DNA of 64,000 nt from the NCBI GenBank assembly GCA_045646605.1, contig JAZRLA010000002.1, positions 15,940 through 79,939 of the forward strand, read 5' to 3'. This document shows, one piece after another, positions 1 through 64,000 of this stretch. This DNA is from Candidatus Enterousia sp. GTDB taxonomy: Bacteria > Pseudomonadota > Alphaproteobacteria > Rs-D84. A program made the translations under genes and the position numbers. Under the pieces are notes generated by a model. The model had not been told where the DNA came from and did not search any database. It worked only from the letters and a program-made list of their open reading frames with translations. The first letter of the stretch is position 1, and each line of letters starts with the position of its first letter.

Positions 1-2
1 AT

Positions 3-389
3 TTGATTGAAAAAGTCGCGGCCGGCAACATTGATTTTGACCGTGTTATCGCAACACCGGAAATGATGCCGAAAATGTCAAAGATTGCACGTGTTTTGGG
101 GCCAAAGGGCTTAATGCCGAACCCAAAATTGGGAACGGTAACGAACGATGTCGCGGCGGCGGTCGCAAGTGCCAAGGCCGGACAAATCGAATATCGTGCC
201 GAAAAGAACGGTATTATTCATGCCGGTATTGGTAAAATGTCGTTTGCAACCGATAAATTGGTCGAAAATGCAAATGCGTTGATCGAACAATTGAAAAAGG
301 TTAAACCGGCATCGGTCAAGGGTCAATATATTGTTGGAATTGCGGTTTCAACAACCCAAGGTCCGGGCCTGCACGTGGATGCAAAATAA
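3..389 (+). CDS. rplA: 50S ribosomal protein L1, C-terminal part (5' end outside window)
   Basis: Translation (…[15 protein letters not shown]…[23 protein letters not shown]…) has the characteristic L1 motifs. Synteny rplA-rplJ-rplL-rpoB-rpoC. Confidence 0.9.
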
Positions 390-588
390 TTATTGCGGTT
401 TGGTGCGCATGTATCAAACCGCAAACAGAGATTTCTGTCCAAGACTGATGGTGCGGTAACGCTTAATTCCCATCATAGACAAAGAAAGTTTCTTTGGGAC
501 AGGAAGTGGTCCCATCCCGGGGAAACCCGGATGGAAAGTTGAATTGGTTCGTGCGATTATCAATCGAACCAGAAGTAAGGGTAAAAAG
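390..588 (+). promoter_or_regulatory. rplJ 5' leader (probable L10(L12)4 autoregulatory leader region)
   Basis: A ~200-nt untranslated gap between rplA and rplJ at the conserved position of the L10 leader. The structure was not folded here. Confidence 0.35.
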
Positions 589-1068
589 ATGAAACGCGAA
601 GAAAAGTCAAACTTGATTTCTGCGTTGCAATCGTCCTTGGGCGAAGCGAACGGCGTTTTCGTCGTTGAAAATCACGGCCTTAGTGTAAAAGAAATGGAAG
701 TGTTGCGCAATGAATTGCGTCCACTTGTTTCCGTTTTCAAGGTTGTGAAAAATCGCCTTATGAAGTTGGCGTTAAAAGACACCGATTTCGAACCTGTATC
801 AGACCTTATGAAACGTCCGACCGCCGTTGCTGTTGCAACCGACGCGTTGGCCGTGACCAAGGTTTTGGTAAAATTTGTCGAAGAACATCCAAACCTTACC
901 ATCGTTGGGGGTAAAATGGATGCCGGCATTTTGGGTATGGACGATATTGTGCAATTATCCAAGCTTCCTTCTCTGCTCGAAGTTCGTGGCACAATTGCGC
1001 GTATCTTGGTGGAACCGGGGTCGCGTCTTGCGCGTGTTTCGGCGGAGTATGGAAAAAAGAATCAGTAA
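589..1068 (+). CDS. rplJ: 50S ribosomal protein L10
   Basis: L10-like sequence. Start chosen at ATG 589 (MKREEK…) after an AAGG RBS; the ORF extends to an upstream TTG at 544. Confidence 0.85.
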   Translation: MKREEKSNLISALQSSLGEANGVFVVENHGLSVKEMEVLRNELRPLVSVFKVVKNRLMKLALKDTDFEPVSDLMKRPTAVAVATDALAVTKVLVKFVEEHPNLTIVGGKMDAGILGMDDIVQLSKLPSLLEVRGTIARILVEPGSRLARVSAEYGKKNQ

Positions 1069-1110
1069 TTATTGGAATAACTTTCCAGTAAGAATCGAAG
1101 GAGCAAAAAA

Positions 1111-1479
1111 ATGGCAGACATTCAAAAATTAGTTGAAGAATTGTCAAAATTGACCGTTTTGGAAGCCGTAGAGTTGTCCAAAGCGTTGGAAGAAACATGG
1201 GGCGTTAGTGCCGCCGCCGCGGTTGCAGTTGCCGCAGGTCCGGCCGCAGGTCCAGCCGCCGAAGAAAAGTCCGAATTTGATGTTGTGTTGACGGATATTG
1301 GCGCAAACAAATTGGCGGTCATCAAGGCTGTGAAAGAAATCACAGGTCTTGGATTGACAGAAGCCAAGGCGTTGGTTGAATCTGCACCAAAGACGGTGAA
1401 AGAAGCTGTTGCCAAAGACGAAGCCGAAAAGATGAAGGCATCGATTGAGGCCGCAGGCGCCAAAGTTGAATTGAAATAA
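1111..1479 (+). CDS. rplL: 50S ribosomal protein L7/L12
   Basis: N-terminal dimerisation helix, Ala/Pro hinge ([10 protein letters not shown]) and C-terminal domain (…LKEAKDLVE-like, …KAVKE…GLGL…EAK). Confidence 0.92.
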
Positions 1480-1489
1480 TTCAATTCAT

Positions 1490-1512
1490 ACGAACCGAAA
1501 GGTTCAAAAAAA
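1490..1512 (+). terminator. Hairpin (GAACCGAAAGGTTC) between rplL and rpoB; possible partial attenuator
   Basis: Perfect 5-bp stem with GAAA loop, followed by an A-run rather than a U-run. Partial termination at this position is well known in other bacteria. Confidence 0.3.
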
Positions 1513-1619
1513 TAGGGTCCACGCCCGCGCGGATGAACGTTTGTCTGTGCGGGCGATGGGCAAAAAAGGTATATGCAATAGTTTCGTTTGCAAAACGCAT
1601 AAAAAAAGGATTGATACCC

Positions 1620-4600
1620 ATGGCAGTTATCCAAAAATTAAGAAAATCTTTTGGTAAAAGTTTTTTGCAAACTCCGCTTCCTGATTTAATAGAAATTCAA
1701 TACAATTCCTACAAGGAATTCTTGCAGGGCGATGTTGCACCCCAAAATCGTAAAAACAAGGGGTTGCAAAGTGTATTTACTTCTATGTTCCCAATCAAGG
1801 ATTATGCGGGGGCCGCCGAATTGGAATTTGTTGAATACAATTTGGAAAAACCGGCGTATAACGTCAAAGAATGCCTTGCGCGGAAAATGACGTATTCAAG
1901 CAAGTTAAAACTTAAATTAAAACTGATTTTGTGGGATGTCGCCGAAGATGGCAAAAAGTCATTGCGCGATATCAAAGAACAAGAAATCTTTATGGGCGAA
2001 GTGCCACTTATGACCGAACGGGGCAGTTTTATTGCATCGGGCGTAGAGCGCGTCATTGTTTCGCAAATGCATCGTGCCCAAGGTGTTGTTTTCGCAACCA
2101 CCAAAGAGGCCAAAATTGCCGGAAATCCTATTACATATACCGCGCGTATAATTCCGGAACACGGTTCTTGGATTGATTTCGAAGAATCCAAGGGGGTTAT
2201 ATATGTTCGTATCGACCGTCGTCGTAAAATTCCGGCAACGGTTTTATTACGTTGCTTACCGTGTGCCGAAGACGAAAAGAAATGGGTGGCGGAACCGCGC
2301 AAACCGACAATTCGCGGAATGTCTGATACTGAAATTTTATCGGTGTTCTACAAACGTATCGCGCTTAATAACAACGGTAAATTGTGGGTTGGTGACACAT
2401 CCGTGTTCGAAGGTTTGGATAAATATCGTTTAAATTACGATTTGATAAACCCCAAGGATAAAAAAGAATTGGCGGCCAAGGGTGATCGTTTGAACGCAAA
2501 GCGCTTAGGCAAGATTATGACCGCATCAAAACAATTCGGTATTTTGCCGGATGCGTTGGTGGGTGAATATTTGTTTGACCCGATTATGTCCGCGGGCGAA
2601 GTGATTTACCCGTCGGGTACCGAAATCACCGAAGAGGTTTTGGCCGATATCGAAAAACTTGGTATCAAAGATATTTCTTTGATTTCGATTGATAACACAA
2701 CGATAACCGCACACATGCGTAACACATTAGTTGCGGATAAAACGACAAATCGTGAAGATGCGTTAATCGAAATTTATAATATCATCAGACCGGGTGAACG
2801 TCCAACATTAGAGGCGGCAATTAACTTGTTCATGCGTCAAGGATTCGAAGCGGCATATTATGATCTTTCGCCAGTTGGTCGATTCAAAATGAACAAACGT
2901 TTGAAAATTGATTCTGGGAAAAAGCCCGAAGACGAACGTTTGCTGACCAAAAACGATTTTCTTGCGGTGTTAAAAACTTTGACGAACATCATCGACCACA
3001 AAGACACGATTGATGATATTGATAACCTTTCAAATCGTCGTGTTCGTACTGTTGGTGAATTGTTGGAACAAAATTTCCGTACCGGTATGGTTCGTATTGA
3101 ACGTCTTGTGCGCGAAAGTTTGTCTTCGCCGAATATTGCAACAATGCAACCCCAAGATGTTGTCAATGTCAATCCGTTGATGTCATTGGTTGCGGAATTC
3201 CTTGGGACAAGTCAATTGTCACAGTTTATGGATGCATACAATCCTCTTTCGGAATTGGAACACAAACGTCGTATATCTGCGTTGGGGCCTGGGGGACTTA
3301 ATCGCGAACGTGCTGGTATTGATGTACGCGACGTTCATCCAACACACTATGGACGTCTTTGCCCAATTAACACACCCGAAGGTGCAAACATTGGCTTGAT
3401 TAACCACCTTGCGTCTTATGCGCGTGTGAATCCATACGGATTTATTGAAACACCGTATTATGTTGTAGAAAACAGTAAGATTACAGACAAGATGGTCTAT
3501 CTTACCGCGGACGAAGAACTGGGACACAAAATTGCCCAAGGTAATACCCCAACAAATGACAAGGGTGTTTTGACCGAAGAAATGGTTACCGCGCGTGTTG
3601 ACGGTGAATTTACACGTGTACCACGTGGCGAAATCGATTTAATCGACGTTGAACCGCGCCAGGTGGTGTCCATTTCGACCGGACTTATTCCATTTGTTGA
3701 AAACGACGACGCGAACCGTGCATTGATGGGTTCAAACATGCAGCGTCAGGCCGTGCCACTCATGCGGGTGCAAACACCACTTGTTGGAACGGGGATTGAG
3801 CGTGAGGTTGCACGCGATTCTCGTACGGGCAAGGTCGCAAAGCACAGTGGTATCGTTGAATCTGCGGACGCAAATCGTATTGTTGTAAAATGTATGAACA
3901 GCCGCAATGTTGTGACGGGTGTGGACATTTACAATTTGGAAAAATACGAACGTTCAAACAATGATACGATTTTACATCAAAAGCCATTGGTTCATGCGGG
4001 TGACCGTATATCCGCGGGCGATATCATTGCGGACGGTTCGTCAATGAACTATGGTGAATTGGCGTTGGGTCGCAATGTCTTGGTTGCGTTCGTGCCATGG
4101 CGCGGATATAACTATGAAGATTCCATTGTGATTTCCGAACGTATTTCGCGTGATGATGTTTTCACATCGGTCAAAATTGTGGAAAAAGAAATCAAGGTTC
4201 GCGATACACAATTGGGGCCTGAAAGCTTAACGCGCGACATTCCGAACGTTAGTGAAGAAGCGTTAAAGAATTTGGACGAATCCGGTATTATCTATATCGG
4301 TGCACGTGTGAAACAGGGTGATATTTTGGTTGGCCATGTATCGCCGAAATCTGAAACATTGCTTACCCCCGAAGAAGCGTTGTTGCGTAACATCTTTGGT
4401 GAAAAGGCATTGAATGTAAAGGATACATCACTGCGTGTTGGTCCGAACGAAGAAGGAACGGTTATCGGTGTGAACGTCCTGACCAGACATGGGGTCAAGA
4501 AAGATGAACGTACCCAAATGATTGAATTGGAAAAAATCGCCAAGATAAATAAAGATCGTGACGAAGAAATCCAAATCATGGAAAAAGGTTTCGCCGACCA

Positions 4601-5756
4601 AATCTTCCAAATTGCCGAAGGTCACACTATCGAAGCCGGTACGGGTAGTTTGAAACCGTTCATCGGTAAAAAATTAAACCAGGAAGTGTTCGAAGGTATA
4701 AGACCGGCCGATTTCAAAAAGTTGGTCATATCTAACAAGGAAGCCCAGGCGAAAATCGAAGAAATTCGTGATGTGCACATCTTGACTTTGAAACAGTTGA
4801 ATGAAAATGCCGATCGCGAAATCGAAAAGGCGACCGAGAGCAATTCGCTGAATGCCGGTGTTTTGAAAGAAGTCAAGGTTTACATCGCACATAAAATGAA
4901 ATTGCAACCGGGTGACAAAATGGCGGGGCGTCACGGAAACAAGGGTATCGTTTCACGCGTTGTTCCAATCGAAGATATGCCACATATGGAAGATGGAACA
5001 CCGGTCGATATTGTTCTGAATCCGCTTGGCGTGCCAAGTCGTATGAACTTTGGCCAGATTTTGGAAACCCACCTTGGTATGGCGGCGCGCACGCTTGGTG
5101 AACAGATTGGGGCTGTTTTGGACGAAGTTAAACAAAAACGTGCGGTGACCGACGACCTGCGCGCGATAATGGGCAAGATTTATGGCAAAGACATGGCGGA
5201 AAAATTGGCCAAGATGACCGATACGGATGTTCGTGCCAATGCCGCGTTGTTGCGTGATGGTGTGCCGATGGCAACACCGACATTTGACGGTGCGAATGCC
5301 GAAGATATTCGTCGCATGTTAAAATTGGCAAAATTGCCTGAAACAGGTCAGTTCACATTGTATGACGGTGTAACCGGTGAAAAGTTTGCGCGTCCGGTGA
5401 CCGTTGGTGTGATGTATATGTTGAAACTGCATCATTTTGTGGACGAAAAGATTCACGCACGTTCAACCGCAAGTTATTCACTGGTAACGCAACAACCATT
5501 GTCCGGTAAGGCACACATGGGTGGCCAGCGTTTGGGTGAAATGGAGGTCTGGGCACTGGAGGCACATGGTGCCGCGCACTTGCTGCGTGAAATGCTAACG
5601 GTGAAGTCGGACGATATTGTTGGCCGTAACAAGATGTATGAATCCATCATTTCTGGCAGTGACGATATTCAAACCGGCACCCCAGAGGCGTTTAACGTGT
5701 TCGTTCGCGAATTGCGTGGATTAGGCCTGGCAATGACACCAAAAAAAATTGACTAA
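1620..5756 (+). CDS. rpoB: DNA-directed RNA polymerase subunit beta
   Basis: 1378 aa with unmistakable RpoB motifs throughout. Start at ATG 1620 (MAVIQKLRKSFGK…); the ORF-track extension from 1533 is probably not translated. Confidence 0.95.
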   Translation: MAVIQKLRKSFGKSFLQTPLPDLIEIQYNSYKEFLQGDVAPQNRKNKGLQSVFTSMFPIKDYAGAAELEFVEYNLEKPAYNVKECLARKMTYSSKLKLKLKLILWDVAEDGKKSLRDIKEQEIFMGEVPLMTERGSFIASGVERVIVSQMHRAQGVVFATTKEAKIAGNPITYTARIIPEHGSWIDFEESKGVIYVRIDRRRKIPATVLLRCLPCAEDEKKWVAEPRKPTIRGMSDTEILSVFYKRIALNNNGKLWVGDTSVFEGLDKYRLNYDLINPKDKKELAAKGDRLNAKRLGKIMTASKQFGILPDALVGEYLFDPIMSAGEVIYPSGTEITEEVLADIEKLGIKDISLISIDNTTITAHMRNTLVADKTTNREDALIEIYNIIRPGERPTLEAAINLFMRQGFEAAYYDLSPVGRFKMNKRLKIDSGKKPEDERLLTKNDFLAVLKTLTNIIDHKDTIDDIDNLSNRRVRTVGELLEQNFRTGMVRIERLVRESLSSPNIATMQPQDVVNVNPLMSLVAEFLGTSQLSQFMDAYNPLSELEHKRRISALGPGGLNRERAGIDVRDVHPTHYGRLCPINTPEGANIGLINHLASYARVNPYGFIETPYYVVENSKITDKMVYLTADEELGHKIAQGNTPTNDKGVLTEEMVTARVDGEFTRVPRGEIDLIDVEPRQVVSISTGLIPFVENDDANRALMGSNMQRQAVPLMRVQTPLVGTGIEREVARDSRTGKVAKHSGIVESADANRIVVKCMNSRNVVTGVDIYNLEKYERSNNDTILHQKPLVHAGDRISAGDIIADGSSMNYGELALGRNVLVAFVPWRGYNYEDSIVISERISRDDVFTSVKIVEKEIKVRDTQLGPESLTRDIPNVSEEALKNLDESGIIYIGARVKQGDILVGHVSPKSETLLTPEEALLRNIFGEKALNVKDTSLRVGPNEEGTVIGVNVLTRHGVKKDERTQMIELEKIAKINKDRDEEIQIMEKGFADQIFQIAEGHTIEAGTGSLKPFIGKKLNQEVFEGIRPADFKKLVISNKEAQAKIEEIRDVHILTLKQLNENADREIEKATESNSLNAGVLKEVKVYIAHKMKLQPGDKMAGRHGNKGIVSRVVPIEDMPHMEDGTPVDIVLNPLGVPSRMNFGQILETHLGMAARTLGEQIGAVLDEVKQKRAVTDDLRAIMGKIYGKDMAEKLAKMTDTDVRANAALLRDGVPMATPTFDGANAEDIRRMLKLAKLPETGQFTLYDGVTGEKFARPVTVGVMYMLKLHHFVDEKIHARSTASYSLVTQQPLSGKAHMGGQRLGEMEVWALEAHGAAHLLREMLTVKSDDIVGRNKMYESIISGSDDIQTGTPEAFNVFVRELRGLGLAMTPKKID

Positions 5757-5852
5757 AGTGTTAGTGTAAGTGGTTAGTGGTTAGTAAAGAAATGCTAGCC
5801 GTCACTAACCACTAACACCGACCACTAACCACTAAGTAAGGAGCTTAGAAAA
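5757..5852. repeat. rpoB-rpoC intergenic inverted repeat built from GTGGTTAGTG/CACTAACCAC units
   Basis: …GTGTAAGTGGTTAGTGGTTAGT…GTCACTAACCACTAACACCGACCACTAACCACTAAG…. Imperfect long hairpin; the same unit recurs elsewhere in the window. Confidence 0.55.
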
Positions 5853-8800
5853 ATGGCAAATATGTTGCAAAAGATATTTGGACAAATCGAAACAAGGGAA
5901 CAATTTGATGCGTTGCGTGTGACAATTGCATCGCCGGAAGAAATCCTTTCTTGGTCCCATGGCGAAGTTACAAAGCCAGAAACGATAAACTATCATTCGT
6001 TGAAACCGGAACCGGATGGATTGTTCTGTCAAAAGATTTTTGGCCCCGTCAAAGACTATGAATGTGCATGCGGAAAATATAAAAGAATTAAATTCCGTGG
6101 CGTTATCTGTGAACGTTGTGGGGTCGAAGTTGGATCTGCATCTGTTCGTCGTGAACGTATGGGACATATCAAATTGGCGATGCCGGTTGCGCACACTTGG
6201 TTCCTGCGTGAAGGTAAGATTGCGACCCTGTTGAATAACCTGTCGCAAAAGAAATTGGAACAGGTTGTATCCTATGATGCATATATCGTTATTGAACCAG
6301 GGCTTACAAATCTTAAACAATACGATGTCATAAGCGAAGATGAATATCGTGCCGCGGTTGAAGAATATGGTCCGGATGCGTTCCGCGTTGGTATCGGTGC
6401 CGAAGGTGTACGCAGTATTATCGCAAACCTTGATATGGGCGATGAAAGAACACGTCTGCGCGCGGAATTGGCGGAAACAAAATCCGAAGCAAAGCGCAAA
6501 TCCATTATGAAGCAACTTAAATTAGTCGAAGCGTTCCTGGATTCAAAAACCGAACCGCAATGGATGTTGCCGGATATTATTCCGGTTATCCCACCGGATA
6601 TGCGACCACTTGTCACATTGGATGCGGGACATGTTGCGGCATCTGATTTGAACGATTTGTATCGTCGTGTGATTATTCGTAACAATCGTTTGAAACGGTT
6701 TATGGAAATGCATGCACCTGAAATTATCGTTCGCAATGAAAAGCGCATGTTACAAGAAGCCGTTGATTCATTGTTTGATAACGAACACAAAACGCGTCCG
6801 ATGGTTTCGCAAAATCGCCGTCCGCTTAAATCATTGTCTGGGTCATTGCGCGGTAAATCCGGTCGTTTCCGTATGAATTTGTTGGGTAAACGTGTGGATT
6901 ATTCCGGGCGCAGCGTGATTGTGTCTGGGCCATCATTAAAGATGCACCAGGTCGGTTTGCCAAAAGCGATGGCATTGGAATTATTTAAACCGTTCGTATT
7001 TGCACGTTTGATGGCGGGTGATTATGCCAATACATTAAAGACTGCACGTAAAATGGTTGAAAATGGTGAACCGGTGGTGTGGGATATTTTGGAAAAGGTC
7101 ATCCATGAACATCCGGTTTTGCTGAATCGTGCGCCATCTTTGCACCGTTTGTCGTTGTTGGCGTTTGAACCGGTTTTGATTGAAGGCAAGGCAATTCGTT
7201 TGCATCCGTTGGTTTGCAAGGGATTCAATGCGGACTTTGACGGTGACCAAATGGCCGTGCATGTTCCAATTTCATTAGAAGCCCAGTTAGAGGCACGCAC
7301 ATTGATGTTATCTACCAATAACATTTTGTCGCCGGCAAATGGTGAACCTATGACCGTTCCGTCACAAGACATGGTTTTGGGTATTTACTATATTTCGTTA
7401 ATGGATGGTGAACATACCGACAAATCTCCACGGTTTAGTGGTATGGACGAAGTTGAAATGGCATTGGAAAACAAGACAATTACACTGCATACCCCAATTG
7501 TTGCGCGTATCAATGGTAAAACATATAAAACAACCGCGGGTCGTATGATTATCGGGCAATTGTTACCAAAATCTGAAAATATGCCGTTTGATTTGGTGAA
7601 CAAGGTTATGGGTGAACCTGATATTCGTGCGTTACTTGCGACCACATACGAACGTTGCGGTGATAAAGCAATGATTCTGCTTGCCGATGCGTTAAAGAAT
7701 ACCGGGTTTGAACAGGCGGCGCGCAGTGGTATTTCAATTGGTTATGATGACGTTGTTATTCCCGAAGAAAAAGAAACAATGATTGCCGACACCGAAGAAG
7801 CCGCAAAGGATATCGAAGATCAATATCAAAACGGTTTGCTATCGGGTGGTGAACGTTATAACAAACTGATTGATTTATGGCAAAAAACAACCGATCGTCT
7901 TGGTGATTTGTCTTTCGCTGCGCTGGGTCGAAATCACGGTAACGATTGGAACTCTATCTATATGATGGCGGATTCCAAGGCACGTGGTTCGAAACGCCAG
8001 ATTCAACAGCTTGCCGGTATGCGTGGTATGATGTCAAAGCCGGACGGTTCGATTATCGAAGTTCCAATTATTTCGAACTTTAAAGAAGGCCTTACTATGG
8101 CGGAATACTTTACATCAACCCACGGTGCGCGCAAAGGTTTGTCCGATACCGCGTTGAAAACAGCGCAAGCGGGTTATTTGACGCGTCGTTTGGTTGATTT
8201 GGCATTAAACACCGTTATTACCGAACATGATTGTGGAACCAAGGAATATATTACCGCAAAGCCTGTATACCAAGGCAGCACACTTTCCGTTCCGCTTGGT
8301 AACGTTGTTTTGGGTCGCACCGCGGCACATGATATTGTCCATCCAATCACCAAGGAAGTTATCGTTCCGGCCGGCGAACTGGTAACCAAGGCCGCTGCAC
8401 GCAAGATAAACGAATCTGGTTTGCCAAGTGTTGATGTGCGCAGTGTTCTAACGTGTTGCAGTGATGGTTTGTGCGCAAAGTGCTATGGTATGGATTTATC
8501 GCGTCAATCACTGGTTCATGTTGGCGAAGCCGTCGGCGTTGTCGCAGGTCAATCCATTGGTGAACCGGGAACCCAATTGACATTGCGTACCTTCCACATT
8601 GGTGGTATCGCGTCCGGTGGAACCGAAAGTCATTATATAGAGGTTCCAGTCGCCGGTAAAATAAAGTTAATTGGTGTTAACACAATTAAAAATTCTGCGG
8701 GCCGCGTTGTTGTCCTTTCCCGTAATGGCAAGGTCGTGGTTGAATCACCATCTGGTGAAGAATTATTTAGTTGCGGTTTGCCGTATGCATCTATGTTGAT

Positions 8801-9962
8801 TGTGAATGAAGGTGACACGGTCGAAAAAGGTGCCAAGGTCGCAGAATGGGATCCATATTCCAACACAATCATTGCGGAAAAAGATGGTATCGTAAACTTT
8901 AACGATTTGGTTGAAAACGTTTCGTTCCAAGAAGAAGTTGACCCAACAACCGGCATAATTTCGCGCAAAGTTATCAATTGGAAATTAAACACGAAAAAGG
9001 CGATGCAACCGGCAATCCGTTTGGTAAATGAAAAAGGTGATATCCTTTCGCTTGGTGGAAAAAAGGTCGCGGAATATCTGTTGCCGATTCATTCGGTTTT
9101 GAACGTCGCGAACGGCGCAACGGTTGCAGCGGGTGATGTTTTGGCACGCATACCGGTTCAGGCAAAGCGTACGGGCGATATTACCGGTGGTTTGCCACGC
9201 GTCGAAGAATTGTTAGAGGTTCGTCGTCCGTCCAACCCGGCATTACTTGCGGAAATTGATGGAACGGTCGAATTGGAAGATGCAAAATCGAAAATCATCA
9301 TTCGCATTGAACCAAATGATGGAACTGCGCCGGTGGAATATGCGGTACCAAAGGGAACAAATCTGTTGGTACGCAGTGGTGATGTCGTCAGAAAGGCGGA
9401 TAAATTGGTTGATGGTGATCCCGTCCCCCAAGATATATTACGTATCTTGGGTCAAAAGGCACTTGCAACCTTTATGGTCGAACAAATTCAACAGGTTTAC
9501 CGGCTTCAGGGCGTGTCCATCAACGATAAACACATTGAAATTTTGATTCGTGAAATGACACGCCGTGTGGAAATCACCGATCCTGGTGATACCGGATTCC
9601 TGACTGGACATGTTGTTGACCGTGTCGATTTCGAAGAAGAAAATGCACGTGTTATTCACGATGGTGGTCGTCCGGCGGTCGCGTCCCAGGTTTTGGTTGG
9701 ACTTACACGCGCGTCGCTTACCACACGTTCGTTCATATCAAACGCATCGTTCCAACAAACGACCAAGGTTTTGGTGGATGCGGCAATCAATGGTTCAACC
9801 GATAAATTGGTTGGTATAAATGAAAACTTGATTGTTGGTCGTCTTATTCCAATTGGAACGGGCGCGTATGTCCGTCGCGTTCGCGAAATAGCAAAGGCCG
9901 AAGAAAAGGCCGAACGCATCGCGCGTGAAGGTGGCGAAAACCAACAATTGCTGGATTTATAG
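5853..9962 (+). CDS. rpoC: DNA-directed RNA polymerase subunit beta'
   Basis: 1369 aa. Zn-binding CxxC…CxxC N-terminus and the NADFDGD catalytic motif (…GFNADFDGDQMAVH…). Confidence 0.95.
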   Translation: MANMLQKIFGQIETREQFDALRVTIASPEEILSWSHGEVTKPETINYHSLKPEPDGLFCQKIFGPVKDYECACGKYKRIKFRGVICERCGVEVGSASVRRERMGHIKLAMPVAHTWFLREGKIATLLNNLSQKKLEQVVSYDAYIVIEPGLTNLKQYDVISEDEYRAAVEEYGPDAFRVGIGAEGVRSIIANLDMGDERTRLRAELAETKSEAKRKSIMKQLKLVEAFLDSKTEPQWMLPDIIPVIPPDMRPLVTLDAGHVAASDLNDLYRRVIIRNNRLKRFMEMHAPEIIVRNEKRMLQEAVDSLFDNEHKTRPMVSQNRRPLKSLSGSLRGKSGRFRMNLLGKRVDYSGRSVIVSGPSLKMHQVGLPKAMALELFKPFVFARLMAGDYANTLKTARKMVENGEPVVWDILEKVIHEHPVLLNRAPSLHRLSLLAFEPVLIEGKAIRLHPLVCKGFNADFDGDQMAVHVPISLEAQLEARTLMLSTNNILSPANGEPMTVPSQDMVLGIYYISLMDGEHTDKSPRFSGMDEVEMALENKTITLHTPIVARINGKTYKTTAGRMIIGQLLPKSENMPFDLVNKVMGEPDIRALLATTYERCGDKAMILLADALKNTGFEQAARSGISIGYDDVVIPEEKETMIADTEEAAKDIEDQYQNGLLSGGERYNKLIDLWQKTTDRLGDLSFAALGRNHGNDWNSIYMMADSKARGSKRQIQQLAGMRGMMSKPDGSIIEVPIISNFKEGLTMAEYFTSTHGARKGLSDTALKTAQAGYLTRRLVDLALNTVITEHDCGTKEYITAKPVYQGSTLSVPLGNVVLGRTAAHDIVHPITKEVIVPAGELVTKAAARKINESGLPSVDVRSVLTCCSDGLCAKCYGMDLSRQSLVHVGEAVGVVAGQSIGEPGTQLTLRTFHIGGIASGGTESHYIEVPVAGKIKLIGVNTIKNSAGRVVVLSRNGKVVVESPSGEELFSCGLPYASMLIVNEGDTVEKGAKVAEWDPYSNTIIAEKDGIVNFNDLVENVSFQEEVDPTTGIISRKVINWKLNTKKAMQPAIRLVNEKGDILSLGGKKVAEYLLPIHSVLNVANGATVAAGDVLARIPVQAKRTGDITGGLPRVEELLEVRRPSNPALLAEIDGTVELEDAKSKIIIRIEPNDGTAPVEYAVPKGTNLLVRSGDVVRKADKLVDGDPVPQDILRILGQKALATFMVEQIQQVYRLQGVSINDKHIEILIREMTRRVEITDPGDTGFLTGHVVDRVDFEEENARVIHDGGRPAVASQVLVGLTRASLTTRSFISNASFQQTTKVLVDAAINGSTDKLVGINENLIVGRLIPIGTGAYVRRVREIAKAEEKAERIAREGGENQQLLDL

Positions 9963-10020
9963 GGGAACGCAAAAGTTCCCCTCTGGCTAGAGGGGTGCCC
10001 GAAGGGCGGGGTGGTCTTTT
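9963..10020 (+). terminator. rpoC terminator region with overlapping alternative hairpins
   Basis: AGGGGAAC-GCAAAA-GTTCCCCT and CCCCTCT-GGCT-AGAGGGG share the CCCCT segment, then a GCCC-GAAG-GGCGGG hairpin. Weak U tract. Confidence 0.4.
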
Positions 10021-10099
10021 CACCAAGCCAGGGCAAAGCCCTGGCGCAGTCTCGGCGTAGTCGCGTCACCGCTGTGCGGTGACGGACAAAGACGGATAA
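10021..10099. repeat. 79-bp GC-rich two-hairpin repeat, copy 1
   Basis: CACCAAGCCAGGGCAAAGCCCTGGCGCAGTCTCGGCGTAGTCGCGTCACCGCTGTGCGGTGACGGAC(A/G)AAGACGGATAA. Identical except for 1 nt to the copy at 10570-10648. Internal hairpins CCAGGG-CAAAG-CCCTGG and GTCACCG-CTGTG-CGGTGAC. Confidence 0.75.
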
Positions 10100-10111
10100 C
10101 CACTAACACTA

Positions 10112-10510
10112 ATGACTTCCAAACCTGCAATTTTTTGTGATATCGACGGTGTGGTGTCCAAGAAATGGGCTATTGCCGACTATGATCGCTTTGGTGAACC
10201 GAACGCGAATATGATACGTGTACTCGAAACATTGGGTCGGGATTTTACAATCGTCTTTATAACGGGGCGTTGGGCGATGGGCCAGGCCAAGGTGGACGCA
10301 TTTATCGACGGATTGCTGCCGAATATTAAAAAAATCGTATTCTGCAAGCCGCACGATTACCCCGGTACAACGGCGGAATATAAATTGGCCAAGATTATGG
10401 AATTGGAATCAGATGGCTATCAATTCTATCTTGGGCTTGACGACCATAGTGCGGTAATTGGATTGATGCACAACCACGGCATGTTCGTCGCCAAGGTGAT
10501 AAGTGACTAG
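10112..10510 (+). CDS. Minimal HAD-superfamily phosphatase (132 aa)
   Basis: HAD motif I FCDIDGV, motif II (T in VFITGR), Lys, and motif IV-like GLDDHS. Bracketed by the 79-bp direct repeats. Confidence 0.55.
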   Translation: MTSKPAIFCDIDGVVSKKWAIADYDRFGEPNANMIRVLETLGRDFTIVFITGRWAMGQAKVDAFIDGLLPNIKKIVFCKPHDYPGTTAEYKLAKIMELESDGYQFYLGLDDHSAVIGLMHNHGMFVAKVISD

Positions 10511-10569
10511 AAATAATTGGGGTGGAGTGTGTCGTTGTAACACACTAACCCGCTAGCCATTTACACTAA

Positions 10570-10648
10570 CACCAAGCCAGGGCAAAGCCCTGGCGCAGTC
10601 TCGGCGTAGTCGCGTCACCGCTGTGCGGTGACGGACGAAGACGGATAA
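10570..10648. repeat. 79-bp GC-rich two-hairpin repeat, copy 2
   Basis: Direct repeat of 10021-10099 with one mismatch; preceded by CACTAAC-type motifs. Confidence 0.75.
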
Positions 10649-10719
10649 ATCACAATTTTTTTCTTGCAAATGGGCAAGAATTGGATAGAATTAATAACTG
10701 TCGAATAAAAGGATAGAAA

Positions 10720-10869
10720 ATGGCAACGCCAAGAAGTAAAACAAGTAAAGCACGCAGCGCACAACGTCGTTCACATGATGCATTATCTGTGATGCCGTGT
10801 GGTGTATGCAAAACATGTGGCGAAAAGAAACGTCCACATCATGTTTGCCCGGCTTGCGGTGCAAAATAA
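10720..10869 (+). CDS. rpmF: 50S ribosomal protein L32
   Basis: 49-aa ORF MATPRSKTSKARSAQRRSHDALSVMPCGVCKTCGEKKRPHHVCPACGAK, absent from the ORF track because it is <60 aa. L32 signature RRSHDAL and CxxC…CxxC; located upstream of plsX (rpmF-plsX synteny); GGATAG RBS. Confidence 0.8.
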   Translation: MATPRSKTSKARSAQRRSHDALSVMPCGVCKTCGEKKRPHHVCPACGAK

Positions 10870-10927
10870 TAAAAAATGTATTTTGGATTGGGCGCATTCG
10901 TGTGCCCGTCTGTATTTTTAGTGCGCT

Positions 10928-11995
10928 ATGACCGACGAAACAAAGAAAATTATTGCGATTGATGCGATGGGCGGCGACCGTGGACCGGCCGCGGTCTTGG
11001 GGGGTATAAATCAGTTTTTATACCAACACGGTGAATCACACACTTTTTTCCGTATATTTGGTGATGAAAAATTGTTGCGCAAATTACTTGCAAAATATCC
11101 GCGCGTTGCGCGCAATTCTACGGTAATCGATGCACCCGATATAATCCGTGGCACGGACAAGATTCGCGATGTAATTCGCCATGCGCAAAACACTTCGATG
11201 TATATGGCGATAAAGGATGTGCGCGAAGGACAGTCCGCCGCGGTGGTCAGTTCCGGGAACACCGGTGTTTTGATGTCGCTTTCGAAACTTGCGTTAAAGA
11301 CGGTTGATGGAATTTCGCGGCCGGCGATTACGACAATGTTGCCGTCGGGTGCGGGCGATTCCCGTGTGGTTGTTTTGGATTTGGGTGCAAATGTGCAATG
11401 CGATGCCGGAAACCTGTTTGACTTTGCCATTTTGGGCAGTGTTTATGCCGAAATCATCGGTAAAATGCAACGACCGAAACTGGGCGTTTTAAATATCGGC
11501 GAAGAAGAAACCAAGGGCAACGAAACATTGCAACATGTGAATAAATTGCTGACGACGCATCGCGCGGAATTGCCGTTCGAATACCTTGGGTTTGTAGAAC
11601 CCACGGACATCAGTGCCGGCCGGGTCCAGGTTGTTGTGACCGACGGATTCACCGGCAACATCGTTTTAAAAACTGTCGAAGGCACCGCGAAACTTATCAA
11701 GCGCGTTATTTCCGAAAATATGAAACGTTCGTGGCTTGCGATAATCGGCGCGTTCTTTTTGGTGCATGTGTTCAAACGGTTAAAGCATAAAATTGATCCG
11801 CGTTCTTATGCTGGCGCAACATTTTTGGGATTGAATGGGTTTGTGGTTAAAACGCACGGAAATTCAGATGCGCTGGCCTTCGCAAACGCGATACAATACG
11901 CATCTGAATTTGCCAAGAAAGATTTAAACGATATAATCGGCGGCCGTGTTGCAAACCTTGCCCACATCCGCGCCGAATTGCAATCTGCAGAATAA
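10928..11995 (+). CDS. plsX: Phosphate acyltransferase PlsX
   Basis: 355 aa, PlsX-like throughout (…IAIDAMGGD…, …GFTGNIVLKT…); follows rpmF. Confidence 0.9.
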   Translation: MTDETKKIIAIDAMGGDRGPAAVLGGINQFLYQHGESHTFFRIFGDEKLLRKLLAKYPRVARNSTVIDAPDIIRGTDKIRDVIRHAQNTSMYMAIKDVREGQSAAVVSSGNTGVLMSLSKLALKTVDGISRPAITTMLPSGAGDSRVVVLDLGANVQCDAGNLFDFAILGSVYAEIIGKMQRPKLGVLNIGEEETKGNETLQHVNKLLTTHRAELPFEYLGFVEPTDISAGRVQVVVTDGFTGNIVLKTVEGTAKLIKRVISENMKRSWLAIIGAFFLVHVFKRLKHKIDPRSYAGATFLGLNGFVVKTHGNSDALAFANAIQYASEFAKKDLNDIIGGRVANLAHIRAELQSAE

Positions 11996-12026
11996 TTTTT
12001 AATAAACATAATGTTATAAAAAACAT

Positions 12027-12048
12027 CGTCGGCGATTACTCGCCGACG
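12027..12048. terminator. Hairpin terminator, mainly for the minus-strand gene ending at 12087
   Basis: CGTCGGCG-ATTACT-CGCCGACG, an 8-bp perfect stem with an A-run on the plus side (a U-run for the minus transcript). Confidence 0.45.
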
Positions 12049-12086
12049 TGCTCTCCTTCCTTCCGGAAACCGGAAACTTTTTTGGG

Positions 12087-12425
12087 CTACGCCACCATTG
12101 CGACTGTGTCCATCGATTTACCTTCGTCCGCATCCATAATGCGCTTTGCTTCGGCAAAAACCATTTCTTTGACACGTAATGCCAAATCCCGTGTTTCAAG
12201 GGCTTCGGCGGCGACATCAAAGTTGTCTGTTCGAATTTGCAAAGACACATATGCACCAATCAATGATGGGCGCGGCAAATCTTCAATTGAACGTGGCGAA
12301 TTGTTATGACCGATTTGCAATTCATCGCTAAGCGAAATAATCTGTCGGTCGGCGTTTACCCACACGGTTGTGCTTAACACTTTGTGCAGCGCAATCATGA
12401 TTTCTTTTATATTTTTCTGTTGCAT
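12087..12425 (-). CDS. Hypothetical protein (112 aa)
   Basis: Clean ORF, no recognisable family; A/T homopolymer-rich upstream region. Confidence 0.45.
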   Translation of the reverse strand: MQQKNIKEIMIALHKVLSTTVWVNADRQIISLSDELQIGHNNSPRSIEDLPRPSLIGAYVSLQIRTDNFDVAAEALETRDLALRVKEMVFAEAKRIMDADEGKSMDTVAMVA

Positions 12426-12685
12426 GTGTGTGTCCCTCCTTTCTGGGTGTTTTGTTTGAAATTTAGCCAGATTTTGTATTTACACCGTGTATTTACATTT
12501 TGCCGACTAAAATTTCCAAATTGTTTGTTGTTTTGCCCGAAAATCTGCGGTTTTTGCAAAGTTTCGAACGATTTTCCTCTGGTCCCTTTGTCTATACAGT
12601 GATGATAGAATAAAAACGAATCGCGGGTCAAGTGAAAAAATAAAAAAAATGAAAAAAAAATTAAAAAATTTTTAACCAATTGTAT

Positions 12686-14266
12686 TTAGACAAATTTTTC
12701 CGGAATAATTTTTGCAATCGTCTTAAAAATGCGTCTAAAAATTGTCGTGTCGGGGTCGTGATGATGAATTCGTGGTGTGCTATCGCCACTTCGAAACCCC
12801 ATCCAAGTTGTGCGGTTATCTTCAATTGTTACATGCCACGATGTTTTTGTGTCGTCAATAATCATATTGCGCAGTTTTTCCGCAAATTCCGCACTTTCAA
12901 AGATTGCTACATTTTCGGTGTTGTAATACGCGCTGCGCGGGTCCAGGTTAAAACTGCCTATCCATGAAATTTTATCATCGAACACAATTGTCTTGCTGTG
13001 CATGACGGAAAAACTTGATTGCTTGCGCATGCGGTCGTGCAGTTTTCCGCGCCTATTTTCCGCCGAAGACATAAATTCATACACATCGATTCCATCACGA
13101 ATAAGTTTTCGCCGATATTTTTCCCATTTGCCAAAAACGGTCGGTGCATTTGTTGATGCAAGTGAATTTGTGACAATCGTGACATGAACGCCGGACTTTT
13201 CACCGCGTTGCATCATCTGCATGCCGCCACGCCCGGGAACAAAGTATGCGGCGGACACATAGGCGGATTTTTTTGTCGCATTCCAAAGTTTATTAAGTGT
13301 GCGCATAATTTGCCCCGGCAATCGTTCTTTTCGTGACATCGGCATTTGCACCTTGGTCGGCGCATCGGCCAAGAATTGCCCGTGTCCCCACGAAAAATCA
13401 AAATTCTTGCGCCCATATTCCCGCACAACCAATGAAATAATCGTATTGTATCGTTTAAGGTTTTTTGTTCCCATTTGCTCTTGACGCCGAAATTGCCGAT
13501 TAAGTTTTTGCATCGCATGCGCGGAACATGCCTTTGGAATCACGGCCGCCGGCACCGACAATTCATAGTTCCAATATTCATTAAAACTTTTTGTTGCGTC
13601 ATGCGTGATGTTTCCAATAAATAAAACATCGGTATCGGAAAAATTCGCCGCGGTTTCCGGCATGAAATAATTACTGCCTATATTTCGGCCACCGGTAATC
13701 AGCGCAACATTATCAACAATAAAAAGTTTGTTATGCATGCGCGAATTTAATCGATTAAAATCTAACAGCATTTGCGGATAATACAGTAATCGTGAACGAT
13801 GTTTTACCGCATTAAAAATTTTCACTTCGATATTTGGATGTTGATTAAGTACGATAACATCGGCAATATCGGAATTTGTTCCATAGTCATCAATAAGGAT
13901 TCGCACCTTTACCCCCCTATCGGCGGCGTTTTTAAGTTCGCTAATTAAAACATGTGCGGAAAAATCGTTGCTATATATATATGTCTGTAAATCGATTGTT
14001 TTGGTTGCCATACGTGCAAATGCGGCGCGAATGATAAACGCGGAAAGCCCATCATCAATCAGTGTTGCGCCACTTGTATCTGTGCCATGGGTCAGTTCCT
14101 TTTTGTAAACCTTTGCGATTGGTGTTGTGTTCGGATTGTATTCAAAATCTTGTTCCGTTATCTTTGATTGGTAATTACGCAGCTGTTCGTCTTTCATGCT
14201 GGTTGGAATTGCGCAACCAAAAAAAGAAAACTTTGTCCATGGCAAAATTTTTTTTGTCTTTTTCAT
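12686..14266 (-). CDS. cls: Cardiolipin synthase / phospholipase D family lipoprotein
   Basis: Two HKD motifs (HNKLFIVD…GGRN and HSKTIVFDD…GSFNLDPRS). N-terminal signal with a probable lipobox (FFGCA). Confidence 0.85.
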   Translation of the reverse strand: MKKTKKILPWTKFSFFGCAIPTSMKDEQLRNYQSKITEQDFEYNPNTTPIAKVYKKELTHGTDTSGATLIDDGLSAFIIRAAFARMATKTIDLQTYIYSNDFSAHVLISELKNAADRGVKVRILIDDYGTNSDIADVIVLNQHPNIEVKIFNAVKHRSRLLYYPQMLLDFNRLNSRMHNKLFIVDNVALITGGRNIGSNYFMPETAANFSDTDVLFIGNITHDATKSFNEYWNYELSVPAAVIPKACSAHAMQKLNRQFRRQEQMGTKNLKRYNTIISLVVREYGRKNFDFSWGHGQFLADAPTKVQMPMSRKERLPGQIMRTLNKLWNATKKSAYVSAAYFVPGRGGMQMMQRGEKSGVHVTIVTNSLASTNAPTVFGKWEKYRRKLIRDGIDVYEFMSSAENRRGKLHDRMRKQSSFSVMHSKTIVFDDKISWIGSFNLDPRSAYYNTENVAIFESAEFAEKLRNMIIDDTKTSWHVTIEDNRTTWMGFRSGDSTPRIHHHDPDTTIFRRIFKTIAKIIPEKFV

Positions 14267-14420
14267 GTGTTGATTATATCAATTTGCATTTTTCGTCGCA
14301 AGCTAAAATAGGAAAAGACATAATTCCCAAAAAGTTTTTTTTAGAATGTGTATGCATTTTTCACTTGCCTTAAATTTTGATTAAATGGTAAACTTTCCGT
14401 AAAGGAAGGAAGAATTTACC

Positions 14421-17400
14421 ATGAAACGACTTGCTATATTTATTGGTGGCCTGTTTGTGTTGCCCGCATTTGCTGAGGTTGCGCCCGTTTTCGTTACGGA
14501 TGAAGGCGCACTTGAATATGCGGATTTGATGTACGATGAAAATGGGTTTTTGATAATTCCTGATACAGAAATTGTTGAAGAAACGGACGAAGTGGACGAA
14601 CAAAAATCGCAAACGCCCGTAAAAATTTCGCGTGTGCCAACCGGTGCAACGCCGACCGCGAATCGTTCAACGGCATCGCGTGCGGTGCCTGCGTCGGGCC
14701 GAACGAATAATACATCGGGTCGTGGTTCAAATGCGGGCAATTCATCGCGTGTTGTTTCGGCACGTACGACAACCGCCACGCCGCGTGCAAATGCATCGCG
14801 CACGGTTGCATCACGTGGAACGGTTGCGTCGCCACGTACGGGAACGGCCGCGACGACATCAACGCGTACGACATCGAATACCGCGGCAACAAACGCGGCG
14901 GCGGCACGTGCAACGGGTGGTTCGGCCCGGTCGACCGCAACAACTGGTGCAAATGTTGCACGAACCGGAACAGTTGCGCGGACGGCAACGACGACGCGTG
15001 CGGGAACTGCGCGTGCGGCGACGGCAAAATCATCGACTGTTTCGCGTGCGGCAACAACGGACACATCGCGTCCATCGGTGCGTGGAAATATTGATGTTGG
15101 TGCGGGGGTAAAGGCCGGTGCAACAATCACGGCATCGAACGGAACTGTCACATTAGTGGATTCGAATAGAAGTCTTTATAACGCATCTGCGGTTCGTCGC
15201 GCGCCAACTGTTCGCATGTCTGCGTTAAAGGATACGACTGAATCAACAATAACCATGTCGATGGAGGATATGGATGATTTGGCGGAAATGACCGATTACT
15301 GCAAGGCACAATACGCATCATGTATGGATAATTATTGTAATGTCTTGGACGATAACCAGGGCCGGTGCAGTTGCAGTGCGAATTTAAAGAATTATGCCAA
15401 GGCCGAACAGGCGTTAAAAACCGCAACCGAAGAATTACAGGACGTTGCGCAAAAAATCCAATACATCGGTCTTACCACGCGTGAGGTTGAAACCCTGTTC
15501 ACCCAGACCGAGGCTGAATTGGCAATGCAATCCAAAACGGATACCAGCCAACTTCAGGCGAGTCTTGATAAAATCAAGGACATGATAATCGATGTTAAAA
15601 CCGGCAACACGACCAGCAGTGGCAACACCGACCTTTTTGGTCTGAATTTTGATTTGTCGGGCCTTTTGGAATTTTCGTTCGACAGTACTGGTTTTGACCT
15701 TGGGTCGCTTTTTGGTATGTCCAACACGAACAGTGTTAGCAACCAACGCGGCGAAGAACTGTTCAAAACCGCAACGGCGCGTTGCAAAACATCGGTGTTA
15801 AAGGCATGCACGGCGCGTGGTGTTGATGCGTCACTTGTCACAAACGCATACGATTTGGAAATTGATCGTGAATGCATCGCGTACGAGCGCAGTTTGAATG
15901 ATTCCAACGACCAAATGATTGCGACGGTTCGTAATGCAAAGAACGTTTTGCAAAAGGCGCGCCTTATGGTTGCGCAACAGAAAAACGCCTATGACCTGCG
16001 CGGATGTATCAACGCCCTGGACGAATGTATGCAGGATGAATTTGTCTGCGGTTCGGAATATGAAAATTGCCTTGACCCGACGGGCCGTTATATCGTGAAC
16101 GGTGAAATCGTGGTGGGCAGTCAACCCGGCCACGCCATTGACCCAGATTTACCGCAAAATGTCGCAAGTGTGATGACCAGTGACGTTTGCCGCGTGAACC
16201 TGTATCGGACATGGGACGTTGAACCCGGTGTATGCACACCGCACACCGTGGATGATGCATACAGCACATATGTTCAATATCCAACCGCGGACCAAGGCAA
16301 CGCCTGGGGCAGTGGTAATGAAAACGACAACCTTGTATATTATATTGAACAAACGGTAAAAACCGGCGCCGCGCACACGGCAAGTGAAAATATGTCGAAA
16401 TACTTGCAAAACAAAATCGGCTATATCGACAAAAAGGACGGCCGCGCGCACGGTATGTGCATATCGGTCCTTAACAAATGCCAAGATTATAGTTACGATG
16501 GCAAGGGCACATCCGCCAGTTACAAGGAAGACAACGACGTCATCAAACAATACCTTGGGCGCGTTTTGGTCCAGATCAAGGCGAAACAGGATGAAATCCT
16601 TGCAAACTATGCCGAAACATGTGTAACGGACGTCACATCGTGCCTGTCACAGAACGGGTACCCGACCGAGGATCCAACGGAATGGGGCGACGGCGACCCA
16701 AACTCACTTGAATACACGCAAAACATTGTAAAACAAAACATTGCGGTAAACGCCTGCCGGGCGCAGGTTGTAACCTGTATGTCCGTGAACGGCTATTCAA
16801 TCAGCACCCCAACCCCAACGGAAATGAATTGCTGGGTCCAAGGTTTGCTGTATAACTACACAACCGAAGATTGCATGTTTGAAACCAACACCACACATTC
16901 GTGCAGTTCTAGTACGCCTGGGTGGTGTTATAATAAGACCGCCTGTGAGGATGTCGGTGCCAACTGGTGCGGCAGTTCATGTCAACAACAGGAATGTTCC
17001 TGTTCGACACAAAACCCGGGCTCTTGCACCGAAACGGAATGCAAGGCAAAGACCGGCTTGTTCTGGTGCACGAATAATGGCGGTTCTTGTATGACCAGTA
17101 ATTCGCAATGCAGATATACTGTGAACATTGCGTGTGGAAGTGGTTCGACCGCTGCAAGTAGCAACCCCACCAGTAGCAACGTAATGCACGGCAATTCTGT
17201 GCAACTAAATAATGCATGGTGTAATGCAAGCAGCGATTACACATTTATTGGGTGGACTTGTACTGGTGGTTCGGTTGATAGCAGTGGAAAGTATTACCCA
17301 ACACACACTGGAACCACATGTACAGCAAACTTTAGATATGTATCCCCCGACACACCAAAATATTCCGTAACCCTTAACTGTGGCAATTCTTGTACCTATA

Positions 17401-18578
17401 ATTCGCGTGGATATAGTGGTACTTCGTTACCTCAGGGTACATCGCTTACTGTTCCAACTTGCAACAATGCTGTAAACGAGACGGTAGAATGGTCCTGTCA
17501 ATCGGATTCTACAATCACTGCTGGTCAGATTAATGGTGGAAATAGCCTATCTGTAACCGGGAAAGTCAACTGTACCGCACAATGTTCAACCCCTGGTACT
17601 GGCGATGAAATTAGTGTATGCATCGATTGTGGAATTAACACTTTTGTGAGCGACAAGATTAACACTATATCTGTTGGCTCCAAAGCATCCGCCTCGTTGC
17701 CATATACAGAAACTAGTAGTTCGGTTACTTTGTCATCATTTACATCTGGTGATGGGATTGAATTTGATAAAGGAATATGCAAATGCAGTGATGGTAGCAG
17801 CCCAACGGGATGGTGGGCAAACGACAGTACCCAAGGCATATCGGTGGGTAGTGACGGTAAGATTACAATGTCAAATATAACCGCAGACACAACCTTTACC
17901 CCAATATGCTCCACCGGCACCACGGACGGCACCACAATTGTGCAGATTTCATGCCCCGCCTCTTCTTGGGCAACACTTAACACTAATTTCTTCAGCAATT
18001 ATCCTGGAGATATAATAGCAGGCAATGTATATAAACAAGAAAACGTGACATCTTCAACGTTCGCGTTGGATAAGGATATGTGCGCTTGTAAGTCAGGGGA
18101 TACTATTAAAAATTGGATAAATAGTAACGGTGGTTTAGTCGGGGGTGTTAGCGGTGATTATGGCACGACAAATGCTATCTTAAAAACAGGCCAACTCAAT
18201 ACATTTATGCCGTATTGTCCGTCGGATTGGGTAACGTTGAATTTGAACTATAACAACGGTTCAACATCGCAAGGGCATCTTTACATTGATAGAAATCGTA
18301 CATGTCCAAATTTCTATACAAGTAATAGCATAACCCAATTACAATATTGCCCGTCTATAGTTCCCGACAGCAAAATCACCGTTCCAACCAAAGATAATTG
18401 CACGTTTGGTGGGTTCAAGGATAGCAGTAACAATACGTGGATAAATACCGAAGGTAAAATACAATTATCTGTTCTAAACTATGCTATTCCATCGACGGGC
18501 AACAGTATAACATTAACCGCACAGTGGGATTGCGGGTCCAGGCCGGTTTATATCCCCGTTGACGTTGAAGGTGACTAA
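14421..18578 (+). CDS. Giant secreted Cys-rich surface protein (1385 aa)
   Basis: Signal peptide MKRLAIFIGGLFVLPAFA. A ~180-aa Arg/Thr/Ala/Ser low-complexity tract, then an acidic segment, then a long Cys/Asn/Thr/Gly-rich region. AAGGAAGG RBS. Confidence 0.8.
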   Translation: MKRLAIFIGGLFVLPAFAEVAPVFVTDEGALEYADLMYDENGFLIIPDTEIVEETDEVDEQKSQTPVKISRVPTGATPTANRSTASRAVPASGRTNNTSGRGSNAGNSSRVVSARTTTATPRANASRTVASRGTVASPRTGTAATTSTRTTSNTAATNAAAARATGGSARSTATTGANVARTGTVARTATTTRAGTARAATAKSSTVSRAATTDTSRPSVRGNIDVGAGVKAGATITASNGTVTLVDSNRSLYNASAVRRAPTVRMSALKDTTESTITMSMEDMDDLAEMTDYCKAQYASCMDNYCNVLDDNQGRCSCSANLKNYAKAEQALKTATEELQDVAQKIQYIGLTTREVETLFTQTEAELAMQSKTDTSQLQASLDKIKDMIIDVKTGNTTSSGNTDLFGLNFDLSGLLEFSFDSTGFDLGSLFGMSNTNSVSNQRGEELFKTATARCKTSVLKACTARGVDASLVTNAYDLEIDRECIAYERSLNDSNDQMIATVRNAKNVLQKARLMVAQQKNAYDLRGCINALDECMQDEFVCGSEYENCLDPTGRYIVNGEIVVGSQPGHAIDPDLPQNVASVMTSDVCRVNLYRTWDVEPGVCTPHTVDDAYSTYVQYPTADQGNAWGSGNENDNLVYYIEQTVKTGAAHTASENMSKYLQNKIGYIDKKDGRAHGMCISVLNKCQDYSYDGKGTSASYKEDNDVIKQYLGRVLVQIKAKQDEILANYAETCVTDVTSCLSQNGYPTEDPTEWGDGDPNSLEYTQNIVKQNIAVNACRAQVVTCMSVNGYSISTPTPTEMNCWVQGLLYNYTTEDCMFETNTTHSCSSSTPGWCYNKTACEDVGANWCGSSCQQQECSCSTQNPGSCTETECKAKTGLFWCTNNGGSCMTSNSQCRYTVNIACGSGSTAASSNPTSSNVMHGNSVQLNNAWCNASSDYTFIGWTCTGGSVDSSGKYYPTHTGTTCTANFRYVSPDTPKYSVTLNCGNSCTYNSRGYSGTSLPQGTSLTVPTCNNAVNETVEWSCQSDSTITAGQINGGNSLSVTGKVNCTAQCSTPGTGDEISVCIDCGINTFVSDKINTISVGSKASASLPYTETSSSVTLSSFTSGDGIEFDKGICKCSDGSSPTGWWANDSTQGISVGSDGKITMSNITADTTFTPICSTGTTDGTTIVQISCPASSWATLNTNFFSNYPGDIIAGNVYKQENVTSSTFALDKDMCACKSGDTIKNWINSNGGLVGGVSGDYGTTNAILKTGQLNTFMPYCPSDWVTLNLNYNNGSTSQGHLYIDRNRTCPNFYTSNSITQLQYCPSIVPDSKITVPTKDNCTFGGFKDSSNNTWINTEGKIQLSVLNYAIPSTGNSITLTAQWDCGSRPVYIPVDVEGD

Positions 18579-18600
18579 AATTTTATAAACCTAAGGAAAC

Positions 18601-21600
18601 ATGAACATGAAAAAGACTTTTATTTATTCAATCTGTGGATGTTTTGTAACCGGTGTGGCGACCGCGACCACATATTGGCTAAACATTATTCCAAATACAT
18701 GTACGGGGCACACAATATGCCTTACCCAGCCCACGGATGGTTCATGTTGTTCCGCAAACGATACCATTGAAAAATTTCCTGTTGCCTCTGGATCCAAAGG
18801 CGGCACCATTTCCCTGGGGTCCCGCAATATTGCAATATTTGATGCGACCGGTACGCCAACAACGTTTACCAACGAAAATATTCGTAATTCATTGATAAAC
18901 GCCACATCAAATGGAAGTCACCTTAGTGTTACAAAAATTCCCGCGGACACAACATTGGTATCCGTCACGGTTAATATGCAGGGCGGTTCATTACCCCTTG
19001 GGTTTACGGGTAACACGATGGCGATGGAACCGGGCGATGTAATCCTGTCTGCGGGCGTTACGCGTGCCGATGGTGCCAATTTGGCCGGATTTTATAAATC
19101 GGGTCAATCGCCGTCCACCGCAACATCAATTATAACCGTTGATAGCACACCAAGCCAAACATATATCGCAAAGTGGGAATGTGGCGAAGGTTTGGAAATG
19201 AATTCAAAGGGAACATGTATAAGTTCGAATACCGTTTATATGAAATCGGATGGTACGGTAATGGACCCCAATGAAATCGATATTAAATCCGGCGGTTCCA
19301 ATGGTTGCACTTTGTTGACCAAGGGCAAGGTTCATTTGTACGATTATAACCCAACTGCCCCCGATGATTTAAAGAATAATATGTATTATTATATGTATCG
19401 TGATGGTCCCAATGGTTCCTATGATAATAATATAATATATCGGCCATATTCGGACAGTGATCATAATCCATATATGGGAACTATTGTTACGTTAAACAAT
19501 ATATCCCAGGTTCAAAACTACAATTATTTACATACCGGAAGTCCGAACAATGGTGTAACACTGTATTGTCGTAGTAATGGATGCTGGTGGTCCGAACAGG
19601 GTGCCGAGTTACCCATGGTGGTATATCACACCAGTTCACAAAATGATTGTACGTGGTGCGGGTCCGATTGTACAATGTATACATATCCAAATAACGGCCA
19701 AACAATCTACTATTGGCAATGCCCTTGCATAAAGGCCTATGACGTCCCGGGCGAGGGCGAATGCGTCCCCGCATATCTTGGATGTACATATTTACCCCAG
19801 GTAACAGAAGATGGAACCACAGAAATGGTATGTGTACCACAAGGACAATATTCGGCCGCACATACCGAAGATTTAGTATGGGGATTACGTCAGCCAAAGG
19901 CAATCGGGTGGACTTTCCGCGGCTATTATCTTTCAAATACTGATGCAGACCTGTATACAACCGAAAATACAAATGTGGGCGCACCCGTAAATGGTTTCGG
20001 CACAGGAAACCCGAACAATCGGGAAAAAGTAATAAACATTACATCTCCAATCGCTGTATGTGGTACAAGTGGGCAAACGGCATATGAAATCACTCTTTAT
20101 GGTGCGTGGGCCAAAAACTGTAATCCTAGCGATCATGCGACATGTAATATGTCAATTAATGGCGTGGGCGCAAGTCCGTCATCTTATGGAACCGGCGACG
20201 TGTATTACAGCGCGTCATGCCAAAACGGGTACAATATAGAAAGCGGATCCGGAACGTATAATCCGGTGTGCAGTACGGATGTATCGGGTTCTGTGGACCT
20301 TAATTACAAATTTATAAATCAATACGGAAATTATATCAAGAAAAACAACAGCATGTACACTGTTGAGAACAGCTGTTCGTACGGGCAAGGATACACACTT
20401 TTAAGTGCGACCAGTTTCACCAACGCCCTTGGCACCGGGTATAGTTTGCGTTATTTAAAGATTGGTACTGGCAGTAATGGTTCATATTTTACCCAAAATT
20501 ATGGCCTTGGCTGTAGTACAAACGTGTTTGGCGCCGATGTAAATTCGGTCGATGTTACCGGGTACGTTTGCGACGAATGTGTGCCAGAGAACGGAACCTG
20601 TGTTGATGTCGATTACAGCCCATCTATACAATATCCCACCAGTGGTTCCGCACATCAAACCGCCACGTTGTGGGGTGCAAACACTAATAAAGGCTATACG
20701 GCATGCAAGAAATTAAGTTGTGCAGAGGGATACACCCTGCGGCAAAATGAAGCCACCGGTCACATGTATTGTGCACAAGAATGTGAACCCGGTAAAACGT
20801 TTCTTGATGGTGAATGTCGTACACCTTATGAGGCTTGCATATATAATTGTCAGCAAAACCAAGACCCGTCTAAGTGCGGCAGCAATTTAACAGATTTTTC
20901 AAGCTATTGCAGCACCGAAACATTTGTGTGTCCACCTTTAAACGCTCCAACGGGTCTTAGTATTACAAATGTGGCCAAGACAAACAGCCCCAAAGAATGC
21001 AAATATACGGTTGATTGCGCCAATGGTATCGGTACAGTATACGAAGGGGGACAGATGATCCATACCCAAGATAATGAGCTACATATATGGACAAGCAATA
21101 CTACGTCTGATTATATCCATTATAATGATGATGGCTCGGTTACGGTTACCTGTACTGATACAGACTGCAAACAAGAAAAGCTGAGTAATTTAAAGTGTCT
21201 GATTTGTCCGGCTTATAACGGGTCAGATACTACTGTAACTGTTCATAACCCGACGCGGAGCGATAAAAATCGCACCTGTTCATATAACATTAGCTGTAAA
21301 GCTACAGTGGTCCCAAGAATATTATTGAAAAAACGCGCAAGAAATGATAGCTGTTATGTGTGGAATGAGACTGATGAACCCAACTACTGTGCAATCGACA
21401 ATATTGACGCTGATTCTACGGATACTTTTACACCGACGGATACGGTTACATGCACGGCCAACCAATGTACGGCCGGTTATATGAGCACTCCTTACCACTT
21501 CTTGTCCACCGAATTTGCGAAATATAAATGTATACATACCAGCGCCTTCAGTTGCCCAACAATTAGTGGAAACAGCGGGGTAGCCGTCACAAAACGGCTA

Positions 21601-21900
21601 GGAACAGGCGAACAATGCACATACACATTGTCGTGCAATAATACTTCTCAAGTTCCGTATAGTGGTGGAGCACGCCCCAGTAGCAACTCTCCCACTGCAG
21701 TGACAATTTCTTGCGATGGGGTGGATGGATACAGCAATGCACCTTGCGTGGCGAGTTATTTAACCAGTAAGATACAAGCGTATATCTGTGGAGATACTCC
21801 GGGCTCTGGTGGTTCTGGGGATTCTGGTGATTCCGGCGGTACGGGTAGTGATGAAGGCGATATAGGTTCTGGTACCTCCGGTGGCACCCAAAGCAATTAA
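18601..21900 (+). CDS. Giant secreted Cys-rich surface protein (1099 aa), tandem to the previous one
   Basis: N-terminal hydrophobic signal. Cys/Asn/Thr/Gly/Tyr-rich throughout. C-terminal Gly/Ser/Asp tail (GSGGSGDSGDSGGTGSDEGDIGSGTSGG). 22 bp after the upstream gene. Confidence 0.8.
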   Translation: MNMKKTFIYSICGCFVTGVATATTYWLNIIPNTCTGHTICLTQPTDGSCCSANDTIEKFPVASGSKGGTISLGSRNIAIFDATGTPTTFTNENIRNSLINATSNGSHLSVTKIPADTTLVSVTVNMQGGSLPLGFTGNTMAMEPGDVILSAGVTRADGANLAGFYKSGQSPSTATSIITVDSTPSQTYIAKWECGEGLEMNSKGTCISSNTVYMKSDGTVMDPNEIDIKSGGSNGCTLLTKGKVHLYDYNPTAPDDLKNNMYYYMYRDGPNGSYDNNIIYRPYSDSDHNPYMGTIVTLNNISQVQNYNYLHTGSPNNGVTLYCRSNGCWWSEQGAELPMVVYHTSSQNDCTWCGSDCTMYTYPNNGQTIYYWQCPCIKAYDVPGEGECVPAYLGCTYLPQVTEDGTTEMVCVPQGQYSAAHTEDLVWGLRQPKAIGWTFRGYYLSNTDADLYTTENTNVGAPVNGFGTGNPNNREKVINITSPIAVCGTSGQTAYEITLYGAWAKNCNPSDHATCNMSINGVGASPSSYGTGDVYYSASCQNGYNIESGSGTYNPVCSTDVSGSVDLNYKFINQYGNYIKKNNSMYTVENSCSYGQGYTLLSATSFTNALGTGYSLRYLKIGTGSNGSYFTQNYGLGCSTNVFGADVNSVDVTGYVCDECVPENGTCVDVDYSPSIQYPTSGSAHQTATLWGANTNKGYTACKKLSCAEGYTLRQNEATGHMYCAQECEPGKTFLDGECRTPYEACIYNCQQNQDPSKCGSNLTDFSSYCSTETFVCPPLNAPTGLSITNVAKTNSPKECKYTVDCANGIGTVYEGGQMIHTQDNELHIWTSNTTSDYIHYNDDGSVTVTCTDTDCKQEKLSNLKCLICPAYNGSDTTVTVHNPTRSDKNRTCSYNISCKATVVPRILLKKRARNDSCYVWNETDEPNYCAIDNIDADSTDTFTPTDTVTCTANQCTAGYMSTPYHFLSTEFAKYKCIHTSAFSCPTISGNSGVAVTKRLGTGEQCTYTLSCNNTSQVPYSGGARPSSNSPTAVTISCDGVDGYSNAPCVASYLTSKIQAYICGDTPGSGGSGDSGDSGGTGSDEGDIGSGTSGGTQSN

Positions 21901-21977
21901 CCCGATCCGCGGGTGGCGGATGTTCAAATTCACATTAACCGGCAAAGGGGAAACAAAAACGCGGTATCTGCATCGGG

Positions 21978-22200
21978 TTGCAGAGAATCGTCACCCCGCC
22001 GAAGGGCGGGGCCCAGGCCGAGCGTAGCGAGGACTTGCTCCGCAGGATTCTGAAACAAGTTCGAAATGACGATTTACTTGATGTCTGCGACGCAAGTTTT
22101 TACTTTCGCAAAAACTGGATCCCGGCCTTTGCCGGGATGACGGCGTTCTGGGAATTTGGCATAAAACACGGGCGCGAACGCGCCCGCACTAACCACTCAC
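21978..22200. repeat. Mosaic GC-rich hairpin repeat, instance B1
   Basis: Modules GTCACCCCGCCGAAGGGCGGGG, CCAGGCCGAGCGTAGCGAGGAC, GTCTGCGACGCAAGTTTTTAC…, GATCCCGGCCTTTGCCGGGATGACGGCGTTCTGG, then a GGGCGCGAACGCGCCC hairpin and CACTAACCACTAAC units. Shares modules with B2, B3 and B4. Confidence 0.6.
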
Positions 22201-22208
22201 ACTAACCA

Positions 22209-22499
22209 CTAACACTTGCGTGATACCCTTTCACGAAACTCTGCGCATGGCCGGAAAGAAACAACCCGTCGCGCCGTTACAATTGCCACCTCTCCGGTTT
22301 TTGGGTTGCGACCCACGCGTGCCGATTTATCCAAAATCTTGAATGTGCCGAAACCGGCAAACTTTACTTCTTCGCCATTTATTAATGATTCACATATTTC
22401 ATCAAATATTAAATCAATCAGTTTTCCTGACTGCGACGCCGTAAAGCCAAACTTGTCGCGCAATGTTAACGCCAAATCATTCCTTGTTATCGTTGCCAT
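22209..22499 (-). CDS. hup: HU/IHF-family DNA-binding protein
   Basis: 96 aa. …GFGTFKILDKSARVGRNPKTGEVAIVTARRVVSFRP… is the typical HU arm. Confidence 0.85.
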   Translation of the reverse strand: MATITRNDLALTLRDKFGFTASQSGKLIDLIFDEICESLINGEEVKFAGFGTFKILDKSARVGRNPKTGEVAIVTARRVVSFRPCAEFRERVSRKC

Positions 22500-22592
22500 T
22501 TTTTACATCCCCCGGTTATGTTTTGTATCTAAATACTGTGTCCAGATATTATACAGATTTTAATATAACTTGCAATATCAAAATCAAAGATT

Positions 22593-22824
22593 GTTAAAGC
22601 GCGATTAAGGTACGAAATGGTGATAATTCCAGAACACCGTCATCCCGGCGCAGGCCGGGATCCAGGCCGAGCACAGCGAGGACCCGCGTCGCAGACAGTT
22701 TGTCGTCGCTGTGCGACGATAAATCCCCTGCGGGGCAAGTTTTTGCATTTGCAAAAACTAGATACCGCCCTTCGGCGGTATGACAATTCTTTGGAATTTT
22801 AAGTGTCGTTAATTGCACATTGAC
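22593..22824. repeat. Mosaic GC-rich hairpin repeat, instance B2, flanked by an 18-bp direct repeat
   Basis: CCAGAACACCGTCATCCCGGCGCAGGCCGGGATCCAGGCCGAGCACAGCGAGGAC…GATACCGCCCTTCGGCGGTATGAC. Flanked by ATATCAAAATCAAAGATT at 22575-22592 and 22825-22842. Confidence 0.6.
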
Positions 22825-22857
22825 ATATCAAAATCAAAGATTAAAATATACCTGCGT

Positions 22858-22933
22858 GTCCCCATAGTTCAATCGGATAGAACAAGTTCCTCCTAAGAAT
22901 TAGATGTCGGTTCGATTCCGGCTGGGGATACCA
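22858..22933 (+). tRNA. tRNA-Arg (anticodon CCT)
   Basis: Manual fold: acceptor GTCCCCA/TGGGGAT; D stem GTTC/GAAC; anticodon stem AGTTC/GAATT with loop CTCCTAA; T arm GTCGG-TTCGATT-CCGGC; encoded CCA. Confidence 0.85.
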
Positions 22934-22938
22934 AAGAA

Positions 22939-23280
22939 ATGGATTTTATTATGAAAAATCGCGCTGTGAAAATTGGAATTATTGCCGGAATTTTGCCACA
23001 CATGTTTTGCTGTGTGTTGCCGGTTGTGTTGGGATTGGTGGGATTGGTTGCGCCAGGCGTATTGGATCATGACTTTATACCACACGATGCGGAAAAATGG
23101 CTGTTTGTGTTTTCCGGATTAATGTTGTGTTTGTCTTGGATTATGTATTTTTCAAATCGTGAATGTAATTGCGAACACTGTGACGCGACGCATCATCACC
23201 GCGTGCAAATGATAATTTTGGTTTGTATAACGATTTTGACGGTCGGCGGAATTGTTGCGCATTTGTTTTTGCACCACTAA
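22939..23280 (+). CDS. Small Cys/His-rich integral membrane protein (113 aa)
   Basis: Three or four predicted TM segments with CC, CNCEHC and HHH motifs. Immediately 3' of the tRNA-Arg. Confidence 0.5.
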   Translation: MDFIMKNRAVKIGIIAGILPHMFCCVLPVVLGLVGLVAPGVLDHDFIPHDAEKWLFVFSGLMLCLSWIMYFSNRECNCEHCDATHHHRVQMIILVCITILTVGGIVAHLFLHH

Positions 23281-23286
23281 AAAATT

Positions 23287-25275
23287 TTACCACAAACGCG
23301 TGCGTTCTTCGGGACGCAGGTACATTTTGTTGCCGGGTTTAACATTGAACACATCATACCATGCGTCAATATGCGGCAAAATTCCGTTCACGCGCCAACG
23401 ATTCAGCGAATGTTCGTTCGTTTTCGTTTGAACCAAAACCTGTTCATCGCGAATATTCCCCGCCCATGCGCCCGCGTACGCAATAAAGAACCGCATGTCC
23501 GGGGTAAGGTTTTGAACCGTTTCGGTTTTTTTACCAAAATTCTTATACGCCGTATACGCAATTGTCACACCGCCATAGTCCGCCAAATTTTCGCCCAGTG
23601 TAAATTCGCCATTCGCATGTGTGTCGGGCGCAACGACTATATTATCAAAATATTTCCGCATAACATTCGCGCGCGCGGTGAATGCGTTCGAATCCGCATC
23701 CGTCCACCAATCGCGCATATTGCCGTATTCATCAAAATGCCGGCCCGAATCATCAAACCCATGCGTCATTTCATGTCCAATTATCGCACCAATCGCGCCA
23801 TAGTTAAATGCATCATCCGCATTCATATCAAAAAACGGCGGTTGCAAAATTCCCGCGGGAAAGCAAATCTCATTCGTTGTCGGATCATAATACGCATTAA
23901 TTTCGTGCGCATTCATATACCAAAGCGTTGGGTCTTTTTCTTTGCCGATTTTTGCCAACCAAAATTCATCTTCGAATTTCGCAACACGCATCATATTTTC
24001 AAATAAACTTTCATTTTTATCCAAATGCAAATTTGAATAATCGCGCCATTTATCCGGATAACCGATTTTCGCCCGGAAAGCATTTAATTTCCGCAACGCG
24101 TTTGCACGTGTGTTATCCGACATCCAATCAAGTTTTTGAATGCGGGCGGTATATGCACGACGCAGATTTTCAACCAATTCTTGCATACGAATTTTTGCCG
24201 CGGCCGGAAAATATTTCGATACATAAAGTCGCCCGATTTCTTCGCCAATCGATCCATTCAACATACCAATTGCGCGTTTCCAACGGGGCTTTTGTTCACG
24301 TTGTCCCGACATTTCACGATTAAAGAAATCAAATGATATTTCGTATGTTTCATCGTCTAGTAACGAATCGGCCGCCAAAATAACATGATACTTTAAATAT
24401 GATTTTATTAAACTAAGGTCAGTATCGTTTATGATTTTTATCGATTCCTTTATCGCCTCTGGCTGACCCACATCGATAAATTTCGCGGCATTTGCGCCAC
24501 GTATATCGAAATACGTTTTCCAATCAAACCCACCATATTCACGAATAAAATCATCGCGTGAAATTTTATGATAGTTTGCATGCGGGTCGCGCAGTTTTTC
24601 TTTTGTATAAAAAGATTTTGCCATGCGCTCTTCTAAATCATAAATCTTTTGCGCATCCGCATTTACACCAAAATTTTTTAATTGTTTTACGATAAAATCC
24701 ACATACTTTTTACGAATTTCTTTTGTTCGTGCATCGTCATCAAAATAGTAATCACGTGGCAAACCGATGCCCGATTGATGCAAACCGTAAATAAAATGTT
24801 CACTGTCACCCGCATCAATTCCAACCGTGTCGCCCCAAAATCCAGAAAAATAGGCATGATGTTCACCCAAATATTTTGGTAAATCCGATTTCGATTTTAT
24901 TTTGTCAATTTTTTCAAAATACGGCTTAACAGGCTGTGTCTTATCGGTGTTCAATTTTTTTTCATCCATTGCGACACCGTAAAGCAGGCCGATCTTTCCA
25001 TTGTCATTTTCGGCGATTTCACGCACCCGATTAAGGTTTGTTTCATTTAATACCTCAAACACACCATATCGAACATAATCATCGGGAATCGGGTTTGCAT
25101 TTCGCCACCGCAACGTCACAAAGTCAAAAAAATCATCAGCCGGATTTATCGCAAAATCCAAATTGTTAATGTTGAAACCCGTATCCATTTTTTTACCCCC
25201 TTTGATTTGTATTGCAAACATTATTGCCAACACAACGGCAACAATTCCAAAAATGTTTAATAAAGTATGTCGCAT
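23287..25275 (-). CDS. pepO: M13-family zinc metallopeptidase (neprilysin/PepO-like)
   Basis: HEMTHGFDD zinc motif, NAYY, GENLADYGG. N-terminal membrane anchor. Confidence 0.9.
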   Translation of the reverse strand: MRHTLLNIFGIVAVVLAIMFAIQIKGGKKMDTGFNINNLDFAINPADDFFDFVTLRWRNANPIPDDYVRYGVFEVLNETNLNRVREIAENDNGKIGLLYGVAMDEKKLNTDKTQPVKPYFEKIDKIKSKSDLPKYLGEHHAYFSGFWGDTVGIDAGDSEHFIYGLHQSGIGLPRDYYFDDDARTKEIRKKYVDFIVKQLKNFGVNADAQKIYDLEERMAKSFYTKEKLRDPHANYHKISRDDFIREYGGFDWKTYFDIRGANAAKFIDVGQPEAIKESIKIINDTDLSLIKSYLKYHVILAADSLLDDETYEISFDFFNREMSGQREQKPRWKRAIGMLNGSIGEEIGRLYVSKYFPAAAKIRMQELVENLRRAYTARIQKLDWMSDNTRANALRKLNAFRAKIGYPDKWRDYSNLHLDKNESLFENMMRVAKFEDEFWLAKIGKEKDPTLWYMNAHEINAYYDPTTNEICFPAGILQPPFFDMNADDAFNYGAIGAIIGHEMTHGFDDSGRHFDEYGNMRDWWTDADSNAFTARANVMRKYFDNIVVAPDTHANGEFTLGENLADYGGVTIAYTAYKNFGKKTETVQNLTPDMRFFIAYAGAWAGNIRDEQVLVQTKTNEHSLNRWRVNGILPHIDAWYDVFNVKPGNKMYLRPEERTRLW

Positions 25276-25276
25276 T

Positions 25277-26335
25277 TTATTTCACCAACCTTTGAATTAA
25301 ATTATCAAGAATCAAAATTCCCGCATCTGTTGCGCGAATTCGATTGTCAGATTTGAACTCTATCACATCGGGATTCGATTTTGCAAATTCTATATTAATT
25401 ACTTTTTTTATTGTGTCGTCAATTTTTACACCGCATTGTGTTCGCATACCAGTTATAACACGTTCAATTGCACGTTCCGAATCGGCCAGTTTTTGAAATA
25501 ATTTTCCGCCACCCATTTCTTCGTACCAAACGTTATCAATCAAAATTCGACCTGCGGCCCCGTCACCAATTCCAATATACGGTGCGCCATCCCAAACATT
25601 TTGATTATGTCGGCATTCAAATCCATTTTTTGCATAGTTTGAAACTTCATATCTATTTAGTTCTAATGTTTTTGCAATTGCCGTGTACATTTCCGCCATA
25701 ACCTCATTAGACGGCATTTGTAAATTCATTTTTCCAAATGGTGTGTTTGGTTCAATTGTCAATTCATACATCGAACAGTGCGACAATCCAATTTTATTTA
25801 TTTCATTGCAAGTTTTTATTACATCATCAACAGAATCTTTTGGCAAACCATATATAAAATCAGCTGAAACATTTTTTATTTGTGTCATTGCAATATCAAT
25901 CAAACGACGCGCATCATCGGCATTGTGCGCACGCCCAAGAAATTTCAATTTTTCATCATTAAAAGATTGCACGCCAATCGAAATTCGATTTACACCCGCA
26001 TCAAAAAAATCATGTAAACGATTTGCGTCAATTGTTTTTGGATTTGCCTCTATCGTAATTTCTGCACCATTCGATAATTCAAAATTTTTATGAATTGTAT
26101 TCATTATTTTTGCAAAAATTTGTATTGGCAAAAGCGAAGGTGTTCCACCACCAAAAAAAATTGTTGGCACCGAAATACGCCCCAACAAATCATGCCAGTG
26201 TTTTATTTCATTAACAATTTTTTCGGCATATGAATCCCAATCAGGCTTTGCACAGGCACGTGAAAAAAAAGCGCAATAATTGCATTTTGACATACAAAAC
26301 GGAACGTGGATGTAAATGTTATGCGGCGTTTTCAT
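25277..26335 (-). CDS. hemW: Radical-SAM heme chaperone HemW (HemN-like)
   Basis: CxxxCxxC (CMSKCNYC) near the N-terminus and HemN-family conservation; 352 aa. Confidence 0.85.
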   Translation of the reverse strand: MKTPHNIYIHVPFCMSKCNYCAFFSRACAKPDWDSYAEKIVNEIKHWHDLLGRISVPTIFFGGGTPSLLPIQIFAKIMNTIHKNFELSNGAEITIEANPKTIDANRLHDFFDAGVNRISIGVQSFNDEKLKFLGRAHNADDARRLIDIAMTQIKNVSADFIYGLPKDSVDDVIKTCNEINKIGLSHCSMYELTIEPNTPFGKMNLQMPSNEVMAEMYTAIAKTLELNRYEVSNYAKNGFECRHNQNVWDGAPYIGIGDGAAGRILIDNVWYEEMGGGKLFQKLADSERAIERVITGMRTQCGVKIDDTIKKVINIEFAKSNPDVIEFKSDNRIRATDAGILILDNLIQRLVK

Positions 26336-26444
26336 AACCCCGATATTACAACGGGGATAAAAATCTGCAATAAAAAATGTTAAAACTATTAAAATAGTTG
26401 TTTACAAAATATTGTCGATGTTATAATATCACATTGAAAGTGAG

Positions 26445-27977
26445 ATGATGAAAAGGGGAATAATATCTTTTTTACCGGCGTTGTGGGCCAGTTTTGCTGC
26501 ATTGGCGGCGAATGAAGGTGTGCCGGTTTATTACCAAGATGCGCCGGCAACTAACGCAAATCAGTCGAGTTATGGTGCGTATGCTGATAACGGTTATACA
26601 AAGTATGTTGGAAAGTCTGGTGAAAAACAGGTTGTGGGTACCCGTACGTATTCTTATACAACTGAAAAACGAAATCGTCCAACCCCAAGTATTGAAGAAT
26701 ATGCCGAAAATATCGGCTATGTTGGTGCTGGAACCATGACGGTAAATGGTGTCGGTTTGGCACCGGAACAGGAACGTTCAACACACTTTTATGCCGGATA
26801 TACACGTCGCTTTGCAAATTTTGAATTTAAGTCGGGTGTGAATTCAATACTTGAATGGGATGACATGATTTTTAATGAAATAAATGTTGGTGCCCGTCAT
26901 GTGTTTTCCTTTGGTAATTTTGATATGTTCGGTTTTGCCGATTATGCGTACGGTAAAATGTCAAATGGTGGGCTTTCCATGGATTACGATTTGGAACCAT
27001 ATGATTGGTCGGATCCAGAGTACGGAATTTTCACAATTTCAATGGGGGGACAATCCGGTGATTCGCATCATTTACGCCTTGGAATCGGGGCAAAGCATAT
27101 TTGGAACGTTGGTGGATGGAAATTTTCACCGGTGATTGGATACGAAATTTTCAAACACAATTTGGAAATGTCTGACCATTTATATCCAAACCAGGGAATT
27201 TATTTACCGCTTATGACAAATCTTGGTGAATATGTTTATGGAAATACAGAAGGGGAGTATTATTCATTACCAATTGACGTGTTGCCACCCGATGATTGGT
27301 ACCAGGTTTGTATGGGCCCCGAAGATATAAAAGTTGTGACACAAAGCGGAACATCAATGGGATATGCAACGTATCTTGGTGATGTTTTGCATACAATGGA
27401 TTATGACGAAGAAACGATGGGATACTTGCCTTGGGGTGTTTATGGTGGTGATTGTGTTATTATTGGGGGCGACGGACCGATAAAGGTTGGCGGACTTACG
27501 CACATATATAACACAACATGGAGTGGTTTCTATTTTGGTCTAGAAATAGAAAAACAAATGACACTTGCGGATAAATTGCGTCTGTATTTTCAAGTTGGTA
27601 TGCCAAAGTATTCATCCGAAGGTATATGGCCGAATCGTACGGATTGGCAACAAAACCCAAGTTTTTTGGATGAAGGAACAAATGGTTCCTATACATACGC
27701 GGCGGAATTGGAATATGATGTTCGTATCGCACCGCGGTTACAGTTGGCCTTAAAAGTTGATACGAATTTCTTTCATATTGGAAAGATACCTGGAAAACTT
27801 TACGTTGCCGAATATACTGAATTTGTAATGGATGAAAACGGTCAATATGTACTTGACGGAAATGGGTTACCATATCTACAAACGGTTCCCGCACATACCG
27901 AAGACGTGCAAGAATCATTAAAGTATGCAGATTGGCAATCGTTTGGCGTGCACCTAGGGTTTAAATATTCATTCTAG
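26445..27977 (+). CDS. Outer-membrane beta-barrel protein (510 aa)
   Basis: Signal peptide (…ASFAALAANE). Alternating amphipathic strands rich in Gly/Tyr. C-terminal …GFKYSF. Confidence 0.6.
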   Translation: MMKRGIISFLPALWASFAALAANEGVPVYYQDAPATNANQSSYGAYADNGYTKYVGKSGEKQVVGTRTYSYTTEKRNRPTPSIEEYAENIGYVGAGTMTVNGVGLAPEQERSTHFYAGYTRRFANFEFKSGVNSILEWDDMIFNEINVGARHVFSFGNFDMFGFADYAYGKMSNGGLSMDYDLEPYDWSDPEYGIFTISMGGQSGDSHHLRLGIGAKHIWNVGGWKFSPVIGYEIFKHNLEMSDHLYPNQGIYLPLMTNLGEYVYGNTEGEYYSLPIDVLPPDDWYQVCMGPEDIKVVTQSGTSMGYATYLGDVLHTMDYDEETMGYLPWGVYGGDCVIIGGDGPIKVGGLTHIYNTTWSGFYFGLEIEKQMTLADKLRLYFQVGMPKYSSEGIWPNRTDWQQNPSFLDEGTNGSYTYAAELEYDVRIAPRLQLALKVDTNFFHIGKIPGKLYVAEYTEFVMDENGQYVLDGNGLPYLQTVPAHTEDVQESLKYADWQSFGVHLGFKYSF

Positions 27978-27979
27978 TT

Positions 27980-29014
27980 ATGATGAACATAGTATATAGA
28001 ATGGTTTCGTTGTTTGTTGTATCATTTGCTATCTCGGCTTTGGCTGATAGTGGTGAATTTGATATGTCGCGCTGGACATCAATAATGGATGATGTGCGGT
28101 CGCGGGCGGTGGCCCAGAATATATCTGAATCGACAATAAATGACACGTTACGTTCGCCTGCATTTATTCCGTCAATTGTAAAAAGTGATAAAAATCAGTC
28201 TGAATTCAAATTAACATTGGACGAATATTTGAAACGCACGGTTAATACAACCCGAATTTCGCGTGGTCACCAAATGCGTGCAAAATACCCAACCTTGCTT
28301 TCGCGTGTTGAAGATATTTATGGGTTGCCACCACATGTTATTCTTGCGTTTTGGGGTATGGAATCAAACTATGGCGAAGTAAAGGCGCGACACAGGTTGA
28401 TAGACGCGTTCTTTACATTAATTTATGACGGCCGTCGTGAAAAATTTTTCAGTGACCAATTATTGGCGCTGATGAAAATAGCGGATAAAAATTCATTGGA
28501 TATAAATAAAATAAGGGGCAGCTGGGCCGGCGCAATGGGGCATTTCCAATTTATTCCAACAACGCTTGCATCGTATGGTGTGGACGGAAACGGCGACGGT
28601 CGTGTCGATATTATCGAAAGTGTTGGCGATGCAATGGCCAGTGCGGGAAATTACCTTAGTAAACTTGGGTGGAATAAAAACGAACGTATTGTTCGACGCG
28701 TTATTTTACCGGCGGATTTTGATACATCCTTGCTTGACGGTAAAACAAAGAAAACATTAAACGATTGGGCGCGTATGGGTGTGTTGAACCCCGATGGAAC
28801 CCCGATCCCGAGTGGTGAAATGGTCGCGGGTTTGGTCGCGGACACATCAAATTTGCCGGAACCAACATTGGATGAAAATCCGGATTCCGACATCGCACCG
28901 CGTCCGGTAATAACGGCTTATTTAACCTATCCAAATTTTTACCGCATAAAAAAATGGAATAATTCAAATTGGTATGCAATCGCGATTGCCGAATTGGCAG
29001 ATAAATTAAAGTAA
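27980..29014 (+). CDS. mltB: Lytic murein transglycosylase, MltB/Slt35 family
   Basis: …FWGMESNYG… (catalytic Glu context) and …SWAGAMGHFQFIPTT…DGNGDGRVD…ASAGNYL… typical of the SLT_2 family; signal peptide. Confidence 0.8.
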   Translation: MMNIVYRMVSLFVVSFAISALADSGEFDMSRWTSIMDDVRSRAVAQNISESTINDTLRSPAFIPSIVKSDKNQSEFKLTLDEYLKRTVNTTRISRGHQMRAKYPTLLSRVEDIYGLPPHVILAFWGMESNYGEVKARHRLIDAFFTLIYDGRREKFFSDQLLALMKIADKNSLDINKIRGSWAGAMGHFQFIPTTLASYGVDGNGDGRVDIIESVGDAMASAGNYLSKLGWNKNERIVRRVILPADFDTSLLDGKTKKTLNDWARMGVLNPDGTPIPSGEMVAGLVADTSNLPEPTLDENPDSDIAPRPVITAYLTYPNFYRIKKWNNSNWYAIAIAELADKLK

Positions 29015-29102
29015 ATTCCCATCAAAAAACCCAAAATAAAAAGATTGCACCGGCGGCTTTTGTTTGCTATCCTTATGATAGTTTTTAAACCAAGGATTTA
29101 TT

Positions 29103-30059
29103 ATGGCTATTAAGGTTCGCGATTTTGAAGTTAGACTAACACACACCAAAGAAGAACGTCGTATGGTGCGTCAATTGCGTTATGACGTTTTTGTCGCCGA
29201 AGAAGGTGCATCCGCCACCGACGAACAAAAAGAATTACACGAAGAATTTGACGAATTTGATAAATATGCCGAATATATGGCGGTATTTCATAACGGTAAA
29301 ATTGTCGGTACCTATCGTATTATTGATAAAAAGGCCGCGGACAAAATGGGCGGTTTCTATACCGAAACAGAATTTAATCTTTCAAAAATAAAAAAGGCAT
29401 CGGATAACATCGCGGAAATGTCGCGTGCATGTGTGGCGCGCGAATATCGTGAAAATGCACTTGTTATGCGTATGCTTTGGGCGGGACTTAGTGAATACGT
29501 TTTACGCCGGCGCATTGCGGTTTTGTTTGGTGTTGCATCATGGGTTGGCCAAAAACCGGTGGAATCGGCCCAGGCGATATCATACCTGTATTACAATTAC
29601 CTTTCGCCGTTGCGCCTGCGCGCGCGCGTGATACCGGAAAATTTTGCCGACGGCGTGGATCAACGCATGGCCCAAATGAATATTTTGCCACGCGCCTTTG
29701 TGGACGAAGAAATTGCAAAAAAACAAATGACACCACTTATAAAGGGTTACTTGCGCATGGGTGCAACCTTTGGCCAGGGTGTATTTATTGATAAACCGTT
29801 TAATACATACGATGTTTTTGTTATGTTGCAAACGAAAAATATGGATGCCGCGTATCAAAAGCATTTCTATGGTCGTGAAAATGCATTGGAACATTTGGAT
29901 GTTAAACGTCGCCCGATTCAAACATTGGGCAAAATAATGTTGTTGCCAATAACGGGGTCGTTGAATATGCTTGGTGCTTTTTTCGAATTTTTATTGCGTG
30001 AAGATGCGGCGGACGCGGAATTCATCGACGAATCACAGGTAACAGACGAAGAACAATAA
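29103..30059 (+). CDS. olsB: Ornithine-acyl-ACP N-acyltransferase (OlsB-like GNAT)
   Basis: Family resemblance (hemolysin-like acyltransferase fold, …RACVAREYRE…). Directly precedes a PlsC-type acyltransferase; olsB-olsA synteny. Confidence 0.65.
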   Translation: MAIKVRDFEVRLTHTKEERRMVRQLRYDVFVAEEGASATDEQKELHEEFDEFDKYAEYMAVFHNGKIVGTYRIIDKKAADKMGGFYTETEFNLSKIKKASDNIAEMSRACVAREYRENALVMRMLWAGLSEYVLRRRIAVLFGVASWVGQKPVESAQAISYLYYNYLSPLRLRARVIPENFADGVDQRMAQMNILPRAFVDEEIAKKQMTPLIKGYLRMGATFGQGVFIDKPFNTYDVFVMLQTKNMDAAYQKHFYGRENALEHLDVKRRPIQTLGKIMLLPITGSLNMLGAFFEFLLREDAADAEFIDESQVTDEEQ

Positions 30060-30060
30060 A

Positions 30061-30894
30061 ATGTCGGGTACACGGAAACAGAATTTTTTTAATACGATAA
30101 CCGGCGCACTGCGTTTTACGGCGTTTTGGATAATGGTTTTGTTACAGTTGCCTATATTGTTTGTATTGCCGGCGCGCAAAAAGATAACAGTAAAATATAT
30201 GTCGGTGTTTATGCGGATTTTTCTTTGGATTGCAAATGTTAAAATTGTAAAGCATGGCACAATGTCGACGCGGCGGCCATTGCTGGTTGCGGGCAATCAT
30301 ATTTCCGTGTTTGAAATTGCAACTTTTCCGGTTATGTTCGGGGGCAGTTTTATTTCCAAAAACGATGTCCGCAATTGGCCGCTTGTCGGGTGGGTTGCGA
30401 ATAAGTTTGGGGTCGTCTTTATCGATCGCCGTCCGTCACATGCGATGGAGGTATTAAAACAAGTGCAACATGAAATCGCAACCATCGATTGGCCACTTTA
30501 TGTTTTCCCCGAAGGCACCACAACCAACGGCGCGTATGTCAAGGAGTTCAAAAGTCCGCTTTTCAATGTCGCAGAAGGCGCGGATTTGACGGTTCAACCG
30601 GTTGTTATTCAATATTGCCACCATGATGGCACACCAATAAACGATGCGGACTTGGCGGAACATTATGCGTATTTCGATAATGCAAAACAAACCGCTGGTC
30701 CCAAATGTTCCCGCGAACGCAGCGCATTCGGCCAGGTTTTTCACATCATGGTTTTGGGCGGATTCCGTGTGAATGTTTATATGTTGCCGCCACCGCCACT
30801 GGCGGGAAAAGACAGAAAACAAATCGCAGAAACAATGTATGAAATAATTTCAAATAAATATATGGAACTTAAAGGTAATAAAAATGAGAATTGA
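30061..30894 (+). CDS. olsA: Lyso-ornithine lipid O-acyltransferase (PlsC family, OlsA-like)
   Basis: H(x)4E/D-type box (AGNHISVFE) and FPEGTTTNG motif of the lysophospholipid acyltransferase family. Confidence 0.6.
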   Translation: MSGTRKQNFFNTITGALRFTAFWIMVLLQLPILFVLPARKKITVKYMSVFMRIFLWIANVKIVKHGTMSTRRPLLVAGNHISVFEIATFPVMFGGSFISKNDVRNWPLVGWVANKFGVVFIDRRPSHAMEVLKQVQHEIATIDWPLYVFPEGTTTNGAYVKEFKSPLFNVAEGADLTVQPVVIQYCHHDGTPINDADLAEHYAYFDNAKQTAGPKCSRERSAFGQVFHIMVLGGFRVNVYMLPPPPLAGKDRKQIAETMYEIISNKYMELKGNKNEN

Positions 30895-32176
30895 AAATTT
30901 ATGTGTAAAACGGCAAATCGGTGATGTCGCGGGTGCAACCACGCGTGGCCACAAAATGGCGATCAGGGGCGGATATATCTATCAAACTTTTCAGGGCGGA
31001 TACACACTGACCCCGACGGGTTGGCGCGTTGTTCATAAAATTGAAAATATTATTCGCGACGAAATGGATAAAATTGATGGCCAGGAAATTTTAATGCCGG
31101 TCGTATGCACCGCGGATTTGTGGCGTGAAACCGGTCGTTACGATGCGATGGCGGTCCTTGCAAAGTTCAAAGGTTCGTCCGGCGCGGACTATGTAATATG
31201 TCCCACGCATGAGGAAGTTGTAACGGACTATGCGCGTTCGGTAATTGGTTCGTATCGTCAGTTGCCGTTTATGCTGTATCAAATTCAAACAAAGTTCCGT
31301 GATGAATTGCGCGTGCGTGCGGGTTTAATTCGAACACGCGAATTTATCATGAAGGACGGTTATTCTTTCCATGAAACCCAAGAAGACCTGGAACGGTATT
31401 ATAAACTTTGCTTTGATGCGTATTATCGCATATTCCGGCGCTGTGGATTAAAGAATATCGTCGATGTTATGTCATCCACGGGCGATATGGGCGGCGCGGT
31501 CGCGCATGAATTCCAACTGGTCAACGAAATGGGCGAAGATACACTTTATATCTGTGATTGTGGTTTTCGCGCGAACAAGGAACTGGAAGACCACCAGGGC
31601 GGGGGCGAAAACGCCGTTTGCCCAAAGTGTGGTAAACCAATGCAAAAGGTTCGCGGCATTGAAATCGGAAACATTTTCCAACTTGGGAAAAAATATACCG
31701 ATTCAATGCACATGACATATACTGCGGCGGACGGCACGGAAAAAACGCCAATCATGGGTTGTTATGGCATCGGTGTTGGGCGCACTATGGCGGCAATTTT
31801 GGAAGAAAGCGCGGACGACAACGGTCCGATTTGGAACATGGAAACCGCACCTTTCGCGGTACAGGTTATCGGCCTTGTGGACAAAGAAAACAAAACTTTG
31901 CCGATGGCGGAAAAAATCTATAACGAATTAAAAAATGCGGGTGTCGATGTTTTGTTGGATTCGCGTGATATTCGCGCCGGCGAAAAGTTTGCGGATGCGG
32001 ATTTAATCGCGGCGCCAATTCGCTTGATTGTGTCGGAAAAAAATCTTTCGCGTAATGTGATTGAGGTTAAGTACCGCGTGAACGATTTTGATATATCAAA
32101 ATTGTCAACGGAATTCAAAATCGAAACTTGTGTTGCGGACACTTTGACCACAATACAAAAGTTGCTACATAAATAA
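30884..32176 (+). CDS. proS: Prolyl-tRNA synthetase, short form without an editing insertion
   Basis: Class II motifs; the N-terminus aligns to the ProRS start (…RGGYIYQ…TPTGWRVVHKIENIIRDEM); 430 aa. Overlaps the olsA stop by 11 nt. Confidence 0.85.
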   Translation: MRIENLCVKRQIGDVAGATTRGHKMAIRGGYIYQTFQGGYTLTPTGWRVVHKIENIIRDEMDKIDGQEILMPVVCTADLWRETGRYDAMAVLAKFKGSSGADYVICPTHEEVVTDYARSVIGSYRQLPFMLYQIQTKFRDELRVRAGLIRTREFIMKDGYSFHETQEDLERYYKLCFDAYYRIFRRCGLKNIVDVMSSTGDMGGAVAHEFQLVNEMGEDTLYICDCGFRANKELEDHQGGGENAVCPKCGKPMQKVRGIEIGNIFQLGKKYTDSMHMTYTAADGTEKTPIMGCYGIGVGRTMAAILEESADDNGPIWNMETAPFAVQVIGLVDKENKTLPMAEKIYNELKNAGVDVLLDSRDIRAGEKFADADLIAAPIRLIVSEKNLSRNVIEVKYRVNDFDISKLSTEFKIETCVADTLTTIQKLLHK

Positions 32177-32193
32177 AAAACAAAAATCAAAAC

Positions 32194-32209
32194 GGGCGCG
32201 GACGCGCCC
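32194..32209. terminator. Bidirectional hairpin terminator GGGCGCG-GAC-GCGCCC
   Basis: Sits between convergent proS (+) and 32252..32746 (-), with an A-run upstream and T-rich downstream. The same hairpin recurs at 22161-22176. Confidence 0.5.
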
Positions 32210-32251
32210 ACTTTGGTTGTATGGATTTATAATATTTTTATCACAATATCA

Positions 32252-32746
32252 TCATTTAACTTCATTCAATATCAAGTAGAAATCTGCGATATGTTCTGGG
32301 CTCATACCATTTAGTAAACTAACCGATGCGACAGAACCGAACGGGGCATAAAAATTGTTATCGAAGTTATAGTATTTACGGATACTATCGTTTATCTTAT
32401 TTTCCAGTGCGGACATTTGCATATGAATCATCATATTCCAAACTTTTTCTTGGATTTCATCATATTTGTAATCATCAAACCTGTAATTGTCCCAAAAATA
32501 ATTCAATATCTGTTCTGCTTGCGATGCTTCTAATTCTTTTATGCTTTCTGGAAAATTGTAACGCGGATGCGAATTACGGTATATATCCAGCTTTTCTTGA
32601 TTTACACCATACGCATTTATTCGTGCGGTATTATTGTCGGTTTGTGTGTTTTCATATTCAAGTATTTTATTAACAAAATCACTACGCCTATCGGCAACAG
32701 CAACCATTGGGACCAGCAATAATAATACAAACACTAACTTTTTCAT
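32252..32746 (-). CDS. Secreted hypothetical protein (possible periplasmic partner or immunity protein for the upstream GH108 protein)
   Basis: Signal peptide MKKLVFVLLLLVPMVAVA. AT-rich codon usage. Start overlaps the stop of the 32779..33636 gene by 4 nt. No known domain. Confidence 0.55.
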   Translation of the reverse strand: MKKLVFVLLLLVPMVAVADRRSDFVNKILEYENTQTDNNTARINAYGVNQEKLDIYRNSHPRYNFPESIKELEASQAEQILNYFWDNYRFDDYKYDEIQEKVWNMMIHMQMSALENKINDSIRKYYNFDNNFYAPFGSVASVSLLNGMSPEHIADFYLILNEVK

Positions 32747-32778
32747 ACACTTATTATTGCAGGATATATACAAGAAAA

Positions 32779-33636
32779 TCAATATCTATTTGTACGATTT
32801 GTCCATCCGTTGCCATATTTATCCCATCCGGGTAAATCCTTTAAGTATTCTATTCTGTTATCTTTTAAATCTTGCATAAAATCATCGATTTTATCGGTTG
32901 GAATACTGTTTAGTGCATCTATGGTTTTATCACCAATTTTCCCATCAACTTTTAAATTTTCGCCCATTGAATCATTTAGTATTTCTTGGACAAGTTTACC
33001 AACGTTTCTGAAATTACTCATAACACCCATATCAAATATAGCATTTGCAATACGGTCATCTTCTATATCACTAATACGACGGTCATCGTAGAAATTTTCC
33101 CCGTATATTTGTCTTGCCTGATTATTTGTTAAATCTTTTACCGCGTCCGGAAAGTTAAAGTCAGGGTGTTCCGTGTTATATTTATTTAGTGTCGGTTGGG
33201 TTATGCCAGAATTTGTGGGTTGGTCTATCTTATTTGGGTTATCAACATATCCGCCTTCTTCCGCCATAGTTTTACGAATTATATTTTGCTTTCGTTTATC
33301 AACGATCGGGTCATCATTATCATCCAGTTCTAGTTCTTCTATCCAACAACGGCAATTTAGATGATGTGGATGTTCCGGGATATCTTCTTCAGTTTCATAA
33401 ATAGTGCCGGAAAAACTTAGGCAATCATCACAAGTTTTTTCATCTTTTTCTGTATGCCAACACCACGCTCTTCTTATTGTTATACTGCGTCCGGTTGCAT
33501 CAATCGTGCTGTTGCCATATTTATTTTCGAAATAATTTTGAACTCGTCTTGTAACATTTTGGTGTTCTGGATTGCTAGAATTTGCATACGCATCACTTTG
33601 CATAAGGTTTAATATATTTTCTGGTATTTTGTTCAT
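32779..33636 (-). CDS. Mu F-like N-terminal segment fused to GH108 lysozyme and a PG_binding_3 peptidoglycan-binding domain
   Basis: N-terminus …TCDDCLSFSGTIYETEEDIPEHPHHLNCRCWIE… (HPxxNCRC signature of the Phage_Mu_F/SPP1 gp7 family). Middle …EEGGYVDNPNKIDQPTNSGIT…LTNNQARQIYGENFY… (GH108). C-terminus …DGKIGDKTIDAL…GWDKYGNGWTNR (PG_binding_3). Confidence 0.7.
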   Translation of the reverse strand: MNKIPENILNLMQSDAYANSSNPEHQNVTRRVQNYFENKYGNSTIDATGRSITIRRAWCWHTEKDEKTCDDCLSFSGTIYETEEDIPEHPHHLNCRCWIEELELDDNDDPIVDKRKQNIIRKTMAEEGGYVDNPNKIDQPTNSGITQPTLNKYNTEHPDFNFPDAVKDLTNNQARQIYGENFYDDRRISDIEDDRIANAIFDMGVMSNFRNVGKLVQEILNDSMGENLKVDGKIGDKTIDALNSIPTDKIDDFMQDLKDNRIEYLKDLPGWDKYGNGWTNRTNRY

Positions 33637-33779
33637 AATTTATCCTTTTGTTAAATAAAAAATCCGCTAAAAAGCGGACAAAAAAATGACACAAATGTGT
33701 CTTAAAACCAAGAGACATTTTATCATAAAAAACCAAAAAAATCAAGATGATATGTTATATCTCCCACGCCCGTTTTATA

Positions 33780-34349
33780 TCAATCTTTAAACAATATATC
33801 CATTATCGTATCAAATCTTTCTTTCAATTCTTTTTGCGATTCGGGACTTAGTTTTCGATAATCGCGCGCCAATTTGTTTTTAACAAATCCTTTTCCTTCC
33901 GGTATCGACAAATTCATTTTGTTATACGCCAAACTAAACAAAGATGGGATGTTATCAAAATGTGCAATAGCATCCGCATCGGCAAGAATTTGTTCTTCCG
34001 CCGTGTTGCGTGCGTCACTTTTACTGCCCCGATGGTGTAAAACGCATTTTTCAACCAAATCAATTTTTTCGGCCGGATATCCAAGTTCGGATAGTATCGA
34101 ACGTGTCATTTTCGCACCGTATATTTCATGTTCTTCGCGTGGACCAAATTCCGCGGCCATTGCCATATCGTGGAACAGTGCCCCCAGTTCGCAAACTTCA
34201 ACATCCGCACCGCGTTTAACCGCCAAATCATGCGCGTTTTGAAAGACATATTTTATATGCTCGTTCCAAAAATCATATCCGTCTTTTTCAAAAGATTTCT
34301 GGGTATATTCCAATAATTTGGCTTTTACGATTTCAACAATGTTTTGCAT
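33780..34349 (-). CDS. HD-domain phosphohydrolase
   Basis: H…HD motif (…ALFHDMA…), later His/Asp residues (…HH…DADAIAH…); 189 aa. Confidence 0.65.
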   Translation of the reverse strand: MQNIVEIVKAKLLEYTQKSFEKDGYDFWNEHIKYVFQNAHDLAVKRGADVEVCELGALFHDMAMAAEFGPREEHEIYGAKMTRSILSELGYPAEKIDLVEKCVLHHRGSKSDARNTAEEQILADADAIAHFDNIPSLFSLAYNKMNLSIPEGKGFVKNKLARDYRKLSPESQKELKERFDTIMDILFKD

Positions 34350-34351
34350 GA

Positions 34352-35104
34352 TTAATATTTCCTTTGATTTCCAAAAACAGGCATAGATACATTTTTTACA
34401 ATGTTTATAAAATTAGTTGTGGTATATTCAATCCCTGGATCGATTTGTTTGTTCTGACCTTTATTAAAAATATACCAAGGTCTTGTTCCAACAATTTTTA
34501 CTACCTTGCCATCGGTATATAAACTATCTTCTTCTGGTAATGCAATTACCGGCTCATGCATGGAATATTGTGTTAAATATTCTGTGGCTTTTTTGTGATG
34601 TTCCGCGTCTTGATTTGTGTAATGTGCGGTAAGTGAAAAACCAAATAATGAATTAAAACCGCGTGTATCTTTTAATTCAACATTGTTTGTATCCATATAG
34701 CTAATTGCTTCAATATCTTTGCCGAATATTGCCGCCCCAGCACTTCCACCATAAACCAACCCGCCGTTAGCTGTATATTCTTTTATTCGTTCAAACGCAC
34801 CACTGTCTTTTAACAGTTTTAATAGTTTATAAGTGTTTCCACCACCAATAAATATAGAAGAATAATTTGATAAATTTTTTTCTGAAATTTCGTCGGCGGA
34901 TTGTATAACTTCGATTTCGCCATGTTTAATATTTTTAAATTCACGAACCAAAAATTTTTTACAATTTTCATAGCCGGCATCATAATGATTCCAAGCCAAA
35001 GGAATGTATAAAATTGGTTTTTGCGAATCAATCAAACTTTCGAACAATTTATTTGTTATAGTGGTTTTATCTGCGCTGCCACCACCACCCAGTATAATAG
35101 CCAT
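34352..35104 (-). CDS. Peptidase S51 family (dipeptidase E / cyanophycinase-like)
   Basis: …ILGGGGS… N-terminus, GGGNTYKLL and the nucleophile elbow GGSAGAAIFG. Start taken at MAIILGGGG; the ORF-track extension overlaps parC. Confidence 0.7.
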   Translation of the reverse strand: MAIILGGGGSADKTTITNKLFESLIDSQKPILYIPLAWNHYDAGYENCKKFLVREFKNIKHGEIEVIQSADEISEKNLSNYSSIFIGGGNTYKLLKLLKDSGAFERIKEYTANGGLVYGGSAGAAIFGKDIEAISYMDTNNVELKDTRGFNSLFGFSLTAHYTNQDAEHHKKATEYLTQYSMHEPVIALPEEDSLYTDGKVVKIVGTRPWYIFNKGQNKQIDPGIEYTTTNFINIVKNVSMPVFGNQRKY

Positions 35105-35133
35105 AATTACACCCTTTTTAGAATTGTAAAAAA

Positions 35134-37404
35134 TTATTTTCCAAACTTCCCGCTTCGTGGAAAACCGACGGGGATTGTGCGGCCCTGGGTTGCGCGCCGG
35201 CCGACCCACGGCGTCCAATCGTCAAGTTTCGTTGTTCCGCGCCCAGTTGTCCAACCGAACCCGTCCGCCGCGTTAAAGAACATCACGTCCAAAACATACG
35301 TCCGTTCGGCATTGTATTTCTGTAAAATCACACCCTTGCCACGAACCATTTCCGGGATTTCGGTTGCCGGAAAAATCAAAATCTTGTCATTTGAACCGGA
35401 CATCGCAACCGTGTCACCCGTGACCCGAACACAGAACGTTGCGGGATTCGCATCATCGACATTCATAACCTGTTTCCCAGTGCGCGTTTGCGCCAAACAG
35501 TTTTCACCCGCAACAATAAATCCGTTTCCATGCCGCGACACCAACAAATATTTCGCGGACATATCCAAAACGAATGCGTTCACAATTGCTTCTTCGGCGC
35601 CGATATCAACCATCATACGCACCGATTCACCAAACCCGCGCGCCGACGGCAAATCATTTGCGGCCAACGTGAACATGCGCCCTGACGCACCAAACAGGTT
35701 TATTTTATCGGTGGACATCGCGTGAAATGCAAATTGCAATTCATCGCCCTCTTTGAATTTCAAATCAAGTGCATTCAAATCCATATGCCCCTTGGCCGCG
35801 CGAATCCAACCCATTGTGGACAAGATTATGGTCAACGGTTCTTTTTCGATAAATTCTTCGGCATTTACGGTGATTTCTTCGGTCTGTGCCGCCCAAGTTG
35901 TGCGCCGCCGCCCAAGTGCGGTCTTTTTATCATATTGCTTTTTAATATCCGCGAACCAGGCCTTTATCTGATTGTTCTGAATTTCTTCATCTTGCAACAA
36001 CGCAACCAATTGTTCGCGTTCCGCACGCAGGTTTTTATCTTCGCGCCGAATTTCCATTTCTTCCAATTTACGCAACGCGCGCAGGCGGGTGTTCAAAATC
36101 GCCTCTACCTGAACCTCGGTCAATTTAAATTCCGCCATAAGCACGGCCTTTGGATCATCTTCGGTCCGGATAATTTCAATCACGCGGTCAAGGTTCAGAT
36201 ATACAATCAGCAATCCGCCCAAAATTTCAAGCCGTTTATCGATGTTGGTCAACCGCCACCGCGACCGCCGGCAAAGAACATTTTTCTGATGCCGAATAAA
36301 TTCGGTCAGCACATCGCGAATCCCCATCACACGTGGCGCGCCGTTTGAATCGATAACATTAAAGTTCATATTAAACCGATATTCCAAATCGGTCAGGGCG
36401 AACAAATGCGCCATCATTTTATCCGCGGGCACATTGCGACTTTTTGGTGTAATGACAATGCGAACATCGGTCGTCGATTCATCGACGATATCATCAACCA
36501 GTGGCAATTTCTTTGCGTCAATCATTTCGCCGATTTGCTCAACCAACTTTGATTTAATAATGCCGTACGGGATTTCGGTAATTACAACCTGGTATCCACC
36601 GCGGTCAAGTTCTTCGATTTCATAGCGCGCGCGAATACGGAATGCACCCTTGCCGGTTTCATAGTTTTTAACAATCGTGTCGAAATCGTCAACAAGGATG
36701 CCACCGGTTGGAAAATCCGGCCCAATCATCTTTTTCATAATTTGCGCGGTTGTGGATTCCGGTTTATCAACCATAAGGGTCAGAGCATCGCAAACCTCCG
36801 CCACATTATGCGTCGGGATATTCGTCGCCATACCGACCGCAATACCCATGCCACCGTTCGCAAGCAAATTTGGAAACGCACCCGGCATAACCACCGGTTC
36901 AACCGTTGTGCCGTCAAAGTTCGGCATCATATCGACACTGTCTTCGTCAATGCCGTCCATAATCAGCATTGCCGCCTCGGTCATCTTGGATTCAGTATAA
37001 CGATATGCCGCCTGGGGGTCGCCGTCGATATTTCCAAAATTCCCTTGGCCATCAATCAGCGGATAACGCACGGAAAAATCCTGCGCAAGTCGCACCATCG
37101 CGTCATAGACCGACGAATCGCCGTGCGGGTGATAGTGCCCAAGCACATCACCAACAACGGTCGCACATTTGCGAAACGCCGCGGCGGGCGATAATTTTTG
37201 CCGCAACATAGAATACAAAATGCGCCGATGCACGGGCTTTAAACCATCGCGCACATCGGGCAGGGCGCGCGACACAATCGTGCTGACCGCGTACGACAAA
37301 TACCGCGTGGACAGCGCGTCCGCCAATTGTTGTGAATCAATTCTTTCGATTATTTCTTTACTCATAACGACATGAAACATAGAACATTTAGAAAAAAATA
37401 ACAA
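35134..37404 (-). CDS. parC: DNA topoisomerase IV subunit A
   Basis: GyrA/ParC N-terminal domain with the catalytic Tyr context (…[10 protein letters not shown]…) and …HPHGDSS… 743-756 aa without a GyrA box. The true start is probably an internal Met (MFHVVM/MSKEII, 37365-37380). Confidence 0.85.
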
Positions 37405-37419
37405 CCAAAAAAACGCGAA

Positions 37420-37698
37420 TTATTCGGCAATTTTATTTTTTATTTCGCGGATTCGGGCCAAAATTTCCCGCAAATCGGCATCAGTTACACTTGGTGCGGG
37501 GCGATTGCGGATTTCGTCGGCCAAAACGATGCACACGGTGGCAAGTAACGAACTTTCCGGCAACGGTCCGATTTTATCCAAAATTTGCCGCGCACGCGCA
37601 TCCACCATTTGCCCCAGTTCCACAAGACGACCTTCCTGGCCATCTTCACAGCCCATGGGATAATTTTTATTCACAATTGGGATTGAAACAACACTCAT
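37420..37698 (-). CDS. zapA: Cell division protein ZapA
   Basis: 92 aa; ZapA-like pattern (…RLVELGQMVDARARQILDK…SSLLATVCIVLADEI…). Confidence 0.65.
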   Translation of the reverse strand: MSVVSIPIVNKNYPMGCEDGQEGRLVELGQMVDARARQILDKIGPLPESSLLATVCIVLADEIRNRPAPSVTDADLREILARIREIKNKIAE

Positions 37699-37904
37699 TT
37701 CAACCCCCCAAGAATTTCAATGGATTGGTCAATAAGTTCGGTTGCCCGCGCATTTTTTGCACGCAAGTTTCGCACTTGCTGGGTCAAAATTGCAACCTCA
37801 AGGTCGGTTTGTTTGTTCGCACTAATTGCCGTCGCCCGCAGGCGCGCGGTCGCTTCTTCAAGTTTTGATAGTTCCTGAAAAATCTGTTCCCTTATATCTG
37901 ACAT
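37695..37904 (-). CDS. Small coiled-coil protein upstream of zapA (ZapB-like)
   Basis: 69 aa, heptad-rich, translationally coupled (4-nt overlap) to zapA. Confidence 0.45.
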   Translation of the reverse strand: MSDIREQIFQELSKLEEATARLRATAISANKQTDLEVAILTQQVRNLRAKNARATELIDQSIEILGGLK

Positions 37905-37983
37905 GTTGTCATTTTAAGACATTTTTTATATGCGTTCAACCTTAAAATGTGATATAATCGTTTCGAAAGATTTAAAAAATGCG

Positions 37984-38784
37984 ATGGTGATGCAAATGAA
38001 AAAAAAGATAATTTATATTTCTGGGGCCGATTCTTTTGATGCGAACGAAGTGCACGCCGCTTTTGACGAAGTTCGTTCCACGCTTGGGCTTGACCCCGAT
38101 ACCATATTATTCGGTGTTCCGGTGGATGATTTGATTGCGGTAGAAAGTGTTTCAAAAACGACTGATTCGGTGGAAACCGCCACGCCGGAAATAATCAAAG
38201 AACCAACTATGCCAAAGGCTGAAAAATCGATAAAAGCCAAGAAAGAAAAACATGTAGATACGCCTGTGGTACCGATTTTGTCAGTGTTGGATTCCAAAAC
38301 CGATGAAAAACCCGTCATTGTCGAAGAAACAGCGGTCCAAGAAGAAATTACGGAAACAATTGCCAATCCGGGTATTGCCGATATTGAAGAAATGCTAAAA
38401 GACGAAGCGCCAATTGAAAATCATGAAAAAACACTTGAAGAATTATTGGAAACGATGACGCCTTTACGTGAAGATATACATGTAGATGAACCGGTTGTTG
38501 AAATGTCGGAACCGACCCCAAATGACGATTCTTTGGAAAAATCGGATGCAACACTTGAAAGTTTGGCCACAGAGTTTGCAGATATTCAAGATAAAATGCC
38601 GACATTCAAAAAAGGGTCAGAACGTGGCAAAATAAGTAAACTAAAAAATATATTGCCTTTCAAAAAGATGAAACGTGACGATACCGGAATTATGGGTGAT
38701 TTATTCGGTTGGGCGGGTGTCGCCGCGAATGACGAGGAATTTTCTATCCCGGGATTCTTTACGAATGTTGCATCGAAAAAATAA
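37984..38784 (+). CDS. Acidic hypothetical protein
   Basis: Glu/Asp/Thr/Pro-rich, no TM segments. Start ambiguous (ATG at 37984, 37990 or 37996). Confidence 0.5.
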   Translation: MVMQMKKKIIYISGADSFDANEVHAAFDEVRSTLGLDPDTILFGVPVDDLIAVESVSKTTDSVETATPEIIKEPTMPKAEKSIKAKKEKHVDTPVVPILSVLDSKTDEKPVIVEETAVQEEITETIANPGIADIEEMLKDEAPIENHEKTLEELLETMTPLREDIHVDEPVVEMSEPTPNDDSLEKSDATLESLATEFADIQDKMPTFKKGSERGKISKLKNILPFKKMKRDDTGIMGDLFGWAGVAANDEEFSIPGFFTNVASKK

Positions 38785-38790
38785 AAGCCA

Positions 38791-39960
38791 ATGAATAACA
38801 TTGATACAATCAGAACAATGTTGAAAAACGTGGGTCTGCACGTGCGTGGGGTTGATACAAATTTTATTTATATCGAAGACCCGGCATGTATATTGCGTGG
38901 CTTTGAAAATTTTTTGAACTATGCTTGGATGGTGTTGGGTTTGTTTACGGCCGGCCTTGTTATCGGATGGGGCATATCAATGATACGCGGTGCCAAAAAT
39001 GATATCAAAGAGAATTTCAAAACATTGGTTTTAATTTTTGGAATTCTGACCGCTGTGTGGCCAATTTTAAACGTTATTTATGGTGGCGACCTTTTGGGTA
39101 TGGGTTGTAAAACAACGCGAATTTCAATTAATGGTGTTAATGAAATATTGGCGGCCAAAGTGGCGGCCCGTGGCAGCAACGCAATGCTTTACGAAGATAT
39201 TGATATCTATGACTCAGGCAGTGGAATTTTACCAACATATGAGATGCCAGAATTAGACGACTTCCCAGATTTATCAGATTTGATGAATTGGACACCCGAT
39301 GAAACAGACGGTGGTTATAATATAACAAGTGAAATCAATCGTACGACCAATGCCGCTTCAAATTATACAAATGCACTTGGTGAATTTTCCAATCATACAA
39401 ATTCAAGAAATATAAACAGTAACCAATTTGGCAACGGGACTATCAATGGAAATGAATATAGAACAAATAGTGCCTCAAATTATACAAATATATCAATGAA
39501 CGGAAATACAGCAATTGCCGCGGTCAGTTCGAATGTCGGTGAAATTACATATACTGCACAAAACGGATCAAAGTATACACACCTTGGGGGAAGTTTAACA
39601 TGGCGTGCAAACAATCCGGGGGCGTTGCGGAATTCTGATTTTACGCGACGTATGGGTGCAATAGGTGTAACCACGAATGGATTCGCAATTTTTCCAACCC
39701 CAGAGGTTGGACGCAGGGCAAATGTTGCGTTGTTAAAAACCGATAAATATCAAAAGAAAACCTTGGCCGAAACAATACATGCCTATGCACCATCATCGGA
39801 TGGTAATAATCCCGCATCTTATGCGGCGCGCCTTGCACGGGCAATTGGTGTTTCGGTGAATACATACCTGCATGATATGTCTGATATACAAATAGAACGC
39901 ATGGTCGAAGGTATTCGCCGAATCGAAGGTTGGCGCGCGGGCGATGTTCGTAATCATTAG
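38791..39960 (+). CDS. Membrane protein with an Asn/Thr-rich linker and a conserved C-terminal domain of unknown function
   Basis: Two or three N-terminal TM helices. N/S/T-rich repeats (NYTN…). C-terminus …GGSLTWRANNPGALRNSDFTRRMGAIGVTTNGFAIFPTPEVGRRANVALL…. Confidence 0.55.
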   Translation: MNNIDTIRTMLKNVGLHVRGVDTNFIYIEDPACILRGFENFLNYAWMVLGLFTAGLVIGWGISMIRGAKNDIKENFKTLVLIFGILTAVWPILNVIYGGDLLGMGCKTTRISINGVNEILAAKVAARGSNAMLYEDIDIYDSGSGILPTYEMPELDDFPDLSDLMNWTPDETDGGYNITSEINRTTNAASNYTNALGEFSNHTNSRNINSNQFGNGTINGNEYRTNSASNYTNISMNGNTAIAAVSSNVGEITYTAQNGSKYTHLGGSLTWRANNPGALRNSDFTRRMGAIGVTTNGFAIFPTPEVGRRANVALLKTDKYQKKTLAETIHAYAPSSDGNNPASYAARLARAIGVSVNTYLHDMSDIQIERMVEGIRRIEGWRAGDVRNH

Positions 39961-39975
39961 AAAAAGGAACAAGAT

Positions 39976-40569
39976 ATGCAAAAAAATAATGGATGGATAA
40001 AAATAGTAATAATTATTGTATCGATTATGATCGGTATATTCATATTTTATAAACTTAATAAACCACGTACAGAAATTACATCAACCAATGAAGGGGAACA
40101 TGTTATTGAAACCGTCGAAGGCGCGGATTTTACAGATGGGTTGGAAAACCCCGTGTCGATGCATAATTTTCAACCAGATGAATTTGGTGAAGGTGTTGTT
40201 GAAGTCGCAACATTTTCATATGACATTGATGGCGATGGGCGACCCGATAGAATTTCACGCGCGCGCCGCGAAACCGGGACCGCACATTTTCAATATATAT
40301 ACAAGGTTGAATTAAACAACGGTGAAAAAATGTTAAATATAACACCAAAAGATTTGTTTACGGTCGAAGGTACGGAATGTGCACATCAAAAAATCCAATT
40401 TTCTTTTAAACCAGATTTTTCCATAACAAAGATTTCAAGGCCCATGGGCGAAGATTGGGATACACCAACACAATCAACCAAAACAATCTATACGTTGTGG
40501 AATAATAAATTACACATTGCAGAAACGTCCGAATATAAAACTGTATGTGATGTTGCGGAATTATTTTAA
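39976..40569 (+). CDS. Membrane-anchored hypothetical protein (197 aa)
   Basis: Single N-terminal TM segment, then a soluble domain; AGGAAC RBS. Confidence 0.5.
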   Translation: MQKNNGWIKIVIIIVSIMIGIFIFYKLNKPRTEITSTNEGEHVIETVEGADFTDGLENPVSMHNFQPDEFGEGVVEVATFSYDIDGDGRPDRISRARRETGTAHFQYIYKVELNNGEKMLNITPKDLFTVEGTECAHQKIQFSFKPDFSITKISRPMGEDWDTPTQSTKTIYTLWNNKLHIAETSEYKTVCDVAELF

Positions 40570-41247
40570 CCAACATTGTTCTTTCATGGAATATACAACC
40601 CCACCCGACACAACAAAGTGGTCATAAAGTTGTATGCGAACATTTAGCAACGCATTTTTTAATTGTTCGGTAATATCTATGTCTTCTTGTGAAAATCCCA
40701 AACCAGGAACCGGATGATTGTGAATAAGCGCAACAAACTTAGCATCCATGCTAAGGGCGTTTTTTACGATTTCTCTATCATATAAAACTGTGCAATCAAC
40801 TGTTCCGGTGCTGTGTTTTTCGTCTTTTAACAAATGTAAATTGTTATCCAGGTATAAAACATGCATTTCTTCGGTCGGTCGCCCACCAAGCATAAGTCGT
40901 ACATAATTATAAAATTGTTCCCTGTTGTGTAAAATTGGTTTTTCTTCGGCCTCTGACCTGTATCCATCGATGATTATTTGTTGCATCGCCTTGATAAAAA
41001 TTGCGGTGTTATGTCCAAGACCAGGGATTTTTTCAAGTTCTTCAATCGGTGCGCAAAGAATCGGAAATGTTCCACCAAATTTTTTATACAACATCCGCGC
41101 CAATGGCCGAACATCTTTGCGTGGAATAGCATAACTTAAAACCAATTCCATAATTTCATATTTTGCAAGTTCGCCATCCAAGAATTTTTGGCGCAATCTG
41201 TCGCGATGACCGGCACGCAAAGATATTTCCAACGATTTATCTTTCAT
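40561..41247 (-). CDS. radC: RadC-family JAB/MPN domain protein
   Basis: C-terminal JAMM-like motif …ALIHNHPVPGLGFSQEDIDIT… and an N-terminal helix-hairpin-helix-like region. Start at MKDKSLEI. Confidence 0.8.
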   Translation of the reverse strand: MKDKSLEISLRAGHRDRLRQKFLDGELAKYEIMELVLSYAIPRKDVRPLARMLYKKFGGTFPILCAPIEELEKIPGLGHNTAIFIKAMQQIIIDGYRSEAEEKPILHNREQFYNYVRLMLGGRPTEEMHVLYLDNNLHLLKDEKHSTGTVDCTVLYDREIVKNALSMDAKFVALIHNHPVPGLGFSQEDIDITEQLKNALLNVRIQLYDHFVVSGGVVYSMKEQCWLK

Positions 41248-42011
41248 GCATTTATCATTTTTTCCGTAAATATTATGACACCGTCTTCGGTAATTCCCAA
41301 TGTGTGTTCCCACTGGGCCGAAAGACCACCATCAACCGTGCGCGCCGTCCAACCATCTGCATCAATTTTGCATTCGGGTCGTCCCGTATTTATCATTGGT
41401 TCAATTGTAAATACCAAGCCCGGAACCATTTTTACGCGATCCCACATTTTATCATAAAAATGAAAAATTTGCGGATCGTCGTGCATAACCTTGCCAATGC
41501 CGTGTCCAACAAAATCGCGCGATATTGAAAAACCATGTGGTTTAACAACCGATTCAATGGTTTTTCCAATTTCGGAAAGTGGCACACCCGGGGCGCATAC
41601 TGCAATCGCCGCATTCAGCGCATCTTGGCACGTTTGCACCAATTCACGCGCACGTGGTGCAACATTTCCAATCATAAACATGCGCGACGCATCACCATGA
41701 AAACCTTTGTATTCTGCGGTTAAATCAACATTCACGATGTCACCGTCACGCAGAATAACATCATCACTTGGAATTCCATGCACAATAACATCATTTACCG
41801 ATGTACAAATACTTTTCGGATAACCTTGGTACCCTAAATCAGACGAACGGGCACCGTTTTCATGCAAGAAACCGGCAACAAGACGATCAATTTCGCCGGT
41901 TGAAATTCCGGCTTTGACGTGCGGTGTAATATAATCAAAACAGCGTGCAACCAAATCACCAACCACACGCAATCTTTTGAAATCCTTGGGTGCATACACA
42001 GATGACAACAT
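41244..42011 (-). CDS. map: Methionine aminopeptidase type I
   Basis: Metal ligands and pita-bread fold motifs (…VNDVIVHGIP…DIVNVDLT…GFHGD…HGIGK…EPMIN…EHT…). Confidence 0.9.
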   Translation of the reverse strand: MLSSVYAPKDFKRLRVVGDLVARCFDYITPHVKAGISTGEIDRLVAGFLHENGARSSDLGYQGYPKSICTSVNDVIVHGIPSDDVILRDGDIVNVDLTAEYKGFHGDASRMFMIGNVAPRARELVQTCQDALNAAIAVCAPGVPLSEIGKTIESVVKPHGFSISRDFVGHGIGKVMHDDPQIFHFYDKMWDRVKMVPGLVFTIEPMINTGRPECKIDADGWTARTVDGGLSAQWEHTLGITEDGVIIFTEKMINA

Positions 42012-42013
42012 AA

Positions 42014-43003
42014 TTAATTCCTTCGTTTAATAGACATTTTATAAGTTTTTAATACCAATTTTAACGCAAAATCACGCAATAAAATTTCCGCCGGCATTCC
42101 GGTCGTACGCATTTGCGATTCAAGCTCGTTTAACCGAACCAAAACCGCGGTTATGTCGTCACCACGCCATATTTTGGTGGCAATGTTAAATTTATCCGCA
42201 ACCTTCCAAAAAAGTCGTGGCAATTGACCATCAACCACCGCGGTTAATAACGATTTGAAATGCCGATCCAGCATCCTTAGCAACATATTGGGTTCCGCAT
42301 TGTCGTACAGCAATCGATCAAGCGCGAGCATAGTTTGCTGGATATGCCCCGCGGTCAATGAATACAAAAAATCATCAGTATTTGCCGCACCAGTATCCGG
42401 CAGACATTTTTCGACATCTTCCAATTCAATTGTTTTTTTATCATCGACATATATTGCAATTTTATTCAAGAATCCGCGCGTAATTCCACGGTCACCCCCA
42501 AGGTGCGTTGTCATATAAACCATCGCATCGGGTGAAATCTGTTTGATTCCGGCATTTGTAAAAAGTTCATTTCGAATAAGGTTTTCAAGTGTTTTTGCAT
42601 CGTCACTATAACACGCAAGTGCCGCGATATTTGCGCCACCTTCAAACAGGGTGCGTAAAGAACCGCCCGAACGTAAATCACCCGCTGTCACGATAACCAT
42701 TGCATCAAGTGATGGATGTTCAACCAAATCGCGGATTGTTTTTGCATCGGAATCACCGGCGTTTGAAATAATAACCATTTTTCGTCCACCGAACATTGAT
42801 GGGGTGCATGCTTCGGCAAACAATGAATCTTGCTTGTCACGCAACTCATCAGAATCAAGTGCAAAAATATTATCTTTTTCAATGGATAAAATATTTATAG
42901 ATTTATCGCACAGTTCATCGACAAGTCCCGCATCCGGCCCATAAATTAATACACCGCGAATTGTAGAGATTCCCTTGGAAAAATCGGTTTCTTTCCATTT
43001 CAT
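42014..43003 (-). CDS. holA: DNA polymerase III delta subunit
   Basis: 329 aa, HolA-like; lptE-holA synteny. Confidence 0.75.
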   Translation of the reverse strand: MKWKETDFSKGISTIRGVLIYGPDAGLVDELCDKSINILSIEKDNIFALDSDELRDKQDSLFAEACTPSMFGGRKMVIISNAGDSDAKTIRDLVEHPSLDAMVIVTAGDLRSGGSLRTLFEGGANIAALACYSDDAKTLENLIRNELFTNAGIKQISPDAMVYMTTHLGGDRGITRGFLNKIAIYVDDKKTIELEDVEKCLPDTGAANTDDFLYSLTAGHIQQTMLALDRLLYDNAEPNMLLRMLDRHFKSLLTAVVDGQLPRLFWKVADKFNIATKIWRGDDITAVLVRLNELESQMRTTGMPAEILLRDFALKLVLKTYKMSIKRRN

Positions 43004-43470
43004 TTTTTTGCCATTTCGCGTTCGTGTTTTGAAACATCGGCAATCGCACGTGTTCCAATTTTGTCGGCCAAAACCGTAATGGTATTTGCAACCGCATCAT
43101 TGTATGACGCATTTGCCGCCACCAAATAGCGCACAAATGTATACGATTCTGATGCAGATTCGGTTCCGGTGGAAATAGTTTTGCCATTGTTGGTCAAAAC
43201 GTAACTTGCCGTAAGTTTTATTTCTTGCCACGTTGCGGCCCCCGTCGGTTCCAAAGCTTTGTACTTTGTTTGTGGTTCATTTAGTGTTATAGCTAGTTTA
43301 TATGGGGCGTTGCTTTCCTTTTGCCCCCCAAATTTTGTATTCAACGCATTGCGCAGTTCGATTCCGTTTATACCACTGATTACCGGAACATATATGTCGG
43401 TGTTTGATTCAGAAAACATCGGTGTAAACCCGCAACCGCAAAGAAGTAACAAACATAAATATTTTTTCAT
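43000..43470 (-). CDS. lptE: LPS-assembly lipoprotein LptE (probable)
   Basis: Lipobox LLLCGCGF. Size and position immediately upstream of holA. Confidence 0.55.
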   Translation of the reverse strand: MKKYLCLLLLCGCGFTPMFSESNTDIYVPVISGINGIELRNALNTKFGGQKESNAPYKLAITLNEPQTKYKALEPTGAATWQEIKLTASYVLTNNGKTISTGTESASESYTFVRYLVAANASYNDAVANTITVLADKIGTRAIADVSKHEREMAKK

Positions 43471-43563
43471 AGCGATATCACCATATTTAGAAAATAGACA
43501 GTTTTTTTTCTTGAATTTCATCCATATAATACCTAGACTTTTATTAAATCGCAAGAGGGAATC

Positions 43564-44838
43564 ATGAATATTTTTCTTATAATGCTTATATCTCTATTCA
43601 TGGCGGGGTATTACATGTTTTTTGCCCCAAATACACGCGTTTTGGAACATGAAACCGATAGGGCTATAATTGTTTCTGATTTGCGTTCAATTGCCGAATG
43701 TGCATTGGCCGTGCATAATGCGGAAATCACCGGAAACACATTTGACGATATATGTGTCGAGCAAAATCAAATAAAAACCGAACGGATGTGCTTTGATTCC
43801 CGACTTTCTATTGCGGATTGTTCTTCGAATGGCACACGTCGCCCAAGTTACAGTTTTATTGTAACAACAACCGGCGCATTGGATATATCGGATTATAACG
43901 CAATGATGGAAATTTTGGAAAAGAATTTTTCTACTACTGGGACTTTTGGAATCTATCAAAACGGTATGGTTATGGTTGCCGGAACCAATGCCAAAGAAGT
44001 TTTACCGAAATCAATGGTTGATAAATTATCATTGGGAAACGGTCAACTTGTTTATATGACCAATTACGATGTTCCTGACCCGGATCGTGTGTTCAGTGAA
44101 CCTGGGGTTGAAAATGTTACGTGCCCATCGGGAACGCAAAAGGTTTTTCGTTTTGGACGTTGGCAATGTGCAAATTACAATATAAAGACAAGTTGTGGCG
44201 GTGATCAGGTATGGGATTCTTCGATTATGGAATGTGTCCCTGACGAATCGCGTCGGCCTTTGTGTGCCGGTGTACAAACCGCGGTTATGGTTGATGGGGT
44301 TTGGGAATGTGTTGCACCGTTTGGTGAATATAAATGCCCCGGAAATCAACTTGCACGTATGAATTACGAAACATTGCAATGGGAATGTGTCGATAATTCG
44401 ACCAAGACTGATATGACTAAACGTGGAAAATGCACAATGCCACCCCCCCAGGTCGTTCGTGGACGCGGTGGTGCATCGTTGCGCGTTGTTGCAAACGATT
44501 GTACGGATTGTGAAAAGGCAATTACAAATGAAGAAAATTGCACTGTTACATGTGTTCCGGATCCGGCAAAATTATCCCTAAGTGCGTGTTATCACGGGCG
44601 GGTAAACGATTGTCGTGGATCGTCCAAGGCTTTTTATTTCGGCTTTCCTGATGAGGATTATGCTGAAAAGGCTGGGGTCGTTTCGGTAAAATCAATTCCT
44701 TTTGATAAAACACATTCGCGCAACAGAAGATTTAATTGTCTTGATTGTGGCAAGGAAGATATAGATCTTTCGCTTTCTGTGTATCCCTATGTTGCTGTGT
44801 GTAAACATCATGGGGACACCAAGATGGATGAATATTAA
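43564..44838 (+). CDS. Membrane-anchored Cys-rich hypothetical protein (424 aa)
   Basis: N-terminal TM helix (IFLIMLISLFMAGYYMFF). About 30 Cys in the extracytoplasmic part. Confidence 0.5.
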   Translation: MNIFLIMLISLFMAGYYMFFAPNTRVLEHETDRAIIVSDLRSIAECALAVHNAEITGNTFDDICVEQNQIKTERMCFDSRLSIADCSSNGTRRPSYSFIVTTTGALDISDYNAMMEILEKNFSTTGTFGIYQNGMVMVAGTNAKEVLPKSMVDKLSLGNGQLVYMTNYDVPDPDRVFSEPGVENVTCPSGTQKVFRFGRWQCANYNIKTSCGGDQVWDSSIMECVPDESRRPLCAGVQTAVMVDGVWECVAPFGEYKCPGNQLARMNYETLQWECVDNSTKTDMTKRGKCTMPPPQVVRGRGGASLRVVANDCTDCEKAITNEENCTVTCVPDPAKLSLSACYHGRVNDCRGSSKAFYFGFPDEDYAEKAGVVSVKSIPFDKTHSRNRRFNCLDCGKEDIDLSLSVYPYVAVCKHHGDTKMDEY

Positions 44839-44909
44839 TCACATAGTTCTTTGATTTAATTCATGAAAAAGCAACCGGTTGTTTTTTGACGGTGTGTATT
44901 TTCTATATA

Positions 44910-45175
44910 TAGATGCTTTTGTGTGTTTTGCGACTATATTTTGTATTTTTGTAAAAATACGAATCGATTTCGAATCGTTTTTGTTTATTTTCTTGACACA
45001 AAACATGCTTTGGTGTTCAAATTGTGTTATGATATTGTTCCTGAACACCGCAGAAAACCCGCATTTTTAAATGTCCAGTAAAAAAATAAAAAAAATTTCA
45101 TTTTATTGGTTGTATTAAAATCGAAAAAACTATATATTGATGCTGAAACAACGTAAACGACACAAGATATTGTGT
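44910..45175 (+). promoter_or_regulatory. nrdD upstream region with NrdR-box-like palindromes
   Basis: ACACAAGATATTGTGT at 45160-45175 matches the NrdR box consensus (acaCwAtATaTwGtgt). A TATATAT-centred partial box lies about 31 bp upstream, and TCTATATATAGA at ~44912. Confidence 0.4.
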
Positions 45176-45200
45176 TTTTTGACAAAATTGGAGTTTAATA

Positions 45201-47243
45201 ATGTCTGGGACCAAAAAAGAGGTTAAAATGCAGATTGCGCCGACATTTATATGCAATGTCATGAGTGTGAAAAAGCGCTCTGGCGAAACGGTTGCGTTTG
45301 AATCAAAAAAAATTTACAACGCTATTAAAAAGGCGGCAATGGCCACAAATGAAATTTCTGATGAAACGGTTGTCCAAATCACAAATGAAGTTTTGAAAGA
45401 TTTGGACAATAATTTTATGGCGCGCACCCCATCGGTCGAAGAAATCCAAGATACGGTGATTCGCAAACTGATGGATGCACACGCGTACAAAACCGCAGAG
45501 GCATATATTATATATCGCCAAAAACATTCTGAAATTCGCAACGCTAATGTTGATGCGATTGATATAATTGAAAGTTATGTCGGCGGTTCGAATTGGCGTA
45601 TCAAGGAAAATGCAAATATTGGTTATTCCATTGGCGGACTTATCTTGCGGACCAGTGAACGCGTAACGGCCGAATATTGGTTGAATATGTTTCCGGCGGA
45701 AATTGCCGATGCACATCGCAGTGCGGCAATTCATATCCACGACCTTGGGTGGTTGACGGGATATTGCGCTGGTTGGTCGCTTCGCGAATTATTGTACGAA
45801 GGTTTCAACGGTGTTCCGGGTTATCTGCAATGTGAACCGGCCAAACATATGGCCACCGCAATTTCACATATGGTAAATTTCCTTGGCACGTTGCAAAACG
45901 AATTTGCCGGGGCCCAGGCATTTTCCTCGGTTGATACATATCTTGCACCGTATGTCCGTGTGGACAATATGTCCTATGCCGATGTAAAAAACGCGATGCA
46001 GACATTGGTATTCAATTGCGCCGTGCCGTGCCGTTGGGGAACACAAACGCCGTTTATCAACTTTACATTTGATTGGACATGCCCCGAAGACCTGAAACCG
46101 CAACGTCCGTTTATTGGTAAAAAGCAAGTTGACTTTACATACGGCGATTTGCAAAACGAAATGGACATGATAAACCGCGCATTTATAGAGGTCATGACCG
46201 AAGGCGATGCCCAGGGGCGTCCGTTTACTTTCCCGATTCCGACATACAATATCACGAACGATTTTCCGTGGGATCATCCAAACGTTAAACCTCTGTTTGA
46301 TTTGGCGGCAAAATACGGAATTCCGAATTTTCAGAATTTCTTGAATTCTGATTTGAACCCAACGGACGTTCGTTCTATGTGCTGTCGCTTGCGCCTTGAT
46401 GTGCGTGAATTGCTGAAACGTGGTGGGGGCCTGTTCGGTTCCGCGGAAAAGACCGGATCAATCGGCGTCGTCACAATGAACCTTGCACGGCTTGGGTATA
46501 TGCACAAGGGCGACCGTGATGGATTGTTCCGCGACCTTGAACGGCTAATGAATATGGGACGTGAAGTTTTGGAAATCAAACGCCGTGTCATCACAAAGCA
46601 CATGGAAAATGGGCTCTATCCATTTACGCGTCGTTACCTTGGCAATTGGAATCATCACTTTTCCACAATTGGTGTGAACGGTGCGAACGAAATGGTTTTA
46701 AACTTTACGGATGGCAAAGAAAACATCGCAACCCCGTATGGTAAAAAATTGGTTTTGGACTTGATGGACTTTATGCGCGAAAAACTCGTAAAGTTCCAAG
46801 AAGAAACCGGAAACCTTTATAATTTGGAGGCTACGCCGGCCGAAGGTTGTTCGTATCGTTTCGCAAAGACCGATGTCAAAAATTTCCCGGATATCATTAC
46901 CGCCGGCACGCGTGAGGCACCGTATTACACAAACTCCACACAATTACCAGTGAACTTTACCGATGACCCGTTTGTCGCATTGGAACACCAGGAAGAATTG
47001 CAACGCAAATATACCGGTGGCACAATGTTACACCTTTATATGGGCGAACCGGTATCCAGTGGTGAAGCGGCACAGAAAATCGTGCGCACGATATTCGAAA
47101 ACTACAAGATTCCGTACATGACACTTACCCCGACATTTTCAATATGTCCAAAACACGGGTATCTGCCTGGCCGGCATGAATTTTGCCCAAAGTGCGACGC
47201 CGAACTTGGCATAACGCCAGACGACGTGTCGAACAAGGCATAA
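45201..47243 (+). CDS. nrdD: Anaerobic ribonucleoside-triphosphate reductase catalytic subunit, lacking the C-terminal glycyl-radical segment
   Basis: N-terminal ATP-cone (…KIYNAIKKAAMA…). NrdD core. C-terminal Cys-x2-His…Cys-x2-Cys zinc site (SICPKH…FCPKCD). The ORF stops 9 codons after the zinc site without an RxxGY motif. Confidence 0.85.
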   Translation: MSGTKKEVKMQIAPTFICNVMSVKKRSGETVAFESKKIYNAIKKAAMATNEISDETVVQITNEVLKDLDNNFMARTPSVEEIQDTVIRKLMDAHAYKTAEAYIIYRQKHSEIRNANVDAIDIIESYVGGSNWRIKENANIGYSIGGLILRTSERVTAEYWLNMFPAEIADAHRSAAIHIHDLGWLTGYCAGWSLRELLYEGFNGVPGYLQCEPAKHMATAISHMVNFLGTLQNEFAGAQAFSSVDTYLAPYVRVDNMSYADVKNAMQTLVFNCAVPCRWGTQTPFINFTFDWTCPEDLKPQRPFIGKKQVDFTYGDLQNEMDMINRAFIEVMTEGDAQGRPFTFPIPTYNITNDFPWDHPNVKPLFDLAAKYGIPNFQNFLNSDLNPTDVRSMCCRLRLDVRELLKRGGGLFGSAEKTGSIGVVTMNLARLGYMHKGDRDGLFRDLERLMNMGREVLEIKRRVITKHMENGLYPFTRRYLGNWNHHFSTIGVNGANEMVLNFTDGKENIATPYGKKLVLDLMDFMREKLVKFQEETGNLYNLEATPAEGCSYRFAKTDVKNFPDIITAGTREAPYYTNSTQLPVNFTDDPFVALEHQEELQRKYTGGTMLHLYMGEPVSSGEAAQKIVRTIFENYKIPYMTLTPTFSICPKHGYLPGRHEFCPKCDAELGITPDDVSNKA

Positions 47244-47288
47244 AAACAAGAACTAACAAAAGCAATACAAAAAAGAAAGGAGAGAAAC

Positions 47289-47474
47289 ATGATTGCTAAC
47301 CAACAACAAAGAACACCTTGCGAAGTATTTTCACGCAGCATGGGATTTATTCGCCCGACAAAAAATTTCAACATCGGGAAATATTCTGAATTCTGCGAAC
47401 GCAAGACGTTCACCGAATGCAATTGTTTGACGACCGGCGCACGGCACGTCGAATTGATGAAGAAAGCCGCGTAA
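47289..47474 (+). CDS. Stand-alone NrdD-type glycyl-radical domain protein (61 aa)
   Basis: …SRSMGFIRPTKNFNIGKYSEFCERKTF… matches the NrdD C-terminal glycyl-radical region (RxxGY…NxGKxxExxER). Own RBS (AAAGGAGAG) 45 nt after the nrdD stop. Ends 2 nt before nrdG. Confidence 0.6.
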   Translation: MIANQQQRTPCEVFSRSMGFIRPTKNFNIGKYSEFCERKTFTECNCLTTGARHVELMKKAA

Positions 47475-47476
47475 AG

Positions 47477-48178
47477 ATGAATACTGTTCAGATTGGCGGG
47501 TTGGTATCGTTCACAACGATTGACTTCCCGGGCAAATTGGCGGCGGTTTTGTTCTTGGTCGGTTGCCCATTGCGTTGTGCGTATTGTTCCAACCCGCATC
47601 TGATTGATGTCGCCCCCGGTGAATACGATGCGGATAAAGTTTTGGATTGGTTGCGGTCCCGCGTCGGAAAGCTGGAGGGCGTCGTTTTTTCCGGTGGCGA
47701 AGCATTGATGCAGGGCGACGCCACAATCGACTATATGCGGCGCGTGCGCGATTTGGGGTTTGCAATCGGCCTGCACACAAATGGGTTTTATCCCGAAAGA
47801 TTGGCCGCGGCCGCGGATTTAATTGATTGGATTGGTATTGATTACAAGGCAACCAAAACAAATTACGAAAAACTTACCGGCATAAATATCGCATACGACC
47901 GGTTGCTGCAAAGTTTGGACGTGTGGTCGAAAACCGGCAAACCGGCGGAGGTTCGCGTCACTTGTGACCCGCGATATGTCACGCCGGACGATTTGTTAGA
48001 AATTGCGCGTGATGTGTCGGCGCGCGGATTCAAAAACTTTGCGGTGCAAAAATATATTCCACACTTTGAAGATGACGAACATAAGACAACGCCCGCAATG
48101 CGTGGCGCATTTTTTACCGACGACAAATTACGTAATGAAATAAATTCCATGTTCGAAACCGTCATTTGGCGGGAATAG
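47477..48178 (+). CDS. nrdG: Anaerobic ribonucleotide reductase activating protein (radical SAM)
   Basis: GCPLRCAYCSNP CxxxCxxC motif; 233 aa from the ATG at 47477. Confidence 0.8.
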   Translation: MNTVQIGGLVSFTTIDFPGKLAAVLFLVGCPLRCAYCSNPHLIDVAPGEYDADKVLDWLRSRVGKLEGVVFSGGEALMQGDATIDYMRRVRDLGFAIGLHTNGFYPERLAAAADLIDWIGIDYKATKTNYEKLTGINIAYDRLLQSLDVWSKTGKPAEVRVTCDPRYVTPDDLLEIARDVSARGFKNFAVQKYIPHFEDDEHKTTPAMRGAFFTDDKLRNEINSMFETVIWRE

Positions 48179-48312
48179 GGCAAATAGTGGTTAGTCCGTC
48201 ACGACCGCGACGCGGCGTGCCGCGACGGGTGTAAGTGGTTAATGATTAGTGGGAAGTAAACCCCGCCCTTGCGGCGGGGTCGATGCGACCGAGCGTATGC
48301 AACGGTCAAATC

Positions 48313-48350
48313 GGGGGCGGGTTGATTATATTATTTTTTTACCCGCCCCC
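48313..48350. terminator. Bidirectional terminator hairpin
   Basis: GGGGGCGGGT…TTATTTTTTT…ACCCGCCCCC. A 10-bp GC stem with an A/T-rich loop, between convergent nrdG (+) and 48376..49185 (-). Preceded by a CCCCGCC-CTTGC-GGCGGGG hairpin and GTGGTTAGT motifs. Confidence 0.55.
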
Positions 48351-48375
48351 GCATCCAAAAAAAGATATTGTTAAA

Positions 48376-49185
48376 CTAAAAACATTTACTATGGCAACTG
48401 TAAAGTGTCATCGGTGGCAATGTGGCAAGGACGGTTGTTGCAAAAAGTTTTCCTTGTTCGGGATTGTCTTTCAAACATTTCTGTAAAGCCGGGTTTTCGT
48501 ATAATACATTGGCGGTCACTGCAACCGTAAATGTTTCTTTGGCATCTTTACCGGGAATTGTTTCCAATGTTCCGTCGCAACATAATTCTTTACAACGTTT
48601 GCGTATATCAGCGGTTGTAAAGATATTTTGCGAACCGGTTTCACTTAAAACCGGGATAAGGTAATTTTTATCACAATTGCCCAATGCGGAATACCCGTCT
48701 TTTTGTTTTTCCAATATCGCGCCTTCCCAATTAAAATTATATAAATTATGCAGGACAAAGCAATCTGTATCCTTGGTCCAACATTTACCTTCGTGAAAGT
48801 TTTTATCCGTATCGATGCATACGCAACTTTTGCCATCCCATTTTGCAATATCTTTGTGCTTTTCGCAATCTGCTTGGACCTCGGCAAGTGTTTTTACTTT
48901 TTCTTGTCGCCGCAAAAGTTCATTTTTTGCCGACGTGATTTGTGCATCCATTTCATTATTTTTATTTTTTAATGCAATGTTCCCAACGACACCTGCCGCG
49001 GTAAGTCCAAGTGTTGAAATTCCCGCAACTTTGAATCCGGTGACTTTTTTTGTACATTGCTCTAATGTTGCAAGTTTTTGATTTTTTTCATCCACCAATT
49101 GCCTAATCAGTGTTTCATCGCTAACCGCATTTACATTATCAATCATACCAAACATCGCAATTATAATATAAGAAATTTTCCGCAT
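48376..49185 (-). CDS. Secreted protein with a C-terminal Cys-rich domain (269 aa)
   Basis: Signal peptide. N-terminal module paralogous to 49197..49568 (coiled segment, then the Gly-rich hydrophobic stretch VAGISTLGLTAAGVVGNIAL). About 16 Cys in the C-terminal half. Confidence 0.55.
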   Translation of the reverse strand: MRKISYIIIAMFGMIDNVNAVSDETLIRQLVDEKNQKLATLEQCTKKVTGFKVAGISTLGLTAAGVVGNIALKNKNNEMDAQITSAKNELLRRQEKVKTLAEVQADCEKHKDIAKWDGKSCVCIDTDKNFHEGKCWTKDTDCFVLHNLYNFNWEGAILEKQKDGYSALGNCDKNYLIPVLSETGSQNIFTTADIRKRCKELCCDGTLETIPGKDAKETFTVAVTANVLYENPALQKCLKDNPEQGKLFATTVLATLPPMTLYSCHSKCF

Positions 49186-49196
49186 GTTTATATCCC

Positions 49197-49568
49197 TTAT
49201 TTTGAAATGTGTTCGGCCGCATCCGTCGCCGTGGTTGTGGCATTGACTTGGTTTTTTAATTCGTTGAATTCCGCCTTTTTATCAGACAAAGTATTCGCCT
49301 GTTTTATTGCGGCGACACCGGTTCCAACGATTCCAATACCGCCAATGACCGTGGCGGCAATCCAAGATTTGCGTTGCTGTTCACAAAGGGCGATATCATT
49401 GTCAATCGTTGCAATGTCTTCGCGCAGTGTCGCGATAATTTCGCTGGGGCTCATGCCGGCGGCATTTGTTACATAATTATCAACCGCTTTTGGATTATGA
49501 TGCTTAACGGCGGCGGTGGCCCCATTACAAACCATCACCATAAATAAAATAAATAAAGTTTTTTTCAT
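49197..49568 (-). CDS. Secreted hypothetical protein (123 aa), paralogous to the N-terminus of 48376..49185
   Basis: Signal peptide MKKTLFILFMVMVCNGATA; …IAATVIGGIGIVGTGVAAIKQ… segment. Confidence 0.55.
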   Translation of the reverse strand: MKKTLFILFMVMVCNGATAAVKHHNPKAVDNYVTNAAGMSPSEIIATLREDIATIDNDIALCEQQRKSWIAATVIGGIGIVGTGVAAIKQANTLSDKKAEFNELKNQVNATTTATDAAEHISK

Positions 49569-49934
49569 GATTTTTCCTTTGCTATAAAAATACCGCCTGG
49601 GAAATCAAGCGGTCAGGGTGTTCGTAAATCAAATCCGTAATGATTCCTGTGGCCTTTTTTTATATACGCCCCAGGCACCCCGACCAACAACCGGGGTAAA
49701 TCAGAATGACGGCACAAAATATCGGAAATTTTGCGGATTACGACATAATGTGCCGACGGATTTAGGCCTACGACAGCCCAGAGCCAGGTTCCCACCTGAT
49801 TCAAGTATAATTATACCAAAAAACAGATTAAATGTAAAGCAACATATACCCAAACAATAAAAATGCGGGGCATTGCCCCGCGCACTAACCCTTGTCCCAC
49901 GAAGCCTTGGCGAAGTGGGAACGCCTTACCACTT

Positions 49935-50108
49935 TTAGTGTGGCATTTTCGCCTCGGTCATTTTGACATGCTTGCGCAATTTCGGGTCGTATTTACGACG
50001 GCTAACCTTGCCCGTGGCGGTTTTGGTGTTTTTTACCACCGTATAGAAATAACCGGTTTCCTTGTTTTCCAGTTTGATGATTTCTTTGCTACCTTTTTTA
50101 GATGCCAT
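49935..50108 (-). CDS. rpmG: 50S ribosomal protein L33
   Basis: 57-aa ORF MASKKGSKEIIKLENKETGYFYTVVKNTKTATGKVSRRKYDPKLRKHVKMTEAKMPH, absent from the ORF track because it is <60 aa. L33 pattern (GxxYxTxKN…Kxxxx(K/R)KYDP…RKHV…E(A/T)K). Confidence 0.8.
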   Translation of the reverse strand: MASKKGSKEIIKLENKETGYFYTVVKNTKTATGKVSRRKYDPKLRKHVKMTEAKMPH

Positions 50109-50196
50109 TTTATTCGCCTTTTATTTACGTTGCGTCAAATCATAGGTTATTTTTTACTGGAAATCAAGTATTTTTTATCATAACATATTTTGCGCG

Positions 50197-50281
<85 letters not shown>

Positions 50282-50374
50282 CCAAATTTTCAAGCGCGCT
50301 TTGCAAGCGTTGAAAATTTGAGTGCCGCGGCGGAGTTCGCAAAGCGAACGAAGACGAGCAAAATTCCAGATACT

Positions 50375-50485
50375 TTAATACATCGGATAATCGCGCAGCG
50401 GCCCATTCGGCCGTGACAGGTCAGATTTAACCCCGCACGCACACAGCACAAACGCACACAACAAAATTAAAACAATTTTTTTCAT
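50375..50485 (-). CDS. Very small hydrophobic ORF (36 aa), possible secreted peptide or lipoprotein
   Basis: MKKIVLILLCAFVLCACGVKSDLSRPNGPLRDYPMY. Signal-like N-terminus with a weak lipobox. Low confidence. Confidence 0.2.
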   Translation of the reverse strand: MKKIVLILLCAFVLCACGVKSDLSRPNGPLRDYPMY

Positions 50486-50589
50486 AATTCACCATTAAAC
50501 GACACTTTATAATACATAAAAAACACCGAAATGTCTATTGTTTTATGTTGTCTACTTTTGGGATACACTTCATTGTGTGTTAAGGACAA

Positions 50590-50712
50590 GTCTCGCTGCA
50601 GCGTAAGCGAAAGTGGATGGCAGGGCCACTCAAGCAATTCACGAGTTGATTTTATTCGTGAATTGTTAATATTCGGAAAAGATATTAAAGTGTTTTTGAA
50701 TAACTATATTTA
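50590..50712. repeat. Island structured repeat, copy C1 (variant 5' hairpin, att-like core and module 2)
   Basis: …TCGCTGCAGCGTAAGCGA…TGGCAGGGCCACTCAAGCAATTCACGAGTTGATTTTATTCGTGAATTGTTAATATTCGGAAAAGATATTAAAGTGTTTTTGAATA. Confidence 0.6.
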
Positions 50713-50738
50713 ACCACCTGTTATGTAATAACTTTGTT

Positions 50739-51428
50739 TTATAAGTGTAATTGGTTATCCTTGTATTTTTCTTTTATTAATTGTGCGTATCTTAATGCAG
50801 CACATTTTATCAGGGATTCGCATTTTGTATAACCATCTTTTAACATTTGTTGTGCAGGACATACATCAGGTGTTGAAACTTGGCATTTTTCACAAGAAAT
50901 ATTTTGTTTTGGCATACAATCGTGCGTATCCCATGGTTTGTGCCACTTACATCCAGCACAAGCACCAAGAACACTCATCGAATCAAAAATATATAATTGA
51001 TCCAAGCGTTGTGATTGTATATTAACTTCCACGCAAGAACCAACAAGAAACGAGGGACCGTAAAATGTTAAAACATATGGGACAGAATATTTTTGCAACC
51101 TTTTAAGCATTTCGCATTCTTGCACTTCGTTCGCTGTACGATCTATCAATTTCTTGCAACATGTATTTCCACGCATACCATCAATAGAAATGAATCTTAT
51201 TTCCGTAAAATGTTGCAATTGTTCACGAAAACAATATTCGTTTTTCCATCCCAATACAGGTTTTTGTAAATTTTCTTTCGAAACATGAATACTTTCTGTA
51301 TCTGTCGAGCGATTATATTGTGCTGTGTATACCATATCTTTTAATGCAGGACATTGCTGTGATTCTATATAACACCCATAGCATTGAAAGGCGATACAAT
51401 TATCTTTTGTATAAAATATTCTTTTCAT
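50739..51428 (-). CDS. Cys-rich hypothetical protein (229 aa), possible Fe-S or Zn protein
   Basis: About 24 Cys, including CIAFQCYGC (Cx4Cx2C) near the N-terminus, CC, CAGC and CEKC. No signal peptide. AT-rich codons. Confidence 0.5.
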   Translation of the reverse strand: MKRIFYTKDNCIAFQCYGCYIESQQCPALKDMVYTAQYNRSTDTESIHVSKENLQKPVLGWKNEYCFREQLQHFTEIRFISIDGMRGNTCCKKLIDRTANEVQECEMLKRLQKYSVPYVLTFYGPSFLVGSCVEVNIQSQRLDQLYIFDSMSVLGACAGCKWHKPWDTHDCMPKQNISCEKCQVSTPDVCPAQQMLKDGYTKCESLIKCAALRYAQLIKEKYKDNQLHL

Positions 51429-51484
51429 ATTAAAAACTTTTACATGATTATAATGTATGTGTTCCCAATATCAATATAAAAAAA

Positions 51485-51690
51485 GTTCGTAAATCAGCAA
51501 AACGGTCTCTGTTTTCAACACCTAACTTTCGAACTCACAGAACTATTGGAAATCCAATCAAAAAACCACCCGTTTGGGTGGTTTGAATTTTTGGCAGGGC
51601 CATCTGTGCAATTCACGAGTTGATTTGATTCATGAATTGTTGTTGTTTGGAAAAGAAATTAAGATTTTTTTGAATAAATACTATCATATC
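51485..51690. repeat. Island structured repeat, copy C2 (module 1 + TGGCAGGGCC + module 2)
   Basis: AGTTCGTAAATCAGCAAAACGG…CTTTCGAACTCACAGAACTATTGGAAATCCAATCAAAAAACCACCCGTTTGGGTGGTTTGAATTTTTGGCAGGGCCATCTGTGCAATTCACGAGTTGATTTGATTCATGAATTGTTGTTGTTTGGAAAAGAAATTAAGATTTTTTTGAATA. Confidence 0.65.
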
Positions 51691-51727
51691 TGAACTATGT
51701 TATGCAAATTATTGACATTTATATATT

Positions 51728-52603
51728 TTGTATTATATTATAAACGACAATAAGAGAAAAAACAAATTGGCAATTCAAATAGATTTTGACCGAGCCTTGC
51801 ATGATATGGAATATCATGATTCAACAACACGGGTAACCTTTGGGCCGTATTCGCCGACATATCTTATCGCAACAGATGAAGATGCAAACCAAGATATCAA
51901 ACGTTATATGTATAACGGAAAAGATAAAAAATACTGCGAAAAAGTTCTGACCGTATCGGCATCTGGCGACCATCCATTATTTTGTAAAATGTATGGTGCT
52001 AAACAAATTACTACTTTTGATATAACATATGCATCCAAAATAATTATGGATATTAAAACACTGGCTATAAAAAAGCTTACTTTTGACAACTATTGGCAAT
52101 TATTAAAAGATTTATGGAACAATCCGAACATTACATCTGTGTCAAATTTTGAGAGTATTATGCAAAAATTAGATTCAAACGAACAAAAATATATTCATAC
52201 AATGGATAGAAAATTCGCATTATTTAACTTTGGAACACCGCCAGGTTATTATCATGTTTCGGATACAAATAACCAAAAATCACTTTACGAAGGATTACAT
52301 CTGGCTGATTTGCCAACATTTCCTTTTATTTGGACTGATATTGAAGACCTGGACGCAAAATTGGGTGATAATACATATGATTTTATACATTTATCCAATA
52401 TCTTAGATTTTGTAAATGATGACATCAAAGTATCTGTTTTAAAACAATTGACGCAAAGATTGAATTATGGTGGTCGTATATTAATGCGCAGAATAAATGG
52501 CAATTATCAATTAGTCGACATATGTCAAAACATAGAAAAACAATCAGATGATTTAGGCTTTGTTAATCGTTGGGAACAAATGATTTTATTAAAATGCAGA
52601 TAA
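51728..52603 (+). CDS. Hypothetical protein (291 aa); weak resemblance to the DUF3419/BtaA-like SAM-binding family
   Basis: …VLTVSASGDHPLF… and …IHLSNILDFV… resemble DUF3419 signatures. AT-rich. The assignment is tentative. Confidence 0.5.
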   Translation: MYYIINDNKRKNKLAIQIDFDRALHDMEYHDSTTRVTFGPYSPTYLIATDEDANQDIKRYMYNGKDKKYCEKVLTVSASGDHPLFCKMYGAKQITTFDITYASKIIMDIKTLAIKKLTFDNYWQLLKDLWNNPNITSVSNFESIMQKLDSNEQKYIHTMDRKFALFNFGTPPGYYHVSDTNNQKSLYEGLHLADLPTFPFIWTDIEDLDAKLGDNTYDFIHLSNILDFVNDDIKVSVLKQLTQRLNYGGRILMRRINGNYQLVDICQNIEKQSDDLGFVNRWEQMILLKCR

Positions 52604-52620
52604 TCAAAACAATTTAATAG

Positions 52621-52815
52621 TTCGTAAATGTATGAAACGGCGGCGGTTTTTGATATCCGACTTACGAACTCACAGAACTATTGGAAATCCAATCAAAAAA
52701 ACACCCAAACGGGTGTTTTTGATTCTTGGCAGGGCCATCTGTGCAATTCACGAGTTGATTTGATTCATGAATTGTTGTTGTTTGGAAAAGATGTTAAGGT
52801 GTTTTTGAATACTAC
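52621..52815. repeat. Island structured repeat, copy C3
   Basis: Same two-module architecture as C2. The module-1 terminator hairpin reads CACCCAAACGGGTG here, against CACCCGTTTGGGTG in C2 (same stem, loop reverse-complemented). Confidence 0.65.
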
Positions 52816-52868
52816 CAACTTGACTTTGTAACGATTTTTGCTACTTTCTCAAATGAAAAGAGATATAT

Positions 52869-53273
52869 ATGTCAGATATTTCAAATAAAGAATACATCAC
52901 TATAAATAAAGATGGGGTTTTTGTTGGTGGAGAACCCGCAATTTATTATCGTGGCAAAAAAATGCATTCACAAAGTTTGACACAAACATATTTCCTTTAT
53001 ATACAAGAGAAATTTCCAGTAATTGAAGAAGTTCACGTCTTATCATCAAAAACCGAAGCCAAACTATACAATATAAATGAAAAGCCATCACAACAAGATG
53101 GAAAACATACATGGTGTCGTGTAAAATTTACTAACGGTAAAATGGGATATTGGACACCAAATTTAACGTGGAATAATGCGGTAGAAACCTATTGCTATTG
53201 TGTTGCTGATATTGGTTGGGATGCTGAATTTACCAAAAAATTATTCTTACCAAAAAACGAGAATGAAAGATGA
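52869..53273 (+). CDS. Hypothetical protein (134 aa)
   Basis: Clean ORF. Sigma70-like promoter (TTGACT-17-TACTTT) and RBS upstream. No recognisable domain. Confidence 0.5.
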   Translation: MSDISNKEYITINKDGVFVGGEPAIYYRGKKMHSQSLTQTYFLYIQEKFPVIEEVHVLSSKTEAKLYNINEKPSQQDGKHTWCRVKFTNGKMGYWTPNLTWNNAVETYCYCVADIGWDAEFTKKLFLPKNENER

Positions 53274-53277
53274 TAAA

Positions 53278-53412
53278 TTAAAAAGTTTGTAAATTGGCAA
53301 AACGGTGGCTATTTTTACTACACAACTTACGAACTCGTGAAAGTGTTGGAAAACAAAGAAAAATCGGGTATAAAACCCGATTTGTTTATTTTGGCAGGCC
53401 TACTCGGATTTG
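53278..53412. repeat. Island structured repeat, copy C4 (module 1 only) ending in a 21-nt copy of the tRNA-Glu 3' end
   Basis: GTTTGTAAATTGGCAAAACGG…ACTTACGAACTCGTGAAAGTGTTGGAAAACAAAGAAAAATCGGGTATAAAACCCGATTTGTTTATTTTGGCAGGCCTACTCGGATTTG. The final 21 nt match the 3' end of the tRNA-Glu gene (20 of 21 identical). Confidence 0.65.
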
Positions 53413-53554
53413 TTTGCATACGCTCACCACTCGTAAGACTCGAACTTCGCTATGCTCGTTCTCGTCAACTATCGTGTGAACCGCAGTTCAAATTCGCCAA
53501 GGTAAACCAAAAGGATAAAAAACAACACCCAAAGCGGGTGTTGTTCCTTATCCT

Positions 53555-53629
53555 TGGCAGCCCTACTCGGATTTGAACCGGGATTCTCGCCTTGAAAGGG
53601 CGGTGTCCTAACCATTAGACGATAGGGCC
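53555..53629 (-). tRNA. tRNA-Glu (anticodon TTC)
   Basis: Reverse complement GGCCCTATCGTCTAATGGTTAGGACACCGCCCTTTCAAGGCGAGAATCCCGGTTCAAATCCGAGTAGGGCTGCCA is close to E. coli tRNA-Glu. Anticodon loop CTTTCAA. Confidence 0.85.
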
Positions 53630-53650
53630 AAAACGAAAGCACAAAAAAAC

Positions 53651-53728
53651 TGGCGGGATTGACGGGGCTCGAACCCGCGACCTTCTGCGTGACAGGCAGA
53701 CGCTCTAAACCAGCTGAGCTACAACCCC
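53651..53728 (-). tRNA. tRNA-Asp (anticodon GTC)
   Basis: Reverse complement GGGGTTGTAGCTCAGCTGGTTTAGAGCGTCTGCCTGTCACGCAGAAGGTCGCGGGTTCGAGCCCCGTCAATCCCGCCA. Anticodon stem TCTGC/GCAGA with loop CTGTCAC. Confidence 0.85.
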
Positions 53729-53859
53729 AATGCCGTGACGGTATAATATAATTCTTTTCCGACAAAATCAAGCATTTTTTACAAAAAATTTACGACCGGT
53801 TTTTATAATTATTTTAAACCTATTGATTTTTGATAATTTGATGCTAGGATACAAATGAC

Positions 53860-54025
53860 AGGTGGGTGTCCCATCTGTTGGGCTTAAACAACCCATGTAG
53901 TTGTCCCAAATGGGATGTGTTTTCCAACCATTGGTTGGAGTGTGCGAATATATTGAATAAGCACAGCAAAACTACATTGTTGTTTAGCTCCAACCACTTG
54001 AAATTATTTCGGTGGTTTTTTTAAC
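53860..54025 (+). ncRNA. Candidate small RNA in the tRNA-Asp/lgt intergenic region
   Basis: Sigma70-like promoter TTGATT-17-TAGGAT (~53825-53853). About 165 nt with internal complementary segments (GTCCCAT…ATGGGAT, CCAACCATTGGTTGG palindrome). Ends in an intrinsic terminator AACCAC-N14-GTGGTT-TTTTT (~53995-54025). No ORF >30 codons. Confidence 0.25.
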
Positions 54026-54175
54026 AAAAAGGAATACACAATGTCGCAAATGCTGTTGCTGAACAACATACGAAATTTTTTCAAAAAAAATCCCGCATAT
54101 GAACCAGAATTGGTCGAAATAACCGCCGCGATATATGTCTTGTCATGTCGGGCAATGTATGAAAAACCAAATCCA

Positions 54176-54976
54176 TCATTTCTTGCGATGGTGCAAGGCA
54201 AATGTAAAAAACACCGCACCGGCAATGAACAGGATTCCGGACAACAATTGCCCCATGGTCAATCCCCAACTGGTTAAAAATCCAATTTGCGCATCGGGTG
54301 CGCGGAAAAATTCGCAAATGATTCTAAACACCGCATAGAACATCGCCATTGCCCCACATAGTGCGCCAGGATATTTCCGCAAATTCGTAAATCGATACAA
54401 GCAACACATAATGCCGAACAAAAGCACGCCTTCGGTTGTGGCTTCGAACAAAGGACTTGGGTAACGGGGAACATCGGAAACCCCATTGAAATAAACACCC
54501 AACGCGGAATCCGTGGGTCGCCCCATAATTTCAATGTTTATGAAATTTGCAATTCGGCCAAAGAAAAATCCAATCGGCGCGACCAGTGCGATTAAATCCA
54601 AAACCTGTAACGCGCGCCGCCATTTTTTCGCAAATATAATCGCCGCAACGATTACCCCCAACAGACCGCCATGAAAACTCATCCCACCGTGCCACACGGC
54701 AAAAATATCCAACGGATGTGCCAAGAAATAGGGCAGGTTATAGAACAACACATAACCCATCCGACCCCCGATAATCACGCCCAATATCACGGCGGTCAAT
54801 AAATCATCAAGTTCTTTTTTTGAAAGTTGCAATTCAGCGTTTTTCGACCGCCCAATCCGGCGCAATATAAGATACCCCGATATAAATGCGATGATATACG
54901 CAATCGCATACCATCGCACCGGAAACCCAGCAACCGAAAAAGCAACAGGTGAAATTGGGTCGATGGTAATCGCCAT
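54176..54976 (-). CDS. lgt: Prolipoprotein diacylglyceryl transferase
   Basis: Polytopic membrane protein with Lgt family conservation (…RWYAIAYIIAF…GGRMGYVLFYN…H…GGLLG…). Confidence 0.85.
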   Translation of the reverse strand: MAITIDPISPVAFSVAGFPVRWYAIAYIIAFISGYLILRRIGRSKNAELQLSKKELDDLLTAVILGVIIGGRMGYVLFYNLPYFLAHPLDIFAVWHGGMSFHGGLLGVIVAAIIFAKKWRRALQVLDLIALVAPIGFFFGRIANFINIEIMGRPTDSALGVYFNGVSDVPRYPSPLFEATTEGVLLFGIMCCLYRFTNLRKYPGALCGAMAMFYAVFRIICEFFRAPDAQIGFLTSWGLTMGQLLSGILFIAGAVFFTFALHHRKK

Positions 54977-55225
54977 TTAGTGCCCCAGATCCTTTTCTAA
55001 TTGTGCAACTATTACACGCAAACGCTTCACAATACGTTCAAGACGCTCGTATTCGGCCGTTTCCTTATATGCCGGCGTAGCCCTATCGTATTTTGCCTTT
55101 TGTTCTTCGTACTTGTTACGCAAAATACGATAGGTTGCTTCTTTTTGGATTCTGGGGTTTATATCGGGTGTAATACTCCTTCCCGCGAATGACGTGCTAA
55201 ATTCATAACCTTTGTATATAGGCAT
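54977..55225 (-). CDS. Small coiled-coil protein upstream of lgt (UbiK/BMFP-like?)
   Basis: 82 aa, charged heptads. Functional label from position and size only. Confidence 0.35.
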   Translation of the reverse strand: MPIYKGYEFSTSFAGRSITPDINPRIQKEATYRILRNKYEEQKAKYDRATPAYKETAEYERLERIVKRLRVIVAQLEKDLGH

Positions 55226-55247
55226 TTTTTATCCTTTTTTTTGGAGA

Positions 55248-55613
55248 TTATTTTTGATACGGTTCAAGTCGTTTTTGCAAATCTGCGACGGTAACGGTTA
55301 CAACTTTTTTCTTTTTCTTTTCTTCTATAACAACCTTAATCGAACCATTTTTGGGTCCACCATTTTTGAAATAATCACCAAGGTTACGTGTGGCAATTTC
55401 AATCAATCTCGCCTTTTTCTTGGGATCTGATTCGCCGGCCTCTAATTTGGTAACCTTGTCATAAACGTTATTCAAAAATATAGTATTGGTGTTATCCGTT
55501 TGCATCGAAGAATCCAATGTGCTGTCAACATAGAAACCATCCTGTCCACGGACCGGCAATCTATCGTTTGTGCCATACGGATTATTTTTTCCTGTTCTTA
55601 TCTCTCGTATCAT
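55248..55613 (-). CDS. Hypothetical protein (121 aa)
   Basis: Clean ORF with a Lys-rich C-terminal region; no known domain. Confidence 0.45.
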   Translation of the reverse strand: MIREIRTGKNNPYGTNDRLPVRGQDGFYVDSTLDSSMQTDNTNTIFLNNVYDKVTKLEAGESDPKKKARLIEIATRNLGDYFKNGGPKNGSIKVVIEEKKKKKVVTVTVADLQKRLEPYQK

Positions 55614-55696
55614 TTCGTCATCCTTTTTATTTTTTTATTCTTGAAACTTTTTTCTTATTGTATTATATATTTTCTGAATAACAAGGAGAAAAAATT

Positions 55697-56422
55697 ATGC
55701 CCACAAAAAAAACACCTGTGCGTAAAGTTGCCGCGGTTACCCAGAAAACCGGCGGTATTGACATGTATCTTAAAAAGATATTCACATTAATGTTTGGTGC
55801 CGTTGGCGTTACCGCAATCACAACATTTATCACAATTTACCTTGGGGGAATACGGTTGCTGGTTTCCACCGGCGGAATGACACCGTTCTTTTATATCATG
55901 GTGTTCGGCGGACTTGCGCTGTCCATCTGGGCCCAGGCACGGGCGTTTTCCATGCGGCCGGCGGTTGCGGCGGTTTTACTGTTTACCTATGCGGTGATGA
56001 TTGGTTTTGCACTTACGCCGATTGTTTGGGGCGGGCTGTCGGTCAATCCGGCATCAATCCTTTGGGCATTTATAATCGCCGCGATAATGTTTGCATGTAT
56101 GGCGATGTTCGGGTACAAAACCGTTAAAAACCTGTCGTTTTTGGGGATATTCCTGATGATGGGTATGATTGGTTTGGTGTTGGTTGGTATTGTTTCAATG
56201 ATATGGACACTTGGCGGCACGTTTTCAACAATCGTCTGTGCGGTTGGCGTTTTGGTGTTCGCACTGTTCACCGCGTATGATATGCAGAATTTGAAAAACG
56301 CGTACAACACACTCAGCGATGATACGCAAAAGGATCAACTTGCGGTCCTTGGTGCGTTGCACCTGTATATATCGTTTATTGCAATGTTCCAATATGTGTT
56401 GGGATTGCTGAATCGGGATTAA
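55697..56422 (+). CDS. Bax inhibitor-1/YccA family membrane protein
   Basis: Seven predicted TM helices and the family hallmark near the C-terminus (…FTAYDMQNLK…). Start possibly at the internal Met 55763. Confidence 0.7.
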   Translation: MPTKKTPVRKVAAVTQKTGGIDMYLKKIFTLMFGAVGVTAITTFITIYLGGIRLLVSTGGMTPFFYIMVFGGLALSIWAQARAFSMRPAVAAVLLFTYAVMIGFALTPIVWGGLSVNPASILWAFIIAAIMFACMAMFGYKTVKNLSFLGIFLMMGMIGLVLVGIVSMIWTLGGTFSTIVCAVGVLVFALFTAYDMQNLKNAYNTLSDDTQKDQLAVLGALHLYISFIAMFQYVLGLLNRD

Positions 56423-56443
56423 TAAAAAGCATAGGAGTAAAAA

Positions 56444-56623
56444 ATGGCATATAAAATCGACAAGACTAAATGCATCGGGTGCCATACATGTATGGGTGTA
56501 TGTCCAATGGGCGCAATCAGTGTTGATTCCGACGGTAAATGCGTAATTGACCCGGCAAAGTGCGTTTCTTGTGGCGCATGTGCATCGGTTTGCCCCGTCA
56601 CGGCAATTGCCCCCGCACAGTAA
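56444..56623 (+). CDS. fdx: 2x[4Fe-4S] ferredoxin (59 aa)
   Basis: MAYKIDKTKCIGCHTCMGVCPMGAISVDSDGKCVIDPAKCVSCGACASVCPVTAIAP. Two CxxCxxCxxxCP motifs; below the ORF-track size cutoff; GGAG RBS. Confidence 0.75.
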   Translation: MAYKIDKTKCIGCHTCMGVCPMGAISVDSDGKCVIDPAKCVSCGACASVCPVTAIAPAQ

Positions 56624-56741
56624 ATGTTGGTTTTTATGTTTCTTTGGGGGCGTCGCCCCCATTTTTATACCAAAAACTGTTGCAAAATGCGGAATAAAGG
56701 ATAATACTTAATACGCAAATTAAACAAAAGGGGTTTGAATT

Positions 56742-58106
56742 ATGCCGGCAAAAAGTGTTAATGATATTGTTGCCCTGTGCAAGCGTCGCGGGTTTATATT
56801 TACCGGGTCAGAGATTTACGGCGGACTGGGGGGGACATATGATTACGGCCCGTACGGCGTGGAATTGATGAAGAATATTCGCGCCGCATGGTGGAATGCG
56901 ATGATATATTCGCGCAACGATATCGAAGGTTTGGACGCATCACTGATTGGCAACCGGCTTATGTGGAAATATTCCGGACACGAAGGCGGTTTTTCCGACC
57001 CGTTGGTTGAATGCAAAAAATGTGGCGCCCGCATGCGCCAAGATAAAATGCGCGACCAAACAAAGTGCGACAATTGCGGTTCAACCGATTTAATGCCGCC
57101 GCGTGAATATCAATTAATGATGGGCCTTTCGATTGGTGCGGTTGCGGACGGCGAAGTCAACGCGTATCTGCGCCCGGAAACGGCGACAACAACATATATA
57201 AATTTCAAAAACGTGCTTGATTCCACACCGCACAAGTTGCCTTTTGGAATCGCCCAGATTGGCAAGGCGTTTCGTAACGAAATTTCCCCGCGTGGCTTTG
57301 TGTTCCGTATGCGCGAATTTGAACAGGCGGAAATGCAATACTTTGTCCGCCCGGGCGAAGATGAAAAATACTTTAACCAATGGCGCGAAACGCGTATCGC
57401 GTGGTGGACAAACGTCCTTGGGATACCGGCGAATAAATTGCGTTTCACACCGCACGAAAAATTGGCGCACTATGCCAAGGCCGCGGGCGACATCGAATAT
57501 GAATTCCCTGATGGATTTGATGAGGTCGAAGGTGTCCATAATCGTCAAGATTTCGACCTGGGGTCACATACGAAATCGCAAAATGAGTTCAAGATTGCGG
57601 CGCACGTTATGGAAAATAACGACAGCACGATAAAACTGTGCTATTCCGACCCGCAAACGGGCGAAAGTTTTATTCCGTATGTCATCGAAACCGCGATGGG
57701 TGTGAACCGCGCGATGATGGCACTAATGATAGAGGCGTATACCGAAGAGCAGTTACCCGACGGCAAATCACGCACGGTGTTAAAATTAAAACCGGCATTG
57801 GCACCGGTCAAGGCGGCGGTTATACCATTGGCACGCAATGTTCCCGAATTGGTGGGTTTGGCGGAAAATATCGAAAACGATTTACGGAAACTTGCCATCG
57901 GCCGTATCGAATTGGAAAATTCCGGTAATATCGGTAAAAACTATCGCCGGCACGATGAAATTGGCACGCCGGTTTGTATCACCGTTGACCACCAAACATT
58001 GGAAGATGGTATGGTGACAATGCGTTTCCGCGATACAATGGAACAGGTTCGTGTTGCGATTGCCGATGTGCCAGGGCGGGTGATGGAAATAGTCAGAGAG
58101 TGTTAG
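56742..58106 (+). CDS. glyQS: Glycyl-tRNA synthetase, single-chain alpha2 type
   Basis: …FTGSEIYGGLGGTYDYGPYG…, a class II core and a C-terminal anticodon-binding domain; 454 aa. Confidence 0.85.
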   Translation: MPAKSVNDIVALCKRRGFIFTGSEIYGGLGGTYDYGPYGVELMKNIRAAWWNAMIYSRNDIEGLDASLIGNRLMWKYSGHEGGFSDPLVECKKCGARMRQDKMRDQTKCDNCGSTDLMPPREYQLMMGLSIGAVADGEVNAYLRPETATTTYINFKNVLDSTPHKLPFGIAQIGKAFRNEISPRGFVFRMREFEQAEMQYFVRPGEDEKYFNQWRETRIAWWTNVLGIPANKLRFTPHEKLAHYAKAAGDIEYEFPDGFDEVEGVHNRQDFDLGSHTKSQNEFKIAAHVMENNDSTIKLCYSDPQTGESFIPYVIETAMGVNRAMMALMIEAYTEEQLPDGKSRTVLKLKPALAPVKAAVIPLARNVPELVGLAENIENDLRKLAIGRIELENSGNIGKNYRRHDEIGTPVCITVDHQTLEDGMVTMRFRDTMEQVRVAIADVPGRVMEIVREC

Positions 58107-58107
58107 T

Positions 58108-58240
58108 GGTAAATACGTCATCCCGCGGTATCGGGCCCCGCAAAATTTGAAAAATTTTGTGGGTGATGACAGGCGGGATCTTGTGGTTTCAACTATAATA
58201 ACAAGATACCGCCTTTCGGCGGTATGACGTTTTACTCTTT
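58108..58240. repeat. Mosaic GC-rich hairpin repeat, instance B3
   Basis: CGTCATCCCGCGGTATCGGGCC…GGGTGATGACAGGCGGGATC…GATACCGCCTTTCGGCGGTATGACG shares modules with B2. Between convergent glyQS and 58232..59917. Confidence 0.5.
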
Positions 58241-59917
58241 TACCGTGGGCAACGATACAACATCGTTATAGAATGTCAGGAATTTTTTGCCTGTGCCGCA
58301 ATATATCTTTTCAAGTGAATCATTATATTCGCGTGTGGCTTCGACAAAGCGGGCCTCGATATCGGCCTGGGCACCTTGGTATCCGGAAAATCCGCCAAGC
58401 GCACCACCGACGCCTGCGCCTTTTAGTGTTGAACCCAAACGTGCCTTGTTCGAAAAATCAACCACGCCGCCATCATCAGCATCCATCGTCAACGGGTTAA
58501 AATCTTCAATTGTGTACGGGTTTTTATCGGCATCCACTAACTTGCAATCACCAGTTGGGTTACCGTATCCGTCGCGCTGGCACATTCTTACGCCCGTTTT
58601 ATGCGCAGCCTTCCATTGTGTCCAATCGGCAAGTTTTTGTCCAAATGCCCCCGTATCTTGGAAATCAACAATAACCGCCGATATTGGTGCGCCCGCCCGT
58701 TTTTCAACATACGCATCATAGCAATACGCGTCGTCGAATCCCGGATTCGGTTTTATATCATTATTTTCATATTTATATTCGGTTGCTTTATCGGCAAGAA
58801 AACGGGCAAAATCGCCGTTCTTATTAAATTCTTCGGGACGATAGGTTTTACCGTCTTTGTTACCTTTTATATGTTTTACAACCAAGCTGTTATCTATTGT
58901 GCACGGCTTATCCGTCTTTGTAGTGTCGCAAACAATCACATTACTATCCTTTGGACAGTAATAATAGTTTTTGCTTGGGTCTTTTAATTGTTCTGTTTTT
59001 GTAATGTTTCCCCAAAGGCATGTTGTTTCACGCCCCCCGTCATTACACTTTTGTACACGCAATACCGCATCACCCGTTGCCATCATATTTCCAACAACAC
59101 TGCCCGCCGCCGCGTTCACACCCGCGTGTAAAATCGTATCACCGGCGACTTTCCCGGAATATGTGCTTGCGGTCATCAATGCTGCACCAAGCAACGCGCC
59201 ACCAAGTGTGGTTTTCATTTTTTCCGAATTTGTTCCAAACAAACCGTCTTTGCCCGGTTCTTGTCGCCCGACCATATTTCCCGCAACACCCGCCGCAACC
59301 GTCGCCGCCGCGATTTTAAGCCCCGCTTTGTTCTTTTGTTCTTCGTTCAAAACGCGAATAACATCATCGTGTGTCGGTGCATTGTCCGCCGGGAAAGTCA
59401 CACGCATCGCGTCCGGCAAATATGACGAAGATGGAAAGTCCGATATATTGCAATTCACCGCATCACCCGCCGCCAATTTTCCACGTGCCACGGTTGTATA
59501 TTCATATGCACCGTTCGCGCCCAAGACGCGCATTTCAACGACCGCGACACATGTTGGCTTGCCACCGGCGCCTTGCCCCATTGTAGGCACATCCCAAACA
59601 AATTCGCCGTCGGGATAAATCATTGCACAGTTGTTCAGTGTATTGTAATCTGCGCCTGCATCTTTATCGCCACTTTTTATCTTGTCCGCAATATTTTTAT
59701 CGGCCACACGAACCGGTAAATCTACGTCAACCGGCGCATCTTGGACGGCGGCAACAGAATCATAGTATTGCTGTTCCAATGCGGTAACATTTTTATACGA
59801 ATTTGCATAGTTTCGTGAAATATTCCCAACGCGTATTCCACCAAACACATCACCTGCGGATAAAACCGCAACCCCGGCCAACAACGAACAAAACAATATA
59901 CAATAATTCTTTTTCAT
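58232..59917 (-). CDS. Secreted hypothetical protein (561 aa)
   Basis: Signal peptide MKKNYCILFCSLLAGVAVLSA. Gly/Ala-rich with scattered Cys. No known domain. Confidence 0.55.
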   Translation of the reverse strand: MKKNYCILFCSLLAGVAVLSAGDVFGGIRVGNISRNYANSYKNVTALEQQYYDSVAAVQDAPVDVDLPVRVADKNIADKIKSGDKDAGADYNTLNNCAMIYPDGEFVWDVPTMGQGAGGKPTCVAVVEMRVLGANGAYEYTTVARGKLAAGDAVNCNISDFPSSSYLPDAMRVTFPADNAPTHDDVIRVLNEEQKNKAGLKIAAATVAAGVAGNMVGRQEPGKDGLFGTNSEKMKTTLGGALLGAALMTASTYSGKVAGDTILHAGVNAAAGSVVGNMMATGDAVLRVQKCNDGGRETTCLWGNITKTEQLKDPSKNYYYCPKDSNVIVCDTTKTDKPCTIDNSLVVKHIKGNKDGKTYRPEEFNKNGDFARFLADKATEYKYENNDIKPNPGFDDAYCYDAYVEKRAGAPISAVIVDFQDTGAFGQKLADWTQWKAAHKTGVRMCQRDGYGNPTGDCKLVDADKNPYTIEDFNPLTMDADDGGVVDFSNKARLGSTLKGAGVGGALGGFSGYQGAQADIEARFVEATREYNDSLEKIYCGTGKKFLTFYNDVVSLPTVKE

Positions 59918-59950
59918 TTGGCCCCCCAATCAGACCACATGGTTAAATCC

Positions 59951-61075
59951 CTAGAATTGCAACCGCAGGCGCATACCAACATCAATCAGTGCCAAACGCC
60001 CGCTTTCATACCAATTTGTATAATGGAACACACTGTCGTAATCTGCCTGAACTTCTTCACCGGCGCCATCAGACAACCATTCGATTTGTGATAAAACAAT
60101 ACTGCCCGACGTTTTTACATTTCCAAGATTCGCATACCGTGCAAAAAAGTCTATCTTTATCCCGCCACCAAGATCCGTTGTTATACCGGCTTCGGCCATA
60201 AATGCCAATTGTTCACTTGTCCCGCCATTGTGATACGCATATATATCAGAAATCCCGGTAAGTAATCCTGCCTTGCCAATAGTGGTATTCAAATCTTCAA
60301 TAATTGTATAATACGTATCGTCATATATAACATAATCCGCAATCGTATTCAACGACAAACCAACACCCACACCAATATATGGGCGCAGCGACCCACCCGC
60401 CAAATACCCAGTATAAGAATCAAGGTTATAGTATATATTCAACATAGTTGTGTTTGCGGTAATTGCACCACCTTCGACGGCGGTCTGAACCGTGGCGGCA
60501 CCGGTGTATTCCGCGGTGTAAACATGGTCTGGATAACTTAACCCCGAATAACGCGTATACGAAAAGTCAACGCGAATATCATTATTTAACGCCGAACCAA
60601 CCGAAACCTGAAGTGGTATAACGGTATCCGTCTGAAAATCTGCATCTGCAAATGCGCCTGGTACGACATAGGCATCTTTTTCACCCGTATAATCCGCGTG
60701 CATAGATCCCATAACACTCGCGGCGTATGCAACCGAAAGACCAACATACAAACCACTATCCGCAAGTCTATCGTAATCGGATGGTAAATAATATTTCCGC
60801 CCCGCCGCCGTTGCCGCAGACCCAACCTGGGGCAAAGCGCCCGTCACACGCGTTGCCGGTACCGCAACACCGGAATTGGCGACCAAAACCGCGCCACCGG
60901 CCGTTGGTAATTGAACCGTACCCGTTTGTACCGGATACGCGGCCTGCACCTGCATCTGTTGTTGATATTGTTGTTGATAAAGTGGAATATTCTGCGATGG
61001 ATACGCCGCACCCGCAATGCGCGATGCACCAAAACAAAATCCCAGCAAAGTGGCAGAAAACCCGAACTTCCTCAT
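59951..61075 (-). CDS. Outer-membrane beta-barrel protein (374 aa)
   Basis: Signal peptide. Gln/Pro/Tyr-rich linker, then amphipathic strands. C-terminal …RLRLQF. Confidence 0.55.
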   Translation of the reverse strand: MRKFGFSATLLGFCFGASRIAGAAYPSQNIPLYQQQYQQQMQVQAAYPVQTGTVQLPTAGGAVLVANSGVAVPATRVTGALPQVGSAATAAGRKYYLPSDYDRLADSGLYVGLSVAYAASVMGSMHADYTGEKDAYVVPGAFADADFQTDTVIPLQVSVGSALNNDIRVDFSYTRYSGLSYPDHVYTAEYTGAATVQTAVEGGAITANTTMLNIYYNLDSYTGYLAGGSLRPYIGVGVGLSLNTIADYVIYDDTYYTIIEDLNTTIGKAGLLTGISDIYAYHNGGTSEQLAFMAEAGITTDLGGGIKIDFFARYANLGNVKTSGSIVLSQIEWLSDGAGEEVQADYDSVFHYTNWYESGRLALIDVGMRLRLQF

Positions 61076-61194
61076 ACTTTTTTCTTTTCTCTCTTGGGGG
61101 TATTATATCATAAAATCGACATTAAAAAAAGCACTTTAATATGAAAACTGTTCTAAAAACAGGATTCTTATATACATCATTGATTTTGATGACG

Positions 61195-61345
61195 GGAATT
61201 CTTTTCCAGAGAGTCGTCACACCGCTGAAGAGCGGTGCCCAGTCGTCGCGATAGCGATGACTTGCCCCGCAGGGAATTTTTTATCGCTTTGCGATGAAAA
61301 ACATAAATGTCTGCGACGCAAATTTTTGCATTCGCCGGGATGACA
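61195..61345. repeat. Mosaic GC-rich hairpin repeat, instance B4
   Basis: GTCGTCACACCGCTGAAGAGCGGTGCCCAGTCGTCG…GTCTGCGACGCAAATTTTTGCATTCGCCGGGATGACATCGTTCTAG. Modules are shared with B1 (GTCTGCGACGCAAGTTTTTAC… CCGGGATGAC…GTTCTGG). Confidence 0.5.
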
Positions 61346-61477
61346 TCGTTCTAGAAATTGTCGCATTATCGCAGTATTTCTATTATAGAAATTAGCAACA
61401 TATACAAACGTAACGATAATACAAAAACGGACCCAATCGGATCCGTTTTTTATCTGTGCCTGGGTTCGGTTTTTTCT

Positions 61478-62485
61478 TTAGAACATAAAGTTAAACCGGA
61501 AACCACTTTCAACCTTTACATTTGTCGTGTTTGCCGACAAACGCGCACCGGTATCATATGTGTCTTCGATATACCACGCAAGTTGTGTGCCCGGCGTGAA
61601 CTGATACGCAATCGTGAAACTAAGCGCATATTCATCGAAACGATCGTTCATATCTTTGAACCCGTTGACCAACCCATTGACTTGGGCTTGAACCGCCGGG
61701 GCAAGGTTTGATAAATCGGTATAGATGCCGGTTAACCCATTTGTCGCATGATGTTTATAATTAAATCCGATACCACCCGAAAGTTCATCGGATATTTGAT
61801 AGAACACATTTGCGCCGGCGTTGATTTCCCATGTGGATTTAAGGTTTACGGACAAATCCCTTGGCAATCCAGGCAACATAGCGGACAATACCGACACATC
61901 AATTTCATTATTATGATTACCCCATGTCCGTAAAACCTCTACAAACGCACTTGTGGTAAGGTTCGTCCAACGATAACCAAGTTTTGTTCCCAAATGCGCA
62001 CCCCAACGGCCGTTTGAATAGTTTTCATAATTAAAAACCGGTTTTCCTGGTTCTATGGTTGAAAGGCTAAGTTTCCCTTTCATCCTTTCCATCCCGCCAA
62101 GGTGGAAATCGCCATACATATCCCACACGAAATTTGTTTCGTTACCAAATATGCGATATGTCGTCCCCAATCGCCCAAGGTGGAAACCCTTGCGATTTAT
62201 ATCCGGGTCATACGTATATCCCGCAATTAAATGCGCCGCCCAACGGTCACTTATACCAACACCAAATTCTTGCATCGGGCGCCAGATTGGGAATTCCGTA
62301 CTGCCACTGTGTCCACGCAAAATCTGATTTTCCGTGGAATCGGTGATTTTATACATCAATCCCAATGTAGTTTTCGAATAAACATCCAATGCGCCCGGCA
62401 AGAACAATGGATTTTCCATGTTTGCCGCCATCGCCGAAGTTGTCATGGCCGCCGTAGCCGCCGCAATACCAAGTATTTTTTTCAT
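61478..62485 (-). CDS. Outer-membrane beta-barrel protein (335 aa)
   Basis: Signal peptide MKKILGIAAATAAMTTSAMA. C-terminal …FRFNFMF. Confidence 0.55.
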   Translation of the reverse strand: MKKILGIAAATAAMTTSAMAANMENPLFLPGALDVYSKTTLGLMYKITDSTENQILRGHSGSTEFPIWRPMQEFGVGISDRWAAHLIAGYTYDPDINRKGFHLGRLGTTYRIFGNETNFVWDMYGDFHLGGMERMKGKLSLSTIEPGKPVFNYENYSNGRWGAHLGTKLGYRWTNLTTSAFVEVLRTWGNHNNEIDVSVLSAMLPGLPRDLSVNLKSTWEINAGANVFYQISDELSGGIGFNYKHHATNGLTGIYTDLSNLAPAVQAQVNGLVNGFKDMNDRFDEYALSFTIAYQFTPGTQLAWYIEDTYDTGARLSANTTNVKVESGFRFNFMF

Positions 62486-62689
62486 TTTGATTTTCCTTTC
62501 GTTAAAAGTTTTTTCACCAACCCCCATTATTGGCAAGATTGGTATCATACCCCCGCACCACCCATTATTGGCAACAGTGCCTTATTCGGAATATGACCCG
62601 TATATGATTGCCCAAGTAAAAAATAAAGTCAAAGATTTTGTGATAACCCTTGAAATCCGTGGCAAAAAACACTATTATATAGTAATAAG

Positions 62690-63232
62690 GTGTATGAAAA
62701 GATTCAAATGGAAACGAACCTAAATAAACTTATTGCCATGGCTGCGGGTCAAAATCGCGATTGTTTCGATGAAAATTCCATTTCATCAGAGGTGCGCGGT
62801 AAGGTTGATGGTGCTCTGGATTCTATATTCCGTGGCAAAAGTATATTGATTTGGACACGTGGTGGAAAACTTTGCGACGCATGGAAGGCGGCTATGGATG
62901 AATTGCGTGACGAAATTTTTGCGATAAAAAATACCGCGCCAATTATTGAATACTTGCGTATCGCGGTTTTTGCCTTGCGCGAAAAATGGGAAATAAAAAT
63001 TACGCAAAGCAATGAAAGAAATTCTACGGTAAACGGTGCATCTGATACGGAATTGAATGATTTGAAAAATTATGCAAAATCCCTCATAGAAACGGGCACT
63101 CAGGTAATAAAAGATTTAATATCCGTTGGCGCATTTGCATGTTCCGAACGCGGGGTACAAAAAAACCGACCTATGAATATGGAACGTGTAAGGGGGCACG
63201 AACGCGAATACGAACATACACGAAAACGATAA
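62690..63232 (+). CDS. Hypothetical cytoplasmic protein (180 aa)
   Basis: AT-rich ORF. No signal or TM segment. No known domain. Confidence 0.45.
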   Translation: MYEKIQMETNLNKLIAMAAGQNRDCFDENSISSEVRGKVDGALDSIFRGKSILIWTRGGKLCDAWKAAMDELRDEIFAIKNTAPIIEYLRIAVFALREKWEIKITQSNERNSTVNGASDTELNDLKNYAKSLIETGTQVIKDLISVGAFACSERGVQKNRPMNMERVRGHEREYEHTRKR

Positions 63233-63250
63233 TAACTGGGACACAAAAAA

Positions 63251-63802
63251 ATGAAAACAGAACACATTTCCAATGCAACAAAAGACTTACTGGCTCATGC
63301 ATACCAGAATACGTATGACGCCTTTGTAAAGGCGTATCTGGCCAAAGGGAAAACCCAAGGCGAATCGCGCTTTAATGCAAGTTGCAGAATGAAACAACTT
63401 ATAAGCGCGCATGAAAACGAAAAAGATAACCCGGTAATCATGTATTTAAGAAGTTTTAATGATTCTCATTATTCGGCCGAGGCAAAAAAACTTATGGACC
63501 CAAAACGGAATATGGACCAGATTGACCCTGCATCGTTGGACGTTGACATGACGGATGCAATCATAGATGCAATAAATAATTTTGAAAGGGTTATTACTGC
63601 GGTGTCACCAAATGTTTTGTGTGTGCTTAGGAAAACTGGTGCACCAGATACGAATCCGCAAAATATGCAAAAAATGAGATCGGACTTTTCTTCGTGGTTG
63701 GATAATACAATTAATGACAACGAATTCGCAAAATTGGAAAAAGATCCACGGTATTTTGAAAAACTTTACCGCCGTTATGTTATGCGCCAATCGCATCGGT
63801 AA
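63251..63802 (+). CDS. Hypothetical cytoplasmic protein (183 aa)
   Basis: AT-rich ORF, tandem to the previous one. No known domain. Confidence 0.45.
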   Translation: MKTEHISNATKDLLAHAYQNTYDAFVKAYLAKGKTQGESRFNASCRMKQLISAHENEKDNPVIMYLRSFNDSHYSAEAKKLMDPKRNMDQIDPASLDVDMTDAIIDAINNFERVITAVSPNVLCVLRKTGAPDTNPQNMQKMRSDFSSWLDNTINDNEFAKLEKDPRYFEKLYRRYVMRQSHR

Positions 63803-64000
63803 AATCACTTATGCTTATATGCCAAGACAAGTGGCACCAATTTATCGAAAACATCCGCGACCCAATCGCGCGGAATTTTTATCGCGCCATGTTGGCCCGC
63901 GGACATCTTTGGTAAAATGGAATTATCACGCGCATTAATGATTTGTTTAAGTTTGACACGCACACCGCACACATCATGCGGAATAACAAATGTAATTTCG

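Follow-up and report, generated by a model that had tools for sequence, protein, structure and literature searches.

The gene for a 132-amino-acid HAD-superfamily protein lies between rpoC and rpmF in Candidatus Enterousia sp., with a nearly identical copy of a 79-nt sequence on either side. We consider it probable that this sequence is a low-copy, structured intergenic element of the REP/RIME type, that the HAD gene is a vertically inherited bystander, and that the downstream copy was gained recently from within the same genome. The element is independent of the open reading frame (ORF), structured and low in copy number; it has shorter relatives, and it resides in tracts of a repeated heptamer. 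It is a fresh case of a known class, the short structured intergenic repeats, and its unusual aspects are limited to its tract-specific placement and its strong conservation in a reduced genome. It documents, for an uncultured gut lineage whose genomes stay below 1 Mb, that a structured intergenic repeat can be rare and patchy in distribution yet strongly conserved.

The window, by which we mean the complete 64-kb stretch of DNA that was analysed, corresponds to ~7% of one genome, because the genomes of Enterousia, which belongs to the order Rs-D84, are reduced to ~0.75–1.0 Mb (PMC12306168). In a genome-wide scan, matches to the element came from Candidatus Enterousia sp. and related metagenome-assembled genomes; it is found in a few species of this group that are close relatives.

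Two copies of a structured element in the window

The upstream neighbour is rpoC, encoding the RNA polymerase beta′ subunit (5853..9962, + strand), a 1369-amino-acid ORF whose orthologues carry the Pfam domains RNA_pol_Rpb1_1-5. GC-rich hairpins follow 3′ of the rpoC stop codon (9963..10020, + strand), as revealed by a terminator scan and by folding. They lie outside the repeat and include a terminator-like site at 9996–10013 followed by TCTTTT; the same stretch is common to the related loci L001 and L012, with ~25% divergence. The first copy of the element comes next (10021..10099, + strand), followed by the CACTAAC-type tract CCACTAACACTA (10100..10111, + strand; recognized in the sequence and by a tract search), which abuts the start codon of the HAD gene (10112..10510, + strand). 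The spacer 3′ of this gene (10511..10569, + strand) contains degenerate CACTAAC units at 10543 and 10564, as identified by the tract search and by alignment to L012, and leads to the second copy (10570..10648, + strand). A promoter-like site of rpmF-plsX (10664..10691, + strand), consisting of TTGCAA, a 16-nt spacer and TAGAAT, starts 16 nt 3′ of copy 2; it was detected by a promoter scan and by spacer alignment and is kept in all relatives. The genes downstream are rpmF for ribosomal protein L32 (10720..10869, + strand) and plsX (10928..11995, + strand), both ORFs whose orthologues match the Pfam families Ribosomal_L32p and FA_synthesis, respectively. Coordinates and orthologue domains agree with the preliminary description of this DNA, which had placed the bracketed ORF between rpoC and rpmF.

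The two copies are direct repeats identical at 78 of 79 positions, with A10088 versus G10637 as the sole mismatch. Exactly two copies were found in the 64-kb window by a repeat search and by a pattern search allowing three mismatches, and neither a short-word BLAST nor a covariance-model search of the window returned another full copy. The 79-nt pattern matched none of 100 dinucleotide shuffles. Folding supported copy 1 as well, and copy 2 was additionally delineated by the spacers of relatives.

In the element, an invariant linker joins two GC-rich hairpins of 8 and 9–12 bp with 3-nt loops, GCCAGGGC-AAA-GCCCTGGC and GCGTCACCGC-TGT-GCGGTGACG, the second of which is lengthened by outer pairs. 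The predicted RNA fold reaches ~-41 kcal/mol (z = -4.5) and the single-stranded DNA fold -24.8 kcal/mol (z = -5.8); the hairpin z scores span -4.4 to -5.8, and the reverse strand folds nearly as stably. Searches and folds concur here with the GC-rich 79-bp direct repeats containing two hairpins that had been noticed earlier. Hairpin 1 begins 6 nt from the 5′ end of the element, and hairpin 2 stops 10–15 nt from its 3′ end. The element has no terminal inverted repeats, its ends CACCAAG... and ...CGGATAA being non-complementary. The tetranucleotide GTAG, which as a 4-mer may occur by chance, is found 2 nt 5′ of hairpin 2 and is invariant in 7/7 copies.

Such an arrangement might also arise if a single element had been duplicated by mis-assembly of a metagenomic contig. 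The window is probably from a metagenome-assembled genome, and we found no conspecific sequence that would confirm the arrangement, the nearest loci having ~88% DNA identity to the window. Against an artefact, the copies differ at one base, the distinct flanks of each copy agree on either side with the orthologous flanks in relatives, and the intervening HAD gene is intact and 96% identical to homologues. Moreover, a 79-nt repeat is shorter than commonly used k-mers and read lengths. We therefore regard mis-assembly as so improbable that it hardly needs consideration.

The HAD gene and the rpoC–rpmF interval in related genomes

The HAD gene was assigned from its ORF, its motifs, profile and fold matches, and synteny. 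Its product shows the hallmarks of the HAD superfamily, motifs I–IV (DxDx[T/V], S/T, K and DD) on a Rossmannoid core, without a cap domain, and the residues D10-x-D12-G-V, T51, K79 and D110-D111 are invariant across 18 homologues with 72–96% identity. The Pfam family HAD_PNKP matched 16 of the 18 members at E ≤ 0.01 (best E 4.9e-5), all below the gathering score; the window protein itself obtained 17.2 bits with this profile (PF25109), compared to a gathering threshold of 27.6 bits. Sub-threshold matches to Acid_phosphat_B and to LNS2 were obtained for 12 of the 18 members each, and phrog_415, annotated as polynucleotide kinase, matched all 18 (best E 1e-9). A fold comparison listed the phosphatase of PNKP among the nearest folds, in line with the earlier characterization as a minimal, capless HAD protein resembling polynucleotide 3′-phosphatases. 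The PDB sequence search, with the protein or with the 18-member profile, gave no meaningful match, PADLOC did not match the protein, and a kinase or ligase domain is absent from it and from the neighbour genes.

The closest described proteins are the capless (C0) HAD phosphatases, namely the 3′-phosphatase domain of T4 Pnkp and Pnkp1, the LNS2/lipin phosphatidate phosphatases, and the class B/C acid phosphatases. The HAD protein differs from these in its length of only 132 amino acids, in lacking a kinase or partner domain, in its sub-threshold Pfam scores, and in being confined to Enterousia-like bacteria. Given the fold matches, both a polynucleotide 3′-phosphate and a lipid phosphate are compatible as candidate substrates; the resemblance to LNS2 and the adjoining plsX speak for the lipid phosphate, which is as plausible a candidate as the other. 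This is a narrow family, as only two full-length clusters at 50% identity and a few fragments came out of an exhaustive HMMER search of 1.84 billion representatives. All named homologues, the nearest of which is 96% identical, come from uncultured gut Alphaproteobacteria. As a lineage-specific and very highly conserved minimal phosphatase next to plsX, the protein would be a reasonable biochemical target, although it is unsurprising in kind.

The order rpoB-rpoC-HAD-rpmF-plsX is maintained at HAD protein identities of 94% (L001/L002), 85% (L018), 83% (L003/L004) and 72% (L005/L006), and it recurs in eight further loci retrieved via an identical L32 protein. In total, more than 15 loci have the HAD ORF in this syntenic position, and the repeat is missing from most of them. 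In distant lineages, the HAD spacers measure only 30–80 nt and contain no trace of the 79-nt element. The HAD gene is an old, lineage-restricted and vertically inherited gene with a fixed place between rpoC and rpmF-plsX.

Closer to the window, the interval varies. In a phylogenetic tree of rpoC, the window is sister to a clade of species that are 91–99% identical among each other and each ~88% identical to the window; the genes flanking the rpoC locus are 87–89% identical to those of relatives. The window has the 79-nt element both upstream and downstream of the HAD gene. L001, L002, L010 and L011 have the element upstream and nothing downstream. The other loci with the HAD gene have no upstream element; downstream, L012 and L013 contain a 205-amino-acid ORF and a 36-nt GC hairpin at the copy-2 site, L017 a 205-amino-acid ORF, and L014 and L015 two ORFs of 431 and 378 amino acids. 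L031 and L032 lack the HAD gene and possess a single CACTAAC tract in a rpoC-rpmF spacer of 126 nt. The preliminary description had proposed this comparison. Its outcome is that species ~88% identical to the window at the DNA level have either no copy or a single upstream copy, with the ORF in place, except for one such species without HAD. Among the loci compared, only the window has the 79-nt element at the downstream site.

L031 and L032 are nested among HAD-bearing species in the rpoC tree. Since HAD-bearing lineages surround them, the absence of the gene is a secondary loss, which in turn makes the gene older than the repeats and the bracket specific to the lineage of the window. With the loss of HAD and with unrelated ORFs following it, the rpoC-rpmF interval is rearrangement-prone in this clade. 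Counting against the favoured REP/RIME-type reading, the patchy distribution of the element on the rpoC tree requires either two gains at the identical site or two precise losses. The variable ORFs 3′ of HAD in relatives had no match in Pfam or PADLOC. We also considered that the 431- and 378-amino-acid ORFs of L014 might be relocated genes of the secB locus described below (MFS, recA), but rejected this because BLASTP found no similarity.

These comparisons bear directly on the initial suggestion that the ORF had been inserted into a repeat, captured by repeats, or moved with them as a small mobile cassette. The ORF is indeed exactly bracketed by near-identical direct repeats, and the interval is variable in close relatives, with other ORFs after HAD or with HAD absent. 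There is also a likeness to integron attC cassettes in that a small, promoterless-looking ORF is positioned between direct repeats that are imperfectly palindromic and, at 79 nt, about as long as attC sites. However, HAD occupies the same position down to 72% identity, mostly without the repeat, in close relatives the ORF is accompanied by a single copy or by none, and at the secB/MFS locus the repeat is present while the ORF is not. The representatives search found the protein family in this lineage only. Around the ORF lie rpoB, rpoC, rpmF, plsX and a PLD-like gene, with no integrase among them and no recombinase within ±10 kb in any locus. The attC core sites R″/R′ (RYYYAAC/GTTRRRY) are absent as well: the element contains neither GTT nor AAC, and its borders read CTAA|CACC and GATAA|CCAC. 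Both observations that the preliminary description had named as speaking against cassette borders, the repeat apart from the ORF and the HAD gene conserved in place, were essentially made here. We judge it very unlikely that ORF and repeat move as a unit in an integron-like manner or by repeat-mediated capture, and the tempting but wrong annotation as a mini-cassette can be removed.

A second locus, short variants and the CACTAAC tracts

Following the earlier proposal of a genome-wide search for the 79-bp element, we scanned 185,579 species genomes for exact matches to the 27-nt core of hairpin 2, allowing the one covarying pair that had been observed. This yielded four loci in three genomes, the rpoC-HAD site of L010 and the loci L007, L008 and L009. 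The latter three represent one orthologous second locus, between secB and MFS-recA. Going from secB towards recA, an intrinsic terminator is followed by the element in reverse orientation and, after a further 27 nt, by a CACTAAC tract, a promoter-like site and the MFS transporter gene. In all three GTDB genomes, the element is reversed relative to its neighbour genes, and the terminator, which is bidirectional, lies directly 3′ of the element. The site is empty in L020–L027, and more distant relatives lack the whole block of ~150 nt comprising element and tract.

Among all JGI metagenome contigs, the invariant linker was matched once, on a 316-kb contig identical to L001, and the covariance model R1 found no further full copy in 192 kb. 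Neither half of the element matched the viral contigs scanned, and an origin as a phage attachment site was dropped for this reason. The copy number amounts to ~1–3 per ~0.9-Mb genome, with one or two exact-core matches per GTDB genome. Elements with 1–3 copies per genome are far rarer than the classical REP/RIME families. The preliminary description had offered ordinary REP-like elements as the alternative to cassette borders. This alternative holds insofar as the repeat is independent of the ORF, but not with regard to a high copy number.

Shorter relatives exist in addition to the full copies. L008 contains a 55-nt variant composed of hairpin 1 and a different short hairpin 2, which reached 45.5 bits with model R1. 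In the window, the covariance model identified a 35-nt GC-rich hairpin variant, CCGTCGCGGCA...GGTCGTGACGGAC (48194..48228, - strand), located at CAC^TAAC in another CACTAAC tract, so that the 64 kb contain two full copies and one short variant. Its homologue is found at positions 4086–4121 of L012 (35–36 nt). The 55-nt and the 35–36-nt variants all end in GTGACGGA(C).

The heptamer tracts, which are A/C-rich, are themselves a repeat. The + strand of the window has 12 occurrences of CACTAAC where 4.1 are expected, and most of them cluster in intergenic tracts. Tracts of two to six units precede the HAD start in L001, L005/L006, L012, L014 and L017, and the tracts hosting family members are located between a terminator and the promoter that follows it. 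The rpoB-rpoC spacer holds an inverted pair of CACTAAC tracts without a GC-rich insert (5757..5836, no strand assigned; tract search).

Comparison of empty and filled sites narrowed down the insertion point. The upstream site is filled in the window, L001, L002, L010 and L011, and empty in L012, L014/L015 and L017. In L012 it reads ...TCTCTCAC|TAACCACTAACACTAAATG, whereas the window has TCTTTTCAC(73 nt)TAACCACTAACACTAATG. The downstream site is CTAACCAC|TAATCACAATTTTTTTCTTGC in L012, compared to CTAACAC(73 nt)TAAATCACAATTTTTTTCTTGC in the window. Relative to the empty site, the inserted segment of copy 1 spans 10024–10096, and the CAC and TAA at its borders may be part of the element or of the target. 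The empty junctions of relatives and the filled junctions of the window align base for base at CAC^TAA. The copy-2 site contains a 36-nt variant in L012 and nothing in L001, L014 and L017; the 10511..10569 spacer of the window corresponds by homology to the ends of the L012 spacer, between which L012 has the 205-amino-acid ORF. All six family junctions read ...CAC | element | TAA..., within runs of CACTAAC or CCACTAA heptamers. From these six junctions we infer that CAC^TAA is the target site of the family, although CAC and TAA may be the element's own.

Conservation, origin and possible role of the element

The element is much better conserved than its surroundings. Its copies differ at 0–1 of 79 positions at the secB locus, compared to 19–31 of ~150 in the remaining spacer (Fisher p 1e-5 to 3e-4), and at 4 of 79 positions at the rpoC locus, compared to 20 of 80 spacer positions (p 6e-4). 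Five of the six variable columns are situated in stems, and all 155 scored cells (100%) are still paired. Two compensatory double changes were observed, from A-T to G-C in hairpin 1 and from C-G to T-A in hairpin 2, plus one G-U wobble in L009 that pairs only on the + strand of the element. The covariation is only suggestive, as there are six distinct sequences and a score as high as the observed one was obtained in 10 of 500 shuffles. Against a REP/RIME-like element, conservation this strong in orthologous positions is commoner for functional RNAs or protein-binding sites than for selfish DNA.

Both copies in the window have an A-T pair in hairpin 1 that is absent from every other sampled copy. 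The sole mismatch, A10088/G10637, concerns an internal-loop base, at which copy 2 keeps the family consensus. The common A-T pair and the single mismatch imply that the window copies are each other's closest relatives or that both descend from a third, unobserved copy within this genome. By these sequence comparisons, the downstream copy appears as a recent gain specific to the lineage of the window, which is consistent with the earlier view that the near-identity of the flanks reflects a recent event.

The main rival to a REP-like role is that the element is a small RNA gene or a cis-regulatory RNA with one to three paralogues under selection, in which case copy 2 would be a duplication affecting the regulation of HAD or of rpmF-plsX. 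A 10–20 times higher conservation than in the adjoining spacer at orthologous sites would fit this explanation, as would the compensatory changes that keep both stems, the sole G-U pair being compatible with the + strand only, and the bidirectional intrinsic terminator directly 3′ of the element at the secB locus. That the copies are so few in a reduced genome likewise speaks against selfish DNA. Several findings argue in the opposite direction. At the gathering threshold, only tRNAs were found by Rfam in the window, and the best match overlapping the element in a permissive search was Bp1_684 with 14.2 bits (gathering 44; E = 2.5). The promoter and terminator scans gave no promoter-like site common to the copies and a terminator 3′ of the element at one of three sites, and the orientation relative to neighbour genes varies by locus. 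Empty sites in related species at all three positions indicate that the element is dispensable, and the truncated or short variants at the same kind of site resemble a repeat family. On balance, we consider an RNA gene or regulatory RNA unlikely.

The similarities to the REP/BIME sequences of enterobacteria and the RIME sequences of Rhizobiaceae are extensive. They comprise a length of 35–80 nt, a high GC content, imperfect palindromes forming hairpins on either strand, a strictly intergenic location between a terminator and the next promoter, both orientations, modular variants, compensatory changes in stems, and the GTAG 5′ of hairpin 2. In contrast to those families, which have tens to hundreds of copies per genome, the element has ~1–3, it is always found at CAC^TAA within CACTAAC tracts, it has no similarity to a described family, as judged from the negative Rfam result, and there is no RAYT among the ten window ORFs scanned.

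The element might also be a miniature derivative of a single-strand transposon, either an IS200/IS605-type PATE or a REP mobilized by a RAYT, that inserts 3′ of ..CAC in tracts. Like PATEs derived from IS200/IS605, it lacks both terminal inverted repeats and a consistent target duplication, and it has a subterminal hairpin at each end, a constant 5′ flank (CAC in six of six family junctions) and clean empty sites in relatives. The GTAG 2 nt before hairpin 2 is a further point in favour; class-2 REPs carry this tetranucleotide 5′ of the hairpin. Unlike in PATEs, constancy extends to the 3′ flank (TAA), something not expected of an IS200/IS605 insertion, the copy number is very low, and orthologous copies are conserved in place with no apparent turnover. 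The Pfam scan of the ten window ORFs detected no transposase (neither a Y1 transposase such as TnpA nor a RAYT) or other mobilizing gene, and we know of no Y1 transposase or RAYT from these reduced genomes. The genome-wide scan for the hairpin-2 core found short elements only. Taken together, a transposon derivative seems to us improbable.

Under the favoured explanation of a low-copy REP/RIME-like element, the upstream tract would have been occupied first, the state common to the species of L001 and L010, and the element would then have been copied into the downstream tract in the lineage of the window, generating the bracket around HAD. The gene would be a bystander rather than cargo, both of its spacers having happened to carry tracts. 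Copying may have occurred by transposition in trans, or by template switching or gene conversion between tracts guided by microhomology, and the downstream copy may have replaced a resident short variant like that of L012 at the same site.

As to function, the hairpins may serve, in read-through RNA or in DNA, as orientation-independent barriers at 3′ ends or as insulators between transcription units. The positions between terminator and promoter, the occurrence in both orientations and the conserved hairpins together fit such a REP-like barrier or insulator, or a role of DNA structure, and a barrier or insulator function would account for the strong conservation of the hairpins.

A more far-reaching proposal is that the element and its relatives of 35–55 nt form an undescribed site-specific miniature family that homes to CAC^TAA by ssDNA-type transposition or tract-guided copying. 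Its hairpins would have been co-opted by the host, so that it persists in sub-megabase genomes, and tracts and elements would drive gene gain and loss at rpoC-rpmF, including the loss of HAD. We put this forward tentatively, as something that could be true but rather probably is not. If tract-targeted copying did take place, the locus would be a small and tractable system to study the persistence of repeats and changes of gene order in reduced genomes.

The direct copies, as well as the tracts, would make the HAD gene prone to loop-out deletion and predict that its deletion recurs. The HAD-less allele of L031 and L032 illustrates that such loss happens, though there with tracts rather than with the 79-nt element.

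CACTAAC tracts and GC-rich hairpins

Tracts of the heptamer CACTAAC/CCACTAA occupy intergenic spacers of the window (5757-5836, 10100-10111, 10543-10570, 22185-22216, 48180-48252 and 58098-58110) and, in relatives, the spacer between rpoC and the next gene (L005/L006, L014, L017 and L031). Their unit count differs from species to species, and they appear to be a simple repeat specific to the genus. The tracts are often located immediately 5′ of a start codon lacking a Shine-Dalgarno sequence (HAD, MFS), or are present downstream of rpoB and rpoC as inverted pairs, giving long hairpins.

All GC-rich hairpin inserts have these tracts as their landing site. A hairpin of 35-36 nt (CCGTCGCGGCA...GGTCGTGACGGAC), whose 3′ end is common to the 79-nt two-hairpin element, was identified in the window (48194-48228, minus strand) and in the rpoC-rpmF region of a relative (L012, 4086-4121). 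At these two unrelated loci from two species, it is inserted at CAC^TAAC within the tract. A 55-nt variant of the 79-nt element was found directly 3′ of the MFS gene in L008, the secB/MFS-recA locus of a relative (3170-3295). The GC-rich sequence 5′ of this variant holds an inverted piece of the element's 3′ end (CATCCGTCTTCG), and this inverted fragment preceding the variant suggests that L008 3170-3295 is a mosaic of fragments.

Further GC-rich hairpins, followed by ATGACG-like motifs (ATCCCGGCCTTTGCCGGGATGACGG; GATACCGCCTTTCGGCGGTATGACG), are located at 22100-22180 and 58110-58215 of the window and may represent a second small repeat family. These hairpins adjoin CACTAAC tracts.

Gene gain and loss between rpoC and rpmF

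The spacer between the HAD phosphatase-like gene and rpmF is a hot spot of gene insertion, because close relatives carry unrelated ORFs there: one of 205 aa in L012 (3452-4069) and L017 (830-1447), and two of 431 and 378 aa in L014/L015 (3500-5951). None of these ORFs had a match in Pfam or PADLOC.

The HAD gene itself is absent in one species (L031 and L032, 2875-3000), sister to L012 and with an rpoC 87.7% identical to that of the window. Here, a 126-nt stretch containing one CACTAAC tract separates rpoC from rpmF. This absence of an otherwise very conserved gene looks like a secondary deletion from tract to tract.

Other features of gene content

In the L001 species (L001/L011), groES-groEL and two further genes (~5.9 kb) separate plsX from the next gene common to this species and the window. 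These genes are missing after plsX in the window (11996-12014).

Window positions 32252-34349, with a low GC content of 0.34-0.36, encode an HD-domain protein and a GH108 lysozyme, the latter having a peptidoglycan-binding domain as well as a weak Mu F-like match, and may be a prophage remnant. The lowest GC content in the window (0.30-0.39) is found at 50700-53300, flanked by tRNA-Leu (50197-50281) and tRNA-Glu/Asp (53555-53728). Most ORFs of this possible island are without a Pfam match, and one has DUF3419 and methyltransferase matches.

Follow-up and report, generated by a model that had tools for sequence, protein, structure and literature searches.

Two adjacent genes of Candidatus Enterousia, here called A and B, encode putative exported surface proteins. 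We give about an even chance to the reading that they form a conserved stalk or anchor with a diversifying adhesin-like tip and a variable partner, B, serving partner or host recognition. Since a strictly conserved helical module is joined in A to a sharply bounded, fast-changing block of adhesin type, A and B are probably cell-surface recognition proteins and not an enzyme or parts of a general lattice of the envelope. The features of the locus are listed in Table 1; the window is the whole 64,000-nt stretch of DNA that was analysed.

The gene pair and its cysteines

Both ORFs turned out to be intact and in place, with a gap of 22 nt that contains AAGGAAA upstream of the start of B. A public record (P0121, 1097 aa) places the start of B two codons downstream of that in Table 1, and 18607 is the probable start. 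Signal peptides, judged by eye from the sequence, are Sec-like in both proteins (A, ...LPAFA/EV; B, ...VATA/TT), and residue counts bore out a composition rich in T, S, G, and N (and Y). The Arg/Thr/Ala/Ser tract and the acidic Phe/Gly/Leu segment of A and the G/S/D tail of B, all claimed in the earlier note, were each found. The term tandem pair, used there, is apt for the position of the genes; in sequence they show no detectable paralogy beyond one common repeat type, and no silent cassettes or paralogues of either were found within the 64-kb window. The possibility that the ORFs are pseudogenes was not borne out, the variable ORFs being intact and long in more than 20 species with no disrupted frames seen. 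Judged by their sequences, A and B are not equivalent genes: the N terminus of A is conserved across the order, and its C terminus and B are hypervariable.

Table 1. Coordinates (in the window) of genes A and B and of their parts
Feature	Position	Strand	Description or basis
Gene A	14421..18578	+	ORF, 1385 aa, 57 Cys; secreted, modular; conserved N-terminal 810 aa, variable C-terminal 575 aa
A signal peptide (aa 1-18, MKRLAIFIGGLFVLPAFA)	14421..14474	+	Sequence reading; kept in family consensus
A acidic tract (aa 19-68, net charge -13)	14475..14624	+	67-79% identity in close relatives
A Arg/Thr/Ala/Ser low-complexity tract (aa 69-262; 24 Arg, net +23, 0 Cys)	14625..15206	+	53-60% identity in close relatives
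A conserved core (aa 280-810)	15258..16850	+	Alpha-helical, 18 invariant Cys, many Cx6C
A acidic Phe/Gly/Leu segment in core (aa 401-455)	15621..15785	+	Hydrophobic/polar alternation; conservation, AF2
Hypervariable island, ~5.3 kb (A C terminus, B, intergenic)	16883..22182		blastn vs six close relatives; backbone otherwise syntenic
A Cys-dense linker (aa 811-894, 12 Cys/84 aa), island start	16851..17102	+	Relatives 27-38% identical or no match
Two Cys-stapled Flg_new-like domains in A (aa 895-976, 977-1060)	17103..17600	+	Seeded profile
Remainder of A variable C terminus (aa 1061-1385)	17601..18578	+	24-35% identity to relatives; three weak, unproven repeat-like matches (i-E 0.04-2.3)
Gene B	18601..21900	+	ORF, 1099 aa, 58 Cys; secreted, beta-rich, multi-domain, hypervariable
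Predicted Flg_new-like beta-grasp domain in B (~aa 113-197)	18937..19191	+	hhalign probability 94-96%, E ~1e-8, full model
Best-conserved stretch of B family (aa 429-720)	19885..20760	+	Invariant Cys, GWTFRGYY and YGAWA motifs
B Gly/Ser/Asp tail (aa 1064-1099)	21790..21897	+	AF2 confidence low

Cys makes up 4.1% of A and 5.3% of B, against 1.36% of the remaining ORFs of the window, i.e., 3 to 4 times the window background (Poisson P of 1e-12 for A and 2e-17 for B). The Cys richness noted earlier is therefore significant, while the figure of more than 120 Cys was slightly overstated, because the counted total is 115. All 18 Cys of the A core are invariant among 230 homologues, and 147 of the 155 Flg_new-like repeats described below have an even number of Cys, usually 4 or 6 each, with four conserved Cys columns. 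The even counts and the invariant core Cys are compatible with structural disulfides, which were predicted from Cys counts, not from structure coordinates. A strongly reducing habitat counts against disulfides in A and B, and no Dsb genes were present among the genes of the 64-kb window.

Three other ORFs of the window (43564..44838, 48376..49185, and 50739..51428) contain 5.2%, 4.8%, and 7.4% Cys, respectively. The suggested abundance of Cys-rich exported proteins in the window holds as far as Cys content goes; as to export, ORF 50739..51428 has no obvious signal peptide. Sequence comparison detected no similarity of the three ORFs to A, B, or one another and so gave no support for grouping them with the gene pair; their kinship with the A C terminus and B was rejected.

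The conserved module of A and the hypervariable island

Residues 1 to 810 of A had a positional orthologue in all 80 of the best-matching related loci, and in 76 of these the PLD gene adjoins it. The A family matched 312 species genomes and comprised at least 597 homologue clusters in one search and at least 1,199 in another. All its members come from gut or rumen Alphaproteobacteria MAGs, many of them labelled Ca. Enterousia, and every one is called hypothetical. The majority of the family is core-only (685 to 800 aa) and lacks a B gene. A B-like gene was present with 22 of 27 extended forms of A and with none of 50 short forms, a co-occurrence that is confounded by phylogeny.

AF2 predicted the conserved module to be almost wholly helical. 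A coiled-coil-like stretch with weak coiled-coil hits lies at aa 308 to 391, and a C-x6-C-x6-C-x6-C run occupies aa 529 to 550 of the core. The low-complexity tract (aa 69 to 262) keeps its Arg positions; in the other frames of this tract, overlapping ORFs free of stops were taken to be by-products of its low-complexity codon content. The acidic Phe/Gly/Leu segment (aa 401 to 455) shows 79 to 91% identity to close relatives (L001-L009, L015) and 55 to 74% to more distant loci. AF2 confidence for it was low (pLDDT, 28 to 33); its beta-amphipathicity (z = 3.1) ranked 12th among 1372 windows and was surpassed by that of aa 214 to 232. Scans of A and B against Pfam, NCBIfam, PHROGs, and PADLOC gave nothing above noise, PDB sequence searches with A, B, and an A-core profile returned no usable match, and across Pfam, NCBIfam, and these PDB searches the core matched no known fold or family.

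When the locus was compared with six close relatives by blastn, DNA alignability stopped at nt 16837 to 16882 (about codon 806 to 820 of A) and restarted at ~22183, after B. The flanks of this island align at 73 to 89%, and the island itself is unalignable save for two patches of 65 to 69% in one relative (L002). In relatives with 96 to 97% identity in rpoC and 92 to 95% in the PLD gene, identity was 76 to 88% in the A core, 24 to 38% in A past residue 810, and 22 to 50% in B. In relatives whose core DNA is 92 to 96% identical, only 24 to 75% of the downstream 4.5 kb aligns, and in such sequence comparisons a mosaic replacement between relatives is seen in the island. Relaxed constraint instead of positive selection could account for part of the divergence. 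No metagenome contig of the same species was found, the nearest having a core that is only 80% identical.

The island was also considered as a target of a diversity-generating retroelement. This was rejected: no repeats of at least 25 nt touch the variable region within 14000-23000, so no template/variable pair was seen, and no reverse transcriptase was found among the annotated genes of the window (the annotation covers part of its ORFs). The window likewise yielded no silent cassettes or invertible promoter. Downstream of B, a conserved block of ~330 nt first looked like a possible structured RNA because Rfam and ARAGORN gave only a tRNA in that search; this too was rejected, as the block shows a 3-base mismatch periodicity and proved to be a minus-strand gene of HU/IHF type.

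Relatives of B are few: three were found by word search, and a set of 1.84 billion proteins yielded only 38 representatives of the family. In more than 20 relatives, the gene at this position is 25 to 41% identical to B. AF2 modelled B as a string of beta domains (pLDDT, 66.9), and a Foldseek search with this model found no significant match in the PDB. The B tail contains a 9-nt tandem repeat at 21805-21833.

Predicted Flg_new-type repeats and possible surface display

The earlier note had recognised no adhesin domain in either protein. This holds at Pfam and NCBIfam thresholds, whereas transitive profiles and hhalign give Flg_new-like repeats (Listeria-Bacteroides, PF09479) in both. The Pfam PF09479 model itself matched neither full-length A and B (E <= 1) nor isolated segments (E <= 10). 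In three homologues of A (P0009, P0016, and P0045), it is reached directly after the core, with 27.9 to 34.3 bits at a cut-off of 27. We used a profile whose only seeds were Flg_new domains validated by Pfam in homologues, plus the relatives of these from a first and a second round. Before inclusion of A itself, this profile matched A 895-976 with an i-E of 1.9e-8 (28 bits) and A 977-1060 with one of 6.5e-5, values that relate to a database of ~190 sequences. Together with the hhalign match in B, these results indicate two predicted beta-grasp repeats of Flg_new type in A and one in B, the latter being the only assigned domain of this multi-domain protein. Further repeats picked out by eye in isolated segments were unconfirmed by Pfam; only the three domains hold by transitive profile or hhalign, and Flg_new assignment of other segments of A and B is unsupported. 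B 415-510 was rejected as a Flg_new repeat despite its GWTFRGYY motif (hhalign probability, 2 to 6%), and B 429-720 gave no significant hhalign match to the Flg_new profile.

The resemblance to Flg_new adhesin-like proteins (the InlB B-repeat; gut Methanomassiliicoccales and Methanimicrococcus) extends to tandem repeats of ~70 to 85 aa with the signature Y-T-V-x-(Y/F)-N...G(Y/W)TFxGW...LYAxW and to the bona fide PF09479 domains of A homologues; the beta-grasp fold class, as in the InlB B-repeat (PDB 2y5p), may be shared as well. Secretion, occurrence in gut-associated microbes, and fast evolution are likewise common to both. Unlike those proteins, A and B have repeats that fall under the Pfam thresholds and carry four conserved Cys positions, whereas the canonical Flg_new domain has, to our knowledge, no conserved Cys. 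The A repeats are, moreover, fused to an orphan helical Cys-rich module and not to LRR, sortase, PGF-CTERM, or S-layer anchors, and their host is a diderm alphaproteobacterium (the window carries LptE, Lgt, and a porin-like gene). Flg_new proteins are seen as fast-evolving, adhesin-like, and typical of gut-associated microbes (PMC9723798).

In the mechanism that we propose, the conserved module of A would be an anchor or stalk, joined by intramolecular and possibly intermolecular disulfides, that displays the variable repeat array outward. The array and B, presumably co-transcribed, would bind a variable ligand on a partner cell, a host surface, or a substrate. Mosaic recombination under selection would diversify the array, and the even-numbered conserved Cys would pair as disulfides, steadying the exposed domains. 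The host-interaction layer suggested earlier survives in part: a role of A and B in interaction with a host or partner fits the hypervariability and the adhesin-type repeats, as far as these can be read from the sequences. The putative surface exposure is countered by the fact that a Sec signal peptide carries A and B to the periplasm only. No beta-barrel, lipobox, or known secretion-system gene was recognised in the window as an outer-membrane translocation or anchoring device. As for type V secretion (classical, trimeric, and inverse autotransporters and two-partner secretion), Pfam gave no beta-barrel translocator and no TPS domain or TpsB partner in A, B, or their neighbours. A bolder extension, which we consider quite improbable, makes the A module the base of a new Rs-D84 cell-contact apparatus without a known display system. 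This base would be a helical stalk, oligomeric and laddered with disulfides, that enters the outer membrane via the conserved amphipathic Phe/Gly/Leu hairpin, and the island (the A tip and B) would set partner specificity.

Alternative roles, known systems, and significance

An unlikely alternative makes A and B parts of a disulfide-cross-linked envelope layer, like chlamydial OmcA, OmcB, and MOMP, in which intermolecular disulfides would stiffen the surface. The high and conserved Cys content agrees with it, the odd total in mature A (57) would allow an intermolecular bond, and the heptad-spaced Cys at 529 to 550 would share one face of a helix. Conservation of A is also universal, and the gene is a high investment for a genome reported to be smaller than 1 Mb, and a neighbouring gene matches a Protochlamydia outer-membrane-protein family. 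However, neither A nor B resembles the Cys-rich proteins of chlamydiae or matches a family of Pfam or NCBIfam, a hypervariable half with a lineage-restricted partner is unexpected in a uniform lattice, and the even number of Cys per repeat fits intradomain pairing. Peptidoglycan genes are kept (SLT in the window; RodA, MreB, and MrdA according to PMC12306168), and the 64 kb examined held no Dsb genes. We regard as doubtful, and rate below the lattice, a housekeeping role in which the A module is a periplasmic tether or scaffold between envelope layers and the C-terminal extension and B are dispensable and drifting. The mostly core-only family without B and the Sec signal with no outer-membrane export device found would suit such a role, and the basic disordered tract could bind phosphates of peptidoglycan or LPS. 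It is opposed by the variable ORFs, which in more than 20 species remain intact and long and keep their Cys, with no frame disruption seen, by the sharp boundary and mosaic replacement typical of selected surface loci and not of decay, and by the improbability of 5 kb of dispensable coding sequence in so small a genome.

A conserved N terminus, a sharp junction, a variable C terminus, and a co-varying downstream gene would also be expected of a polymorphic toxin (CDI/Rhs/MafB type) or contact-dependent effector, with an N-terminal module delivering a variable effector and B as its cognate partner, and the organism probably depends on or antagonizes other cells. Yet toxin, nuclease, deaminase, and peptidase domains were all absent from scans of A and B, the variable part consists of predicted beta-grasp repeats of binding type, B is a secreted multi-domain protein of 1,099 aa unlike a small cytoplasmic immunity protein, and the window has no orphan cassettes; this role is very unlikely. 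Slighter still is the chance that A is an oligomeric membrane-inserting conduit or pore, whose Phe/Gly/Leu-Asp segment forms a barrel as a beta-hairpin in its own outer membrane or that of a partner. In conservation that segment ranks with the best parts of A, its pattern is beta-amphipathic, the AF2 monomer model has low confidence there, A has long helices as well as the coiled-coil-like stretch, and metabolite uptake via intercellular connections has been proposed (PMC12306168). But the case is based on pattern only, another stretch of A is more amphipathic, several Asp lie on both faces of the segment, and no homology of A to pore-formers or secretins was found.

Our preferred reading, that A and B are putative surface proteins for partner or host recognition, finds parallels and differences in other systems. 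Like chlamydial OmcB and OmcA, A and B are Sec-exported Cys-rich proteins of a reduced-genome, host-dependent diderm, in line with the putative disulfide-based surface suggested in the earlier note; on the other hand, they show no sequence or family match to those proteins, the A core is helical, and its tail is hypervariable. In their logic, with a conserved part for attachment that gives way sharply to a variable distal one and with a next gene that varies too, A and B recall the S-layer proteins Sap of Campylobacter fetus and RsaA of Caulobacter and phage receptor-binding fibres, from which they differ in having no homology, no PHROG matches, and no silent cassettes or invertible promoter in the window. 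S-layer proteins are typically Cys-poor and use type I export without signal peptides; A and B contain 4 to 5% Cys, and Pfam found no S-layer anchoring modules (SLH and others) in them. High Cys content, richness in Thr, Ser, Gly, and Asn, and variable exposure in the gut recall, as a lead only, Giardia VSPs and ciliate immobilisation antigens, which are eukaryotic, carry a membrane anchor, and have motifs based on CXXC.

Bacteria of Rs-D84 (Enterousia) occur widely in the rumen and the gut, and we know of nothing on how they make contact with other cells. Their genomes are smaller than 1 Mb and lack flagella, respiration, and standard transporters, and dependence on other cells is predicted (PMC12306168); the organism studied here is probably a partner-dependent gut alphaproteobacterium with a reduced genome (order Rs-D84, Ca. 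Enterousia group). The A/B locus of ~7.5 kb would take up near 1% of its genome if that lies within the reported range of 750 to 1,015 kb. Two families of uncharacterised proteins are newly defined, that of the A core with at least 1,199 clusters and that of B with 38 representatives. No other Cys-rich exported module seen here is conserved across the order, and since the A module is joined to a sharply bounded mosaic block of adhesin type, the locus is a concrete candidate for an attachment or specificity determinant. It may also serve as a strain-typing marker and as a test case of how disulfide-rich proteins could be produced and remain stable when the habitat is strongly reducing.

Composition of the pair and its conserved part

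Both Cys-rich ORFs were recovered in the ORF listing where the earlier note had placed them, with all three compositional tracts described there, and both N-termini look Sec-like by eye, with A-x-A sites. The A-B spacer is 22 nt, with AAGGAAA ahead of the B start and no terminator-like site, and the two genes are apparently co-transcribed; in the public record (P0121, 1097 aa) B starts two codons further downstream. The 57 Cys of A (4.1%) and the 58 of B (5.3%) add up to 115, slightly lower than the "more than 120" originally given; the mean of the window's other ORFs is 1.36% (Poisson P ~1e-12 for A and ~2e-17 for B). Three overlapping other-frame ORFs (159-256 aa) found on both strands across the Arg/Thr/Ala tract of A (14381..15151) were taken to be stop-free artefacts of its low-complexity codon content, not genes.

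The proposed window-wide richness in Cys-rich exported proteins stood in part: three further ORFs are Cys-rich, but 50739..51428 has no evident signal peptide. None of the three is similar to A, to B, or to the other two, and neither Pfam nor PHROG gave a match for them. The window's other signal-peptide proteins are Cys-poor, so the exported proteins of this organism are not Cys-rich in general.

Features of the A/B locus, the surrounding window, and a related locus
Feature	Position	Strand	Remarks
A	14421..18578	+	1385 aa
acidic tract	A, N-terminal to the Arg/Thr/Ala/Ser tract		net -13
Arg/Thr/Ala/Ser tract	A 69-262		24 Arg, net +23
acidic Phe/Gly/Leu segment	A 401-455
B	18601..21900	+	1099 aa
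Gly/Ser/Asp tail	B 1064-1099
rpoB/rpoC-size ORFs (two)	upstream		named by length and position, not family scan
plsX	upstream of A
PLD-family gene	upstream of A
HU/IHF-type DNA-binding protein gene	22209..22499	-	96 aa; PF00216, E 2.6e-23
tRNA-Arg(CCT)	22858-22933
membrane protein gene	22939..23280	+	113 aa; 7 Cys, conserved
M13 peptidase gene	downstream of B
radical SAM gene	downstream of B
porin-like gene	26445..27977	+	downstream of B; 510 aa, signal-peptide protein
Cys-rich orphan	43564..44838	+	5.2% Cys; hydrophobic anchor at start
Cys-rich orphan	48376..49185	-	4.8% Cys; signal peptide at start
Cys-rich orphan	50739..51428	-	7.4% Cys; no evident signal peptide or anchor
LptE, Lgt, lytic transglycosylase, anaerobic ribonucleotide reductase	elsewhere in window
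tandem A-family paralogues	L073 2231..4465, 4567..6789		also P0163, P0178 (J6R52_01410, J6R52_01415)

Homologue coverage of A is complete over residues 1 to ~810 and then collapses. Among the best 80 loci, the conserved part was a positional orthologue in every one, and A was divergently transcribed from the PLD-family gene in 76. The family comprises at least 1,199 clusters (90% identity), typically 685-800 aa long, and those with a name are all "hypothetical protein" entries from alphaproteobacterial MAGs. In the core (residues 280-810), 18 Cys are 100% conserved in 230 homologues (51-80% identity); Cx6C spacing is common among them, with a C-x6-C-x6-C-x6-C run at 529-550. AlphaFold2 modeling, which the earlier note had suggested for the Cys-rich regions, gave an almost purely helical conserved part of A (mean pLDDT 60.5, core residues 310-531 at 70-88, low confidence across the Phe/Gly/Leu segment) and, for B, a string of beta-rich domains (pLDDT 66.9), with which Foldseek returned nothing significant. 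The conserved half of A is an uncharacterised, order-restricted family without an assignable fold. Some species carry two core-only paralogues in tandem (~740 aa each, 58% identical), so the module is able to duplicate in place.

A hypervariable island with Flg_new-type repeats

In relatives restricted to those with 96-97% identical rpoC and a 92-95% identical PLD gene, identity was 76-88% in the A core, 24-38% past residue 810, and 22-50% in B. The DNA of six close relatives could be aligned from the PLD gene to nt 16837-16882 (A codons ~806-820) and again from ~22183, the sole alignable stretches in between being two 65-69% patches, in the B-like gene of locus L002. Islands of same-strain loci were identical. 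Since no more than 24-75% of the following 4.5 kb could be aligned between loci with 92-96% identical core DNA, the divergence is mosaic replacement rather than gradual drift. No DGR-type repeats were found within 14000-23000, and no cassettes or paralogues in the window. Members of the close rumen clade have a longer A, of 950-1,850 aa, with between one and three Cys-rich (4-6%) genes for signal-peptide proteins after it; distant species have a core-only A and no B-like gene after it. A B-like gene accompanied 22 of 27 extended A genes versus 0 of 50 core-only ones, an association confounded by phylogeny. Genes occupying the B slot in more than 20 relatives share 25-41% identity with B, and an exhaustive HMMER search with the B-family profile retrieved only 38 representatives (E <= 1e-3) from 1.84 billion proteins.

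Bona fide Flg_new domains (PF09479, the Listeria-Bacteroides repeat) directly follow the core in several A homologues. The Pfam model itself did not match A or B, even as isolated segments. A profile seeded solely from Pfam-validated Flg_new domains and iterated on the family, with A not yet included, matched A 895-976 (i-E 1.9e-8, 28 bits) and A 977-1060 (i-E 6.5e-5), values that are generous because the database held only ~190 sequences; three more matches in A are weak and unproven. Aligned to this profile by hhalign, the B family matched at B ~113-197 over the full length (probability 94-96%, E ~1e-8), other B segments being unsupported. The absence of a recognisable adhesin domain thus holds for A and B at the Pfam level but not against the seeded profile and hhalign, which reveal three Flg_new-type domains. 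A is split into modules at a sharp boundary, and the repeat type is established in these three domains.

Flg_new is described as beta-grasp-like, and the proteins that bear it as adhesin-like, quick to evolve, and typical of microbes associated with the gut (PMC9723798). The Enterousia repeats have four conserved Cys columns and an even Cys number in 147 of 155 cases, mostly 4 or 6; these Cys account for much of the Cys-richness and are compatible with intradomain disulfides. In the variable half, a known adhesin-type repeat takes a Cys-stapled form, and both its host and the module it is fused to are unusual for it.

Genomic neighborhood

A and B are surrounded by housekeeping and envelope genes. 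The rpoB/rpoC-size ORFs are 86-97% identical to same-place ORFs in related loci; the porin-like gene, kept in 42 of the 80 loci, matches PF17251 (Protochlamydia OMP family, E 1.2e-10) in its C-terminal part only. The HU/IHF-type gene lies where the gap after B had seemed non-coding, below the length limit of the first ORF list, and is overlapped by a spurious 115-aa plus-strand ORF; it shows clear codon periodicity, and across a total of 55 loci its DNA is conserved at 79-85% among close relatives and at about 67-78% among the more distant. Three partial copies (21978-22141, 22627-22796, and 61204-61335; 73-81% identical) were found of an element of ~165 nt that contains GC-rich palindromes, and two of them bracket this gene where the island ends on the right. 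Related loci gave only a few matches (L006, L025). The element may be a dispersed repeat of small size, MITE- or REP-like.

The 113-aa membrane protein has no Pfam family. Its Cys include a vicinal CC within a transmembrane stretch, HMFCCVLPVV, and its C-terminal motif, CNCEHCDATHHH, is reminiscent of MerT/MerF-type metal or thiol handling. Its gene is present in 58 of the 80 loci, near A in those inspected, and in L010, L012, and L016 is inverted along with the tRNA and the HU/IHF gene. The gene at 32779..33636 (minus strand) joins a GH108 lysozyme domain to a peptidoglycan-binding domain, also has a stretch weakly resembling Phage Mu F, and may encode a phage-derived muramidase amid an otherwise housekeeping region. 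Four orphans have no Pfam family (58232..59929, 59951..61075, and 61478..62548, minus strand, all with signal-peptide-like N-termini; 37930..39960, plus strand), and this run fits a published remark that Rs-D84-type genomes hold many uncharacterised envelope proteins.

A scan of 185,579 species genomes turned up relatives of A in 312; the 80 best were all rumen or gut MAGs (labeled Candidatus Enterousia, Alphaproteobacteria, or "Rickettsiales"). Enterousia (order Rs-D84) genomes are below 1 Mb and lack flagella, the TCA cycle, respiration, and standard transporters, and an obligately partner-dependent lifestyle is predicted (PMC12306168). If the present genome is in that size range, A and B make up ~1% of it.

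Possible roles of A and B

The conserved module of A would be a disulfide-stapled stalk or anchor, and the variable array and the apparently co-transcribed B would be exposed and bind to a varying ligand carried by a partner, host, or substrate. We give this reading an even chance; its disulfides are predicted from Cys counts, and its main weakness is the route across or onto the outer membrane, with no barrel, no lipobox, and no known secretion genes recognised in the 64-kb window. A chlamydia-like cross-linked envelope layer seems unlikely to us, and slightly more so a housekeeping function in the periplasm, to which the variable parts would be drifting additions. The lack of toxin and immunity features speaks against a polymorphic toxin-like system, which we regard as highly improbable. 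We assign the smallest probability to a membrane-inserting oligomer that would form through the Phe/Gly/Leu segment of A, which is conserved and beta-amphipathic (z 3.1, rank 12/1372).

As a class, A/B would be surface proteins of modular build, in which the base is conserved and the tip diversifies. On present evidence they embody no new principle; they are a good experimental handle on partner contact by reduced-genome gut bacteria.

Follow-up and report, generated by a model that had tools for sequence, protein, structure and literature searches.

In the lineage of the bacterium studied here, a 232-bp element inserted between the tRNA-Arg and ihfA genes and duplicated 18 bp of its target. 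The element, E2, was found in a 64-kb stretch of DNA (the window) from Candidatus Enterousia, an uncultured rumen alphaproteobacterium, together with three relatives, E1, E3 and E4; all four are intergenic and only E2 possesses outer arms. E1-E4 are a mosaic family of hairpin elements, MITE-like in character, within a known repeat superfamily (CGTC-REP or SRM). We consider it probable that the family is non-autonomous, non-coding and genus-wide, and that E2, inserted with its 18-bp duplication, was moved in trans by an enzyme recognising its outer repeats.

The evidence for insertion comes from the 18-mer ATATCAAAATCAAAGATT, which has exactly 2 occurrences in the 64 kb, at 22575 and 22825, within a direct repeat that reaches 23 nt if 2 mismatches are tolerated. 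The original prediction had placed this sequence on both sides of the element, then called B2, and the order 18-mer, 232-bp insert, 18-mer bears this out. The boundaries needed correction, however, since the 18-mers abut not the GC-rich core but AT-richer outer arms of 34 and 28 nt. Comparison with the ten closest species representatives (L001-L010; PepO 86-90% identical, DNA 80-84%) showed that the insert is absent in 10/10 of these Enterousia species. The empty site contains the 18-mer once, 14-15 nt from tRNA-Arg, in nine of them; the tenth (L010) also has it once, with a 1-nt insertion. In BLAST alignments the breakpoints were precisely 22592 and 22825, and at the L002 empty site the aligned flanks overlapped by 18 bp. 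These empty sites support the MITE-like insertion with target duplication that had been proposed for B2, and the repeat-mediated rearrangement offered alongside it is not needed; nor did the 18-mer turn out to be a common motif unrelated to the boundaries of B2. E2 is the only insertion for which a matching empty site was found. An integrase att site, considered for the 18-mers with a tRNA adjacent, was rejected because the 18-mer is the ancestral target sequence and the flanking repeats are locus-specific, differing at three loci; moreover the site lies 5' of the tRNA.

Table 1. Positions in the 64-kb window of the repeat elements, their hairpin motifs and the neighbouring genes and promoters.
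Feature	Position	Strand	Details
E1 (earlier B1), core element	21978..22154	.	TTGCAGAG...TTCTGGGAA; 3' of the ihfA terminator, convergent with a 1099-aa ORF
SRM, E1 left end	21989..22016	+	CGTCACCCCGCCGAAGGGCGGGGCCCAG; matches the published motif
SRM, E1 right end	22115..22142	-	CGTCATCCCGGCAAAGGCCGGGATCCAG; followed by a T-run on the minus strand
ihfA-like gene	22209..22499	-	between E1 and E2; NCBIfam IHF alpha 107 bits, cut-off 111
ihfA promoter, TTGCAA-16-TATAAT (predicted)	22548..22575	-	conserved in L001-L010
Target-site duplication, left copy	22575..22592	.	ATATCAAAATCAAAGATT; single copy in relatives
E2 (earlier B2), full-length 232-bp element	22593..22824	.	left outer arm 22593-22626, core 22627-22796, right outer arm 22797-22824
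SRM, E2 core left end	22638..22665	+	matches the published motif
SRM (TGTC-tagged), E2 core right end	22758..22785	-	matches the published motif
tRNA-Arg hybrid promoter, TTGACA-16-TAAAAT (predicted)	22820..22847	+	11/12 consensus matches
Target-site duplication, right copy	22825..22842	.	ATATCAAAATCAAAGATT
tRNA-Arg(CCT)	22858..22933	+	from tRNA detection in the window
E4, short inverted-hairpin pair	58116..58229	.	between convergent genes; right unit is SRM 58202-58229(-)
E3, core element	61204..61356	.	SRM 61215-61242(+); about 24 nt deleted, removing half of the other hairpin

The core common to the family consists of two inverted hairpins, each preceded by TTCCAGA, around a spacer of about 100 nt that contains 2-3 further hairpins, and the inner TTCCAGA..TCTGGAA repeat is present in every core (in E2 the core runs TTCCAGAA...CTTTGGAA). 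E1, E2 and E4 are inverted pairs with the tags pointing outward, and E3 is such a pair with one half lost. The hairpin unit itself comprises an unpaired 5' tag, an 8-bp stem that opens A-T then T-A and is capped by a 4-nt loop, with CCAG as its tail. Among the six units the tag is CGTC in five and TGTC in one, three stems open AC instead of AT, and the tails are of the CCA type (CCAG four times, CTAG and CTTG once each). Stems and loops such as ATCCCGGC-GCAG-GCCGGGAT and ATACCGCC-GAAG-GGCGGTAT have the form of the CGTC-1 class. This unit is known under several names (CGTC-1 REP, NTS-like, Ssn-related motif or SRM), and the SRM search motif given by Chenal et al. 2025 (PMC11893778), is HGTCWYN(0-2)YYVSBRHN(0-5)WNVSBRGN(0-2)RNCYNB. 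It matched 6 times in the 64 kb, always within E1-E4, against a mean of 0.08 in dinucleotide shuffles, and Enterousia loci totalling 1.55 Mb gave 19 matches where shuffles gave 0-2.

The shuffled modules originally described for B1-B4 were all found where they had been placed. CCAGGCCGAGCRYAGCGAGGAC occurs at 22013 and 22662 (0 expected), GTCATCCCGGC at 22131(-), 22639(+) and 61334(-), the AT-rich hairpin GCAAGTTTTT..GCAAAAACT at 22092 and 22735, and GATACCGCCYTTCGGCGGTATGAC at 22753 and 58197, and the spacer modules differ in order and orientation from copy to copy. B1 and B2 had also been said to carry one module in opposite orientations. The inverted match is real (22115-22151 against 22629-22665, 37 nt, 92% complementary), but both end regions also align directly (76% and 81%); because an inverted hairpin pair bounds each element, the module amounts to a hairpin seen at opposite ends. 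The central segment of E3 has the same orientation as in E1. The left hairpin of E4 carries a nested hairpin of about 45 nt in its loop; this nested-loop variant recurs in L006, L008 and L012, and a simpler form of E4 lies 3' of ihfA in L005 and L008. One intergenic site holds different module combinations in related genomes. Far from being confined to this window, the modules are genus-wide and the hairpin unit extends far beyond the genus: a metagenome scan with the bare hairpin retrieved the same hairpin from more than 120 contigs of 37-72% GC, mostly of unrelated high-GC bacteria. The scan returned no further composite elements; having used the bare hairpin, it informs on the spread of the unit and not on that of the composites. 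Viral contigs scanned for the conserved core segment gave no match.

The mobile unit is larger than the visible GC-rich core of about 170 bp. The full-length element measures about 232-237 bp and adds to the core AT-richer arms of 26-35 nt, whose ends carry a second terminal inverted repeat, GTTAAT.C.CAATTAAAA (search form for the element ends: GTTAATRCNCAATTAAAA). Intact full-length copies numbered three, all in separate genomes: E2, L214 (557-793), which lies between a NADAR gene and the gene downstream, and L201 (958-1189), in a tRNA-Gln / MarR intergenic region, the last two from other metagenomes. Their lengths are 232, 237 and 232 bp and they are 75-87% identical with the arms included, E2 sharing 82% with L214 and 75.5% with L201. 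The outer inverted repeat is nearly perfect in L214 (21/23 positions), matches at 13/18 positions in E2 (GTTAAAGCGCGATTAAGG / GTCAATGTGCAATTAACG) and is weak in L201, where one arm is poorly conserved. The junctions between arms and core are identical in all three copies, and the composite therefore moved as one unit. L201 is flanked by direct repeats of 21-22 bp (21/22 nt) that abut the element ends, and L214 by repeats of about 16 nt with 2 mismatches, the right copy beginning 1 nt past the element end; for these two loci we infer target duplication from the flanking repeats alone. The flanking repeats of the three copies differ in sequence and are therefore derived from their targets. Further arm sequences were sought with BLAST and fuzzy patterns; L020 alone gave a candidate, a truncated one, and two other leads proved false, one a site conserved in many loci close to position 8990 and the other a coding region in L032. 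The full-length element has the characters of a MITE: a size below about 400 bp, no coding content, terminal inverted repeats and, for E2, a duplication relative to an empty site.

Most copies lack these outer features. In E1, E3, E4 and a copy in L016, neither outer arms nor long duplications could be made out convincingly, and E1 is missing from the same position in L001-L010. A duplication around E1, TCACAYTAACC (11 nt, 1 mismatch), was rejected: its right copy is part of a GTTAGTG-type run that follows the ihfA stop, and the ancestral ihfA terminator would fall within the span. The best flanking repeat of E3, 8 nt, was unconvincing. Some other route may account for the spread, or the decay, of the core.

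The gene between E1 and E2 had been called HU. Its best score is to IHF alpha, just below the cut-off, and orthologues were found in 57 related loci. The duplicated 18 bp lies directly upstream of the -35 box of the predicted ihfA promoter with a one-base overlap, the left duplication copy beginning at the first -35 base (22575), and these 18 bp also form the spacer of the predicted divergent tRNA-Arg promoter. The end of E2 supplies TTGAC to this second promoter, and the duplication supplies the A and the spacer; relatives have TTGCAA at this place. As judged from their sequence, both predicted promoters stayed intact after the insertion, ihfA keeping its own and tRNA-Arg gaining a consensus TTGACA, and the promoter that drives tRNA-Arg(CCT) appears to be a hybrid, with E2 as the source of one part. 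A similar register is seen at the sister copies: in E2, L201 and L214 (3/3) one edge of the duplication shares a single base with the -35 box of a TTGC(A/T)A-16-TATAAT promoter (22575->22548 in the window, 936->909 for the tRNA-Gln promoter of L201, and 810-837 in L214). With three cases, noticed post hoc, the targeting is only apparent, and surviving insertions could spare promoters through selection instead of enzyme specificity.

The elements are strongly structured. Predicted RNA folds reach -79 kcal/mol for E1 (z -5.6) and -85 kcal/mol for E2 (z -7.2), with z between -5.2 and -7.2 over the elements folded. The structure is conserved, 95.8% of cells being paired, and compensatory changes affect 13/54 pairs against 6.3 +/- 1.7 in shuffles (13 reached in 0/500) and 0-3 after sliding of the partners. 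Spurious open reading frames had been predicted across the elements and are present; a search of 5.8 billion proteins gave them no more than 1 and 2 matches, each another copy of the element, and since nothing but other copies was matched we regard the elements as non-coding. At its gathering score Rfam matched no element, its hits in the window being four tRNAs alone.

The window and about 1.6 Mb of related DNA, a limited sample, yielded no transposase with matching ends and no further GTTAAT.C.CAATTAAAA ends paired on either side of a gene. Small GIY-YIG (ssn) genes flanked by inverted SRMs are present in L055, L111, L205 and L207-L213, while L204 has hairpins downstream only; the Enterousia homologues with inverted flanking motifs (L055, L208-L213) have hairpins with a 9-bp stem and a 5-nt loop. 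The association was followed in Phenylobacterium, Zixibacteria and Enterousia-like contigs, and in Methylosinus the hairpins are only downstream. The 64-kb window holds no ssn homologue (GIY-YIG, cd10448-type). The idea that these hairpin-flanked genes encode the missing 'transposase' was dropped, the genes being already published as the Ssn family (PMC11893778). The flanking of ssn genes by SRMs is likewise described in that paper, so that the association is known context and no new finding. According to the same paper (PMC11893778), Ssn binds the motif as single-stranded DNA and cuts a few nt 5' of it; SsnA cuts a strand once, roughly 3 nt to the 5' side of the motif, and does so only where that strand has the motif in sense orientation.

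On the reading that we favour, the full-length element would be mobilised in trans by a putative enzyme recognising the outer inverted repeat. Of the two target cuts, one would lie at the edge of a TTGCWA hexamer and the second at a distance of 16-22 bp, and repair of the gaps would leave a duplication that is long and variable in length. The SRM hairpins need not drive insertion; they are probably bound and cut by a host Ssn-type GIY-YIG single-strand nuclease. We offer more tentatively, as a possibility open to considerable doubt, that the element is a promoter-targeting MITE of a kind not described before, whose trans-acting enzyme would cut at the outer edge of the TTGCWA -35 hexamer and 16-22 bp upstream, duplicating the UP-element position, with the TTAAC/TTGAC ends supplying outward -35 boxes.

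The core could instead be what spreads, through single-stranded DNA in the manner proposed for REPINs, by a host Ssn-type GIY-YIG or an IS200/RAYT-like enzyme, the arms and the duplication being repair by-products or a separate small MITE with a nested core. The ssn genes with inverted SRM flanks in Enterousia and widely beyond, the prevalence of cores without arms (E1, E3, E4, L016) and the hairpins nested in hairpin loops (E4, L006, L008, L012) all fit this account. Yet SsnA cuts once per strand, on the sense strand only, and therefore cannot by itself excise an SRM pair; single-strand 'peel and paste' gives no duplication; the hairpins flanking Enterousia ssn genes are of the 9/5 type and those of E1-E4 of the 8/4 type; and the identical arm-core junctions of E2, L201 and L214 speak for a composite. 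We judge this account unlikely. Another account has no transposition of B2: the 250-bp segment would have arisen by replication template switching or a tandem duplication of the promoter region, with filler DNA caught between the 18-mers. Target duplications of bacterial transposases usually measure 2-14 bp, a range that 18 bp exceeds, the repeat extends to 23 nt when 2 mismatches are allowed, and duplications are known to be joined at REP sequences. The supposed 'filler', however, belongs to a family and shares its length, ends and flanking-repeat architecture with copies at two unrelated loci in other genomes, each locus having its own flanking-repeat sequence. We consider this account very unlikely.

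Selection for a host function (terminator or insulator, mRNA-stabilising hairpin, small RNA, nucleoid-protein or gyrase site) might also keep such elements in place. A minus-strand SRM followed by AGTTTTTG fits the terminator pattern in E1, E2, L201 and L214, the right SRM of E1 looking like a terminator because a T-run comes after it on the minus strand; E1 and E4 lie between convergent genes; the structure is conserved with covariation; and a role as RNA elements has been proposed for REPs (PMC3733652). Against this, E2, L201 and L214 sit upstream of promoters, where transcription is least likely, Rfam gave no match, and presence or absence varies at the same locus between sister species. 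Covariation does not point to RNA either, since the hairpin palindrome is equally conserved on both strands, and the duplication is left unexplained. As a full explanation host function seems to us very unlikely; as a secondary use it is compatible with insertion of a full-length element in trans.

Few bacterial repeats are as widespread as the CGTC-tagged REPs (SRMs). The 2013 survey was without a transposase for them, and the 2025 Ssn paper (PMC11893778), in the portions considered here, describes a nuclease cutting beside SRMs and no mobility. E2 and its two sister copies provide a concrete unit: an insertion that can be placed on the phylogeny, with defined ends and an 18-bp duplication. 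The apparent one-base register with -35 boxes makes a sharp prediction. If the promoter-targeting reading were true, it would be the first documented route carrying CGTC-REP/SRM hairpins to new sites, and a bacterial parallel to the yeast and Dictyostelium retrotransposons that integrate beside tRNA-gene promoters. For annotation, such elements yield spurious ORFs and can rebuild promoters.

Several known repeat families resemble E1-E4 in part. E. coli BIMEs, Neisseria NIMEs (repeat units bounded by dRS3) and Rhizobium RIMEs are intergenic mosaics of REP-type hairpins and variable linkers, alike in make-up to the present family; to our knowledge they have been described as arrays, without a unit of defined ends or a target duplication. 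Correia elements (Neisseria MITEs) and IS ends are small, with terminal inverted repeats and outward promoter boxes giving hybrid promoters, as do the ends here, which read TTAAC|A or TTGAC|A; Correia elements duplicate only TA, however, and are not made of CGTC hairpins. REPINs and RAYTs (Bertels and Rainey 2011, PMC3116915) share an inverted REP-hairpin pair as replicating unit and vertical persistence in a genus. REPINs are GTAG-tagged and RAYT-linked, with no duplication expected (PMC3116915), whereas the tag here is CGTC and a duplication is present. The loci gave 0 matches to a GTAG head before comparable hairpins. Membership was rejected on the tag and the duplication; no RAYT was seen, without a dedicated search. 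IS1549 and IS1634 generate long, variable target duplications of 8-514 bp with no mechanistic model (PMC2266710); as autonomous insertion sequences of 1.5-2 kb they are unlike E2 and are likened to it by duplication length alone.

Coxiella burnetii QMITE2 (Wachter et al. 2018, PMC5896051), a MITE that serves with IS1549 and IS1634 as a precedent for the favoured reading, has full-length copies with terminal inverted and direct repeats, and shorter copies, 'essentially REP elements', with neither. The likeness, in comparable size (150-190 bp) and REP-like short forms, is one of description and involves no sequence comparison; its direct repeats are 7-9 bp against 16-22 bp here, and promoter-edge targeting is not reported for it (PMC5896051). 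The units of E1-E4 closely resemble the Neisseria NTS, CGTCATTCCCGCGMAVGCGGGAATCYRG, of the Ssn/SRM system (PMC11893778). Here, however, the motifs sit in an element of about 232 bp with its own terminal inverted repeat and target duplication, and the portions of that paper considered describe no such composite. The CGTC-1 REPs, a class that includes Neisseria dRS3 and Rickettsia RPE-6 (Di Nocera et al. 2013, PMC3733652), are extragenic and mostly inverted pairs ('HH dimers'). E1-E4 have in common with them the tag, the 8-bp stem, the 4-nt loop, the CCA-type tail, the extragenic position and an alphaproteobacterial host, and likewise inverted pairs with spacers of 20-100 bp, some with stem-loops of their own. 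That paper reports no transposase for CGTC repeats, its text contains neither 'target site' nor 'duplication', and it raises the question of whether such repeats still form (PMC3733652). Duplications of 16-22 bp and the apparent targeting of promoter-upstream sites appear not to have been described for the CGTC-REP/SRM superfamily. What E2 adds to the CGTC-1 REPs is outer arms and an insertion event, marked by an 18-bp duplication, whose place on a phylogeny can be given.

Two elements of about 175 nt, E1 and E2, were found by reading the 21500-23500 region and with a repeat finder. They bracket a 96-aa minus-strand gene (22209-22499) whose product, originally taken for HU, is IHF-alpha-like instead (ihfA). 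The repeat finder matched them in direct orientation in both end regions (21978-22045 with 22627-22694, 76%; 22085-22141 with 22728-22784, 81%), and a 37-nt stretch matched in inverted orientation (22115-22151 with 22629-22665, 92%). Window-wide searches added two further members, E3 and E4, and recovered every module quoted in the original prediction where it had been placed, with none expected by chance. The 18-mer ATATCAAAATCAAAGATT, said to flank E2, occurs exactly twice in the window, at 22575 and 22825. A 37-codon ORF (MKTVLKTGFLYTSLILMTGILFQRVV..., 61143-61256) begins upstream of E3 and reads into the element. If it is not spurious, it would be a gene for a small membrane peptide in which E3 has taken the place of the 3' end.

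Coordinates of the hairpin elements, promoter-like sites and hairpin-flanked nuclease genes
Feature	Location	Sequence or context
E1	window 21978-22154	
E2	window 22593-22824	
E3	window 61204-61356	
E4	window ~58116-58229	
Full-length copy	L201:958-1189	232 bp
Full-length copy	L214:557-793	237 bp
tRNA-Arg(CCT)	window 22858-22933	
Promoter-like site	window 22575->22548	TTGCAA-16-TATAAT, upstream of ihfA
Promoter-like site	L201:936->909	TTGCAA-16-TATAAT, directly upstream of tRNA-Gln
Promoter-like site	L214:810-837	TTGCTA-16-TATAAT
Hairpin-flanked GIY-YIG genes	L055:13100-13560; L208-L213:1430-1870; L207:1340-1820; L111:1000-1480; L205	

TTCCAGA(A/G)nnn-CGTCA... on one side and its inverse, ...TGACG-nnn-TCTGGAA, on the other bound each element. 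Next to either boundary, on the inner side, stands a hairpin built to one plan, with a CGTC or TGTC tag, an 8-bp stem, a 4-nt loop (GAAG, GCAG, AAAG or GAAA) and a CCAG tail, while the spacer holds smaller hairpins, among them the AT-rich AGTTTTTGC-ATT-TGCAAAAACT, TTTGTCGTCGC-nnn-GCGACGACAAA and CCCCTGCGGGG. The earlier description of mosaic, shuffled modules is fair, because E1 and E3 have the central segment in one orientation to the end modules and E2 has it (GCGTCGCAGACA...CCCCTGCGGGGC) in the opposite one. E4 is a shorter hairpin pair, one loop of which encloses a nested hairpin of ~45 nt, a variant also present in L006, L008 and L012. In folding, proposed earlier as a check, three cores (hairpin pair plus spacer) were far more stable than shuffles, with z of -5.6, -7.2 and -5.2. 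Across six aligned cores the paired fraction of cells was 95.8%, and two-sided changes affected 13 of 54 pairs compared with 6.3 ± 1.7 in shuffles (0 of 500 reached 13), dropping to 0-3 when the pair partners were slid. In the diverged core of L016 entire hairpins were rewritten with compensating changes. The hairpin structure of the elements is conserved; as palindromic hairpins are equally conserved on both strands, this covariation does not tell selection on DNA from selection on RNA.

PepO, the M13 peptidase encoded next door (23287-25275), served as query in a scan for relatives among species-representative genomes. The scan returned 80 loci, mostly from ruminant gut and nearly all titled uncultured Alphaproteobacteria, proteobacteria or Candidatus Enterousia. 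In the ten closest (L001-L010) PepO was 86-90% identical and the DNA only 80-84%, which makes the source of the window a separate species within this group. Nine of these ten carry one copy of the 18-mer, 14-15 nt from tRNA-Arg, and L010 has one copy with a 1-nt insertion. Their empty site reads tRNA - TATATTTTAATCTTTGATTTTGATAT|TGCAAGTTATATTAAAATCTGTATAAT; the window follows it until ...GATAT, continues with 232 added bases and then repeats AATCTTTGATTTTGATAT|TGCAAG.... BLAST set the breakpoints at exactly 22592 and 22825, both alignments sharing 18 bp in L002. The single copy in relatives and these exact breakpoints establish that E2 inserted in the lineage of the window and duplicated 18 bp of target, in line with the MITE-like insertion originally proposed; the ancestral state of the tRNA-Arg/ihfA site is without E2.

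This neighbourhood varies in other respects. fabH (KAS III) lies between the promoter and ihfA in 9 of the 10 closest relatives, apparently forming an operon with it; at this locus it is absent from both the window (22500-22560) and L002, and none was found anywhere in the 64-kb window. In L011-L027 and others fabH-ihfA directly follows PepO in opposite orientation with no tRNA-Arg between them; within the genus, this neighbourhood has undergone an inversion or other rearrangement. Close relatives also differ in the DNA that follows ihfA, the convergent gene included. The window carries at 18601-21900 a cysteine-rich 1099-aa ORF with a Gly/Ser-rich C-terminus, for which no NCBIfam match was found.

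The mobile unit extends beyond the visible core: of the 232 bp of E2 the core accounts for 170 nt, the left arm for 34 nt and the right arm for 28 nt. The arm ends are mutually inverted repeats (GTTAAAGCGCGATTAAGG / GTCAATGTGCAATTAACG, 13/18 positions). Further copies were sought by using the ORFs across E2, predicted to be spurious, as queries against a protein collection; they matched only one or two proteins per search, on contigs that hold element copies. Two of these copies are full-length, L201 and L214. With the arms counted, their identity to E2 is 75.5% and 82%; the two are 87% identical to each other. L215 is a decayed copy. The outer inverted repeat of L214 is nearly perfect (GTTAATACACAATTAAAAGGGGA vs GTTAATGCCCAATTAAAACGGGA). 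L201 is flanked on both sides by ATAATAAAATAATTTTT(T)GTTA (21/22 nt), directly abutting the element ends, and L214 by TGAAGCGTTTTTTATT and TGAAATGTTTTTTATT (16 nt, 2 mismatches), the right-hand copy beginning 1 nt past the element end. The flanking repeats of the three copies are unrelated in detail and are therefore target-derived, not element-borne. A full-length unit with defined ends is common to all three. Two of them adjoin tRNA genes (L201:823-1290, tRNA-Gln; window 22575-22933, tRNA-Arg) and occupy the tRNA promoter region, whereas integrases use the 3' end.

Each of the three intact copies has a promoter-like site that reads away from the element, and the -35 hexamer of this site shares exactly one base with an edge of the duplication; the 16-22 bp duplicated are thus AT-rich sequence immediately upstream of a -35 box. 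The element can face the promoter in either orientation: the promoter-proximal end of E2 differs from that of L201 and L214, as symmetric ends would lead one to expect. Read outward, the ends give TTAAC|A, and one end of E2 gives TTGAC|A. At the empty site of L001-L010 (~12435-12490) the divergent tRNA-Arg and fabH/ihfA promoters lie back to back, and one palindromic -35, TTGCAA, appears to serve both. E2 parted them (22548-22575 and 22820-22847). The tRNA-Arg site now reads TTGACA-16-TAAAAT (11/12 matches), composed of element end and duplication; with this hybrid -35, ihfA and tRNA-Arg both keep a predicted promoter, intact in sequence. Promoter-like sites of such quality occur roughly 3 times per kb on both strands, so chance is unlikely to give this exact register in three copies, although these are three cases only, spotted after the fact. 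They are suggestive, if thinly sampled, of a target preference of the element; enzyme specificity cannot be separated here from selection for promoter-sparing insertions.

The hairpin repeat family noticed originally is confirmed, and its units belong to a known superfamily. The CGTC-1 repeats described by Di Nocera et al. 2013 (PMC3733652) match the units of E1-E4 point by point: a CGTC (often TGTC) tag, 8-bp stems opening with A/T, 4-nt loops, CCA tails, mostly inverted pairs with 20-100-bp spacers that may form stem-loops, and a preference for Alphaproteobacteria. The same study found no transposase associated with them. In related loci and in distant taxa small GIY-YIG (Ssn-type) genes, many of them on very short contigs, are bracketed by inverted CGTC/TGTC hairpins with tails toward the gene. 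Hairpins lie on both sides in Phenylobacterium, Zixibacteria, Enterousia or Enterousia-like bacteria and one unidentified high-GC bacterium, and only downstream in Methylosinus (L204). Chenal et al. 2025 (PMC11893778) had already described this association; they named the nucleases Ssn and the hairpins NTS/SRM, and showed that SsnA binding requires the hairpin DNA to be single-stranded and that the cut falls a few nt 5' of the hairpin. Their published SRM motif matches the window at 6 sites, every one within E1-E4 (shuffles, 0.08), and Enterousia loci totalling 1.55 Mb at 19 sites (shuffles, 0-2). A metagenome scan found the exact hairpin ATCCCGGCnnnnGCCGGGATGACGG in at least 120 contigs of 37-72% GC, with an inverted second hairpin a few tens of bases away in many of the matches listed. 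The hairpin module is therefore ubiquitous and well described. No Ssn homologue was found in the window.

Other repeats are present as well. Direct repeats of 79 nt (10021-10099 and 10570-10648, 99% identical, CACCAAGCCAGGGCAAAGCCCTGGCGCAGTCTCGGCGTAGTCGCGTCACCGCTGTGCGGTGACGG...) stand on either side of a small ORF (10113-10509), presumably HAD-phosphatase-like from a reading of its sequence, shortly after a long ORF ending at 9962. They form a second hairpin-repeat family, for which BLAST gave 18 matches across the window and loci; L002 has a related module downstream of its ihfA, and the pair might mark a gene-sized insertion. Intergenic GTTAGTG heptad runs occur in the window (5756-5836, 22187-22217, 48231-48251, 58100-58109) and in L004, L006, L012, L013, L017 and L022, with variants GTTACTG/GTAACGA in L208 and L213; the pattern GTTAGTGGTTAGTG has 9 matches vs 0.23 expected. 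GUUAGUG follows the ihfA stop and the 5756 ORF in the sense of the upstream mRNA, and a run also lies on the opposite strand between 5803 and 5836; the heptad may be a conserved motif of 3'-UTRs or one related to termination. Three tandem segments ~1 kb apart at 50618-53363, with stretches 70-85% identical, suggest tandem paralogous genes, and similar sequence adjoins a truncated element arm in L020:1350-1500.

No gene with E2-matching ends was found in the window or related loci. The element would be mobilised in trans by an enzyme recognising its outer ends. One target cut would be anchored at TTGCWA and the other placed at a variable distance, 16-22 bp. The SRMs would be Ssn sites and not a transposition signal; SsnA would cut only once per strand, so that it could not excise the pair alone. 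The arm-less copies (E1, E3, E4, L016) may be decayed full-length elements, by analogy with the proposal for Coxiella QMITE2, or may have spread by another route. The composite of SRM pair, structured spacer, inverted-repeat arms and 16-22-bp promoter-edge duplication is absent from the available portions of PMC3733652 and PMC11893778; the whole element is a new form, and its duplication length is unusual. Long variable duplications, 8-514 bp, are reported without a model for IS1549 and IS1634 (PMC2266710). The nearest precedent for the E2-type composite is QMITE2, in which terminal inverted repeats and direct repeats of 7-9 bp mark the full-length copies and the short copies are plain REPs (PMC5896051).
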